43,379 nt of DNA from Candidatus Limnocylindrales bacterium (GCA_040883225.1 JBFLKP010000115.1:1-43379), one strand, 5' to 3'. Positions 1-43,379 are shown, numbered from the stretch's first letter. Program-made: numbers and translations. Notes: a model not told the origin generated them from the sequence alone.

Positions 1-576
1 ATCGACAGCGGCCACGCGGTCTGCGTCGGTGGCGGGGTCGGGACCGCGGTCGTGCACCCCATGGCCCAGGGACTCTCCGAGAAGGGCGTGCAGGTGACCT
101 CGATCATCGGTGGCCGAGCCAGGGAGTGGATCATCTTCGAGGACGAGCTCAGGCGCTACGGTGACGTGCGCGTCTGCACCGACGATGGCTCGTACGGACG
201 GCACGGGTTCGTCACCGACGAGCTGCGGGACATGCTCGAGGAAGGTGGCGTCGACCACGTGTATGCCGTGGGCCCCGTACCGATGATGGGCGCCGTGGCG
301 AACGTGACCCGGGAGTACGACGTGCCCACCACCGTCTCGCTCAACGCCATCATGGTGGACGGTACCGGCATGTGCGGCGGCTGCCGCGTGAACGTCGGCG
401 GCAAGACCGTCTACGCCTGCGTCGAGGGCCCGGAGTTCGACGCCCACGCGGTGGACTTCAAGCAGCTGGCCGATCGCCTCGCGGTGTACCGAGACGTCGA
501 GAAGGATGCCTACCCCGTGGGCACCTGCATGATCACCGGCCTCGCCGAGGCTGCCGGAGGAGACACCCCGCGATGA
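1..576 (+). CDS. nfnA: NfnA/SudB-like ferredoxin-NADP reductase-family FAD/NAD-binding [2Fe-2S] subunit (5'-truncated by window edge)
   Basis: Frame open from base 1 (IDSGHAVCVGGGVG). Motifs TDDGSYG, GPVPMM, MVDGTGMCGGCRV and CVEGPEFD. Stop overlaps the next ATG (ATGA). Confidence 0.85.
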   Translation: MDSGHAVCVGGGVGTAVVHPMAQGLSEKGVQVTSIIGGRAREWIIFEDELRRYGDVRVCTDDGSYGRHGFVTDELRDMLEEGGVDHVYAVGPVPMMGAVANVTREYDVPTTVSLNAIMVDGTGMCGGCRVNVGGKTVYACVEGPEFDAHAVDFKQLADRLAVYRDVEKDAYPVGTCMITGLAEAAGGDTPR

Positions 577-2051
577 CCGAGCGTCCCGACCTCTCCCCCA
601 AGGAACGGATGCAGATCGAGCGGCACGACGTCCCGGCCCGGTCGGCCGTCATCCGCTCGATGGACTTCAACGAGGTCAACCTGGGCTACTCCCAGGCCCT
701 GGCCATGGAGGAGGCGGAGCGCTGCCTCGACTGCCGCAACCCCCGCTGCATCGACGGCTGCCCCGTGCGCGTCAACATCCCCAAGTTCATCACGCACCTG
801 GCGGAAGGTGATCTGCACCAGGCCGCCGAGTCGCTGCTCGACGACAACGCGCTGCCCTGCGTGACCGGGCGCGTGTGCCCGCAGGAGACCCAGTGCGAGG
901 GCCTGTGCATCCGGGGCAAGAAGGGCGAGCCGGTGGCGGTCGGTGCCCTGGAGCGCTTCGTGGCCGACTGGGCCCAGGACCACCTCGACGAGCTGAACAC
1001 CAACGTCGACCCCGATACCGGGCGTCGGGTGGCCATCGTCGGCTCGGGCCCCGCCGGGCTGACCGCGGCCGGCGAGCTGGCCAAGTCCGGCCACAAGGTC
1101 ACCATCTTCGAGGCCTTCCACGCACCTGGCGGCGTGCTCATCTACGGCATTCCCGAGTTCCGCCTGCCCAAGGACATCGTGCAGAAGGAGGTCGATCGCC
1201 TCAAGGACCTCGGCGTGACCATCGAGGTCAACGCCATCGTGGGCAAGACCTGGACCCTGCGCGAGCTGCGCCAGGACTTCGACGCCGTCTTCCTCGCGGT
1301 CGGAGCAGGCCTGCCGGTGTTCATGAATATCCCCGGCGAGGAGCTCAAGGGCGTCTACTCGGCCAACGAGTACCTCACGCGCGTGAACCTCATGGGCGCG
1401 TTCCGCGAAGACAGCGACACACCGGTGCTGCACGGCCAGAAGGTCGTGGTCGTCGGTGGTGGCAACGTGGCCATGGACGCGGTGCGCACCGCGCGTCGCC
1501 TGGGAGCCAAGGAGGCCATCATCGCCTATCGCCGGGGCAAGGACGAGCTGCCCGCGCGAGCGGAGGAGATCCACCACGCCGAGGAGGAAGGCGTGAAGTT
1601 CGAGCTCATGGCCTCGCCGGTCCGCATCATCGGCAACGATGACGGCTGGGTCAGCGGCATCGAGTGCCAGATGATGGAGCTGGGTGAGCCGGACGACTCC
1701 GGTCGACGACGACCCACGGCCATCCCCGACTCCGAGTATGTCGTGGACTGCGACATGGTCGTGGTCGCCATCGGGACGCGCAGCAACCCCATGCTCACCT
1801 CGTCGGAGCCGGACCTGAGGATCAACGAGTGGGGCTACCTCGTCGTGGACGAGGACGGCATGACGTCCGTGCCCGGTATCTTCGCCGGCGGCGACATCGT
1901 CCGCGGTGCGGCCACGGTCATCCTGGCCATGGGCGATGGCAAGCGCGCAGCACGCGCCATCGAGAAGTACCTCGACTCGGTTCAGGCGTTCATCCCGGGC
2001 ACGCTCGGCAAGGCCAGCACCGAGAGCGAGCGAGCGGCCTCGGGCGCCTAG
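573..2051 (+). CDS. nfnB: NfnB/SudA/GltD-like NADPH-dependent flavoprotein with two [4Fe-4S] clusters
   Basis: ATG at 573 overlaps the upstream stop. Motifs CLDCRNPRCIDGCP, GRVCPQETQCEGLC, GSGPAGL, YGIPEFRLPK, GGGNVAMD, YRR and FAGGD. Paired with an nfnA-like gene. Confidence 0.85.
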   Translation: MTERPDLSPKERMQIERHDVPARSAVIRSMDFNEVNLGYSQALAMEEAERCLDCRNPRCIDGCPVRVNIPKFITHLAEGDLHQAAESLLDDNALPCVTGRVCPQETQCEGLCIRGKKGEPVAVGALERFVADWAQDHLDELNTNVDPDTGRRVAIVGSGPAGLTAAGELAKSGHKVTIFEAFHAPGGVLIYGIPEFRLPKDIVQKEVDRLKDLGVTIEVNAIVGKTWTLRELRQDFDAVFLAVGAGLPVFMNIPGEELKGVYSANEYLTRVNLMGAFREDSDTPVLHGQKVVVVGGGNVAMDAVRTARRLGAKEAIIAYRRGKDELPARAEEIHHAEEEGVKFELMASPVRIIGNDDGWVSGIECQMMELGEPDDSGRRRPTAIPDSEYVVDCDMVVVAIGTRSNPMLTSSEPDLRINEWGYLVVDEDGMTSVPGIFAGGDIVRGAATVILAMGDGKRAARAIEKYLDSVQAFIPGTLGKASTESERAASGA

Positions 2052-2100
2052 CTTCGCCGCGTCAGGGCTGGCTGCCGGGCCCGGCCACCGCGCTGGTGCG

Positions 2101-3516
2101 TCAGCCGGCCCGGGCGGCCGCCATGCGCTCGAGGACGAGGCGCTTCACGCCTTCGACCGGCACGCGCTCCTGGGTCATGGTGTCGCGGTCGCGCACGGTG
2201 ACGGCGCCATCCTCGAGGGAGTCGACGTCGACCGTCACGCACCAGGGCGTGCCGATCTCGTCCTGCCGCCGGTAAAGCTTGCCGATGGCGGCAGTGTCGT
2301 CGTACACGGCCATGACGTCCTGCTGCAGGTCGCTCTTGATCCTGTGGCAGAGCTCGACGATCTCGGGGCGCTTCTTGAGCAAGGGCAGCACGGCCACCTT
2401 GTAGGGCGCGATGTCGGGGTGCAGCCGAAGCACCACGCGCGTGCCCTTCTCCAGCTGCTCTTCGTGGTAGGAGTCGATGAGGAAGGTGAAGGCCGCACGG
2501 TCGGCACCGGCCGCAGCCTCCACGACCCAGGGGATGAAGTGCTCCTCTGCGAGCGGGTCGAAGTACTCGAGGTTCTCGCCCGAGGCCTTGGCGTGCGAAC
2601 CGAGGTCGAAGTCGCCGCGATTGTGCACGCCCTCCAGCTCCTTCCAGCCGAAGGGGAAGCGGTACTCCACGTCGATGGCCTTCTTGGCATAGTGCGCCAG
2701 CTCATCGGGCGCATGCTCGCGGAAGCGCAGGCGCTCGGGGGTCACGCCATAGCGCTCGTACCAGGCCTTGCGCGCCGGCAGCCACTCCTCGAAGGCCGCG
2801 GCCGCGGCCTCGCCGGGGCGCACGAAGTACTGCATCTCCATCTGCTCGAACTCGCGCATGCGGAAGACGAAGTTGCCCGGGCTGATCTCGTTGCGGAAGG
2901 ACTTGCCGATCTGGGCGATACCGAAGGGCACCTTCTTGCGGCTCGAGACCTGCACGTTCTTGAAGTTGACGTACGAGCCCTGGGCCGTCTCGGGGCGCAG
3001 GTAGATGGTCGCGCCCTCGTCTTCGACCGGGCCCATGTGCGTCTTGAACATGAGGTTGAACTTGCGGGGCGGGGACAGCGGACCCTGGTCGACCGGACAC
3101 ACGATGCCCAGCTTCTCCACGATTCCCTGGTCCTGCAGCTCGGTCGCGCTCAGCGCCTCCGCGCCCTTCAGCTCGTCGAGACGGAAGCGGCGGCGGCACT
3201 GGCCACACTCCACCAGGGGGTCGCTGAACGAGCCCACGTGGCCCGACGTGACCCACACCTCGGGGTGCATGAGGATGCCCGCGTCGAGACCCACGATGTC
3301 GTCGCGCTCCTGGACCATCGAGCGCCACCAGGCCTTCTTCACGTTGCTCTTCAGCTCCACGCCCAGCGGTCCGTAGTCCCAGACGGCATTGATGCCGCCG
3401 TAGATCTCGGAGCTGGGGTAGACGAAGCCGCGTCGCTTGGCCAGCGAGACGATGGTCTCGAGGTTCTTGACCGTGGGCCCCGGATCGGGCGCGGTGGTAG
3501 AAGGCTGGTCGGTCAC
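2101..3516 (-). CDS. glyQS: Glycine--tRNA ligase, homodimeric (alpha2) type
   Basis: [39 protein letters not shown] and anticodon domain [17 protein letters not shown] upstream. Confidence 0.96.
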
Positions 3517-3570
3517 TGCTGGGGTCTCCTGGGCGTGGCGCCGGCGATGGCAGTGCCGGTCTTATCCCTG

Positions 3571-3579
3571 ATTGTGGCA
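3571..3579 (-). promoter_or_regulatory. Putative extended -10 promoter (TGcCACAAT) for glyQS
   Basis: TGnCACAAT about 55 nt upstream of the GTG, in the recO-glyQS spacer, inside a short CCCTG..CAGGG inverted repeat. Confidence 0.45.
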
Positions 3580-3592
3580 GGGAACGGCGATC

Positions 3593-4360
3593 TCAGCCGC
3601 CGGTCCTGCGGACCTCGTCCACGAAGGACAGCGAGCGGGCCTCGCGTTCGAGGGCGAAGCGGGTGTAGCGGCGCATCACCGACTCGACCTCAGACTCGAC
3701 CGCTGGTGGCACGCGCATCGCGGCCAACGCCTCGACGTCGAAGCGCCGGTAGGCCTTGAGCAGCTTCAGCGCCTCGAGCGAGAGTCCCACCGTCTCGGCC
3801 GGTGGCGGCGGGTGGTCGGGACAGAGCACCCCACCCAGCGCGGGAACCCAGCGGAAGGTGTCGGTCTCGTTGAGCACCCGGTCGCACTCCACGCAGCGGT
3901 CGAGCTCGGGCCGCACGCCGAGCGCATCCGCCAGGCCCGACTCGAACCAGCGCGCCACCCGGCCAGGCTCCATGCCGTCGTCGAGCAGCTGGCAGGCACG
4001 CCGCAGCAGGCCATAGACCGGATGCTCCCCTGCCCGCTCCTCGACCGCCCGGTCGGCCAGCTCCCCGAGGTACCAGGCGGTGGCCGTGGACTCGAGCCGG
4101 TCGCGCAGGCGGAGCCAGGCGTGGGCCACGCTGACCTGGGTGATGACATCGAGGTTGCGGCCGCGCGCGAGCACGACCTCGAGCTCCGCGAACGGCTCGA
4201 CCGAGCCGCCGATGCGGCTCCTGGGCCTGCGTACGCCCTTGGCCACGGCCCGGATCTTGCCGTCCTCGGGCGTGAGCAGCGTGATGATGCGGTCGGCTTC
4301 ACCCAGGTCGAAGTGGGCGAGGACGATGGCGCGCGTCTTGTACGTCCGCGGTCGAGGCAC
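3593..4360 (-). CDS. recO: DNA repair protein RecO
   Basis: GEADRIITLLT..GKIRAVAKGVRR OB fold and CVEC..LC zinc region. Start set at GTG 4360. Confidence 0.95.
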   Translation of the reverse strand: MPRPRTYKTRAIVLAHFDLGEADRIITLLTPEDGKIRAVAKGVRRPRSRIGGSVEPFAELEVVLARGRNLDVITQVSVAHAWLRLRDRLESTATAWYLGELADRAVEERAGEHPVYGLLRRACQLLDDGMEPGRVARWFESGLADALGVRPELDRCVECDRVLNETDTFRWVPALGGVLCPDHPPPPAETVGLSLEALKLLKAYRRFDVEALAAMRVPPAVESEVESVMRRYTRFALEREARSLSFVDEVRRTGG

Positions 4361-4367
4361 GCTCCGG

Positions 4368-4373
4368 AGCGTA
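4368..4373 (-). promoter_or_regulatory. -10 element (TACGCT) 7 nt before the recO start; probable leaderless promoter
   Basis: TANNNT hexamer, then CCGGAGC, then GTG. Confidence 0.55.
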
Positions 4374-4430
4374 TCGTGCGGCCGCGGGGCGTGTCGTGGA
4401 GTCGTCATCCGGGAATGTGCTACGAGCAGG

Positions 4431-4436
4431 TATCAT
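4431..4436 (+). promoter_or_regulatory. -10 element (TATCAT) 6 nt before the polyprenyl synthase start; probable leaderless promoter
   Basis: TATCAT-GTCCGC-GTG with no SD. Confidence 0.6.
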
Positions 4437-4442
4437 GTCCGC

Positions 4443-5465
4443 GTGCTGACCGCCATCGACCTCGACCGCCTCATCGCCGACACCGAGCAGGAGATGCTCG
4501 GCGTCATCGAGCGCCACGAAGACGCCCGCACGCGCGAGCTGTACGAGATGGTCCGCTACCACATGGGCCTGGACACGCACGCTCCGCGCGGCAAGCGCAT
4601 GCGTCCGCTCATCGGCCTGCTGGCGTACCAGTCCATCGCGGGCGATCACGCCAAGGCGCTGCCCGGTGCGGCCGCGGTCGAGATGGGGCACAACTTCAGC
4701 CTCGTCCACGACGACATCGAGGACAACGGCACCGAGCGCCGGCATCGGCCGGCGCTGTGGACGGTGTGGGGCAAGGCGCAGGCCATCAACACCGGCGACG
4801 CGCTCTTCACGCTCAGCCGCATGGCCCTCTATCGCCTGGAGGAAGAGGGCTTCGATGACGCCCGCATCCTGCGGCTCATGCGCCTCTACGACCAGACCTG
4901 CCTGGAGCTGTGCGAGGGCCAGTTCATGGACATCTGGACGTCGGAGCACGACGAGTGGATGTCGGTCGACTACTACTTCGACATGATCGGCCGCAAGACG
5001 GCCGCGCTCATCGCCGGCTCGGCAGAAGCCGGCGCGGTGCTGGCCACCGAGGACGAGAGCGTCATCAGCGCCTATCGCCGGTTCGGCTGGGCGCTGGGAC
5101 TGGCCTTCCAGCTCAACGACGACCTGCTGGGCATCTGGGGCGACGAGGCCTCGACGGGCAAGGCGACCTCGGACATCGTCACGCGCAAGAAGACGCTGCC
5201 GCTGATCTACGCCCTGGCCCAGTCGACCGGCGACGATCGAGCGCGGCTGCGGGCCATCCTGGCCCAGTCGGACCGCGACCCCACCCCCGACCAGGTCGGC
5301 GAGGTGGAGGCCATCCTCGAGCGCGTCGGTGCCCGCGACTACACCCGCGCCCGCGCCCGCGAGTACCGCGATGAGGCGCTGGCCCAGCTCGGCTCCGTGG
5401 GCACCGTCGACCGGGCGTCGATGGAGCGCCTGGCCGACGTCGTGCGCGGCGTCATCCGCGCCTAG
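4443..5465 (+). CDS. Short-chain trans-polyprenyl diphosphate synthase (GGPP synthase/IdsA-like)
   Basis: GKRMRP, first Asp-rich motif HNFSLVHDDIED..RR, GQFMD, KTA and second motif FQLNDDLLG. Confidence 0.92.
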   Translation: MLTAIDLDRLIADTEQEMLGVIERHEDARTRELYEMVRYHMGLDTHAPRGKRMRPLIGLLAYQSIAGDHAKALPGAAAVEMGHNFSLVHDDIEDNGTERRHRPALWTVWGKAQAINTGDALFTLSRMALYRLEEEGFDDARILRLMRLYDQTCLELCEGQFMDIWTSEHDEWMSVDYYFDMIGRKTAALIAGSAEAGAVLATEDESVISAYRRFGWALGLAFQLNDDLLGIWGDEASTGKATSDIVTRKKTLPLIYALAQSTGDDRARLRAILAQSDRDPTPDQVGEVEAILERVGARDYTRARAREYRDEALAQLGSVGTVDRASMERLADVVRGVIRA

Positions 5466-5486
5466 GAGCCGGGGGCGGAGCCGCAG

Positions 5487-6815
5487 CTACACTTCGGTCG
5501 CTTCGACCTCCACGGGCTCTGGCGGGGTGTGGAGCACGTGGACCGTGCGCACTCGTCGCCCGTCGGTCGCCTCGACGGTGAGCTTGAGCCCGTCGACCTG
5601 GACCGTGTCCCCGACCGCGGGCACGCCGCCGATGTGGTGGTAGACGAGCCCACCGACGGTATCGAACTCCTCCTGGTCGTCACCGTCGAGGGCCGTGTCG
5701 AAGTGCTCGAGGAGGTCGTCCACGTCGGTCCGCCCGTCGACCCGCGCCTCGTGGTCACCGAGGGGCACGATCATCGGCTCCTCCTCGTCGTACTCGTCCT
5801 GGATCTCACCGACGATCTCCTCGAGCAGGTCCTCGATGGTCACGAGGCCAGCCGTGCCGCCGTGCTCGTCGAGCACGATGGCGATATGGACGCGCCGGCG
5901 CTGGAGCGAGCGAAGCAGGTCATCGACGAGCATGGACTCGGGCACGAAGAGCGGGGTGCGCAGCAGGCTGCGGATCGACGGCGGCCGGTCCTCGCCCACC
6001 AGGAAGGGCAGCAGGTCCTTGGCGTAGAGCATGCCGATGATGTTGTCGATGTTGTCCTCGTAGACCGGGATACGCGAGTGGCCCTCGCCCACGATGGTGT
6101 CGACGATCTGGGCCAGCGTGGCGTCGGCCTCGAGCGTGATCATGTCGACGCGCGCGACCATGACCTCGTGCGCGCGCTGCTCGCTGAGCTCGAGCACGCC
6201 GCCGATCATCTGCTCCTCTTCGGCTTCGATCGTGCCCTGCTCCGACCCGCGCTCGACGAGGATGAGCAGCTCCTCGCTGGTGATGGCGTCGTCGGTGCTG
6301 ACGTTGCGCACGCCCAACAGCCGTGTCACCGCATGCGTGACCGTCGTCAGGAACCAGACCACCGGTCCCAACGCGCGCCCGATGACCTCGATGGGCCGCG
6401 AGAGCGTGAGGGCGTAGCGCTCGGCATGGGCCAAGGCCAGCGTCTTGGGCACGAGCTCGCCGAAGATGATGGTCACGAGGCTCACGAAGAGCGTCACGAT
6501 GAGCAGCGAGATGAGCTCCGCGGCGCCTCCGAGACCCACGCTGCGCAGCCACTCCGCGAGCTGGCCCGCGACGCTGGCACCGGCGAAGGCCGCGGCCAGG
6601 AAGCCGATGAAGGTGATGCCGAGCTGGATGGTGGCCAGCACGCCGGCCGGCTGCTCGATCATGCGCGCTACGCGCGTCGCGCGCGCGTCGCCTTCGTCGC
6701 TCAGCTGCCGCAACCGGCTGCGGCGCACGGTGACGAGGGCGATCTCGGCGGCCACGAAGACGCCGTTGAAGGCCACGAGCAGGGCGATGATGAGGAGTTC
6801 GACCAGGGAGCCCAT
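5487..6815 (-). CDS. Hemolysin-family/CNNM (DUF21)-CBS-CorC_HlyC membrane protein, probable Mg2+/divalent cation transporter
   Basis: N-terminal TM helices (FVAAEIALV, IQLGIT, GELVPK), CBS pair (HSRIPVY, VLDEHGGTAGLVTIEDLLEEIVGEI) and CorC domain (DTVGG). Confidence 0.92.
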   Translation of the reverse strand: MGSLVELLIIALLVAFNGVFVAAEIALVTVRRSRLRQLSDEGDARATRVARMIEQPAGVLATIQLGITFIGFLAAAFAGASVAGQLAEWLRSVGLGGAAELISLLIVTLFVSLVTIIFGELVPKTLALAHAERYALTLSRPIEVIGRALGPVVWFLTTVTHAVTRLLGVRNVSTDDAITSEELLILVERGSEQGTIEAEEEQMIGGVLELSEQRAHEVMVARVDMITLEADATLAQIVDTIVGEGHSRIPVYEDNIDNIIGMLYAKDLLPFLVGEDRPPSIRSLLRTPLFVPESMLVDDLLRSLQRRRVHIAIVLDEHGGTAGLVTIEDLLEEIVGEIQDEYDEEEPMIVPLGDHEARVDGRTDVDDLLEHFDTALDGDDQEEFDTVGGLVYHHIGGVPAVGDTVQVDGLKLTVEATDGRRVRTVHVLHTPPEPVEVEATEV

Positions 6816-8263
6816 CAGCGGTCCGGGGCGTCCTCGGTGTGGGTTCCGTCAGCGCCCTCGGTCGCGGCCTCGGCCTCGGCCGCGGCGGACTTCGAGGCCT
6901 GGGCATGGCGCTCGCGGATGCGTGCCGGCACGCCCAGGGCCATCTCCCCATCGGGCACGTCCCGAGTCACCAGCGAGGCGGCACCGGTGTAGGCGCCCGC
7001 ACCCACGGTGACCGGCGCACGCATGATGGTGTCGGAGCCGATGAAGGCACCGTCGCCGATCTTCGTGCGGTGCTTCATGCGGCCGTCATAGTTCGCGGTG
7101 ATGGAGCCGGCGCCGATGTTGACCCTCTCTCCGACCTCGGCGTCGCCGAGATAGCTGAAGTGGTGGCTCTTGGTGCCGGCCCCGATCGTGCTGTTCTTGA
7201 CCTCGGCGAAGTTGCCCAGCTCGACCCGTGGGCCGATGTAGGAGCCCTTGCGCACGTGGCTGAACGGGCCGATGGTGGCGTCAGCGTCGACCGTAGCGCC
7301 CTCCAGCACGCTGGCCCAGACCACGGTGCGCTCGCCGACCGTGGTGTCGAAGACCTGGGAGCCGGCGCGGATGACCGCATCGCGCTCGATGACCGTCTGG
7401 CCACGAAGCACGACGTTGGGCTCGAGGGTGACGTCCTCGGCGATGCGCACGCTCTGGTCGATGTACGTGGTGGACGGGTCCAACATCGTCACGCCCGCGG
7501 CCATGTGGGCCTCGAGGATGCGGAGGCGCATCTCGAGCTCGGCGTCGGCCAGCTGACGACGATCGTTGATGCCCAACAGCGTGCCGTCGTCCTCGACCTC
7601 GAGGGTGACCACGGCGCGGTCGTCGCGGCGCGCCAGCGGGATGAGCTCGGGCAGGTAGAGCTCGCCGCTGACCGGGCTGGGCTCGACCTCGCCGATGCGC
7701 AGGCGCAGCCACTCCGCGTCGAAGGCGTAGAGCCCGGCGTTGATCTCGGTGATGCCGCGCTGCTCCTCGGTCGCGTCACTGAACTCGACCACCCTGGTGG
7801 TGCGGCCCTCGGCGTCTCGGGTCACACGCCCGAGCGCGGCCGGATCCTCCATGTCCACGCAGATCAGCGCCACCGCCGCATCGACGTCGCGCCGGGCCTC
7901 GACCAGGTCAAGCAGCACGTCCGCGTCCACCAGGGGGACGTCGCCGGAGAGCACGAGGATCTCGCGCACTTCGGTCGGCAGCTCACGCAGTGCCGTGGCG
8001 ACGGCGTCGGCGGTCCCTCGTGGCTCCGCCTGGATGGCGAAGTCAGCCGCTCCCGCGAAGACGTCGGCGACCTGAGCGACCGGCGGGCTGATGACGACGG
8101 TCGGACGGTTGCCGGTCGCGGCCTGGGCAGCGTCAAGGACATAACCCAGCATGGGTCGGCCGCAGACGGGGTGGAGCACCTTGGGAGTGCTCGAACGCAT
8201 TCGGGTACCAAGCCCCGCGGCCATCACGACCGCCACGAGGGGCTGTGGTTGGTGGGTGTTCAC
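6815..8263 (-). CDS. glmU: Bifunctional UDP-GlcNAc pyrophosphorylase / glucosamine-1-P N-acetyltransferase
   Basis: AAGLGTRMRS..PK, EINAG, ELYL, GNFAEVK, HFSYLGDA, NYDG and hexapeptide repeats. Confidence 0.96.
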   Translation of the reverse strand: MNTHQPQPLVAVVMAAGLGTRMRSSTPKVLHPVCGRPMLGYVLDAAQAATGNRPTVVISPPVAQVADVFAGAADFAIQAEPRGTADAVATALRELPTEVREILVLSGDVPLVDADVLLDLVEARRDVDAAVALICVDMEDPAALGRVTRDAEGRTTRVVEFSDATEEQRGITEINAGLYAFDAEWLRLRIGEVEPSPVSGELYLPELIPLARRDDRAVVTLEVEDDGTLLGINDRRQLADAELEMRLRILEAHMAAGVTMLDPSTTYIDQSVRIAEDVTLEPNVVLRGQTVIERDAVIRAGSQVFDTTVGERTVVWASVLEGATVDADATIGPFSHVRKGSYIGPRVELGNFAEVKNSTIGAGTKSHHFSYLGDAEVGERVNIGAGSITANYDGRMKHRTKIGDGAFIGSDTIMRAPVTVGAGAYTGAASLVTRDVPDGEMALGVPARIRERHAQASKSAAAEAEAATEGADGTHTEDAPDR

Positions 8264-8318
8264 GAAGCGGCGGTACCGCCCTTCGGTGATGGAGGGTGTT
8301 CGGGCATCAGGTTGGATG

Positions 8319-8348
8319 AATCTAGGGGTCGCGCCCTCGGGGTGTCAA
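8319..8348 (-). promoter_or_regulatory. sigma70-type promoter for glmU: -35 TTGACA, 18-nt spacer, -10 TAGATT
   Basis: Perfect -35 at 8348-8343 and -10 at 8324-8319, about 55 nt upstream of the glmU GTG. Confidence 0.7.
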
Positions 8349-8370
8349 ACGCCTGACCCAGCCATGGACC

Positions 8371-8376
8371 TACCAT
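8371..8376 (+). promoter_or_regulatory. Putative -10 (TACCAT) for ferritin
   Basis: TANNNT about 33 nt upstream of the ATG, with a GAGG SD. No clear -35. Confidence 0.4.
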
Positions 8377-8409
8377 GTCAGGACGAACCAGCCACAGACG
8401 AGGTCTGCC

Positions 8410-8940
8410 ATGTCCCGTTTCAACGAGGCCCTCGACAAGCACATCGCCAACGAGTTCGCCGCTTCGCAGCAGTACGTCGCCATCGCGGCCTGGTACGACG
8501 ACCAGACGCTGCCGCAGCTGGCAGCCCACTTCTACCGCCAGGCGGTCGAGGAACGGAACCACGCCATGATGATCGTGCAGTACCTGCTCGACGCGGGTGC
8601 CAAGGTCACCATCCCCGGTGTGGAGGCGCCCAGGACGGCGTTCGACTCGTATATCGAGCCGGTGCGGATGGCGCTCGAGCAGGAGCGGGAGGTCACGCGC
8701 CTCATCACCGACCTGGCCCACCTTGCGCGCGAGGAAGGCGACCTCGTGGGAGAGCAGTTCCTGGCCTGGTTCCTGGCCGAGCAGCGAGAGGAAGAGGCGA
8801 GCATGGCCGACCTCGTGCGCACCGTAGAACGCGCGGCCGAGACCAACATCCTGCTCGCCGACGACTACCTTGCGCGCAACGCCGTGGGCGACGGCGGAGA
8901 GGATGCCGGTGCCCCCGAGGCGGCCGGCGGTGCCCTCTAG
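8410..8940 (+). CDS. Non-heme ferritin (FtnA/BfrB-like)
   Basis: Ferroxidase-centre pattern NEFAASQQY, EERNHAM, EQERE and EQREEE in a four-helix bundle. Confidence 0.92.
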   Translation: MSRFNEALDKHIANEFAASQQYVAIAAWYDDQTLPQLAAHFYRQAVEERNHAMMIVQYLLDAGAKVTIPGVEAPRTAFDSYIEPVRMALEQEREVTRLITDLAHLAREEGDLVGEQFLAWFLAEQREEEASMADLVRTVERAAETNILLADDYLARNAVGDGGEDAGAPEAAGGAL

Positions 8941-9005
8941 GCCCAGATCACCGATGGACCGGGGCGAAGGCCGGCGTCGCCGACGATCGACCTCGAGCGC
9001 CCGCT

Positions 9006-9386
9006 TCAGCGCTTCTGGGCGATGACCTCGATCTCGACGCGGATGTCCAGCGGCAGCCGGGCTGCCTGGATCGTGGTGCGCGCAGGATACGGTTCGGGCA
9101 GGTAGGAGCCGTAGACCTCGTTGAAGGCCTTGAAGTCGTCCATGTCCGCGAGATAGCAGGTCGACTTCACGACGTCGCTGAAGTCGAGCCCCGTCTCCGC
9201 GAGGACGGCCTTGATGTTCTCCATCGTGCGCCGGGTCTGAGTGGCCACATCGCCTTCCACGATGGTGTTCGTCTCGGGGTCCATGGGCCCCTGGCCGGAG
9301 CAGAAGACGAGGCTGTCGGTGACGATGGCCTGGCTGTAGGGCCCGAGCGCGTTGGGGGCCTTCGATGTCTGGATGCGCTGCTTCAC
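9006..9386 (-). CDS. ridA: RidA/YjgF reactive enamine/imine deaminase
   Basis: APxAxGPYSQA, SGQ, FNEVY, PART and VEIE motifs. Confidence 0.93.
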   Translation of the reverse strand: MKQRIQTSKAPNALGPYSQAIVTDSLVFCSGQGPMDPETNTIVEGDVATQTRRTMENIKAVLAETGLDFSDVVKSTCYLADMDDFKAFNEVYGSYLPEPYPARTTIQAARLPLDIRVEIEVIAQKR

Positions 9387-10303
9387 GAGTCCTCTCCCCG
9401 TCCGAGCGTGGACGTGCTGATGATGGTGGCGCCCTCGAGCTCGGGCGCGCTGCTGGCGCCGAGCGCGGCGGCGGCGCGCGTGGCGGCCGATTCCGAAGGA
9501 TAGACGGCCACGAGGGTCGGCCCCGAGCCCGTCAGCAGGACCGCGCGGCCGATGGTCCGCGACACGAGATCGCGCGTGGCGGCCAGCTCCGGCAGCAGCC
9601 GAGCGGCCGGGGGCCAGAGGTCGTTGGCGTCGCGTAGCACCGCGGTCGACGCGGCCAGCATCATGCCGTCGACACCCTCGCGCAGCAGGGCGACCACCTC
9701 GTCCACCCGCTCGAGCGCCCCCGCCGACGGCGCACGGTCGTACTCCGCGAACACGTCGGCGGTCGAGAGCCGGGCGCTCGGCGTCACCAGCAGGATGCCC
9801 GCTGCTGGCTCGGTCGAGGGCAGCGGAGAGACGCGCTCGCCGATGCCCTCGACCAGCGAGGCCGGGTGGCCGGCGGAGAAGAAGGGCACGTCGGCGCCGA
9901 CGCGGAGAGCCGCTCCGAGACGCTCCGCGGGATGGAGCCGCACGCCCCAGGCTGCGAGGGCGAGGTCGATGGCTGCGGCCGCATCGGAGCTGCCGCCGCC
10001 GAGCCCGGCGGCGGTCGGGATCCGCTTGCGCAAGCCGAACCGCAGCGATGGCAACGAAGGGTCGATGGCCGCGCGCAGGTGGGTGGCCGCACGCAACACG
10101 AGGTTGTCGCCGACGGCCACCTGCTCGCCTTCGACCTCGAGGTGGTCGGCCGGAGCACCGGGGACGGGCTCGACCTCGAGACGGTCGTGCAGGGCCAGCC
10201 GCAGGAACACCGAGCGCAGCTCGTGATAGCCGTCGTCGCGCCTGCCGGTGATGGCGAGGGCGAGGTTGATCTTGGCGTGGGCATCGGCCTCGAAGCGGGT
10301 CAC
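9383..10303 (-). CDS. ispE: 4-diphosphocytidyl-2-C-methyl-D-erythritol kinase (MEP pathway)
   Basis: AKINLAL..RDDGYHEL, KRIPTAAGLGGGSSD, GADVPF and TGSG. GTG start overlaps the rsmA stop. Confidence 0.93.
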   Translation of the reverse strand: MTRFEADAHAKINLALAITGRRDDGYHELRSVFLRLALHDRLEVEPVPGAPADHLEVEGEQVAVGDNLVLRAATHLRAAIDPSLPSLRFGLRKRIPTAAGLGGGSSDAAAAIDLALAAWGVRLHPAERLGAALRVGADVPFFSAGHPASLVEGIGERVSPLPSTEPAAGILLVTPSARLSTADVFAEYDRAPSAGALERVDEVVALLREGVDGMMLAASTAVLRDANDLWPPAARLLPELAATRDLVSRTIGRAVLLTGSGPTLVAVYPSESAATRAAAALGASSAPELEGATIISTSTLGRGEDS

Positions 10304-11163
10304 GGCAAGGGGCTCAGGGCGGCGCGCAAGGCCAGCCACTCGTCGACGGCCAGCGTCTGCGGCCGCCGCTCCGGCGCGATGCCGCAGGCCGCCAGCGCGG
10401 TCGCCACACGCTCTCGGTCGAGGCCGGGCAACTGCCGCGCGAGCACGTTGTGGATCATCTTGCGTCGCTCCCGGAAGGCCGCCTGCACCAGGCGCCAGAG
10501 CTCGTCCTCCTCCCCTGCTCCCAGCCGCCGCGGGCGGGTCGTGCCGGTGAGGACGGCGGAGTCGACATCGGGGGCAGGCTCGAAGGCCGCGGCCGGCACG
10601 GTGAAGGCGACCTCGACGTCGGCGTGGTACTGAACGAAGACCGTGAGATAGCTCATGCCGCCGGGCGCTGAGGCGATGCGCTCGGCCACCTCCCTCTGGA
10701 CCATCATCACGAAGCGCTCGGGCCGCGGCTCGGAGCCCAGCACGTGGTGGAGGATGGGGCTGGTGATGTGATACGGCACGTTGGCCACCAGCGCCCACGG
10801 AGGGGCGACCAGCTCCGAGACCTCCAGGTCGAGGACATCGCCCTCGACCAGCCTGAGCCGGGGCTCCTCCGCGAAGCGGGTGCGCAGGTGGTCGGCGAGG
10901 CGCGGGTCGAGCTCCACGGCGGTCACCGTGGCGCCCACGGCCAACAGCTGGGCGGTGAGGATGCCGACGCCGGGGCCGACCTCCACGACCCGCTCCCCGA
11001 CGGACACGCTCGCGGCCTCGATGATGCGCTCGAGCACCAGGCCATCAGCGAGATGGTTCTGGGAGAGGGACTTGCGCGCGCCGAGCCGGTGGCGTCGGAG
11101 GTAGCGCTCGACCGCCTCGGGGCCGAGATGGGCGGGATCGAGCGTGTCGCCGTCGCCGGCCAC
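10300..11163 (-). CDS. rsmA: 16S rRNA m6,2A1518/1519 dimethyltransferase
   Basis: SQNHL, VEVGPGVGILT, ANVPYHIT, MVQREVAERI, PAPDVDS and FRERRK. Confidence 0.94.
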   Translation of the reverse strand: MAGDGDTLDPAHLGPEAVERYLRRHRLGARKSLSQNHLADGLVLERIIEAASVSVGERVVEVGPGVGILTAQLLAVGATVTAVELDPRLADHLRTRFAEEPRLRLVEGDVLDLEVSELVAPPWALVANVPYHITSPILHHVLGSEPRPERFVMMVQREVAERIASAPGGMSYLTVFVQYHADVEVAFTVPAAAFEPAPDVDSAVLTGTTRPRRLGAGEEDELWRLVQAAFRERRKMIHNVLARQLPGLDRERVATALAACGIAPERRPQTLAVDEWLALRAALSPLP

Positions 11164-11165
11164 GG

Positions 11166-12233
11166 TCAGACGGCCAGCCTGTACGAGGGCCGGGCGTCGA
11201 GGGACCGGTCGCCACGCTCTCCGGCCAGGTAGCGGTGGAAGCCGGCGGCCCCGATCATGGCCGCATTGTCGGTACAGAGCCCGGGCCGCGGAACGATGAG
11301 CGGCAGGCCCATCCCCCGGGCACCCTCGTCGATGCGGTCCCGAAGGACGGCGTTGGCGGCGACGCCACCGCCGAGGATGATCGATCTCGCCTGCAGCTCC
11401 CGGGCAGCGCGCAGGAGCTTGCTCGAGAGCACGTCCACGACCGACTCCTGGAACCCCCACGCCAGCTCGGCCACGTCGGCCTCGGAGAGGTCGGCGCCGT
11501 CGAGCTCGCGCGACTCCGCGGGCAACCCCAGGGTCTGTGCCACCTCGTGGCGGGCGGCGGTCTTGAGGCCGGAGAACGAGAAGTCGTACGACTCGGCCAT
11601 CCACGCGCGCGGGAAGCGACGATCACGGGCGGTCGCTCCCGCGGCCGCCCGCATGATGGCCGGACCACCCGGGTAGGACAGGCCCAGCAGGCGGCCGACC
11701 TTGTCGAAGGCTTCGCCGGCAGCGTCGTCGACGGTCTGACCCAGCAGGCGATACGTCAGGTGGTCCCGCATCTCCACGATGAAGGTGTGCCCGCCGCTGA
11801 CGACGAGGGCCACGAGCGGGAACTCGGGCGGTGGCTTGTCCTCCTCGTCGGGGTCGAGCAGCCAGGCCGCGTAGATGTGACCCTCCAGGTGGTTCACCGG
11901 CACCAGCGGCAGGCCGACCGACCAGGCCAGCGTCTTGGCCAGGGTGATGCCCACCAGCAGCGAGCCCGCGAGGCCCGGGCCCTCGGTCACGGCCACCGCG
12001 TCGAGCGCGCGCCAGTCCTCGATGCCGGCTCGCTCGCGGGCCTCGTCAAGGACCGGGATCATCCAGCGCAGGTGGGCCCGGGCGGCGACCTCGGGCACGA
12101 TGCCGCCCGTGGCCGAATGCAGCTGCACCTGGCTGGCGACGACGTTGGCGACGATGCGGCGGCCACCCTCGACCACGGCCACGGCGGTCTCGTCGCAGGA
12201 GGACTCGACCGACAGGATGCGTCCGCTGCTCAC
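11166..12233 (-). CDS. tsaD: tRNA t6A threonylcarbamoyltransferase TsaD
   Basis: ESSCDET, GGIVPEVAARAH, NHLEGH, VSGGHT, DDAAGEAFDK, FSFSGLKT and DNAAMI. Confidence 0.97.
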   Translation of the reverse strand: MSSGRILSVESSCDETAVAVVEGGRRIVANVVASQVQLHSATGGIVPEVAARAHLRWMIPVLDEARERAGIEDWRALDAVAVTEGPGLAGSLLVGITLAKTLAWSVGLPLVPVNHLEGHIYAAWLLDPDEEDKPPPEFPLVALVVSGGHTFIVEMRDHLTYRLLGQTVDDAAGEAFDKVGRLLGLSYPGGPAIMRAAAGATARDRRFPRAWMAESYDFSFSGLKTAARHEVAQTLGLPAESRELDGADLSEADVAELAWGFQESVVDVLSSKLLRAARELQARSIILGGGVAANAVLRDRIDEGARGMGLPLIVPRPGLCTDNAAMIGAAGFHRYLAGERGDRSLDARPSYRLAV

Positions 12234-12814
12234 TGGTCCAGCACCTCCGGTGGGTCGTCGGGATCGGGCACGTCGCCCGGGTCGTCGAGCAGCACGTCGG
12301 TCGCGTACCGACCACGCTTGCTCGAGAGCAGTCCCTGCATCTCGGGGGTCTCGAGGCGGTCCGTGGTCATGATCAGGGCATCCTCGCCGTTGTCGGTGTA
12401 GTAGCGCGGGCGAACGCCGACAGGCTTGAAGCCGAACGCCCCGTAGAGCCGGCGCGCGGCGGCGTTGGTGAGCCGGACCTCGAGCGTGCACACGGCGGCT
12501 CCGAGGTCGGCGGCCAGCTCCATCAGCTCGACCAGCAGCAGTCCCCCGATGCCACGACGGCGATAGGCCGGGAGCACGGCGAAGGTGGTCACGTGGGCCT
12601 CATCGACCATCAGCCAGATCCCGGCATAGCCGATGACCCGCTCTCCCGCGCGCACCACCAGGTAGCGCGCAAGGCGGTTGGTCTCGAGCTCCTGGCGGAA
12701 GGCGTACGGCGGCCACGGCGTCGGGAACGAGGCGCTCTCGATGGCGTGGACGGCAGGGATGTCCTCGGCGGACATCTCCGCGACGACCAGCCTTACCGGA
12801 GGTCGGGCGACCAT
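12230..12814 (-). CDS. rimI: Ribosomal protein N-acetyltransferase RimI (GNAT)
   Basis: FPTPW, DEAHVT, RRRGIG, TLEVR..N and RYY..GEDALIM. Lies between tsaB and tsaD. Confidence 0.92.
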   Translation of the reverse strand: MVARPPVRLVVAEMSAEDIPAVHAIESASFPTPWPPYAFRQELETNRLARYLVVRAGERVIGYAGIWLMVDEAHVTTFAVLPAYRRRGIGGLLLVELMELAADLGAAVCTLEVRLTNAAARRLYGAFGFKPVGVRPRYYTDNGEDALIMTTDRLETPEMQGLLSSKRGRYATDVLLDDPGDVPDPDDPPEVLDQ

Positions 12815-13467
12815 CCCAGGTCCTCGGCAGCTCGCTTCACGCCGCGCGGCAGCGCCACGTAGGCAGGCGTGAGCTCGGCGACATCGTCGGTCTGGCCGGC
12901 TTCGACGCGGGCGCTCGCCAGCTGCAGCAGCGCGGCGGCCAGGCCCTCGACGGCCGCTGCGCCGACGCGTGCGGCCTCCTCGCCGACGAGCGTGGGGTCC
13001 ACGTCGACGGCCACGGCCGTGGCGCCGGCCAGCGCATGGGACAGCTCGCCAGAAGCGATGAGCAGCGGATCGTGCCCGGCCCACGCGAGGTAGTGGTCCC
13101 GAGCACCGGCGGGCAGCACGACCGGGGCGTCGGCGGCAGCGCCCTCGACCGTGGCTGCGAGCCTGAGGGCATCTGACGACATCACGCCCACCAGCGGCAA
13201 CTCACGGGCATAGGCCACCGTCTTGAGCGTGGCGAGCCCCACACGCAAACCCGTGAACGAGCCCGGACCGGTACCCACGGCCAGCGCGGCAACGTCATCG
13301 AGCGAGCGTCCGGCCTGGCCCAGCACCTCCTCGATCTGCTCGAGCACGTGTGCGCCGTGGCGATGACGAACCTCGCGGCGGCTGATCGCGAGCGGCAGGC
13401 TGGAACCGAGAGCCACGATGCTCGCGCGAGTCGAGGTGTCGACCGCGAGGATGAGGCGGTCGCTCAC
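12793..13467 (-). CDS. tsaB: t6A biosynthesis protein TsaB
   Basis: LAVDTS and GTGPGSFTGLRVG. Confidence 0.93.
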   Translation of the reverse strand: MSDRLILAVDTSTRASIVALGSSLPLAISRREVRHRHGAHVLEQIEEVLGQAGRSLDDVAALAVGTGPGSFTGLRVGLATLKTVAYARELPLVGVMSSDALRLAATVEGAAADAPVVLPAGARDHYLAWAGHDPLLIASGELSHALAGATAVAVDVDPTLVGEEAARVGAAAVEGLAAALLQLASARVEAGQTDDVAELTPAYVALPRGVKRAAEDLGWSPDLR

Positions 13468-13991
13468 CGCTGCACCATCCCTGTGTCGGCGGCTGCCAAC
13501 CGCCAGGCCGCAGCGGCCTCGAGGTACCGGCGGGCGATGTCGCCGTGGCCGCTCATCTCGATGTCGCGAGCGTCCGCGCCGGTGGGCTCGATGGCCACGG
13601 TCAGGCGGGCTGGATCGAGCTGGGCATCGAGGCGGTCGGCCCACTCGCTGAGGGTCACGCCGTCGTCCTGTCGTTCATCGAGGAGCCCGCCGGCGAGGAT
13701 CTCGTCGGCGCCCTCGAGGCGATAGAGGTCCTGGTGGAAGAGCCTGAGCCGGCCCTCGTACTCGGCCATGAGCGTGAAGCTGGGACTGTTGACCACGTCG
13801 TCGATGCCAAGGCCCACGGCGAAGCCCTTGGCGAACTGCGTCTTGCCCGCGCCGAGCGGGCCCACCAGCGCCAGACGGTCGCCGGCCTGAGCGGCCGGCG
13901 CGAGAGCTGCCGCGAGAGCCCGGGTGTGCTCGGCAGAGGTGGTCGTGACGCGCAGGCTGAGGGGCCGGAGGTCCGGATCGGTCATGGTCAC
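13464..13991 (-). CDS. tsaE: t6A biosynthesis ATPase TsaE
   Basis: Walker A GPLGAGKT, SPSFTL, HQDLYRL and EW. Confidence 0.95.
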   Translation of the reverse strand: MTMTDPDLRPLSLRVTTTSAEHTRALAAALAPAAQAGDRLALVGPLGAGKTQFAKGFAVGLGIDDVVNSPSFTLMAEYEGRLRLFHQDLYRLEGADEILAGGLLDERQDDGVTLSEWADRLDAQLDPARLTVAIEPTGADARDIEMSGHGDIARRYLEAAAAWRLAAADTGMVQR

Positions 13992-13998
13992 TGGCCGC

Positions 13999-14004
13999 AG
14001 GTTA
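13999..14004 (-). promoter_or_regulatory. -10 element (TAACCT) 7 nt before the tsaE GTG; its TAA is the upstream gene's stop codon
   Basis: TAACCT-GCGGCCA-GTG. Confidence 0.5.
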
Positions 14005-15075
14005 GCCGAGTCGCTCCAGAAGGGTCAGTGGGACGCAGTGGCGCTCGATCCCGCCTTCGGGCCCGGGAAGCTCGACGAAACCGCCGGGGGCATAGGCTCC
14101 GCCGGGCCAGCGGCGCGGACCAGAGAGCCCGACCAGCAAGCCCTCGTGGTCGCGATGCTCGCCGGCCACCACGCGGACGGTGTCGGGCGGACGCGAGGCT
14201 GCCTCGAGCAATGGCGCCGGGTCCCCGTCGACGATGAGCATCCTGGAGCCGGGCACGATGCCGGCCTGGCGGCCGTCGGCGGCCACCAGCAGGTCCCACA
14301 GGTGCGAGGGGATGGGCGCGCGGCCGTAGCCCCCGAGAGCGACCAGCCCGAAGGGTGCGGCTGCGTGCAGGGACGCCTGCTGGCGCGCCTCCGATGAGCT
14401 GAGCTGGCGCAGGTCGCGGCTGGCCACGCCGCCGGTGACGACGGCTGCGACACCGATGGCGCGGGCGCGTGAGAGCGCTTCGATGTCGACGCGAGCGCCG
14501 ACCACGAGGATGGCGCCGGCGGCCCCGACATCGATCCTGGAGGTCTGCAGCTCGGCGTTGGGCGCATCGACGGCGACGAGGATGCGACCGATCGTGGGCC
14601 GGCCCCAACCGATGCGCGCGTCGACGGCGAGCCCGTGGACACGAAGGTCCACGCGGGCGGGGGTGACGGCCTCGACGACGCCGCTGGCAGGGGCATCGAT
14701 GATGACCTCGCCGCGGCCGGCCACGAGGCGGGTGACACCGTCGCGACCGTGCTCACACACGCGGGTGCGGTAGGTGCCATCGCCCGAGCGCCGGCCGAGG
14801 CGACCAGAGGACTCGACAGGAACGTCGTCGAGCACCGCCCCCGGCGGGATACCGATGATCGCGGCGCTGGTGTCGACCTCGACCGCGACCTGCTCGCGGA
14901 AGTGCTCGATGATGGGCTGTCCGAGCTCGACCGGCTGTCCCGGGCCGACCAGCGGGCGGTCGGCAAGGCCGAGCGGGATCCGCAGCAGCCGGCCGCTGCC
15001 GGGGCTAGCAGCCGGCGGTACGAAGCGACCGGGATCGGGGCGCGGGTCGCGGTCGGGCTGGGACGGGGTCATCAC
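14002..15075 (-). CDS. Uncharacterised protein, partner of the GlmL-like protein (barrel-sandwich hybrid-like, alpha/beta and KOW-like segments)
   Basis: GTG 15075 overlaps the upstream stop (alternative ATG 15072). Segments LVGPGQPVELGQPI, IIDAPASGVV, GAILVVGA..ALSRARAIGVAAVVTGG and DTVRVVAGEHRDHEG. Confidence 0.75.
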   Translation of the reverse strand: MMTPSQPDRDPRPDPGRFVPPAASPGSGRLLRIPLGLADRPLVGPGQPVELGQPIIEHFREQVAVEVDTSAAIIGIPPGAVLDDVPVESSGRLGRRSGDGTYRTRVCEHGRDGVTRLVAGRGEVIIDAPASGVVEAVTPARVDLRVHGLAVDARIGWGRPTIGRILVAVDAPNAELQTSRIDVGAAGAILVVGARVDIEALSRARAIGVAAVVTGGVASRDLRQLSSSEARQQASLHAAAPFGLVALGGYGRAPIPSHLWDLLVAADGRQAGIVPGSRMLIVDGDPAPLLEAASRPPDTVRVVAGEHRDHEGLLVGLSGPRRWPGGAYAPGGFVELPGPEGGIERHCVPLTLLERLG

Positions 15076-16688
15076 TCGCTCCCGGCCCACACGGGCGCTT
15101 CCCAGGTCTCGAGCCGGCTGCGCCGGGCTTCCCCACCGTCGGGCAGGTCCAGGGGGATGGGGCGAGTATCGACGAAGAGGCCTCCGAGGCCGCCATTCAC
15201 CTCCATCGAGATCGGTGCGCCCTCGCTGCCGAGGATGGTGCCCTCGCCCGGGTCGATGCCGATGCTTGCGGAGATCCCCGGCGGCAGGTCCACCAGCTGG
15301 AGCTCTCCGGGGTCGAGCTGCAAGCGCTGGTCTCCGAGGACGCTGGCGATGCTCATGCGAGCCGGTGCCTTGCCCTTCTTGCGCTCCGGGATGGTGCCCG
15401 TGACGATGGCGCTGCCGAGCGGCAGAAGGCAGTCGCCCATGAGGTCCCCCAGCAGACGCTGGCGGTCGGCTTCCACGGGCAGGGCACCGAGGGGGGCCAG
15501 CACGCCCGCGTGGTCGTGGAGCAGGCTCACCGCTCCGGCGCGGCGAACGCCGTCGACGAGGGCCAGCGCCACCGCGGCCGGCGGCAGGCCCGCGAAGGCG
15601 CCACCGGAAAGCGCCACGACACCGGCGCCACCGCGGTCCGCGTCGCCGGCATCGGCCCAAGCCGCCTCGAGGCGTTCGAGCGCGGCGCGGAGCGCGGCCA
15701 GGCGCAAGCGGGCACCGTTCGACCCGGCAGCGGCCCAGGGCCGGAGCACCAGGTTGCGCACGCCGTCGAGCCAGGCCGCCGGGTCGCCCCCGCCGAGCGT
15801 CGACCAGCGCAGCACGGCATCGCCCGCGTCGGCGTCAGTAAGCAGCGCGCGCGGGAACGAACCAGCTGTGGCATACACGCCGTGGCCCTGTTCGATACCA
15901 GGAGCGGCGAGCGTTCGAGAGCCGGAAGCGACGCCGATCTCGATGCCATCGACGCTGGCCTCGAGCACGGTCGCGAGCGAGTGGACCGAGGCCCGCAAGG
16001 CGGATCGGGCATCGATGCCCGGCGTGGCCCCGCGGTCGGCGAGGAAGCGGCCGACCTGCAGCGCTGCGCTGCGCAGCTGCGACTCCGACCGGCTGGATAC
16101 TCGCTCGGGTGCAGGCAGGGAGAAGAGCCGGCCGTCGGGGATGCCCTCGGGACGGTCCACGAAGGGGCCGCTGGCGACGACCGCGAGGTCGTCACGGAAC
16201 CGCGCGAGCGAGGCCACCCGCGGCCACAGCTGCTGGGCAGCCCCCAGCTCGTTCTCCTCGGCCGCGTCCCGGCCACCCATGACGACCGCGTGCAGGTCGG
16301 GGTCGAGGCAGGCTTCACCAAGAGCGACGATGTCCGGTGCGGGCCCGAAGAAGCGCCCCTCGATGGTCCAGCCGGCCCCATCGAAGGCCCGTTCGAGCAG
16401 CTCGCCGGCCGCCTCGCTGGCGGCCACCAGCACGCCTCGCGGGGGCGGGCCGGTGAAGACCTCGAGGCGAGACCAGTCTCGCCAGCCCTCCATGGAGCCA
16501 GCCACCGAGGCGTCCGTGCGAGCGACGCGCCAGGCCAGGTCCTCGAGCACGGACTCAGGGTCGATACCGACCGGGGCCGACGCGGCCGCGGCCATGCGAT
16601 AGCGGCCGTCGACCGGTGCGATGAGCGCGGCCGTGGTGCTGACCGTGCCACGGTCGAGCGTGAAGAAGGCGGGCGTGTCCTGGGTCAC
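15072..16688 (-). CDS. Glutamate mutase L (GlmL/MutL-reactivase)-like protein, actin/ASKHA fold, long form
   Basis: N-terminal TLDRGTVSTTAAL..DGRYR..A.AP phosphate-1-like motif, VVMGGRD, GIEIG, LSGG and C-terminal GGLGGLFVDTRPIPL.LP. Family call is from recalled similarity. Confidence 0.7.
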   Translation of the reverse strand: MTQDTPAFFTLDRGTVSTTAALIAPVDGRYRMAAAASAPVGIDPESVLEDLAWRVARTDASVAGSMEGWRDWSRLEVFTGPPPRGVLVAASEAAGELLERAFDGAGWTIEGRFFGPAPDIVALGEACLDPDLHAVVMGGRDAAEENELGAAQQLWPRVASLARFRDDLAVVASGPFVDRPEGIPDGRLFSLPAPERVSSRSESQLRSAALQVGRFLADRGATPGIDARSALRASVHSLATVLEASVDGIEIGVASGSRTLAAPGIEQGHGVYATAGSFPRALLTDADAGDAVLRWSTLGGGDPAAWLDGVRNLVLRPWAAAGSNGARLRLAALRAALERLEAAWADAGDADRGGAGVVALSGGAFAGLPPAAVALALVDGVRRAGAVSLLHDHAGVLAPLGALPVEADRQRLLGDLMGDCLLPLGSAIVTGTIPERKKGKAPARMSIASVLGDQRLQLDPGELQLVDLPPGISASIGIDPGEGTILGSEGAPISMEVNGGLGGLFVDTRPIPLDLPDGGEARRSRLETWEAPVWAGSE

Positions 16689-16695
16689 GCGTCAG

Positions 16696-16701
16696 ATGGT
16701 A
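16696..16701 (-). promoter_or_regulatory. -10 element (TACCAT) 7 nt before the GlmL-like GTG; probable leaderless promoter
   Basis: TACCAT-CTGACGC-GTG. Confidence 0.55.
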
Positions 16702-16728
16702 GCCGGGTCCGGCGCAGGCGGCCTGCGA

Positions 16729-17046
16729 TCAGGCGTCGAGGCCGAACTCCGCGTCGAGCTCCTCGAGGCGATCGATGAGGCGCTCGATGCCATCGTCGTC
16801 GGCGAGCAGCGAGCTGGCTCCGGGGATCGCGCCACCGAAGATGCGCCGGACGGCCGGGTCGAAGAAGAGCATGCCCAGCCCATCGAGCGAGCCGGCGCCG
16901 CGATTGGCCTCGAGGAAGAGCACCGCCGGCACGGTCACACCGCGCATGGTGATCTCGCGCGCGACGATCTCGATGTCGTCCCCGTCGAACCCTCCGATAT
17001 CAGGCGACTCATGGAGTTGCTCGGTGGTCTCCGTCGGTCGTAGCAA
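16729..17046 (-). CDS. Small helical hypothetical protein
   Basis: Strong SD GAGGAGG 8 nt before the TTG. Protein-like sequence VAREITMRGVTVPAVLFLE..MLFFDP..IERLIDRLEEL. Confidence 0.72.
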   Translation of the reverse strand: MLRPTETTEQLHESPDIGGFDGDDIEIVAREITMRGVTVPAVLFLEANRGAGSLDGLGMLFFDPAVRRIFGGAIPGASSLLADDDGIERLIDRLEELDAEFGLDA

Positions 17047-17157
17047 ACCGCATTCCTCCTCGAGACACGACGAGACTTCACGGCTGTCGCCAAGGGCCCC
17101 TCTCTGACCGTCGGCATCGTCATCACGAAGTGTCTGCGCCGGCTGCGACCGAGAGTC

Positions 17158-18306
17158 CTAGTCCGCTCTAGCCGCACCGGCCGATGGATGGTACACCCGG
17201 GCCAGCCGATGGGCCATGCTTGTCAGCACCTCCCAGGCGATGGTGTTGCGCCAACGCGCCAGTTCCCCGGCGGTGATCGACTGGCCACCTTGGGAACCCA
17301 GCAGGACGAACTCCTCGCTGTAGTCGAGACCGTCCAGATCGGTGACGTCGACGGTCACCGCGTCCATCGACACGCGGCCCACGAGCGGCAACCGCCGGCC
17401 GCGCACGATGACCTCCGCGCCGGGCTGGGTGGCACGCAGATAGCCGTCGCCGTAGCCCACCGGAAGGACCGCGATCCGGGACGGCCGCGGCGCCGTCCAG
17501 GTGCCGCCGTAGCCCACGCTGCCGCCTTCGGGTACGCGCGAGAAGGCGATGGGCCGGGCCCGCAGGGACATGGCCGGTCGCAACCGGGCGGCGGCTTCCT
17601 GCGCGTCGGGCGCGATGGGCAGGCTCTCGTCGAGCACACCGTAGGACGCGACGCCCGGGCGCACGAAGTCGAGCGCGGGCTCGTCGCCGGTGAAGATGCC
17701 GCCGGAGGCTGCCGCGTGGCGTGGTGGGACCGGGACACGAGCCTCACGCAGGGCCGTGGCCGCGATGTCGAAGCGCAGCAGCTGGCCGTCGGAGGTGGGC
17801 GGATCCTCCGGGCTGTGCAGGTGCGACCACAGGCCGGCCAGCTCGAAGCGGGGGTCGGCGTGGGCTGCGGCCGCGACCGCGACCACGTTCTCCGGCTGCA
17901 GCCCGCCACGCCCCATCCCGGTCTCGACGCCGAGGTGGATGCGCACCGGGCGGCGGCCCTCGGGCAGGGCGCGTCCGATGGCCTCGAAGTCGGCGGCTGA
18001 CATCACCGGCAGCTCGACGTCGATGGCGAGCGCCTCGGCGACCGCCCCGTGCGGCACCGGGTAGAGCATGATGATGCGCTTGGACACGTGGGGCCGCAGC
18101 TCGATGGCCTCATCGAGCGTGGCCACACAGAACGCGTCCACGACCGGCTCGATGGCGCGGCTGACCGGGATCATGCCGTGCCCGTAGGCCTCGGCCTTGA
18201 CCACCTGCGCCACGGCGGCCTCGCCCACGACCGAGCGGATGAGGGCGATGTTGTGACGGATGGCATCGAGGTCGATATCGAGCCAGGCGCCGCGACGGTC
18301 GGTCAC
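17158..18306 (-). CDS. alr: Alanine racemase-family PLP enzyme (atypical residues)
   Basis: IDLDAIRHN, VVKAEAYGHG, ETGMGR, VRPG, VGYGG, PVGYGDG and GRVSMD. Confidence 0.9.
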   Translation of the reverse strand: MTDRRGAWLDIDLDAIRHNIALIRSVVGEAAVAQVVKAEAYGHGMIPVSRAIEPVVDAFCVATLDEAIELRPHVSKRIIMLYPVPHGAVAEALAIDVELPVMSAADFEAIGRALPEGRRPVRIHLGVETGMGRGGLQPENVVAVAAAAHADPRFELAGLWSHLHSPEDPPTSDGQLLRFDIAATALREARVPVPPRHAAASGGIFTGDEPALDFVRPGVASYGVLDESLPIAPDAQEAAARLRPAMSLRARPIAFSRVPEGGSVGYGGTWTAPRPSRIAVLPVGYGDGYLRATQPGAEVIVRGRRLPLVGRVSMDAVTVDVTDLDGLDYSEEFVLLGSQGGQSITAGELARWRNTIAWEVLTSMAHRLARVYHPSAGAARAD

Positions 18307-19235
18307 GCTCCGCCACCGGGCGCTTCGAAGCCAAGGCGGCGGCCGCGGTCGGCTACGGCCGCGAGGTGGCGTCGCACGCGCGGGATGGCCGGTAGCAGGT
18401 CGGTGGCCATGAGCCCGGCGTCGCCGAGGTGCCCGCTGAGGTCCTCGCCGGCGCGGGCGTGGAGGTAGACCCCCAGAGCGGCGGCCGCGAACGGGTCCAG
18501 CCCCTGCCCCACCAGCGAGGCGACGACCCCGGCGAGCACGTCGCCGGTGCCGCCGGTGCCTAGGGCCGGGACCTCGAACTCCGCGGTCAGGTGACGTCCG
18601 TCGGGGGCGGCGATGATGGTGTTGGCACCCTTGAGGACCGTGATCACGCCCCACTCCGCAGCGGCGGCGATGGCGGCGGCACGGCGCTCGTGATCGGCCT
18701 CGCCAGCCGAGCGACCGAGCCTGGCCAGCTCGCCGGGATGCGGCGTGAGCGCGACCGGCCGGCCCAGGCGGGTCCACCAGCCCGGCGCGTCGGCCAGCGC
18801 CGCGAGGGCGCCGGCATCGACGACCGCCGGCGGCCCCTCGGCGCGAAGCAGGCCGGCCAGCGCGCGCGCATTGGCTCGTGACGGCGGCAGACCCGGTCCC
18901 AGGAGCAGCGAGTCGTGGGGCAGCTCCAGCAGCGCGGCCACGGCCGCGGGTGGGTCGATGACGAAGGGTGCGGTCTCGGGCAGGCCGCGCGTGATGAGCT
19001 CCGGCACGCGCCCGGCGATGATCGGCTGCAACGAGGCCGGCACAGCGAGCGTCACCAGGCCACAGCCAGCGCGCAGCGCCGCCGTTCCAGCCATGAGCGC
19101 GGCACCGACATAGTCGAGCGATCCGGCCATGACCACGACGCGTCCGAACGTGCCCTTGTGGCCGCGCGGGTCGCGCTCGGGCAGCAGCCCGGCCGCGGCG
19201 GCCTCGTCGATGACGTTGGCGTCAGCGGCCGTCAC
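18303..19235 (-). CDS. nnrD: ADP-dependent NAD(P)H-hydrate dehydratase (stand-alone, no NnrE domain)
   Basis: HKGTFG, GAALMA..ALRAGCGLV, GPGL, VDAGAL, TPHPGE, LKG and GGTGDVLAG. Confidence 0.93.
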   Translation of the reverse strand: MTAADANVIDEAAAAGLLPERDPRGHKGTFGRVVVMAGSLDYVGAALMAGTAALRAGCGLVTLAVPASLQPIIAGRVPELITRGLPETAPFVIDPPAAVAALLELPHDSLLLGPGLPPSRANARALAGLLRAEGPPAVVDAGALAALADAPGWWTRLGRPVALTPHPGELARLGRSAGEADHERRAAAIAAAAEWGVITVLKGANTIIAAPDGRHLTAEFEVPALGTGGTGDVLAGVVASLVGQGLDPFAAAALGVYLHARAGEDLSGHLGDAGLMATDLLPAIPRVRRHLAAVADRGRRLGFEAPGGGA

Positions 19236-19783
19236 TCGCGCTCCCGCTCGATCGCGGCGTCGGCGCCGGCCTCGGCGGCACGGACCTCGGCATCGAGGTC
19301 GCGGAGCCGGCGCATGCGCGCCATGAGCTGCTTCTCGCGGTCATCCATGCGTGCTTCCATGTCGATGGGAAAGACGAACTCGCCACCCTGGGTCCGGACG
19401 CCGAAGGCGATGGCGACCGCGAACTCGCGCTCGTGGCTGATCGACACCGCGACCCGCTCCATGCCCAGCTGGTTGGCCCGCGCCAGGGCTCGGTCGTGGA
19501 GCCGGCACATGGGCGCGCCGGTGGGCAGGCGGATGATCTCGATCTCGCGCCAGCCGACCCCGCGTACGCCGAGGCCCAGCACCTTCGAGACCGCCTCCTT
19601 GGCGGCCCAGCGACCGGCGAAGTTCTCCGGTCGGTCACGCACGTAGGCATCCTCGTGGTCGGTCAGCACGCGCTTGGCGAAGCGCCGGCCGTGCTTCTTG
19701 ATGGCCGCCCGGATGCGCTCGACCTTGATGATGTCGATGCCCACCTCCTGGGCGCCGGGCGGGGGCGTGGGCAGCTCGCTCAC
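19232..19783 (-). CDS. acpS: Holo-[acyl-carrier-protein] synthase with C-terminal extension
   Basis: GIDII, FAGRWAAKEAVSK, G.P and SISH. Confidence 0.93.
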   Translation of the reverse strand: MSELPTPPPGAQEVGIDIIKVERIRAAIKKHGRRFAKRVLTDHEDAYVRDRPENFAGRWAAKEAVSKVLGLGVRGVGWREIEIIRLPTGAPMCRLHDRALARANQLGMERVAVSISHEREFAVAIAFGVRTQGGEFVFPIDMEARMDDREKQLMARMRRLRDLDAEVRAAEAGADAAIERERE

Positions 19784-21609
19784 TCGACCGTCACCGACTT
19801 GGCCAGGTTGCGTGGCTGGTCCACGTTGGTGCCCCGCGCGACGGCCGTGTGATAGGCGAAGAGCTGGAGCGGGATGACCGCCAGGGCCGGGCTCAGCATC
19901 TCCACGGTCGGTGGCACCCACATGATGTCGTCGGCCACCGCCTTCATGCGGTCATCACCCTCGGTCACCACGGCGATGACGCGGGCATCCCGGGCACGGC
20001 CCTCCATGAGGTTGCTGACGAGCTTGTCGTGCACCGCCGTGCGAGTGGCCACGGCCACCAGCGGTACCTCCGCGTCGAGCAGCGAGATGGGCCCGTGCTT
20101 GAGCTCGCCGGCGGCGTAGCCCTCCGCGTGCACATAGCTCACCTCCTTCAGCTTGAGCGCGCCCTCGAGTGCGGCCGGATAGGTGATGCCACGGCCGACG
20201 TACATGTAGCCGCGTGAGCCCAGGTAGCGGCGTGCCAGCTCGGCGGCCGGTGCCTCGTTGAGCTCGAGCGTGCGCTGGGCGTTGGCGGGCAGGGCTCGCA
20301 GGCCCTCCACGAGGGCCTTCTCGTAGAGCCCGTCAAGATGCCCGCGCGACTTCGCCACTTGGGCGGCCACGAGCAGCAGCGTGACGACCTGGGTGACGAA
20401 GGTCTTGGTGGCCACGACGGCGATCTCCGGGCCGGCCTGCAGGAAGAGCACCGCGTCGGCTTGGCGGGTGATGGCCGAGCCGACCGTGTTGGTCACGGCC
20501 ACGATCGGGCAGCCCCGCTCGCGGGCGAGCCGCGTGGGCGCCAGCGTGTCCGCCGTCTCGCCCGATTGCGTAACGGCGATGACCAGCGTCTTCTGGTCCA
20601 GCGGTGGCGGATCGTAGCGGAACTCGGAGCCGACGTTCCAGCGCGCGGGGATGCCCGTCCAGACCTGCAGCGCGGTCGCCGCCACGGCGGCGGCATAGGC
20701 CGCCGAGCCGCAGGCGACGAGCTCGATGCGCTCGATGTACGGGAGGATCGGCCCGAGGGGGTCCAGCTCCGGCACCCGCACCTCGTCCCCGTGGACGCGG
20801 CCGGCGATGGCGGCCCGGATGGCCTCCGGCTGCTCGTGCATCTCCTTGAGCATGTAGTGCTCGTAGCCGCCCTTCTCGGCGGCCTCGATATCCCAATCGA
20901 TGTGACTGACCGGGCGCTCCTGCTCGCGACCGACGATGTCGGTGATGGTGACCGAGCCAGGCCGGATGTCAGCGACGTCACCTTCCTCGAGGAAGATGAC
21001 CTCACGTGTGTGCGCCAGCACCGCGGCCACGTCGGAAGCCAGGAACGCCTCGTCGCGGCCCAGCCCGACGATGAGCGGCACGTTCATCTTGGCCCCGACC
21101 ACGCGGTCTGGCTCGCCCTTGTGGATGACCGCGAGGGCATAGGCGCCGTGGGCGTGCTGGAGGGCGGTGCGCACCGCGGCCGAGAGGTCGCCGTCATAGG
21201 CCTCCTCCACGAGGTGCGCGATGGCCTCCGTGTCGGTCTCGCTACCGAGCACATGGCCCGCGGCCTCCAGCTCGGCACGCAGCTCGATGAAGTTCTCGAT
21301 GATGCCGTTGTGGATGACGGTCAGCTCGCCGGTGCAGTCGATGTGAGGGTGGGCGTTGAGGTCGTTGGGGCGACCGTGGGTGGCCCAGCGCGTGTGCCCC
21401 AGGCCGGCGGTCGCGGGGGGTGTGCCTTCCGCGAGCGACTCGCGCAGGACGGCGATCTTGCCCGCCCGCTTGCGTACGAAGAGGTCGCCATCCTGGGTCG
21501 AGAGTGCGATGCCGGCCGAGTCGTAGCCGCGGTACTCGAGGCGCGCGAGGCCCTCGAGCAGCACCGGGGCCGCCTGCTGGTGTCCGACGTAGCCGACGAT
21601 CCCACACAT
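19780..21609 (-). CDS. glmS: Glutamine--fructose-6-phosphate aminotransferase
   Basis: MCGIVG, LEYRGYDSAG, GHTRWATHG, QSGETADT, ELKHG and PRNLAKSVTVE. Confidence 0.98.
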   Translation of the reverse strand: MCGIVGYVGHQQAAPVLLEGLARLEYRGYDSAGIALSTQDGDLFVRKRAGKIAVLRESLAEGTPPATAGLGHTRWATHGRPNDLNAHPHIDCTGELTVIHNGIIENFIELRAELEAAGHVLGSETDTEAIAHLVEEAYDGDLSAAVRTALQHAHGAYALAVIHKGEPDRVVGAKMNVPLIVGLGRDEAFLASDVAAVLAHTREVIFLEEGDVADIRPGSVTITDIVGREQERPVSHIDWDIEAAEKGGYEHYMLKEMHEQPEAIRAAIAGRVHGDEVRVPELDPLGPILPYIERIELVACGSAAYAAAVAATALQVWTGIPARWNVGSEFRYDPPPLDQKTLVIAVTQSGETADTLAPTRLARERGCPIVAVTNTVGSAITRQADAVLFLQAGPEIAVVATKTFVTQVVTLLLVAAQVAKSRGHLDGLYEKALVEGLRALPANAQRTLELNEAPAAELARRYLGSRGYMYVGRGITYPAALEGALKLKEVSYVHAEGYAAGELKHGPISLLDAEVPLVAVATRTAVHDKLVSNLMEGRARDARVIAVVTEGDDRMKAVADDIMWVPPTVEMLSPALAVIPLQLFAYHTAVARGTNVDQPRNLAKSVTVE

Positions 21610-21612
21610 CGA

Positions 21613-22950
21613 CTAGCGCTCCTGGTTGAGGCGCTCGGCGGCGAGGGCGGCGAGGTCGTCGGCCAGGCGCAGCACCCGAGCCCTGTCGCGACCCTCGACC
21701 ATCACGCGCAGCCTCGGCTCCGTGCCCGACGGGCGTACCACCACCCGGCCCTCACCCTCGAGCTCTTCCTGCGCGGCCGCCACGGCGTCGGCGAGCACCC
21801 GGTCGGCGCGCCACTCCTTGGTCTTCACGCGCACCGCACGCTGCTCCTGCGGGTCCAGCGAGATGGCCGCCGCAAGCTCGCTCAGGGGCCGCCCGGTACG
21901 CGCCAGGATGTCGAGGATCTCGAGGGCCGTGACGATGCCGTCTCCGGTGGTGGTGTGCTCGCGCACGATGACGTGACCGCTCTTCTCGCCGCCCAACCCT
22001 GCGCCGGAGACGAGCATGGAGTCGACGATGTAGCGGTCGCCGACCCTGGTGCGCAGGACCCGCCCCCCGGCCTGCTCCACGGTCCGGGCGAGGCCCCCGT
22101 TGCTGAGGATGGTCACGACCATGGTCTCCTCCGCGAGGGCACCGCGAGCGAGCCGGTCGAGGGCGATGATGCCCAGCAGCTGGTCGCCATCCACGACCCG
22201 GCCACGCTCATCCACCGCCACGCAGCGATCGGCGTCGCCGTCGAGGCTGAAGCCGACGTCGCCGCCCTCACGGGCCACGACGGCAGCCAGCGTCCCGGGC
22301 ACGGTGGCACCACAGTCACGGTTGATGTTGCACCCGTCGGGCTGGTCGAAGTGCGCCGTCACCGACGCGCCGGAGGCCGCCAGGATCTCGGCGGCCACGG
22401 CGCTGGCCGAGCCGTTGGCACAGTCGACGTGGAGCCGCAGGTCGGAGCCGATGCGCCGGGCCATGCCCAGGCGGTGCCCGAGGTAGTGACGCATGTCGGC
22501 GCGAGCATCGACGACGCGACCGAGATCATCGTTGCGCGGGCTACCCAGCTCCTCCGAGCGGATGATGAGCGTCTCGAGCTCATCCTCCATCTCGTCGTCG
22601 AGCTTGAGGCCCTTGCCGCTGAGGACCTTGAGGCCGTTGTCCTCAGCCGGGTTGTGGGAGGCACTGACCATGACCCCCACGGCGTACTCGCCGACGGCCG
22701 TGACGTGCGCCAGCGCAGGCGTGGGGCAGACCCCCAGCGCATAGACGTGGGCCCCGGCGCTGGTGCCGCCGGACATCAGCGCGGCCACGAGCATGTCGCC
22801 CGAGCGGCGGGTGTCCTGGCCGACCAGGATGCGTCCGCCGGGACCGGCCAGGCGTGTGGCCAGGGCACGGCCGAGGGCGTGGGCCAGAGAGGGCTTGAGA
22901 TCCTCGTTGGCCACGCCCCGGATGCCGTCGGTGCCGAAGAGCTGGCTCAC
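21613..22950 (-). CDS. glmM: Phosphoglucosamine mutase
   Basis: FGTDGIRG, SASHNP, DGDADR, GGEKSGH and RPSGTEP. Confidence 0.96.
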   Translation of the reverse strand: MSQLFGTDGIRGVANEDLKPSLAHALGRALATRLAGPGGRILVGQDTRRSGDMLVAALMSGGTSAGAHVYALGVCPTPALAHVTAVGEYAVGVMVSASHNPAEDNGLKVLSGKGLKLDDEMEDELETLIIRSEELGSPRNDDLGRVVDARADMRHYLGHRLGMARRIGSDLRLHVDCANGSASAVAAEILAASGASVTAHFDQPDGCNINRDCGATVPGTLAAVVAREGGDVGFSLDGDADRCVAVDERGRVVDGDQLLGIIALDRLARGALAEETMVVTILSNGGLARTVEQAGGRVLRTRVGDRYIVDSMLVSGAGLGGEKSGHVIVREHTTTGDGIVTALEILDILARTGRPLSELAAAISLDPQEQRAVRVKTKEWRADRVLADAVAAAQEELEGEGRVVVRPSGTEPRLRVMVEGRDRARVLRLADDLAALAAERLNQER

Positions 22951-24161
22951 TGGGCTTGGCCGACCGTGACGCGCAGGGTGGGAGGATCGACGCGCACCAG
23001 CGCGGTGCCACGAGGCGTTCGGACGATGGGCATGACCGCATTGTCGCCCACCACGAGCTCGTCGACCGGCACCTCCACGCTGACCTCGTCCGGGGTGAGC
23101 TCGTCGAGCTGCTGCACCGAACCGGAGAGGGTCACGCTGACCGACGGTTCCTCGAGCTGGTACGTGAAGCCGGGCTGCGCGCCGGTGATGGCGGTGCCGA
23201 TCTCGTAGCTGCGCGAGCCCAGCGCCTCGGTGAAGGTGACGATGACCGTGACGAGGCCCTCACCCGTCGCCGTGAGCTCCTCGGACAGCTCCAACGGCAC
23301 CTCGGCCACCAGCTCGACCTCCTGCTCGGAGATGTCGACGGGGGCGGTATCGATCCGATCGAGGCCGCGCACGTCCGGGCTCTCGCCGCTGACGGTGACG
23401 GTCGCCGGCAGCACCGAGACGTTGTCGACGCGCCGCCCGCGCGCAGGTTCGCCCACGAGCTGCGGGATGACCGGCAGCGTGGCATAGGCCAGCTGGTAGC
23501 CCACATCCGAACGGACCCGGGCCGTCGATGGCTGGACGTCGACACCGGGCACGATCGCGCCATCGGCGTCGAAGGCCTCGAGCGGCACGTTCACGTCGAT
23601 GTTGATGCCGCTGGCGTCGACCACGAACCGGCCCTCCACGCTACGCACGTTCTGCAGGCGAGAGGAAGCTCCGCTGACGGTGGCCTGGTTGGGCTCCACG
23701 GTGATGGGGCCGAGCTCGATGCCTTCGGGCAGCGGGCCGTGCTCGACCTCGACCGGCAGCAGCCGTGAGATGACCGCGTCGACGCGCACGGTCCTGCCCT
23801 GTGGTTCGTAGTCGACCACGCGGACACGGGGGTCGACGGGGAAGACGTCCACGGGCACCGCGACGGTGTTGGCGCCCGGACGTGGCTGCACCGACGAGAG
23901 GTCGATGGACGCGCGGAAGCTGTCGCGCGTGAGGGCCTCGGCGACCTCGTCCGAGGCGCGGTACTCGATGGATTCGACGACGCCGGGGTCGTCGAGCAGG
24001 GCGCCACCCGAGGGAGCATTAAGCACCTCGATGGGGATGGGGCCCTCGAAGGTGCGCGTGGACTCGGAGATGGCCACGCCCATGTAGAGCACCACGGCCA
24101 GGCCCAGGGCGGTCACCTTGAGCGGCCAGTAGCTGAAGAGCAGGCGGCTGATGAGGCTCAT
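22947..24161 (-). CDS. cdaR: CdaR/YbbR-repeat regulator of diadenylate cyclase
   Basis: Single N-terminal TM (WPLKVTALGLAVVLY) and repeated P..V.VSG beta-rich YbbR-like units. Lies between cdaA and glmM. Confidence 0.88.
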   Translation of the reverse strand: MSLISRLLFSYWPLKVTALGLAVVLYMGVAISESTRTFEGPIPIEVLNAPSGGALLDDPGVVESIEYRASDEVAEALTRDSFRASIDLSSVQPRPGANTVAVPVDVFPVDPRVRVVDYEPQGRTVRVDAVISRLLPVEVEHGPLPEGIELGPITVEPNQATVSGASSRLQNVRSVEGRFVVDASGINIDVNVPLEAFDADGAIVPGVDVQPSTARVRSDVGYQLAYATLPVIPQLVGEPARGRRVDNVSVLPATVTVSGESPDVRGLDRIDTAPVDISEQEVELVAEVPLELSEELTATGEGLVTVIVTFTEALGSRSYEIGTAITGAQPGFTYQLEEPSVSVTLSGSVQQLDELTPDEVSVEVPVDELVVGDNAVMPIVRTPRGTALVRVDPPTLRVTVGQAQ

Positions 24162-25012
24162 CGGGCGGCGCCTCCAGCGGTGGTGTCATCGGGCCGCCCG
24201 GCGCGGCGATCGCGCAGCGAGCGACGAGCTCGACTGGCCACGTCGGCCGGAGCCAGCAGCTCGAAGAGACGCTGGCGCAACTCGTCCTCATCGACGTTGC
24301 GCGTGATGTCCGCGCCCACCGCCAGGCTGACGGCGCCGCTCTCCTCGCTGACCACGATGGCCACCGCGTCGGTCTGCTCGGTGATGCCCAGGGCGGCCCG
24401 ATGGCGCGTGCCGTAGTCCTCCAGCGAACCGTCCCGTTCGGCCAGCGGGAGCATGACCCCGGCGGCCACGATCTCGTCGCCCTGCACGAGCACCGCGCCA
24501 TCGTGCAACGGGTAGCCGGGGGCGAACAGCGAGGCCAGCAGCTCGGCCGAGAGGTCAGCGTGCACCAGCACGCCGGTCTCGGCCATGTCGCCCAGGCCGG
24601 TGTCGCGCTCGATGATGATGAGCGCCCCGGTCCGCCGGCGGGAGAGCTTGGCGGCGGAGGTGGCGAGCAGGCCGGCCACCCGCTGATGGCCCCCTGCGGC
24701 CGCTACCGGGAAGATGGGCACGCGACCGATGCGATCGAGCCCTCGTCGTAACTCCGGCTGGAACACGACCACCAGAGCGACGAGGCCGACCACGGCTCCG
24801 GTCTGGAGGATGCCCGAGAGCAGGCGCAGGTCGAGCTCGAGCGCGAGCACGTAGACGGCGTAGACGATGGCAGCGCCGATGGCCAAGCGAACCGCGCGCG
24901 TGCCCTGGATGAGGCGCAGCACGAGGTAGATGAGGACCGCGGTCAGGAAGATGTCGAGCAGTGCGCTCGGCTCGATCCGCAGATCCGCGGCTAGGTCACG
25001 CAGCTGATCCAT
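24158..25012 (-). CDS. cdaA: Diadenylate cyclase CdaA (c-di-AMP synthase)
   Basis: Three TM segments, FQPELRRGL, GALIIIER, catalytic HDGA, GTRHRAA and VSEE. Confidence 0.96.
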   Translation of the reverse strand: MDQLRDLAADLRIEPSALLDIFLTAVLIYLVLRLIQGTRAVRLAIGAAIVYAVYVLALELDLRLLSGILQTGAVVGLVALVVVFQPELRRGLDRIGRVPIFPVAAAGGHQRVAGLLATSAAKLSRRRTGALIIIERDTGLGDMAETGVLVHADLSAELLASLFAPGYPLHDGAVLVQGDEIVAAGVMLPLAERDGSLEDYGTRHRAALGITEQTDAVAIVVSEESGAVSLAVGADITRNVDEDELRQRLFELLAPADVASRARRSLRDRRAGRPDDTTAGGAAR

Positions 25013-25021
25013 CTGAGGCTG

Positions 25022-25030
25022 AGACTACCA
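25022..25030 (-). promoter_or_regulatory. Extended -10 (TGgTAGTCT) 9 nt before the cdaA ATG
   Basis: TGnTANNNT close to the start with no SD, implying a leaderless or very short leader. Confidence 0.5.
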
Positions 25031-25067
25031 CCGCCGGACGCCGTCAGCGCCGGTGTCCCAAGCGTGC

Positions 25068-25805
25068 TCAGACGCTGCGCGTGGCGATGCGCTCGAGCTC
25101 CGCTGCGCGGGTGCGATAGTCGCGCGCGAGGGCCGTGAGGGCGTTGCGCCGGAGCGGGTCATCGTCGATGTCGAGGCGGTGCTCGATGAGCACGGCCCGC
25201 TGAACGCCCAGCTCGATCCACCCGCGTCGGAGGTAGAGCATGGTCATGACGAAGTGGATGTCGAGGTTGCCGGGCCGCGCCTCGAGGCCACGCAGGCAGG
25301 CGTCGATGGCGGCGTCGAAGTCGTTGAGCGCGACGTAGCCGTTGGCTGCGGTCAGGTAGGCCGCAGCGGCGACACCCGTATCACCTGCCATACGGGCCGC
25401 CACACCGTTGGCCACGTGGCGCTCGAGCTCCAACAGGCGGGGGTCGATCGGGCGCCGACGGGACCTGCCGGTCTCATCGCGTGCGGCCAGCTGGGCGGCG
25501 TGCGTGCGCGCCAGGCCGGCCTCCTCGGACCGGCCGCTGGCCGCCAGTGCCGCCGCCTTGCCCTCGAGCGCGTCAGCATCGCCGGGTGACCGTTCGAGCG
25601 CGGCCTCGAAGGCCTGCAGCGCTTGGCGAGGCTGCTCCATGCGCAGGTAGATGCGGCCGATGCGGATGAAGGGCAGCGGTCGATCCGGCACGAGGGCGGC
25701 GGCCTGCTCGTAGTGGCCGATGGCCTCGCGGGGCATGCCCTTGACCACGGCCACGTGACCGCGTTGCAGGGCGTCCTTGTAGCGAACGGATACGGAATCG
25801 CTCAT
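25068..25805 (-). CDS. Tetratricopeptide-repeat protein of unknown function
   Basis: TPR-like helices (AIGHYEQAAALVP, ALQAFEAALERSP, AIDACLRGLEARP). ATG at 25805. Confidence 0.8.
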   Translation of the reverse strand: MSDSVSVRYKDALQRGHVAVVKGMPREAIGHYEQAAALVPDRPLPFIRIGRIYLRMEQPRQALQAFEAALERSPGDADALEGKAAALAASGRSEEAGLARTHAAQLAARDETGRSRRRPIDPRLLELERHVANGVAARMAGDTGVAAAAYLTAANGYVALNDFDAAIDACLRGLEARPGNLDIHFVMTMLYLRRGWIELGVQRAVLIEHRLDIDDDPLRRNALTALARDYRTRAAELERIATRSV

Positions 25806-25956
25806 CCTGGACCAGTGTCGGACAGCGGCGGACCCGGGACGATGCACCGAAGGTCCCGGGCTGCGGATCGGTGTGGTGGCCGACGGTCCGGGGTGGTTCC
25901 CGCCCCGGACGGGCCATGCCGCGTTCCCACGGCCGCGCCCTACGCGCGGCGCAGGA

Positions 25957-26352
25957 CTAGCGCTTGGTGAACTGCGGGGCCTTGCGGGCTCGCTTGAGGC
26001 CGTACTTCTTGCGCTCCTTCATGCGCGGGTCGCGCGAGAGGAGGCCGGCCTGGCGCAGCGACACACGTGATTCGGGGTCCGACTGCAGGATGGCGCGAGC
26101 GATGCCGTGACGGATGGCGCCGGCCTGACCGTGGTGGCCTCCGCCGTGCACCTTGACCATGGCGTTGAACTTGCCTTCCGTCCCGGTCACCCGGAACGGC
26201 ATGAGGATGTCCTGGAGATCGACGGCATTGCCGAAGTGCTCCTCGAGGCTGCGGCCGTTGACCACGACCTCGCCCTCGCCCGTGAGCAGGCGTACGCGCG
26301 CGATGGCCGTCTTGCGACGGCCGGTGCCCTCGAAGAAGGTGACCTGGTTCAT
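25957..26352 (-). CDS. rpsI: 30S ribosomal protein S9
   Basis: [22 protein letters not shown] and [19 protein letters not shown]. Confidence 0.98.
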
Positions 26353-26796
26353 CTAGTTCGCGCCTCCAACGTCGACCGGGACCGGCTGCTGTGCCTCGTG
26401 CGGATGCTCCTTGCCGGCATAGACCTTGAGCTTGCGCATCTGCTGGGTGCCGAGACGGGTGTGCGGCACCATACCCTTGACCGCTCGGCGCACGACCTCC
26501 TCCGGGCGTCGCTCCAGCAGGTGGCTCAGCTTCTCCTCGCGGAAGCCGCCGGGATAGCCGCTGTGCCGGTAGTAGTGCTTGGACTCCAGCTTGTCGCCGG
26601 TGACCTTGATCTTCTCGGCGTTGATGACGATGACGTGGTCGCCGGTGTCGATGTGGGTCGAGTACGTGGGCTTGTGCTTGCCCGTCAGCAGTCGCGCCAC
26701 ACGCGTGGCGAGACGGCCGAGCGTCTGACCGTCGGCATCGACGACCAGCCACTGGCGCTCGATCTCACTTGCCTTTGGCGTGTAGGTCCTGCTCAT
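26353..26796 (-). CDS. rplM: 50S ribosomal protein L13
   Basis: LGRLA, GKHKP, DTGD, HSGYPGG and HPHEAQ. Confidence 0.98.
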   Translation of the reverse strand: MSRTYTPKASEIERQWLVVDADGQTLGRLATRVARLLTGKHKPTYSTHIDTGDHVIVINAEKIKVTGDKLESKHYYRHSGYPGGFREEKLSHLLERRPEEVVRRAVKGMVPHTRLGTQQMRKLKVYAGKEHPHEAQQPVPVDVGGAN

Positions 26797-27590
26797 GGCC
26801 CCTGTCGTGCTTCCTTGTCGTTTTCCTTGGTTCGTGATGGCCCGATGACAACCCGCCGCAGGCAGAGCCCGTGGGCGGGGACGACCGCGCCGTCGAAGGC
26901 CCGTCCGGTCGAGCGCAGCTCGCCTTCGAGGTCCCTCTTCGTGGCCCGACCCATGCCGATGCGGATGAGCGCGGCCACGATGCTGCGCACCATCTGTCGC
27001 AGGAAGGCGTCGCCGATCACGTCGATCGTGACCAGGTGGCCGAGCCTGCGGACCCGGAGCTCGTAGAGCGTCCGGACCGAGGTGTGCTGAACGCGCCCGA
27101 ACGATGCGAAGTCGTGCCGGCCGACCAGGACCTGGGCGGCGTGATGCATGGCTTCGACGTCGAGCGCTTCGTCGAGCTCGTAGTGGTAGCGGTTGCGCAG
27201 AGGCTTCCGCGGCCCCGTCCAGATGCTGTAGCGGTACTCCCTCCGCGTCGCGGCGCGACGCGGATCGAAGTCGAGCGCTACCCGCATCAGGGACCCGATC
27301 GCGACATCCGGGGGCAAGAGCGCCCCGATGGCCTGACCGAGCTCCGACGCGGTGATGCTGCCGTGCCAGGTGAAGGCGATCACCTGACCGGTGGCATGCA
27401 CCCCGGCATCCGTCCGACCGGCCGCTTTGATCCGGAACGCCGACGCACCCGACAGGTGCGCCAGCACGCGCTCCAGCTCTCCCTGGACGGTCCGACGTCC
27501 AGGCTGTGCCTGGAAGCCGGCGAACTCCGTGCCGTCGTATTCGACCCGTGCGCGGTACCGCACGGGGCCGCCCTCTCGGGCGTGCTTCAT
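26793..27590 (-). CDS. truA: tRNA pseudouridine(38-40) synthase
   Basis: YDGTEFAGFQ, AGRTDAGVHA, GRHDF and FLRQMVR. Confidence 0.96.
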   Translation of the reverse strand: MKHAREGGPVRYRARVEYDGTEFAGFQAQPGRRTVQGELERVLAHLSGASAFRIKAAGRTDAGVHATGQVIAFTWHGSITASELGQAIGALLPPDVAIGSLMRVALDFDPRRAATRREYRYSIWTGPRKPLRNRYHYELDEALDVEAMHHAAQVLVGRHDFASFGRVQHTSVRTLYELRVRRLGHLVTIDVIGDAFLRQMVRSIVAALIRIGMGRATKRDLEGELRSTGRAFDGAVVPAHGLCLRRVVIGPSRTKENDKEARQGP

Positions 27591-27637
27591 CTTGTCCGTC
27601 GTCCCCTGACGCGCCTGCGCCCGGCGATACGGCTTGC

Positions 27638-27991
27638 TTAGACCAGCTCGAGCTGGACCATGGGAGCGTTGTCGCCCGGCCGCGGGCCGAGCTTGACGAT
27701 CCTGGTGTAGCCCGAGTTGCGATCCCCGTAGCGGGGAGCGATCTCGTCGTAGAGCTTCTCGATCACGAGCGGCTCGTCCGGCAACTCCGAGACGATGCGG
27801 CGTCGCTCCGCGAGGGTGCCGCCCTTGGCCAGCGTGATGACACGCTCGACCATGCCGCGAACCTCCTTGGCCTTGGCCTCGGTGGTCTTGATCTGCTCAT
27901 ACCGCAGCACGGCCACGATGAGGTTGGCGTACATGGCCTGGCGCGGCGCCGTCTTGCGGCCGAACTTGCGGCCGTCGATGCGATGGGGCAT
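27638..27991 (-). CDS. rplQ: 50S ribosomal protein L17
   Basis: IKTTEAKAKE and GYTRIVK..RPGD. Confidence 0.98.
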   Translation of the reverse strand: MPHRIDGRKFGRKTAPRQAMYANLIVAVLRYEQIKTTEAKAKEVRGMVERVITLAKGGTLAERRRIVSELPDEPLVIEKLYDEIAPRYGDRNSGYTRIVKLGPRPGDNAPMVQLELV

Positions 27992-27994
27992 GCC

Positions 27995-29011
27995 TTACGC
28001 CTCCTCCTCGGGGAAGGGCTCTCCGGCCATCTCCATGTCCTCGAGACCGTCGGCCTCGAAGCCGTCGAGGGCTTCGTCCTCCGGCGGCAGGAAGCCGCGC
28101 ATGCGCAGGCGGTCCTTCATCTCGTCGAGGGACTTCTTGCCGAAGTTGCGCATCCGCAGCAGGTCCTCATCCTGCAGTTGCAGCAGCTGGCCGACCTTGA
28201 CGATGTTGTTGCGCTTCAGCGAGTTGTAGGCCCGCATCGGCAGGTCGAGGTCCTCGATGGGCATGTCCAGCACGTTGGGCGGCAGCGTCTCCTGCCCGCT
28301 CACAGCCTCGACCTCGCTGGTCAGCTGGCGGCCGGCGGTGGTGAACTGGCCGAACTGCTCGACGAGCATCTCCGCCGCGCGCGAGAGCGCTTCCTCCGGG
28401 GAGATGGTGCCGTCGGTCTCGATCTCGAGCGTCAGCTTGTCGTAGTTGGTGACCTGGCCCACGCGCGTGTTCTCGACGTGGTAGTCGACCTTGCGCACGG
28501 GCGTGAAGATGGCGTCGACGGGGATGACGCCGATGGGCAGGCCCTCCTTGGTGTCCTCCGCGGACAGGTAGCCGGTACCCCGCTCCACGGTCAGGTCCAT
28601 CTCGATGGTCGCATCCGGCTCCAGCGTCAGGATGTGCTGGTCGGGGTTGACGATCTCGACGTCCGCGGACTCGACGATGTCCGCCGCGGTGACCGGCCCG
28701 GCGCCGCTCTTGACGAGCTTGAGCTGGGTGGGATGGGGCACGTAGCTCTTGAGCCGCAGGCGCTTGAGGTTGAGGAGGATCTGGATGACATCCTCCTTGA
28801 CCCCGGCGATGGTGCTGAACTCGTGGCTGACGTCACGGATCTGCACGGACGTGACCGCCGCACCCTCCAGGGAGGAGAGCAGCACGCGGCGAAGGGCGTT
28901 GCCCAAGGTGACGCCGTAGCCAGCGCGAAGCGGGCTCGCCTCGTACTTGCCGTACGTCTCGGTCTCGAGCTCCTCGACGGACTCGATCTGGGCGTTCTCC
29001 AACTCGATCAT
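27995..29011 (-). CDS. rpoA: RNA polymerase alpha subunit
   Basis: GYGVTLGNALRRVLLSS, HEFS, DAIFTPV and alpha-CTD RAYNSLKR..NFGKKS. Confidence 0.98.
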   Translation of the reverse strand: MIELENAQIESVEELETETYGKYEASPLRAGYGVTLGNALRRVLLSSLEGAAVTSVQIRDVSHEFSTIAGVKEDVIQILLNLKRLRLKSYVPHPTQLKLVKSGAGPVTAADIVESADVEIVNPDQHILTLEPDATIEMDLTVERGTGYLSAEDTKEGLPIGVIPVDAIFTPVRKVDYHVENTRVGQVTNYDKLTLEIETDGTISPEEALSRAAEMLVEQFGQFTTAGRQLTSEVEAVSGQETLPPNVLDMPIEDLDLPMRAYNSLKRNNIVKVGQLLQLQDEDLLRMRNFGKKSLDEMKDRLRMRGFLPPEDEALDGFEADGLEDMEMAGEPFPEEEA

Positions 29012-29020
29012 GTGGTGGCG

Positions 29021-29644
29021 CTACCTCGAGTAGTACTCGACCACGAGCTGCTCGTTGAGCTCGAGCGGCATCTGGTCGCGGGTCGGGAGTGCGGTCACGG
29101 TGCCGGCAAGCTTGTCGGCGTCGACGCTGACCCATTCGGGCTTGGGGGCGCCACCCATGGCGTCCTTCAGCTGCTTGAAGTATTCGGACTTCTTGCTCTT
29201 GGCCCGGACCTCGATCCTGTCGCCCTCACGGACGCGGAACGAGGGCACGTTGGTGCGGACCCCGTTGACCTCGAAGTGGCCATGGCTCACCAGCTGGCGG
29301 GCCTGAGGGCGGCTGGACGCGTAGCCCATGCGGAACACCACGTTGTCCAGGCGGGTCTCGAGCAGGCGCAGCAGGTTCTCACCGGTCACGCCGGGCCGCG
29401 ACGCGGCCGTGTCGTAGTAGCGCTTGAAGGGGCGCTCATTGACGCCGTACACGCGGCGGACCTTCTGCTTCTCGCGCAGCTGGATGCCGTAGTTGGACAT
29501 CTTGCGGCGTCGGATGCCGTGCTGACCGGGCGGGCTGGGCCGACGCTCGAGCGGGCACTTCTTGGTGTAGCACTTGTTGCTCAGGTAGAGATGGACGCCT
29601 TCACGCCGGCAGAGACGGCCGACCGGTCCGCGATATCGAGACAT
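29021..29644 (-). CDS. rpsD: 30S ribosomal protein S4
   Basis: MSRYRGP, PPGQHG, QLREKQK, LETRLDN, ARQLVSHGH and VEYYSR. Confidence 0.98.
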   Translation of the reverse strand: MSRYRGPVGRLCRREGVHLYLSNKCYTKKCPLERRPSPPGQHGIRRRKMSNYGIQLREKQKVRRVYGVNERPFKRYYDTAASRPGVTGENLLRLLETRLDNVVFRMGYASSRPQARQLVSHGHFEVNGVRTNVPSFRVREGDRIEVRAKSKKSEYFKQLKDAMGGAPKPEWVSVDADKLAGTVTALPTRDQMPLELNEQLVVEYYSR

Positions 29645-29654
29645 GACGGCCCTC

Positions 29655-30050
29655 CTAGACGCGGCGCCGCTTGGGGGCGCGGCAGCCATTGTGCGGGAGC
29701 GGGGTCACGTCGGTGATGGCACTGACCTCGAGGCCGGCGGCCTGCAGCGAGCGGATGGCCTGCTCGCGGCCGGAGCCGGGACCCTTGACGAATACCTCGA
29801 TCTGACGCATGCCGTGCTCCATGGCGCGCTTGGCGGCGCCGTCGGCGGCGAGGGCGGCGGCGTACGGGGTGGACTTGCGGGAGCCCTTGAACCCGGCCGT
29901 GCCGGCGCTACCCCAAGCCACGACCGCACCACTGAGGTCCGTGATCGTGACGATCGTGTTGTTGAAGGACGCCTGGATATGGACGTGCCCCTGGGGCACG
30001 TTCTTCTTCTCCTTGCGCCTGGACTTCGTGGCGCGCTTTCGTTCCGCCAT
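29655..30050 (-). CDS. rpsK: 30S ribosomal protein S11
   Basis: [19 protein letters not shown] and [11 protein letters not shown]. Confidence 0.98.
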
Positions 30051-30074
30051 CGATCGAGTGTCTCTCCTGCCTTT

Positions 30075-30115
30075 CGCCGCGCGACAGGCCAGCTGGTGGG
30101 CTGGGTCGCGTGGCG
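30075..30115 (-). other. Long GC-rich stem-loop in the rpsM-rpsK spacer
   Basis: mRNA CGCC-A-CGCGAC-CCAGC / loop CCACCA / GCTGG-(CCT)-GTCGCG-C-GGCG, just 5' of the rpsK SD. Confidence 0.55.
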
Positions 30116-30123
30116 GTCGTGGG

Positions 30124-30495
30124 TTACTTCTTGCGCCGGACGCCCACGGTCTTCTTGGGACCGCGTCGCTGGCGTGCGTTGGTCTTGGTGCGCTGGCCGC
30201 GGACCGGCAGGTTGCGCCGGTGTCGCAGGCCGCGGTACGAACCGATCTCGGTCAGCCGCTTGATGTTCATGGCCGTCTCGCGGCGAAGGTCACCCTCGAC
30301 GGTGTAGCGGCGATCGATGATGTCGCGCAGGCGGTTGACCTGCTCATCGGTGAGGTCACGGACGCGGGTGTCCGGGTTCACGTTGGCCTGTGCGAGGACC
30401 TTCTGGCTGGTGGACAGCCCGATCCCGTAGATGTAGGTCAGCGAGATCTCCACCCGCTTCTCGCGGGGGATATCGATGCCGGCGATACGTGCCAC
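30124..30495 (-). CDS. rpsM: 30S ribosomal protein S13
   Basis: ARIAG, IYGIG and [21 protein letters not shown]. Confidence 0.98.
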
Positions 30496-30503
30496 CGTTC
30501 CTC

Positions 30504-30617
30504 CTAGCCCTGGCGCTGCTTGTGCTTGGGGTTGGAGCAGATGACCATCACCCGCCCCTTCCGCCGGATCACCTTGCAGCGATCACAGCGCCGCTTAACC
30601 GATGCAGAGACCTTCAC
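30504..30617 (-). CDS. rpmJ: 50S ribosomal protein L36 (Zn-ribbon form; not in the ORF track)
   Basis: Manual translation [37 protein letters not shown]. Confidence 0.97.
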
Positions 30618-30634
30618 GTCGTTGTGTCCGTGTC

Positions 30635-30853
30635 CTACTTGAGTCGATACGTGATGCGGCCGCGGGAGAGGTCGTACGGTGACAACTCCACGCGAACGCG
30701 GTCGCCGGGGAGGATGCGGATGAAGTTCATGCGCAGCTTACCGCTGATGTGGGCCAGCACCTGATGCTTGTCCTCGAGCTCGATCCGGAACATGGTGTTC
30801 GGCAGCGGCTCGATGACCGTACCCTCGACCTCGATTGCATCTCGCTTTGCCAC
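30635..30853 (-). CDS. infA: Translation initiation factor IF-1
   Basis: IEVEG..LPN..F, HISGK and [20 protein letters not shown]. Confidence 0.98.
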
Positions 30854-30965
30854 AGGCGACCGCTAGACCCCGACTACGTGTTGGAATGGATGGGCCCGAG
30901 GCTGGGACGGAGGCCGTCACCCGGGCGCCAGCAAGCGCCGGGACACTCCCGGCGCGCGAAGAGTG

Positions 30966-30995
30966 AGTGTATCAGATGGGCGCGAAGATCCGCAA
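30966..30995 (-). promoter_or_regulatory. sigma70-type promoter for the infA-rpmJ-alpha operon: -35 TTGCGG, 18-nt spacer, extended -10 TGaTACACT
   Basis: -35 at 30995-30990 and -10 at 30971-30966 in the map-infA spacer. Confidence 0.7.
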
Positions 30996-31013
30996 GCGCG
31001 GGTCGAGGCGAGC

Positions 31014-31838
31014 TCATGCGCTGGCCTCGGCCATCTCGGGCAGGCCCTCAACGACCTCGCCGGCGGCCAGCGTCAGGATGCGCGGACCGTCGGCGGTGAT
31101 GGCGATGGTGTGCTCCCAGTGGGCAGCCAGGCTGCCGTCGGCGGTGGCCACGGTCCAGCCGTCGGCCTTGACGCGGGTCTCGTGGGAGCCGATGGTGAAC
31201 ATGGGCTCGATGGCGACGCACAGGCCGGGTTCGATCACCCGTCCCCGGCGGCCGGTGCGGTAGTTGGTGACCTGCGGCTCCTCGTGCATCTCGTTGCCGA
31301 TGCCGTGGCCGACATAGCCGCGCACGATGCCGTAGCCGGCAGCCAGCCCGACGTCCTCGATGGCCGCGGCCACGTCCTCGAGCGTGGCCCCCGGAATCGC
31401 TGCGCGCACGCCCGCCAGCATGCCCGCGCGGGTGACCTCCGAGAGGGCCCGCTTCTCGTCGGGCACGTCGCCCAGGAGGAAGGTCCTGGCGGAGTCGCCG
31501 TTCCACCCGTCGACCTCGGCACCACAGTCGACGGAGACCATCATGCCCTCCTCGATGATCCGCTCGTCGGGCACTCCGTGGACGACCTCATCGTCGATGG
31601 AGATGCAGGTGGCGTGCTCGAAGGGCGTAAGGTGGCCGGGGACGCCGATGAAGTTGGGCGTCCCGCCACCGTCGCGGATGACCTCGTCGGCGATGGCGTT
31701 GAGCTGCAGCGGCGTCATGCCCGGGCGGATGGCCTCCGCCACCGCGTCGAGCGCGGCCGCGGTGAGTCGGCCGGCCACGGCCATCTTCTCGATCTGCGAC
31801 CGAGACTTGAGCACCACGCGTCGACGATCGAAGAGCAC
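31014..31838 (-). CDS. map: Methionine aminopeptidase type I
   Basis: CIS.D..VVHG, VDCG, GDSA, GHGIG..MHE, IEPM and HWEHT. Confidence 0.96.
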   Translation of the reverse strand: MLFDRRRVVLKSRSQIEKMAVAGRLTAAALDAVAEAIRPGMTPLQLNAIADEVIRDGGGTPNFIGVPGHLTPFEHATCISIDDEVVHGVPDERIIEEGMMVSVDCGAEVDGWNGDSARTFLLGDVPDEKRALSEVTRAGMLAGVRAAIPGATLEDVAAAIEDVGLAAGYGIVRGYVGHGIGNEMHEEPQVTNYRTGRRGRVIEPGLCVAIEPMFTIGSHETRVKADGWTVATADGSLAAHWEHTIAITADGPRILTLAAGEVVEGLPEMAEASA

Positions 31839-32548
31839 TAGGCCTGCGTCCTGCTGTTGATGACGCGGAGCAGCTCGGCGGTGACGTCCTCGGGCGGCTG
31901 GTCACCGGGCACGGAGAAGAGGACGTCGTTGCCCGCGTAGTAGTCGACGACCTCGAACATCGGCGGCAGCTGCTGGTCGAGCCGTCCCTGGACGGTCTCC
32001 TCGCTGTCGTCCTTCCGCTGGTACAGCTCGGCGCCGTCGATATCGCAGATGCCTGCCTGCTTGGGCGGCATGGCCACGACGTGGTAGACGTGCTGGTCAT
32101 CCTTGGTGCAGATGCGGCGGCCCGTGAGACGCGCCAGCAGCAGCTCGGTGGGGACCTCGATGTAGGGCACGGCCGAGACCGACGTGCCCACCCTCGCGAG
32201 CATGGAGTCGAGCGCCTCCGCCTGTGCGACCGTGCGCGGGAAGCCGTCGAGGATGACGCCGTTCGCGGCGTCCTTCCAGGTCAGCCGGTCGTCGACCATG
32301 GCGACCACGATGTCGTCGGGCACGAGGGCTCCCGAGTCCATGTACTCGCGCACCTTCTGCGCCAGCGGCGTGCTGCTCTTGCGCATGGCGCGGAAGAGCT
32401 CGCCGGTCGAGACGTGCGGCAGTCCGAGGGCCTCGGAGAGGCGCTCGGCCTGGGTGCCCTTGCCCGCCCCGGGAGCGCCCATCATCACGATGATGCGACG
32501 TGAACCACGCTTGCCGGCGGCCGGGCCGGCGACGGCTTCGGACCTCAC
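31838..32548 (-). CDS. adk: Adenylate kinase
   Basis: GAPGAGKGTQA, STG, LDGFPRT and LID domain QRKDD. Confidence 0.97.
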   Translation of the reverse strand: MRSEAVAGPAAGKRGSRRIIVMMGAPGAGKGTQAERLSEALGLPHVSTGELFRAMRKSSTPLAQKVREYMDSGALVPDDIVVAMVDDRLTWKDAANGVILDGFPRTVAQAEALDSMLARVGTSVSAVPYIEVPTELLLARLTGRRICTKDDQHVYHVVAMPPKQAGICDIDGAELYQRKDDSEETVQGRLDQQLPPMFEVVDYYAGNDVLFSVPGDQPPEDVTAELLRVINSRTQA

Positions 32549-33831
32549 TTGATGAAGCCCTCGTAGTTCCGCATCATCAGCTGGGCCTCGAGCTGCTTCA
32601 TGGTCTCGACCACGACCGACACCACGATGAGCAAAGCCGTGCCACCGAGGCTGAAGGAGCCCAGGACGCTATCTCGGAAGAACCAGCCCAGGATGATGGG
32701 GCTGACCGCGACGGTACCGAGGAAGATGGCGCCGGCGAGGCTGATGCGGAAGACCACCTTGGCCAGATAGTCCCGCGTCGGCGCACCCGGTCGGATGCCG
32801 GGGATGAAGCCGCCGTTCTTGCGCAGCTGGTCGGCCGTCTCGTCGGGCTTGAAGGTGAACGCCGTGTAGAAGTAGGTGAAGCCGACGACGAGGAAGAAGT
32901 ACACGATCGCGTAGATCGGGCTGCCCTCGCTGAGCCACTCGATGATGACGTTGGCGATGTCCTCGATGACGCCGCCCGACGCACTGAAGTAGCTGGCCAT
33001 CTGCACCGGGAAGAGCAGGATGGAGATAGCGAAGATGATGGGGATGACGCCGGCCTGGTTGACGCGCAGGGGCAGGAACGTGGCGCCGCCCTGGTACATG
33101 CGCCGGCCGCGGACGCGGCTGGCGTACTGGATGGGCACGCGGCGCTGGCCCTCCTGGACGTAGACGATGATGGACACCGCCGCGATGGCCAGGGCGCCGA
33201 AGGCGATCCCGGCAGCCAGGTCGGGCGAAGCCAGGAACGTGTTCACCGCTCCGGGCAGGCCGGCCACGATGCCGGCGAAGATGATGAAGCTGATGCCGTT
33301 GCCGATGCCGCGCTCGCTGATGAGCTCGCCGATCCACATGACGAGGATGGTGCCGGCGGTGAGCGTGATGATCTGCGTCAGCGTCGCCAGGCTCGTGATG
33401 TCGAAGTCCGGCACCGCCGGATTGGTGCCCGAGGACAGCAGCGCGAGATAGCCGTAGGACTGGAGCACCGCCAGCGGCACCGTGAGGTAGCGCGTGTAGG
33501 AGTTGATCTTGCTCCGGCCGTACTCACCCTCGCGGGAGAGCTGCTGGAGACGGGGCACGACGCCCGTCATCAGCTGCATGATGATCGACGCGTTGATGTA
33601 TGGATTCACGCCCAACGCGATGATGGAGAAGTTCTGCAGGCCACCTCCGGAGAAGAGGTTGAGCATCTGCAGGAAGCTGTTCTCGCCGATGATCCCCTCG
33701 AGAGCATCACGGTCGATGCCGGGGACGGGCACGTGCGCCAGCATCCGCACGATGATGAGCATCCCCAGGATGAAGAGGATGCGCTTGCGGATGTCCGGCG
33801 CACGGAACGCGTTGACGAGGGCTTCGAACAC
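32545..33831 (-). CDS. secY: Preprotein translocase subunit SecY
   Basis: HVPVPG, LGVNPYINASII, GIGNGIS, AGVIPIIFA, IPGIRPG and GGTALLI. Confidence 0.98.
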   Translation of the reverse strand: MFEALVNAFRAPDIRKRILFILGMLIIVRMLAHVPVPGIDRDALEGIIGENSFLQMLNLFSGGGLQNFSIIALGVNPYINASIIMQLMTGVVPRLQQLSREGEYGRSKINSYTRYLTVPLAVLQSYGYLALLSSGTNPAVPDFDITSLATLTQIITLTAGTILVMWIGELISERGIGNGISFIIFAGIVAGLPGAVNTFLASPDLAAGIAFGALAIAAVSIIVYVQEGQRRVPIQYASRVRGRRMYQGGATFLPLRVNQAGVIPIIFAISILLFPVQMASYFSASGGVIEDIANVIIEWLSEGSPIYAIVYFFLVVGFTYFYTAFTFKPDETADQLRKNGGFIPGIRPGAPTRDYLAKVVFRISLAGAIFLGTVAVSPIILGWFFRDSVLGSFSLGGTALLIVVSVVVETMKQLEAQLMMRNYEGFIK

Positions 33832-33834
33832 GGG

Positions 33835-34500
33835 TTACTCGGCTGCCGGCTCGTCGGAGTCGTCGGGCTGGGCCGGGGCCTCGGGGGCATCCTCCGCCTC
33901 GGCCTTGGGCTCGGGCGTCTCGTCGGCAGCGGGCGCGGGGCCAGCGTCGGCGGCGGGTGTCTGACCTTCGGAGGCGACCGCCTCGACGGGGTCCTCGGCC
34001 CCGGGCTCGGGCTCGGCGGCAGGCGGGTTCAGCAGCTCGGCAGAGCCGCCGGCCCCCTCGATCTTGGCCCTGGCCGTGGCGGTGAAGGCATCGGCCGTCA
34101 CGGCCACCCTGGCCTCGAGGTCGCCATCGCCCAGCACCTTGATGGGGCGGTCGGCGTGGGTCACGAGACCGGCCCCGGCGAGGATCTCCCCGTTGACCGT
34201 GATGGGACCCGCGCCGGCGTCGCCGAACCGGCCGGCTGCCGCGTACTCCGAGATGCGGCCGACGTTGACCACCTGGTAGTCGATGCGGTTGATGTTCTTG
34301 AAGCCGCGCAGCTTGGGTACGCGGACGTGGATGGGCGTCTGGCCGCCTTCGAACCAGCCGGGGATGCTGGCGCCGGAGCGGGACTTCTGGCCCTTGGTGC
34401 CGCGGCCGGCGGTCTTGCCGCGACCGGCCGCGACGCCGCGACCGACACGAATGCGCCGCTTCTGTGAGCCGGGCGCCGGCTTCAGGTCATGGAGCTTCAC
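33835..34500 (-). CDS. rplO: 50S ribosomal protein L15 with long acidic C-terminal tail
   Basis: RVGRG..GKTAGRGTKGQKSR, FEGGQ.P and KVLG.G. Confidence 0.97.
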   Translation of the reverse strand: MKLHDLKPAPGSQKRRIRVGRGVAAGRGKTAGRGTKGQKSRSGASIPGWFEGGQTPIHVRVPKLRGFKNINRIDYQVVNVGRISEYAAAGRFGDAGAGPITVNGEILAGAGLVTHADRPIKVLGDGDLEARVAVTADAFTATARAKIEGAGGSAELLNPPAAEPEPGAEDPVEAVASEGQTPAADAGPAPAADETPEPKAEAEDAPEAPAQPDDSDEPAAE

Positions 34501-34733
34501 GCCTCAGCCTCTTCCTTCTTCTTGCTCGTCGACTTCCTGGCCGGAGCCGCCGCGACCTCCTCGAAGTCGACGAGGTAGCGCACGGCGCGGATCTGGCCGC
34601 GAACGGCAGGATCGTCAGGCAGCTCGACGGTCTGGCCGATGCTCCGCAGGCCCAGCGCGCGCACGGTCCCTCGCGCCTTGGGGTTGGTGCCGACGGTCGA
34701 CCTCCGGAGCGTGATGCGGAGCTTACCGGCCAT
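34497..34733 (-). CDS. rpmD: 50S ribosomal protein L30
   Basis: [17 protein letters not shown] and RGQIRAV. Position between rpsE and rplO. Confidence 0.93.
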
Positions 34734-35289
34734 CGACGGCCTCCCCGCTCGCGACGGCCTCGGCCTCATCCCCACCCGGCATCGGCTGGCCGGGGATGAT
34801 CGAGCGCAGCGTCTTGCCGCGCCACTCCGAGAGCTCGGCAGCGGAGCGCATGGACCGCAACCCCTCCAGCGTGGCCCGGGTCACGTTGACCGGGTTGTTG
34901 GAGCCGAGCGACTTGGAGAGGATGTCGCGGATGCCCGCGGCCTCGACCACGGCACGCACGGACGCACCGGCGATGACGCCGGTACCCTGCGAGGCGGGCT
35001 TGAGCATGACGGTGCTGGCACCGTATCGCTGCAGGACCTCGTGCGGCACGGTGGTGCCCACGAGCGGCACCTTGATGAGGTTCTTCTTGGCGTCCTCGAC
35101 GCCTTTGCGGATGGACTCCGGTACCTCGCCGGCCTTGCCCAGGCCGACGCCGACATGTCCCTCGCCATCACCGACGACGACGACCGCGGAGAAGCTGAAG
35201 CGCCGACCACCCTTGACCACCTTGGCCACGCGGTTGATCTGGACGACTCGCTCCTCGAGCGCGAGCTTGCTTGGATCGATCCGAGCCAT
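34723..35289 (-). CDS. rpsE: 30S ribosomal protein S5
   Basis: [21 protein letters not shown] and KSLGSNNP.N. Confidence 0.98.
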
Positions 35290-35297
35290 GGGCCCTC

Positions 35298-35660
35298 CTA
35301 GAACTCCAGGCCGGAATCGCGCGCGCCCTCTGCGAGCGCACGGACCCGTCCGTGGTACTTGAACCCGGCGCGGTCGAACACGACTCGCTCGACTCCAGCG
35401 GCCTTGGCGCGATCACCCACGAGGGTGCCCACCTGCTTGGCGCGCTCGGTCTTGGTGCCACCGGCGCCCTTGACCTCGGCTTCCGTCGAGGAAGCGCTGG
35501 CGAGAGTGTGCCCGGTGGCGTCGTCGATGACCTGGGCGTAGATCTGGTTGATGCTCCGGAAGACCGCCAGGCGCGGTCGCTCAGCGGACCCCGCCACGCG
35601 AAGGCGGAGCCGCGAGTGACGCTTCTGACGTGCGGCGGAGCGGCTTCTGGCCGTTGGCAT
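35298..35660 (-). CDS. rplR: 50S ribosomal protein L18
   Basis: [16 protein letters not shown] and FDRAG..YHGRV. Confidence 0.97.
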
Positions 35661-35685
35661 CGCGGTTCGTCGGTCTCCTGCTAGC

Positions 35686-35728
35686 GGTCGGGGGGGCGAC
35701 ACGGGGGCCCCCCCCGCCCCCCACGACC
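35686..35728. repeat. G/C-homopolymer inverted repeat in the rplF-rplR spacer
   Basis: GGTCG-G6-CG..CG-C6-(A)-CGACC, a 13-bp stem with one bulge. Confidence 0.6.
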
Positions 35729-35760
35729 AGGGTTGTCTCGATGGGATGGGCCGGGGCGAC

Positions 35761-36309
35761 CTAGGCGCCGCCGATCTTGCCGGCCTTGCCGGCCTTGCGG
35801 CGCACGACCTCGCCCGCGTAGCGGACGCCCTTGCCCTTGTACGGCTCGGGCTTGCGCGTGGCGCGCACCTGCGCGGCGATCTCCCCGACCAGCTGCTTGT
35901 CGATGCCGGTCACGGCGACCTTGTTGGGGTTCTCGACGGTGAATGTGATGCCCTCGGGCGGGTCGATCTCGATAGGGTGGCTGTAGCCCAGGTTGAGCTG
36001 CAGCTTCTTGCCCACGAGCTGGGCGCGGTAGCCGACGCCCTGGATCTCCAGGTTGCGGGTGTACCCCTCGGTCACGCCCACGACCATGTTGTTGATGAGG
36101 GTGCGGGTCAGGCCATGGAGCTCGCGCGAACGCTTCTCCTCGTTGGGCCGCTCGACGCGCAGCTGGCCGTCCTCGGAGACGACCGACAGCACCGGCGTGA
36201 TCTCACGCTCGAGCTCACCCTTGGGGCCCTTGACCTTGATGTGATGGCCCTCCACGGCGACGTCGACGCCGGAGGGGATGGTGATGGGAAGCTTGCCGAC
36301 TCGTGACAT
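35761..36309 (-). CDS. rplF: 50S ribosomal protein L6
   Basis: MSRVGK, KGPKG, GVGYRA, LGYSHP and PEPYKGKG. Confidence 0.98.
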
Positions 36310-36316
36310 CGTTCGC

Positions 36317-36712
<396 letters not shown>

Positions 36713-36716
36713 GGAC

Positions 36717-36902
36717 CTACCAGCTCGACTTGGTGACGCCCGGCAGCTCGCCCAGCAGGGCGCGCTCCCGGAAGCAGATGCGGCACAGGCCGAAGCGACG
36801 CATATAGGCGCGCGAGCGGCCGCACACGAAGCAGCGGTGGTAGGAGCGCACGGGGAAGCGCGAGCCGCGCTTCGCCTTGGCGATCATGGACTTCTTGGCC
36901 AT
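36717..36902 (-). CDS. rpsZ: 30S ribosomal protein S14, type Z (zinc-binding)
   Basis: 61 aa, with [24 protein letters not shown]. Confidence 0.97.
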
Positions 36903-36913
36903 TCGGTCGCTCC

Positions 36914-37456
36914 TTAGTTCTCGAAGGGCATGCCGAGGAGGGCCAGCAGACGCTGTCCTTCCTCGTCGGTCTTGGCGGTGGTGACGACCGTCATCTCCAG
37001 CCCGCGCAGGCGATCGACCTTGTCGTAGTCGATCTCCGGGAACGCGAGCTGTTCTCGCAAACCCAGCGAATAGTTGCCGCGCCCGTCGAACGACTTGGAG
37101 GGTACCCCTCGGAAGTCACGGATGCGGGGCAGGGCCAGCCGGGTGAGCCGCTCGAGGAAGTCCCACATGCGCTGGCCACGAAGGGTGACCTTGACGCCGA
37201 TGGTGTTGCCCTCACGGATCTTGAACTGGGCGATGGAACGGCGCGCCTTGGTGACCACCGGCTTCTGCCCGGTGATGGTGGTCATGTCGGCCACGGCGGC
37301 TTCGACGGCCTTGCTGTTGGTGAGTGCCTCACCCAGGCCGATGTTGACGGTGATCTTGGTCAGGCGCGGCACCATCATGGGGTTCTGATAGTCGAACTCC
37401 TTGAGGAGAGCCGGCACGACCTCTTCTTCGTAACGCTGTCGCAGTCCGCTGCTCAC
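36914..37456 (-). CDS. rplE: 50S ribosomal protein L5
   Basis: [21 protein letters not shown] and FDGRGNY. Confidence 0.98.
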
Positions 37457-37914
37457 TACTTGGCCTCCGCTCGGGTCACGGACTCGCTGCAGTGCTTGCA
37501 GGTGCGGATGCTGCGGCCGTCGCCGGAGCGCTCGTGGCGAACGCGGGTCGGGCGCGAGCAATTCGGACAGACGAGCATGACGTTGCTGATGGCGATGGGC
37601 TGTGGGATGTCCAGGATGCCGCCCTGCTGGATGCGGGGCTGACGCTCGGTCCGGCCCGCCACCTGGCGCGGCTTCGTGTGCCGCTTGGCGACGTTGATGC
37701 CCTCGATGACGACGGCAGCGCCGGACAGAGGTGCCTTGTCCTGCCAGCCGGAGCCGAACCGCTCGGTCGAGCGGGCCCAGCCCTGCTGATGGCGCAGCAC
37801 CCTCTGGACGACCCCGCGCTTGCCGGCGTCCTTGCCCTTGAGCACCACGACCTCGTCACCGGTACGCAGGTCCGGGACGCGGGTGTGGCGGCGAGGCTTG
37901 ACTGACGGTGCCAT
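37456..37914 (-). CDS. rplX: 50S ribosomal protein L24 with internal insertion
   Basis: KOW motif [33 protein letters not shown] and CPNC..CKHC. Confidence 0.95.
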
Positions 37915-38283
37915 CTACAGCACCTCCGGGGCGAGCGAGATGATCTTCATGTAGTCACGGTCACGCAGCTCACGAGCCACGGGGCCGAAGATGCGCGTGC
38001 CACGCGGGTTGCCCTGGTTGTTGATGAGCACGGCCGCGTTCTCGTCGAAGCGGATGTAGCTCCCATCCGGGCGCCCGTATTCCTTGGCCGTGCGCACGAT
38101 CACGGCCTGGACGATGTCGCCCTTCTTGACCGCGGCGTTGGGGATGGCCTGCTTGACCGAGGCCACGATGACGTCGCCGACGCTGGCCGTGGGCTTCTGT
38201 GAGCGGCCCAGGATGCGGATGCACTCGATGGTGCGGGCGCCGGTGTTGTCGGCCACGCGCAGGCGGCTGTTGGGCTGGATCAT
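37915..38283 (-). CDS. rplN: 50S ribosomal protein L14
   Basis: [27 protein letters not shown] and SLAPEVL. Confidence 0.98.
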
Positions 38284-38723
38284 GCAGACGCCTCCTCGCC
38301 CTCCGCGGGCGCCTCGGCAGCGGCTTCCGCAGTGGGCTCGGCAGTCTCTGCCTCGTCGGTCCCGTCGGCCTTGGCCTTGCCCGGATGGGCCGCCATGTGG
38401 ATGGCCGCAGCCGTCTCGGCCTCCTCGGAGACCACGTCCTCGCCGGCACCGAGGCCGGCCTTGGCCACGATCTCGGTGAGGCGCCAGCGCTTGGTCCGCG
38501 AGAGGGGCCGAGCCTCCTCGATGCGGACGGTGTCGCCGACGTGGGCCTCGTTGTTCTCGTCATGCGCCTTGAACTTCGTGGTCAGGCGGATGACGCGCTT
38601 GTAGATGCGGTGGCGGGCAAGACGCTCGACGGAGACGACGATGGTCTTGTCCATCTTGTCGGAAACGACGCGGCCGACCTTGGCCTTGCGCTTTCCGCGC
38701 TCAGGTGCAGTGGCGGCGCTCAT
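38280..38723 (-). CDS. rpsQ: 30S ribosomal protein S17 with long C-terminal tail
   Basis: [15 protein letters not shown] and RPLSRTKRW. Confidence 0.97.
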
Positions 38724-38960
38724 CTATTCTCCTCCGGCAGCCACGCTCGAACCGCTGACCGCGCCGCCCTCGAGCTTGCGCTCGGTCTGGACGGTCAGCA
38801 GGCGGGCGATGTCTTTGCGCGTCTGCGAGATCTGGCTGTAATCGGTGAGCTGGCGCGTGGCCAGCTGGAAACGCAGGTCATAGAGATGACGGCGGGCCGA
38901 CTCCAGCTCCTCGGCGAGCTCCTGCTCGGAGAGGCTGCGGGCCTTAGCGATCTCCATCAT
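38724..38960 (-). CDS. rpmC: 50S ribosomal protein L29
   Basis: [12 protein letters not shown] and [10 protein letters not shown]. Confidence 0.95.
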
Positions 38961-39372
38961 GGACCCCCTCTCTGATCAGGACCTTGACGCTGGTGGGCAG
39001 CTTGTGGCTGGCCAGGCGCATGGCTTCGACCGCGTCCTCGTGGGGGACGCCTGCCATCTCGAACAGGATGCGGCCGGGCTTGACCACGGCGACCCAGTGG
39101 TCGGCCGCGCCCTTGCCCTTGCCCATCCGGACCTCGGCCGGCTTCTTGGTCACCGGCTTGTCGGGGAAGATACGGATCCAGATCTTGCCGCCACGGCGGA
39201 CGTAGCGGGTCATGGCACGACGAGCGGCCTCGATCTGGCGGCTGGTGATGTAGCCGGGTTCCTCGGTCATCAGCGCGTAGTCACCGAAGGCGATGGTCGA
39301 GCCACCCTTGGCGATGCCGCTCATGCGGCCGCGCTGCTGCTTGCGATGCTTGACGCGTCGGGGCATCAACAT
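38944..39372 (-). CDS. rplP: 50S ribosomal protein L16
   Basis: QIEAARRA and [19 protein letters not shown]. Confidence 0.98.
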
Positions 39373-39375
39373 GCT

Positions 39376-40047
39376 CTATGCCCCTCCCCCGGCCGCGGCC
39401 TCGGCCGGCTGCTTCGTCTTCTCGGGCAGGATATCGCCGCGATAGATCCAGACCTTCACGCCGATGGCGCCGTAGGTGGTGCGGCTGAGGACCTGGCCGT
39501 AGCTGATGTCGGCACGTAGCGTGCCCAGCGGGATGCGGCCTTCCTTGTCCCACTCGCGGCGGGCCATTTCGGAGCCGCCAAGGCGGCCGGAGACCTGCAC
39601 CTTCACGCCCTTGGCGCCGGCCTTCATCGTCCGCTGGATGGACTGCTTGATGGCCTTGCGGAAGGCGATGCGGCGAGTCAGCTGCTGAGCGATGTTGGTG
39701 GCCACCAGAACGCCGTCGAGCTCCGGCTGGCGGATCTCGCGGATCTCCAGCTTGACCTTGCGGTCGGTGAGCTTGCCGACCGCCTGGCGCAGGCCTTCGA
39801 CGTTGGCACCGCCCTTGCCGATGACGATGCCCGGCTTGGCGGTGTGGACCGTCACGGTCACGTGGTTGATGCCGCGCTCGATCTCGACCAGCGAGACGCT
39901 GGCGTTGGCGAGGCGCTTCTTGACGAGCGTGCGGATGGCGATGTCCTCGCGCAGCAGCTCGGTGTACTCCTTGTCGGAGTACCACTTGGCGTTCCAGGTG
40001 CGCGAGACGCCCAGCCGGAAGCCGTTGGGGTGGACCTTGTGTCCCAT
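39376..40047 (-). CDS. rpsC: 30S ribosomal protein S3
   Basis: [34 protein letters not shown] and TLRADI. Confidence 0.98.
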
Positions 40048-40052
40048 GTCCG

Positions 40053-40391
40053 CTAAGCCTCCCGGTTCTCGACCACGACCGTGACATGGGTCATGGGCTT
40101 GTTGATGGGGAACGCACGTCCCTGGGCGCGTGGGCGCCAGCGCTTGATCGTGGGTCCCTCGTTGGCGGTGGCTTCCGCGACGAAGAGCTCGTCAGCGGGA
40201 AGGTCGTGGTTGTTCTCCGCGTTGGCCGTGGCGCTGTCAAGCACCTTGGCCACATCGCGGGCGGCACCCTGCGGCATGAAGCGCAGGATGGCCGCGGCCT
40301 CCTCCACCGGACGCCCGACGATGGCCTGGGTCACCAGGCGCGTCTTGCGCGTGGAGCGGCGGATGTACTTGGCGGTAGCAGAAACTCGCAT
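40053..40391 (-). CDS. rplV: 50S ribosomal protein L22
   Basis: SATANAENN and [16 protein letters not shown]. Confidence 0.97.
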
Positions 40392-40399
40392 CGAGACTC

Positions 40400-40684
40400 C
40401 TACTTCAGCGCCGAGGACCGCTCGGTGTGACGCCCGTGGCCGCGATAGTTGCGGGTGGGGGCGAACTCACCGAGACGGTGGCCGACCATGTTTTCCGAGA
40501 TGAACACCGGGATGTGCTTCTTGCCGTTGTAGACGGCGATGGTGTGCCCGATGAAATCAGGGAAGATGACGCTGGCACGCGACCACGTCTTCATCACCTG
40601 CTTCTCGTTGTTCTTGTTCATCGTCTGCACGCGGGCCAGGAGCCGCTGCTCGACGTACGGGCCCTTCTTCAGGGAACGCGACAT
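40400..40684 (-). CDS. rpsS: 30S ribosomal protein S19
   Basis: RSLKKGP, KTWSR and [13 protein letters not shown]. Confidence 0.98.
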
Positions 40685-40699
40685 GTCGCTTCTCCTTGC

Positions 40700-41527
40700 C
40701 TACTTGCGGTGACGCGAGGTCGCGATGAGGCGACCCGACTTCTTGTTGCGGCGGGTGCGGTGGCCCATGGCGGGCGCACCCCAGGGGGTCTTCGGTGGCA
40801 TGCCCGTGGGCGACTTGCCCTCGCCACCGCCGTGGGGATGGTCCCTGGGGTTCATGACCACGCCGCGGACCTCCGGGCGCTTGCCCAGGTGTCGGGCGCG
40901 ACCGGCCTTGCCCAGGCTCTGATTCTCGTGGTCGATGTTGCCGACCTGGCCGACGGTGGCCATGCAGCGCATGTCCACCCGGCGCACCTCGCCCGAAGGC
41001 AGGCGCACGAGGGCGTACTGACCTTCCTTGGCCATCAGCTGCGCCGAGGTGCCTGCGGAGCGGACGATCTGGCCGCCCTTGCCGGGCACCAGCTCGATGT
41101 TGTGCAGCTGCGTGCCCAGCGGGATGGCCTTCAGCGGCAGCGCGTTGCCCACGCGAGCCTCGGCCTTGGAGCCGGCGACGACGACGTCGCCGACCCGGAG
41201 ACCGTTGGGCACCAGGATGTAGCGCTTCTCGCCGTCAGCGTAGTGGAGCAGGCCGATGCGGGCCGAACGGTTGGGGTCGTACTCGATGGTGGCGAGCTTC
41301 GCGGGCACGTCCCACTTGTCGCGCTTGAAGTCGATGCGCCGGTAGTTGCGCTTGGCGCCGCCGCCACGATGACGGACGGTCATGCGGCCTTGCGAGTTGC
41401 GCCCGGAGCCGCGCTTCTTCGACTCCACCAGCGGCTTGTGGGGCGTCTCGGTGGTGATCTCCTCGAAGGTCGACCGCGTCATGAAGCGGCGACCGGGGGA
41501 GGTCGGCTTGTAGCCTCGGATAGGCAT
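40700..41527 (-). CDS. rplB: 50S ribosomal protein L2
   Basis: [19 protein letters not shown] and [13 protein letters not shown]. Confidence 0.99.
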
Positions 41528-41529
41528 GC

Positions 41530-41832
41530 TCAGACTCCCTCGAAGAACTCGATCGAGTCGCCGGCCTTGATGGTCACGACGGCCTTCTTCCAGGGAGACG
41601 TGTAGCCGACCTGGCGCCCGCGACGGCGGTTGCGGGACTTCTCCTTGCGCTTCGTGGTCATCACGTTGACGTGGGTGACGGTGACCTTGAAGAGCTCCTC
41701 CACGGCCGCCTTGATCTGCATCTTGTTGGCCCCGTCGGCGACGGCGAAGGTGTACTTGTTGACGGTGGACTGATCCATCGACTTCTCGCTGATGACCGGC
41801 CGAAGGACGATCTGCGTGGCCTCGAGGGTCAT
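41530..41832 (-). CDS. rplW: 50S ribosomal protein L23
   Basis: [21 protein letters not shown] and WKKAVVT. Confidence 0.97.
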
Positions 41833-42452
41833 GCGTACACCTCCGACATGGTCGAGATCGAGGGCTTGGTGATGACGATGGCGTCGGCGTCGATGACGTC
41901 GACGATGTTGAGCGAGTCGGAGCGGATGACGACGAGATCGGGCACGTTGCGCGCGGAGAGCTCGAGGGCCTCGTTCTTGCCGTCCTCGACCACGAGCACC
42001 TTGCCCGAGGCCTGCAGCGAGCTGAGATGCCCGAGCAGCTGCGCCGTCTTGATCTCGCCGAGCTCGAGGTCGTTGACGACCTTGATCACGCCGTCGTCGA
42101 ACTTGCTCGTGAGCGCACCGACGAGGGCCAGCCGCCGCATGCGCTTGGGCATGCGCTTGTCGTAGCTGCGCGGGCTGGGCCCGAACACGACGCCGCCACC
42201 CTTGTAGTGGGGCGCGGAGCGAGTGCCCTGGCGGGCCCGGCCGGTGCCCTTCTGGCGGTACGGCTTGCGGCCACCGCCGCGGACCTCGGAGCGCGTCTTG
42301 ACCTTGGCCGTGCCGACGCGGCGACCGGCCAGCTGAGCCACCACGGCCTGGTGCATGACGGCCGTGTTCACCGGCGCCGCGAACAGCGCGTCCGGCAGGT
42401 CGATGGTGCCGGCCTCGGAGCCGGTCTTGTCGAAGAGCGGGGTCGTGGGCAT
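41829..42452 (-). CDS. rplD: 50S ribosomal protein L4
   Basis: [25 protein letters not shown] and [11 protein letters not shown] at 42452. Confidence 0.98.
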
Positions 42453-42456
42453 GGGA

Positions 42457-43065
42457 CTAGGCCTTCCTGACCACGACGAGCGCGTTCCGGGGCCCGGGGA
42501 CCGGACCCTTGACGAGCAGCAGGTTGCGCTCGGCATCGGTGCGCACGATGGTGGCGTTCCTGACGGTGACCCGCTCATGGCCCATGTGGCCCGCCATGGC
42601 GGAGCCGCGAAAGACCTTGCCCGGGTAGGTGCCGCCGCCGACCGAGCCGGGGGCACGGTGCGAGTCGGACCCGTGGGTCTCGGGACCACGGCGGAAGTGG
42701 TGACGCTTGATGGTGCCCGCGAAGCCCTTGCCCTTGGAGGTGCCGCTGATGTCCACGGACTCACCGTCCTCGAAGAGGCTCACGTCGAGGGTCTGGCCGA
42801 CCTCGTAGTCGCCCACGTCATCGACGCGGAACTCGCGGACGTCGCGCACCTTGGGCAGGTCCTTGAGCTGACCCGCACGGGGCTTGGTCGTGCGCCGGGC
42901 CGTGCCCGCGCCGACCTGGACGGCGGTGTAGCCGTCTCGCTCCTGGGTGCGGAGCAGGGTCACGGTATTGGGTTCGACGGCCAGCACGGAAACCGGCACC
43001 ATCGTGCCGTCCTCCGCGAAGACCTGTGTCATTCCGACCTTGCGGCCGATCAGTCCGATACTCAT
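42457..43065 (-). CDS. rplC: 50S ribosomal protein L3
   Basis: KVGMTQ, DGY.AVQ, SKGKGFAG, HRAPGS and KGPVPG. Confidence 0.98.
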   Translation of the reverse strand: MSIGLIGRKVGMTQVFAEDGTMVPVSVLAVEPNTVTLLRTQERDGYTAVQVGAGTARRTTKPRAGQLKDLPKVRDVREFRVDDVGDYEVGQTLDVSLFEDGESVDISGTSKGKGFAGTIKRHHFRRGPETHGSDSHRAPGSVGGGTYPGKVFRGSAMAGHMGHERVTVRNATIVRTDAERNLLLVKGPVPGPRNALVVVRKA

Positions 43066-43374
43066 TTACATCCTGATCTCGATGTCGACGCCCGCGGCCA
43101 GCGACAGCCGCATCAGTGCGTCGACGGTCTTCGATGACGGGTCCAGGATGTCGATGAGCCGCTTGTGCGTGCGGATCTCGAACTGCTCCCGGGAGTCCTT
43201 GTCGATGAACGGGGACCGCAGGACGGTGAACTTCTCGATACGGGTCGGCAGCGGTACCGGGCCGACGACCTCGGCACCGGTGCGCTGGGCCGTCTCCACG
43301 ATCTGGAGCGCGGACTGGTCCAACAGCCGGTGATCGTATGCCTTGAGGCGGATCCGGATCCGCTGCCTCGCCAT
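43066..43374 (-). CDS. rpsJ: 30S ribosomal protein S10
   Basis: [16 protein letters not shown] and DSREQFE.RTHKR. Confidence 0.98.
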
Positions 43375-43379
43375 ACCCC

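Follow-up and report, generated by a model that had tools for sequence, protein, structure and literature searches.

What would a GlmL-like protein do at a locus that holds no gene for a B12 mutase? The question is raised by a Candidatus Limnocylindrales genome, in which the interval between alr and tsaE lies within the window analysed here (the whole stretch of 43,379 nucleotides). An earlier note on this DNA had proposed a four-gene module, composed of an atypical racemase, a small protein, a GlmL-like protein and its partner, and had interpreted it as a repurposed actin-fold complex perhaps linked to the cell envelope and D-amino acids or to tRNA modification. The observations of that note are partly confirmed, and its interpretation is partly supported, by the analysis given below.

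Gene content of the alr-tsaE interval

According to the GC3 frame plot and the ORFs, positions 14002-18306 are filled by four minus-strand genes. Three of them lie between alr and tsaE and encode proteins of 105, 538 and 357 aa without a family assignment in Pfam or NCBIfam. They are numbered g1, g6 and g7 after the genes of a seven-gene Chloroflexota operon to which they are homologous. The features of the locus are:

18303-19235, upstream of alr: NAD(P)HX dehydratase gene (nnrD)
17158..18306, minus strand: alr, flanking gene outside the module (TIGR00492, Pfam Ala_racemase_N and Ala_racemase_C)
16729..17046, minus strand: g1, first gene of the module, an ORF for a small acidic protein of 105 aa
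16689..16728, minus strand: g1-g6 spacer, read from the sequence, containing the conserved GCTACCATC
15072..16688, minus strand: g6, divergent long-form MutL/GlmL-like ASKHA protein of 538 aa
14002..15075, minus strand: g7, predicted partner of g6, 357 aa (356 aa from the ATG)
13464..13991, minus strand: tsaE, flanking gene outside the module (Pfam TsaE, TIGR00150)

The gene at 17158-18306, counted earlier as an atypical racemase of the module, is an ordinary alr and not a module member. Its product scores 277 bits against TIGR00492, well over the cut-off of 168, as well as 188 bits against Ala_racemase_N and 137.5 bits against Ala_racemase_C of Pfam; it is the top of three Ala_racemase_N matches genome-wide and contains the stretch VVKAEAYGHG, which we take to be the PLP-lysine motif. 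The designation as atypical was rejected on the TIGR00492 score. The separate alr supposed to lie upstream is instead the NAD(P)HX dehydratase gene (Pfam, NCBIfam), whose stop codon is overlapped by the GTG start of alr in our reading of the sequence. What stands of the four-gene module is the set of three genes without family. The distance from the g7 stop to tsaE is 10 nt, and tsaE is followed in order by tsaB, a rimI-like GNAT gene and tsaD.

The small protein g1 starts with TTG, has AGGAGGA 8 nt upstream and matches no Pfam or NCBIfam family. A g1 profile finds the g1 frame itself as its sole match in the genome (E 1.8e-16), and phmmer, with E values down to 1e-23, relates g1 to gene one of that operon of seven. 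It lies directly upstream of g6 in all 26 related loci, with a dN/dS of 0.11-0.17.

The note's suggestion that g6 has its own leaderless promoter is upheld as probable. The sequence GCTACCATC at 16703-16695 includes the -10-like TACCAT (16701-16696). The GTG of g6 comes 7 nt after this hexamer and is not preceded by a Shine-Dalgarno sequence. The same GCTACCATC is found at the same place in 26/26 related loci, the rest of the spacer being variable, and TACGAT or TAGCAT takes the position of the box in three of three more distant genera (L060-L062), giving a TAnnAT box 6-8 nt upstream of the g6 GTG in 29/29 relatives. Judged by this conservation the box is probably the -10 element of a leaderless transcript; a sigma-70 consensus scan gave 0 sites, so the promoter is inferred rather than demonstrated. 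At the other end of the gene the g6/g7 junction reads ...GAG TGA TG ACC. This contains the GTGA overlap described earlier, in which g7 starts with GTG across the g6 stop codon; an alternative start is the ATG that follows, where the two genes share a single base.

The GlmL-like protein g6 and its predicted complex with g7

No Pfam match to g6 was obtained, even at E<=10. The GlmL/MutL model PF13941 likewise stays below its gathering cut-off of 27 bits on g6, without a match even at E<=10, and in the whole genome it finds nothing over the cut-off and nothing at g6. The 226 homologues of g6, about 540 aa in length, are all unnamed or hypothetical and none carries a family. A profile built from 24 of them picks up proteins of 560-610 aa (E 1e-18 to 1e-23); PF13941 is passed by 15 of the 27 scanned proteins from this search, and the long-form relatives reached score 102-254 bits against it. 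Alignment of g6 with 16 long MutL proteins by hhalign gives a probability of 99.8 (E 6.2e-30, 507 columns). The GlmL-like identity claimed for the 538-aa protein is thereby recovered, but as a similarity detectable only via profiles.

The claim of an actin fold agrees with the AF2 model of g6 (pLDDT 87.8, pTM 0.89), which predicts the two lobes of an actin-like (ASKHA) protein. Foldseek returned 166 matches at E<=0.001, among them PilM (E 1.2e-7), and the 50 matches listed are ASKHA proteins; TM-scores are low (0.21-0.34). In VIA, FtsA aligns with Z 11.3 (rmsd 5.0, 228 aligned). The Pfam models of FtsA and PilM do not match g6, the genome encodes its own separate FtsA (111 bits), and the resemblance of g6 to both proteins does not extend beyond the common fold. 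Residues ~81-222 form an inserted flavodoxin/Rossmann-like domain, and residues ~422-507 a beta domain, after which comes a terminal helix. The beta domain bears the motif GGxxGxxIDxRxxPLxLP...RR, and residues 422-531 could be aligned with long-form MutL proteins by hhalign and in a 20-sequence alignment.

Canonical GlmL/MutL (PF13941) shares with g6 a homologous ASKHA core and the same inserted alpha/beta domain, and differs from it in several respects. Three Chloroflexota GlmL genes located beside glmE encode 466-469 aa and have no g7 nearby; their products match the long-form profile only at positions 12-462 and lack both the terminal helix and the C-terminal beta domain with its motif, because of which domain g6 (538 aa) is longer. 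The canonical partners are glmS and glmE, whereas that of g6 is g7, and the neighbours alr, g1, g7 and tsaE are unlike those in glmS-glmE-glmL loci. D12, G14, G248, G252 and G362 are invariant in g6. In contrast to GlmL/MutL, g6 retains neither the phosphate 1 basic residue nor the GGxDGG-like motif, and the position of the phosphate 2 Asp varies in the family among E, D, H and S; the names phosphate 1, phosphate 2 and adenosine are our presumed assignments. The ATPase motifs seem partly degenerate in the g6 of the source genome's family, which could also mean altered, not lost, catalysis.

The partner g7 has 191 homologues, none with a family. Its model, with a pLDDT of 67.6 alone and 86 in complex with g6, comprises an N-terminal barrel-sandwich hybrid, a conserved alpha/beta middle and a C-terminal KOW/SH3-like barrel. 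In VIA, residues ~24-148 align with RnfC (8ahx_C; Z 8.3, rmsd 2.6, 65 aligned, 26% identity) and NqrA (4u9o_A; Z 8.1, rmsd 2.7, 62 aligned), and the protein also matches the NusG KOW domain (1m1g_A; Z 8.0, rmsd 1.7, 51 aligned). Pfam RnfC_N does not match g7 itself and matches one homologue weakly (19.6 bits, cut-off 25.6); another Pfam model, KOW, scores 22.6 bits in one homologue, with a cut-off of 22.3. The RnfC/NqrA likeness concerns the N-terminal barrel-sandwich domain only, and neither the rest of these proteins, nor their cofactor sites, nor the Rnf/Nqr membrane subunits were found.

Binding of g6 and g7 to each other is predicted with ipSAE values of 0.88, 0.88 and 0.89 (best control 0.00), the contacts agreeing at >=96% between runs. 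These values are model confidences obtained with input alignments made for this analysis; the ipSAE mark is reached by 116/157 solved complexes and by 2/215 mismatched pairs. The predicted interface includes the invariant columns D308, R311 and W318 of g6 and H108, G109, D111, G248 and G250 of g7. Such a heterodimer fits the repurposed actin-fold complex of the earlier note. The diol/glycerol dehydratase reactivases DdrAB and PduGH, and EutA, are ASKHA-type ATPases that form two-subunit complexes and swap subunits with their target, and the predicted g6:g7 pair resembles them in being a two-subunit ASKHA complex. The module has no sequence or family match to these systems, EutB is not found in the genome, and g7, with 357 aa and three domains, is unlike the beta subunit of diol/glycerol dehydratase reactivases, which is small.

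A seven-gene operon of Chloroflexota

The genes co-occur in related loci: g1 and g6 are adjacent in 26/26 close loci, and g7 directly follows g6 in 25/26, the 26th contig stopping within g6. In 20 wider loci, hand-picked from hits, g7 directly follows g6 in 18, and in the other two (L070 and L073) g6 is present and g7 not recognisable. A g7 gene is found in 76/81 genomes of the class and 22/23 genomes of the family of the source genome.

Elsewhere in Chloroflexota a widespread ancestral-type operon, g1-g7, contains four membrane proteins in addition to homologues of g1, g6 and g7, which are its genes one, six and seven:

g2: membrane protein with DUF6754
g3 and g5: polytopic membrane proteins without a Pfam family
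g4: zinc-ribbon membrane protein

We found no paper describing this operon of Anaerolineae and other Chloroflexota. The complete set is present in 11 of the 20 wider loci, four of them in the sister family, where the whole operon sits between alr and tsaE; other Chloroflexota carry it elsewhere and not beside tsaE, so that the alr-tsaE neighbourhood holds only within the class. The window differs from the complete operon in lacking g2, g3, g4 and g5: the gap between g1 and g6 is only 40 nt, and a search of the source genome with g2-g5 profiles gave no match at E<=0.01. A g3 gene occurs in 24/26 genomes of the sister family versus 0/23 of the source genome's family. The g6 of the source family is also much more diverged than that of the sister family. 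Its E values on the long-form profile are 1e-23 to 1e-33; those of the sister family are for the most part 1e-44 to 1e-73, with a single value of 1.9e-18 and one of 15 without a match.

Of the links proposed earlier, that to D-amino acids or to tsaEBD is not borne out, being a matter of adjacency alone, confined to the class. The envelope link gains some support from the membrane genes of the operon and none from glmMS, alr or cdaA. The distribution of the long g6 does not follow that of peptidoglycan synthesis: families without g6 (f7, f16, f22, f4, f17, f25, f26) still have SEDS proteins.

Possible roles of the module

To one reading we give about even chances: that g1, g6 and g7 represent what remains of the seven-gene operon, namely its soluble core, with g6:g7 as a nucleotide switch or scaffold without a B12 role. 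The g6-g7 message would have its own promoter, be leaderless and translationally coupled, and probably continue into tsaE. The two proteins would form an obligate heterodimer in which g7 wraps over the g6 insert, the helices at 302-327 and the loop that follows the adenosine motif. This complex would not service any B12 mutase and would most likely act as a nucleotide-binding switch or scaffold. In relatives it may dock on an envelope-associated assembly, as yet undescribed, by way of that assembly's four membrane subunits; in the source genome's family, with the membrane subunits lost and the ATPase motifs partly degenerate, it would act on some target in the cytoplasm.

An unlikely reading, if one worth considering, makes g6-g7 a metabolic enzyme that uses ATP, akin to hydantoinase, oxoprolinase or acetone carboxylase, with g7 as second subunit. 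MutL is placed near the hydantoinase branch by Pfam; one long-form relative weakly matches Hydantoinase_A (E 0.0044), acetophenone carboxylase (5l9w_b, E 9.4e-6) and N-methylhydantoinase (9h03_A, E 9.9e-6) are among the Foldseek matches listed, and a tight predicted complex under housekeeping-like selection would suit such an enzyme. However, no Hydantoinase_B-like partner is found, g7 consists of small beta domains in which a cofactor motif is not seen, the phosphate and GGxDGG-like motifs of g6 are degenerate, and what the ancestral operon adds is four membrane proteins, with no enzyme of metabolism among its products.

Polymerization or membrane tethering by g6, much as for FtsA, PilM or MreB, with g7 as adaptor, would agree with FtsA and PilM as top whole-core matches and with the location of the relatives' g6 among membrane protein genes. 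We consider it quite unlikely, since any ASKHA protein gives such fold matches, here with low TM-scores, the genome has its own FtsA, and the membrane partners are lost in the source genome's family.

It is improbable that the module works in translation or tRNA modification alongside the products of tsaE, tsaB, rimI and tsaD, with g7 touching RNA or ribosomal proteins through its KOW-like domain. The short g7-tsaE gap, the neighbourhood kept in the class and the KOW matches speak for it; against it, the operon is not beside tsaE outside the class, KOW/SH3 barrels are common folds, and in one family (f69) g7 has a diverged KOW part or none.

More improbable still is that g6 reactivates, as a chaperone, some cobalamin enzyme whose gene lies elsewhere, the role attributed to canonical GlmL. 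MutL/GlmL is called a chaperone in glutamate mutase reactivation in a figure legend (PMC4682846). The homology of g6 to GlmL and six ORFs with a B12-binding domain in the genome favour such a role, as does the g6 insert, which matches B12-binding domains with Z 10-11 in VIA, although CheY and Rossmann domains tie with them. At the position of DxHxxG, the motif of B12-binding domains, g6 reads SEAAGE. The window has no B12 mutase gene, in agreement with the earlier note. GlmE, methylmalonyl-CoA mutase, KamD, OAM_alpha and EutB were not found in the genome; the KamD and OAM_alpha blanks are weak because their controls matched nowhere, and such absences fall short of proof because the assembly, split into 312 contigs, has a completeness of 90.7%. 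The wider search proposed earlier also revealed no cognate mutase co-occurring with the module: GlmE occurs in 0/15 genomes of the source genome's family and in 6/301 genomes of the phylum sample, versus 182/301 for the long g6, and in none of 46 related loci, each read with several kb of flanking DNA (L001-L026, L060-L079), does a mutase gene lie beside g6.

That g1, g6 and g7 are functionless and in decay, left over from the larger operon, as the loss of four of seven operon genes, the degenerate ATPase motifs and the low profile scores of the family's g6 might suggest, is already disfavoured and has a very slight chance of being correct, given frames that are intact in the window with full-length single matches in most related loci, g7 kept throughout nearly the whole family, many invariant residues in g6 and g7, a conserved promoter box, and dN/dS values of 0.11-0.20 for g1, g6 and g7, equal to those of alr and tsaE (0.12-0.21).

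Gene neighbourhood, conservation and transcription

Because the G+C content of the window is about 70%, genes were called by third-position GC, and all those from 25 kb to 9 kb were found on the minus strand. They are listed below with families from Pfam and NCBIfam, the numbers g1, g6 and g7 referring to gene order in a larger Chloroflexota operon.

25068-25847, minus: TPR protein
24158-25012, minus: cdaA
22947-24161, minus: YbbR/cdaR-like gene
21613-22950, minus: glmM
19780-21609, minus: glmS
from 19232, minus: acpS
18303-19235, minus: nnrD, NAD(P)HX dehydratase, directly upstream of alr
17158-18306, minus: alr (TIGR00492)
16729-17046, minus: g1, no family; TTG start with AGGAGGA 8 nt upstream
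15072-16688, minus: g6, no family assigned
14002-15075, minus: g7, no family assigned
13464-13991, minus: tsaE
downstream of tsaE, minus: tsaB, a GNAT (rimI-like) gene, tsaD, ksgA and ispE

The racemase, described in the earlier note as atypical, is an ordinary alr: it scores 277 bits against TIGR00492 (cut-off 168), and of the genome's three Ala_racemase_N matches it is the strongest. The unassigned genes are therefore three (g1, g6 and g7) rather than four. The start of g7 overlaps the stop of g6, as that note had read. A GTGA overlap (18303-18306) likewise joins the end of nnrD to the beginning of alr, so that this pair is translationally coupled as well.

Homologues of g6 (226) and g7 (191) are nearly equal in length, and none has a family. 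Gene order was read in 26 loci of Chloroflexota MAGs; g1 lies immediately 5' of g6 in all 26, g7 follows g6 in 25 (the remaining locus, L017, stops inside g6), tsaE follows g7 in 24 (L008 and L017 end before it) and alr precedes g1 in 25. In the exceptional locus, L019 (6464-7969, one related genome), nnrD and g1 are separated by only about 290 nt, without alr. Within the class, g7 is present in 76 of 81 genomes; in all such counts the related genomes are mutually non-independent, every sample is partial and absence from a MAG is no proof. The dN/dS ratios of the window genes against the related loci L001-L003, calculated by the Nei-Gojobori method, were 0.11-0.17 for g1, 0.17-0.20 for g6 and 0.17-0.18 for g7, with 0.12-0.21 for alr, 0.12-0.19 for tsaE and 0.21-0.32 for nnrD; L008 (g6 0.34, g7 0.35) was left out as its match is cut or frameshifted. 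The g1-g6-g7 module is real and conserved, and its genes do keep together in relatives, the failure of which the earlier note had said would speak against it.

The leaderless promoter proposed earlier for g6 gains support from the spacer between g1 and g6, which is 40 nt long, has no Shine-Dalgarno sequence and holds GCTACCATC, whose TACCAT stops 7 nt short of the g6 GTG. In 26 of 26 loci this nonamer lies 6-8 nt ahead of the GTG within an otherwise variable spacer, and TACGAT or TAGCAT occupies that position in three genera that are more distant, which fits a putative -10 box with a leaderless start. A consensus scan of the sequence for promoters and terminators gave no sites of either type. 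The region 12500-19500 was found, as nearly letter-for-letter contigs, in four runs of one study filed as oligo-dT RNA-seq of sediment. Their depth is even, about 3-8 across all 7 kb including every neighbour gene, and the contigs reveal no 5' ends; transcription and DNA carry-over are indistinguishable from such coverage, although a bacterial stretch present at even, low depth is unexpected after poly-A selection and points to carry-over.

Ancestry, fold and nucleotide motifs of g6

The GlmL likeness claimed for g6 in the earlier note holds as distant homology and not as a direct family match. Against Pfam and NCBIfam g6 has no match even at E ≤ 10. A profile of 24 homologues nevertheless retrieved 747 proteins at E ≤ 0.001 from 1.84 billion representatives, and of 27 of these scanned with Pfam, 15 pass PF13941 (MutL) at 86-254 bits, 2 fall just under the cut-off and 10 have no match. 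When the g6 alignment was compared with 16 PF13941-type proteins by hhalign, the two aligned end to end over 507 columns (probability 99.8, E 6.2e-30). Canonical GlmL, the accessory protein of glutamate mutase, is found in glmS-glmE-glmL order at three Chloroflexota loci (L098, L099 and L102), where it has 466-469 aa, covers only positions 12-462 of the profile of the long form (g6 and its relatives) and has no g7 nearby. In contrast, the long form has about 110 additional residues forming a beta domain, which carries the highly conserved GGxxGxxIDxRxxPLxLP...RR..L..W. In the genus labelled g5 (L062 of genome G151, 7958-9820, and others; not the gene g5), the g6 match falls in two pieces of one frame of at least 620 aa, separated after residue 176 by a gap of some 100 residues that looks like a genus-specific insertion within the flavodoxin-like insert.

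The AF2 model of g6 (pLDDT 87.8, pTM 0.89) has an actin-like fold. Among the Foldseek matches listed, PilM (E 1.2e-7) is followed by xylulokinases, FtsA, acetate kinase and HgdC, all with low TM-scores (0.21-0.34), and VIA aligned the model with FtsA (1e4f_T; Z 11.3, rmsd 5.0, 228 aligned). A role of g6 as a replacement for FtsA was ruled out, since the genome encodes a separate FtsA. Residues 81-222 form an inserted flavodoxin/Rossmann-like domain (VIA), which scores Z 10-11 against B12-binding domains; the same scores are reached with CheY receivers and GFO/IDH Rossmann domains, and therefore no claim on cobalamin is made. Sequence searches of the PDB with the g6 and g7 profiles returned chance-level matches only.

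The earlier note saw no B12 mutase gene in the window, and the wider sample agrees: at E ≤ 1e-10 the long-form profile matches 182 of 301 sampled Chloroflexota genomes, all-or-none by family, compared with 6 of 301 for GlmE, which occurs in 0 of 15 genomes of the window's own family (f1) and 0 of 15 of its sister family (f3). No GlmE, methylmalonyl-CoA mutase or EutB was found in the window's genome (90.7% complete, 312 contigs); KamD and OAM_alpha were not found there either, weak blanks given that the controls matched nowhere. The same genome has six ORFs with a B12-binding domain (contigs C266, C51, C106, C224, C184 and C103; loci L080-L085), among them four frames of 223-274 aa and one of 1234 aa, and the short ones may be corrinoid proteins of methyltransferase systems. 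The module is GlmL-related in ancestry only.

Alignment with true GlmL and long forms revealed four changes in what we take to be the nucleotide motifs (phosphate 1, phosphate 2, adenosine, etc.). In the window's family the basic residue of phosphate 1 is gone (LDRGTVSTTA vs. DFGSTYTK), as are the AGN motif and the GGxDGG-like insert motif (GGRDAAE instead), and phosphate 2 has Glu (D, H or S in some members) vs. Asp in others; the glycines and the GG of the adenosine motif are retained. From these substitutions we infer that catalysis by g6 may be weakened or altered, and that selection may now be centred on its complex with g7. In a further family, f69 (L092 and L096), the phosphate-2 glycine of g6 is gone.

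The partner g7 and the predicted complex

Modelled alone, g7 reaches a middling pLDDT of 67.6. Its N-terminal domain is a barrel-sandwich hybrid resembling RnfC (8ahx_C, Z 8.3), NqrA (4u9o_A, Z 8.1) and biotinyl domains (about Z 7), the middle is conserved and folds poorly in the isolated model, and the C-terminal end is KOW/SH3-like (NusG 1m1g_A, Z 8.0). In the ESM Atlas, g7 is closest to clusters made up of unnamed Chloroflexota proteins; Bacillota clusters, 25% of whose members have RnfC_N, and Planctomycetota clusters, with a score of 0.93, are leads only. Among the g7 homologues, one bears the label Brevefilum fermentans. In the f69 homologues of g7 (L092 and L096) the C-terminal KOW-like part is absent or swapped for an acidic tail.

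Complex prediction, performed for g6 with g7 only, gave ipSAE values of 0.88, 0.88 and 0.89, compared with 0.00 for the best of three controls. Of the solved complexes, 116 of 157 pass the mark used, as do 2 of 215 mismatched pairs; these counts are only rough because our own alignments were used. At least 96% of contacts recur between runs, and the partner pLDDT is 86. Since no comparable solved complex is known to us, the score probably does not reflect a structure that the predictor had already learned. On g6 the predicted interface comprises residues 119-166 of the insert, the helices at 302-327, the loop that follows the adenosine motif (367-369) and the C-terminal end; on g7 it comprises residues 106-111, 217-222, 248-250 and 321-328. 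It takes in invariant residues of both proteins. The models thus support binding of g7 by g6. Two database proteins, P0307 (866 aa) and P0356 (724 aa), combine segments of g6 with segments of g7, perhaps as natural fusions, perhaps because gene calls were merged, and were kept out of the evidence.

The parent operon and its reduced form

In the wider Chloroflexota the long MutL-like gene sits sixth in a tightly packed operon:

g1: small protein, about 85-120 aa
g2: DUF6754
g3: polytopic membrane protein, about 206 aa
g4: zinc-ribbon membrane protein, 290-1500 aa
g5: polytopic membrane protein, about 220 aa
g6: long MutL-like protein
g7: partner of g6
g8 (often present): proline-rich membrane protein

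Among 20 wider loci, hand-picked from matches rather than sampled at random, 11 carry all of g1-g7, 2 are incomplete where the locus or contig ends, 3 (the window's own family) have g1, g6 and g7 alone and 4 have g6 and g7 only. The g1 of the window is homologous to the first operon gene, and in f3, the sister family within the window's class, the complete operon sits exactly between alr and tsaE. In the class sample g3 occurs in 24 of 26 genomes of f3, 0 of 23 of f1, 0 of 26 of f69 and 0 of 4 of f2; the sole weak f1 match to it (E 4.4e-4, inside a 943-aa frame) is in the window's genome itself, and profiles of g2-g5 found none at E ≤ 0.01 among the 33,061 frames of that genome. Homology and synteny with the operon, together with the absence of g2-g5, therefore identify the three genes of the window as its reduced form. 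In families f69 and f70 g6, detected there only by a broad profile, is still beside g7.

A simple link between g6 and peptidoglycan was ruled out. SEDS proteins (PF01098) occur in 269 of 301 genomes, including families without g6 (f7 12/13, f16 12/12 and f22 9/9). Some genomes in these tallies are flagged as unpublished (G038 and G227 for the long form; G145, G038, G227, G173 and G272 for SEDS; G335 for g7 in the class; G038 for the g6 matches behind the genus g5 observation); no locus was read in them, their omission shifts each count by at most their number and no claim rests solely on them.

Most likely, g1 and a nucleotide-dependent switch or scaffold, the g6:g7 heterodimer, are the remnant of an undescribed membrane-associated system. 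It is possible, if rather doubtful, that the Chloroflexota have an undescribed cell-envelope machine with g6:g7 as its conserved cytoplasmic engine, and that this soil/freshwater lineage has stripped the machine down to a soluble actin-fold complex, a pseudo-ATPase of weakened catalysis that has taken on a new role in the cytoplasm. If so, the module would be a natural minimal version of that machine, and the GlmL fold would have been recruited at least twice, for B12 mutase repair and for a membrane system.

No publication on the long form or its operon came up in a limited literature search. Automatic annotation would name the long form "glutamate mutase L / MutL" in a phylum where it is far more frequent than glutamate mutase in the sampled genomes, a name that misleads readings of B12 metabolism in Chloroflexota. 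Paired with a partner that has no family, and in many cases accompanied by four orphan membrane proteins, the long form represents a phylum-wide system. The three-gene version is the smallest natural form found; with two to three soluble proteins and a confidently predicted interface, it offers the easiest route to biochemistry and structure.

The eighth operon gene of one wider locus (L066, 7653-8201) encodes an N-terminal membrane anchor, a proline/threonine-rich stretch and LPNTG with a hydrophobic tail and a basic end after it, an arrangement that resembles a sortase signal. The g4 protein (L066, 2261-4195, and homologues), about 290 aa long in the sister family and up to about 1500 aa elsewhere, has repeated acidic PEWL or PDWL peptides ahead of its membrane segments.
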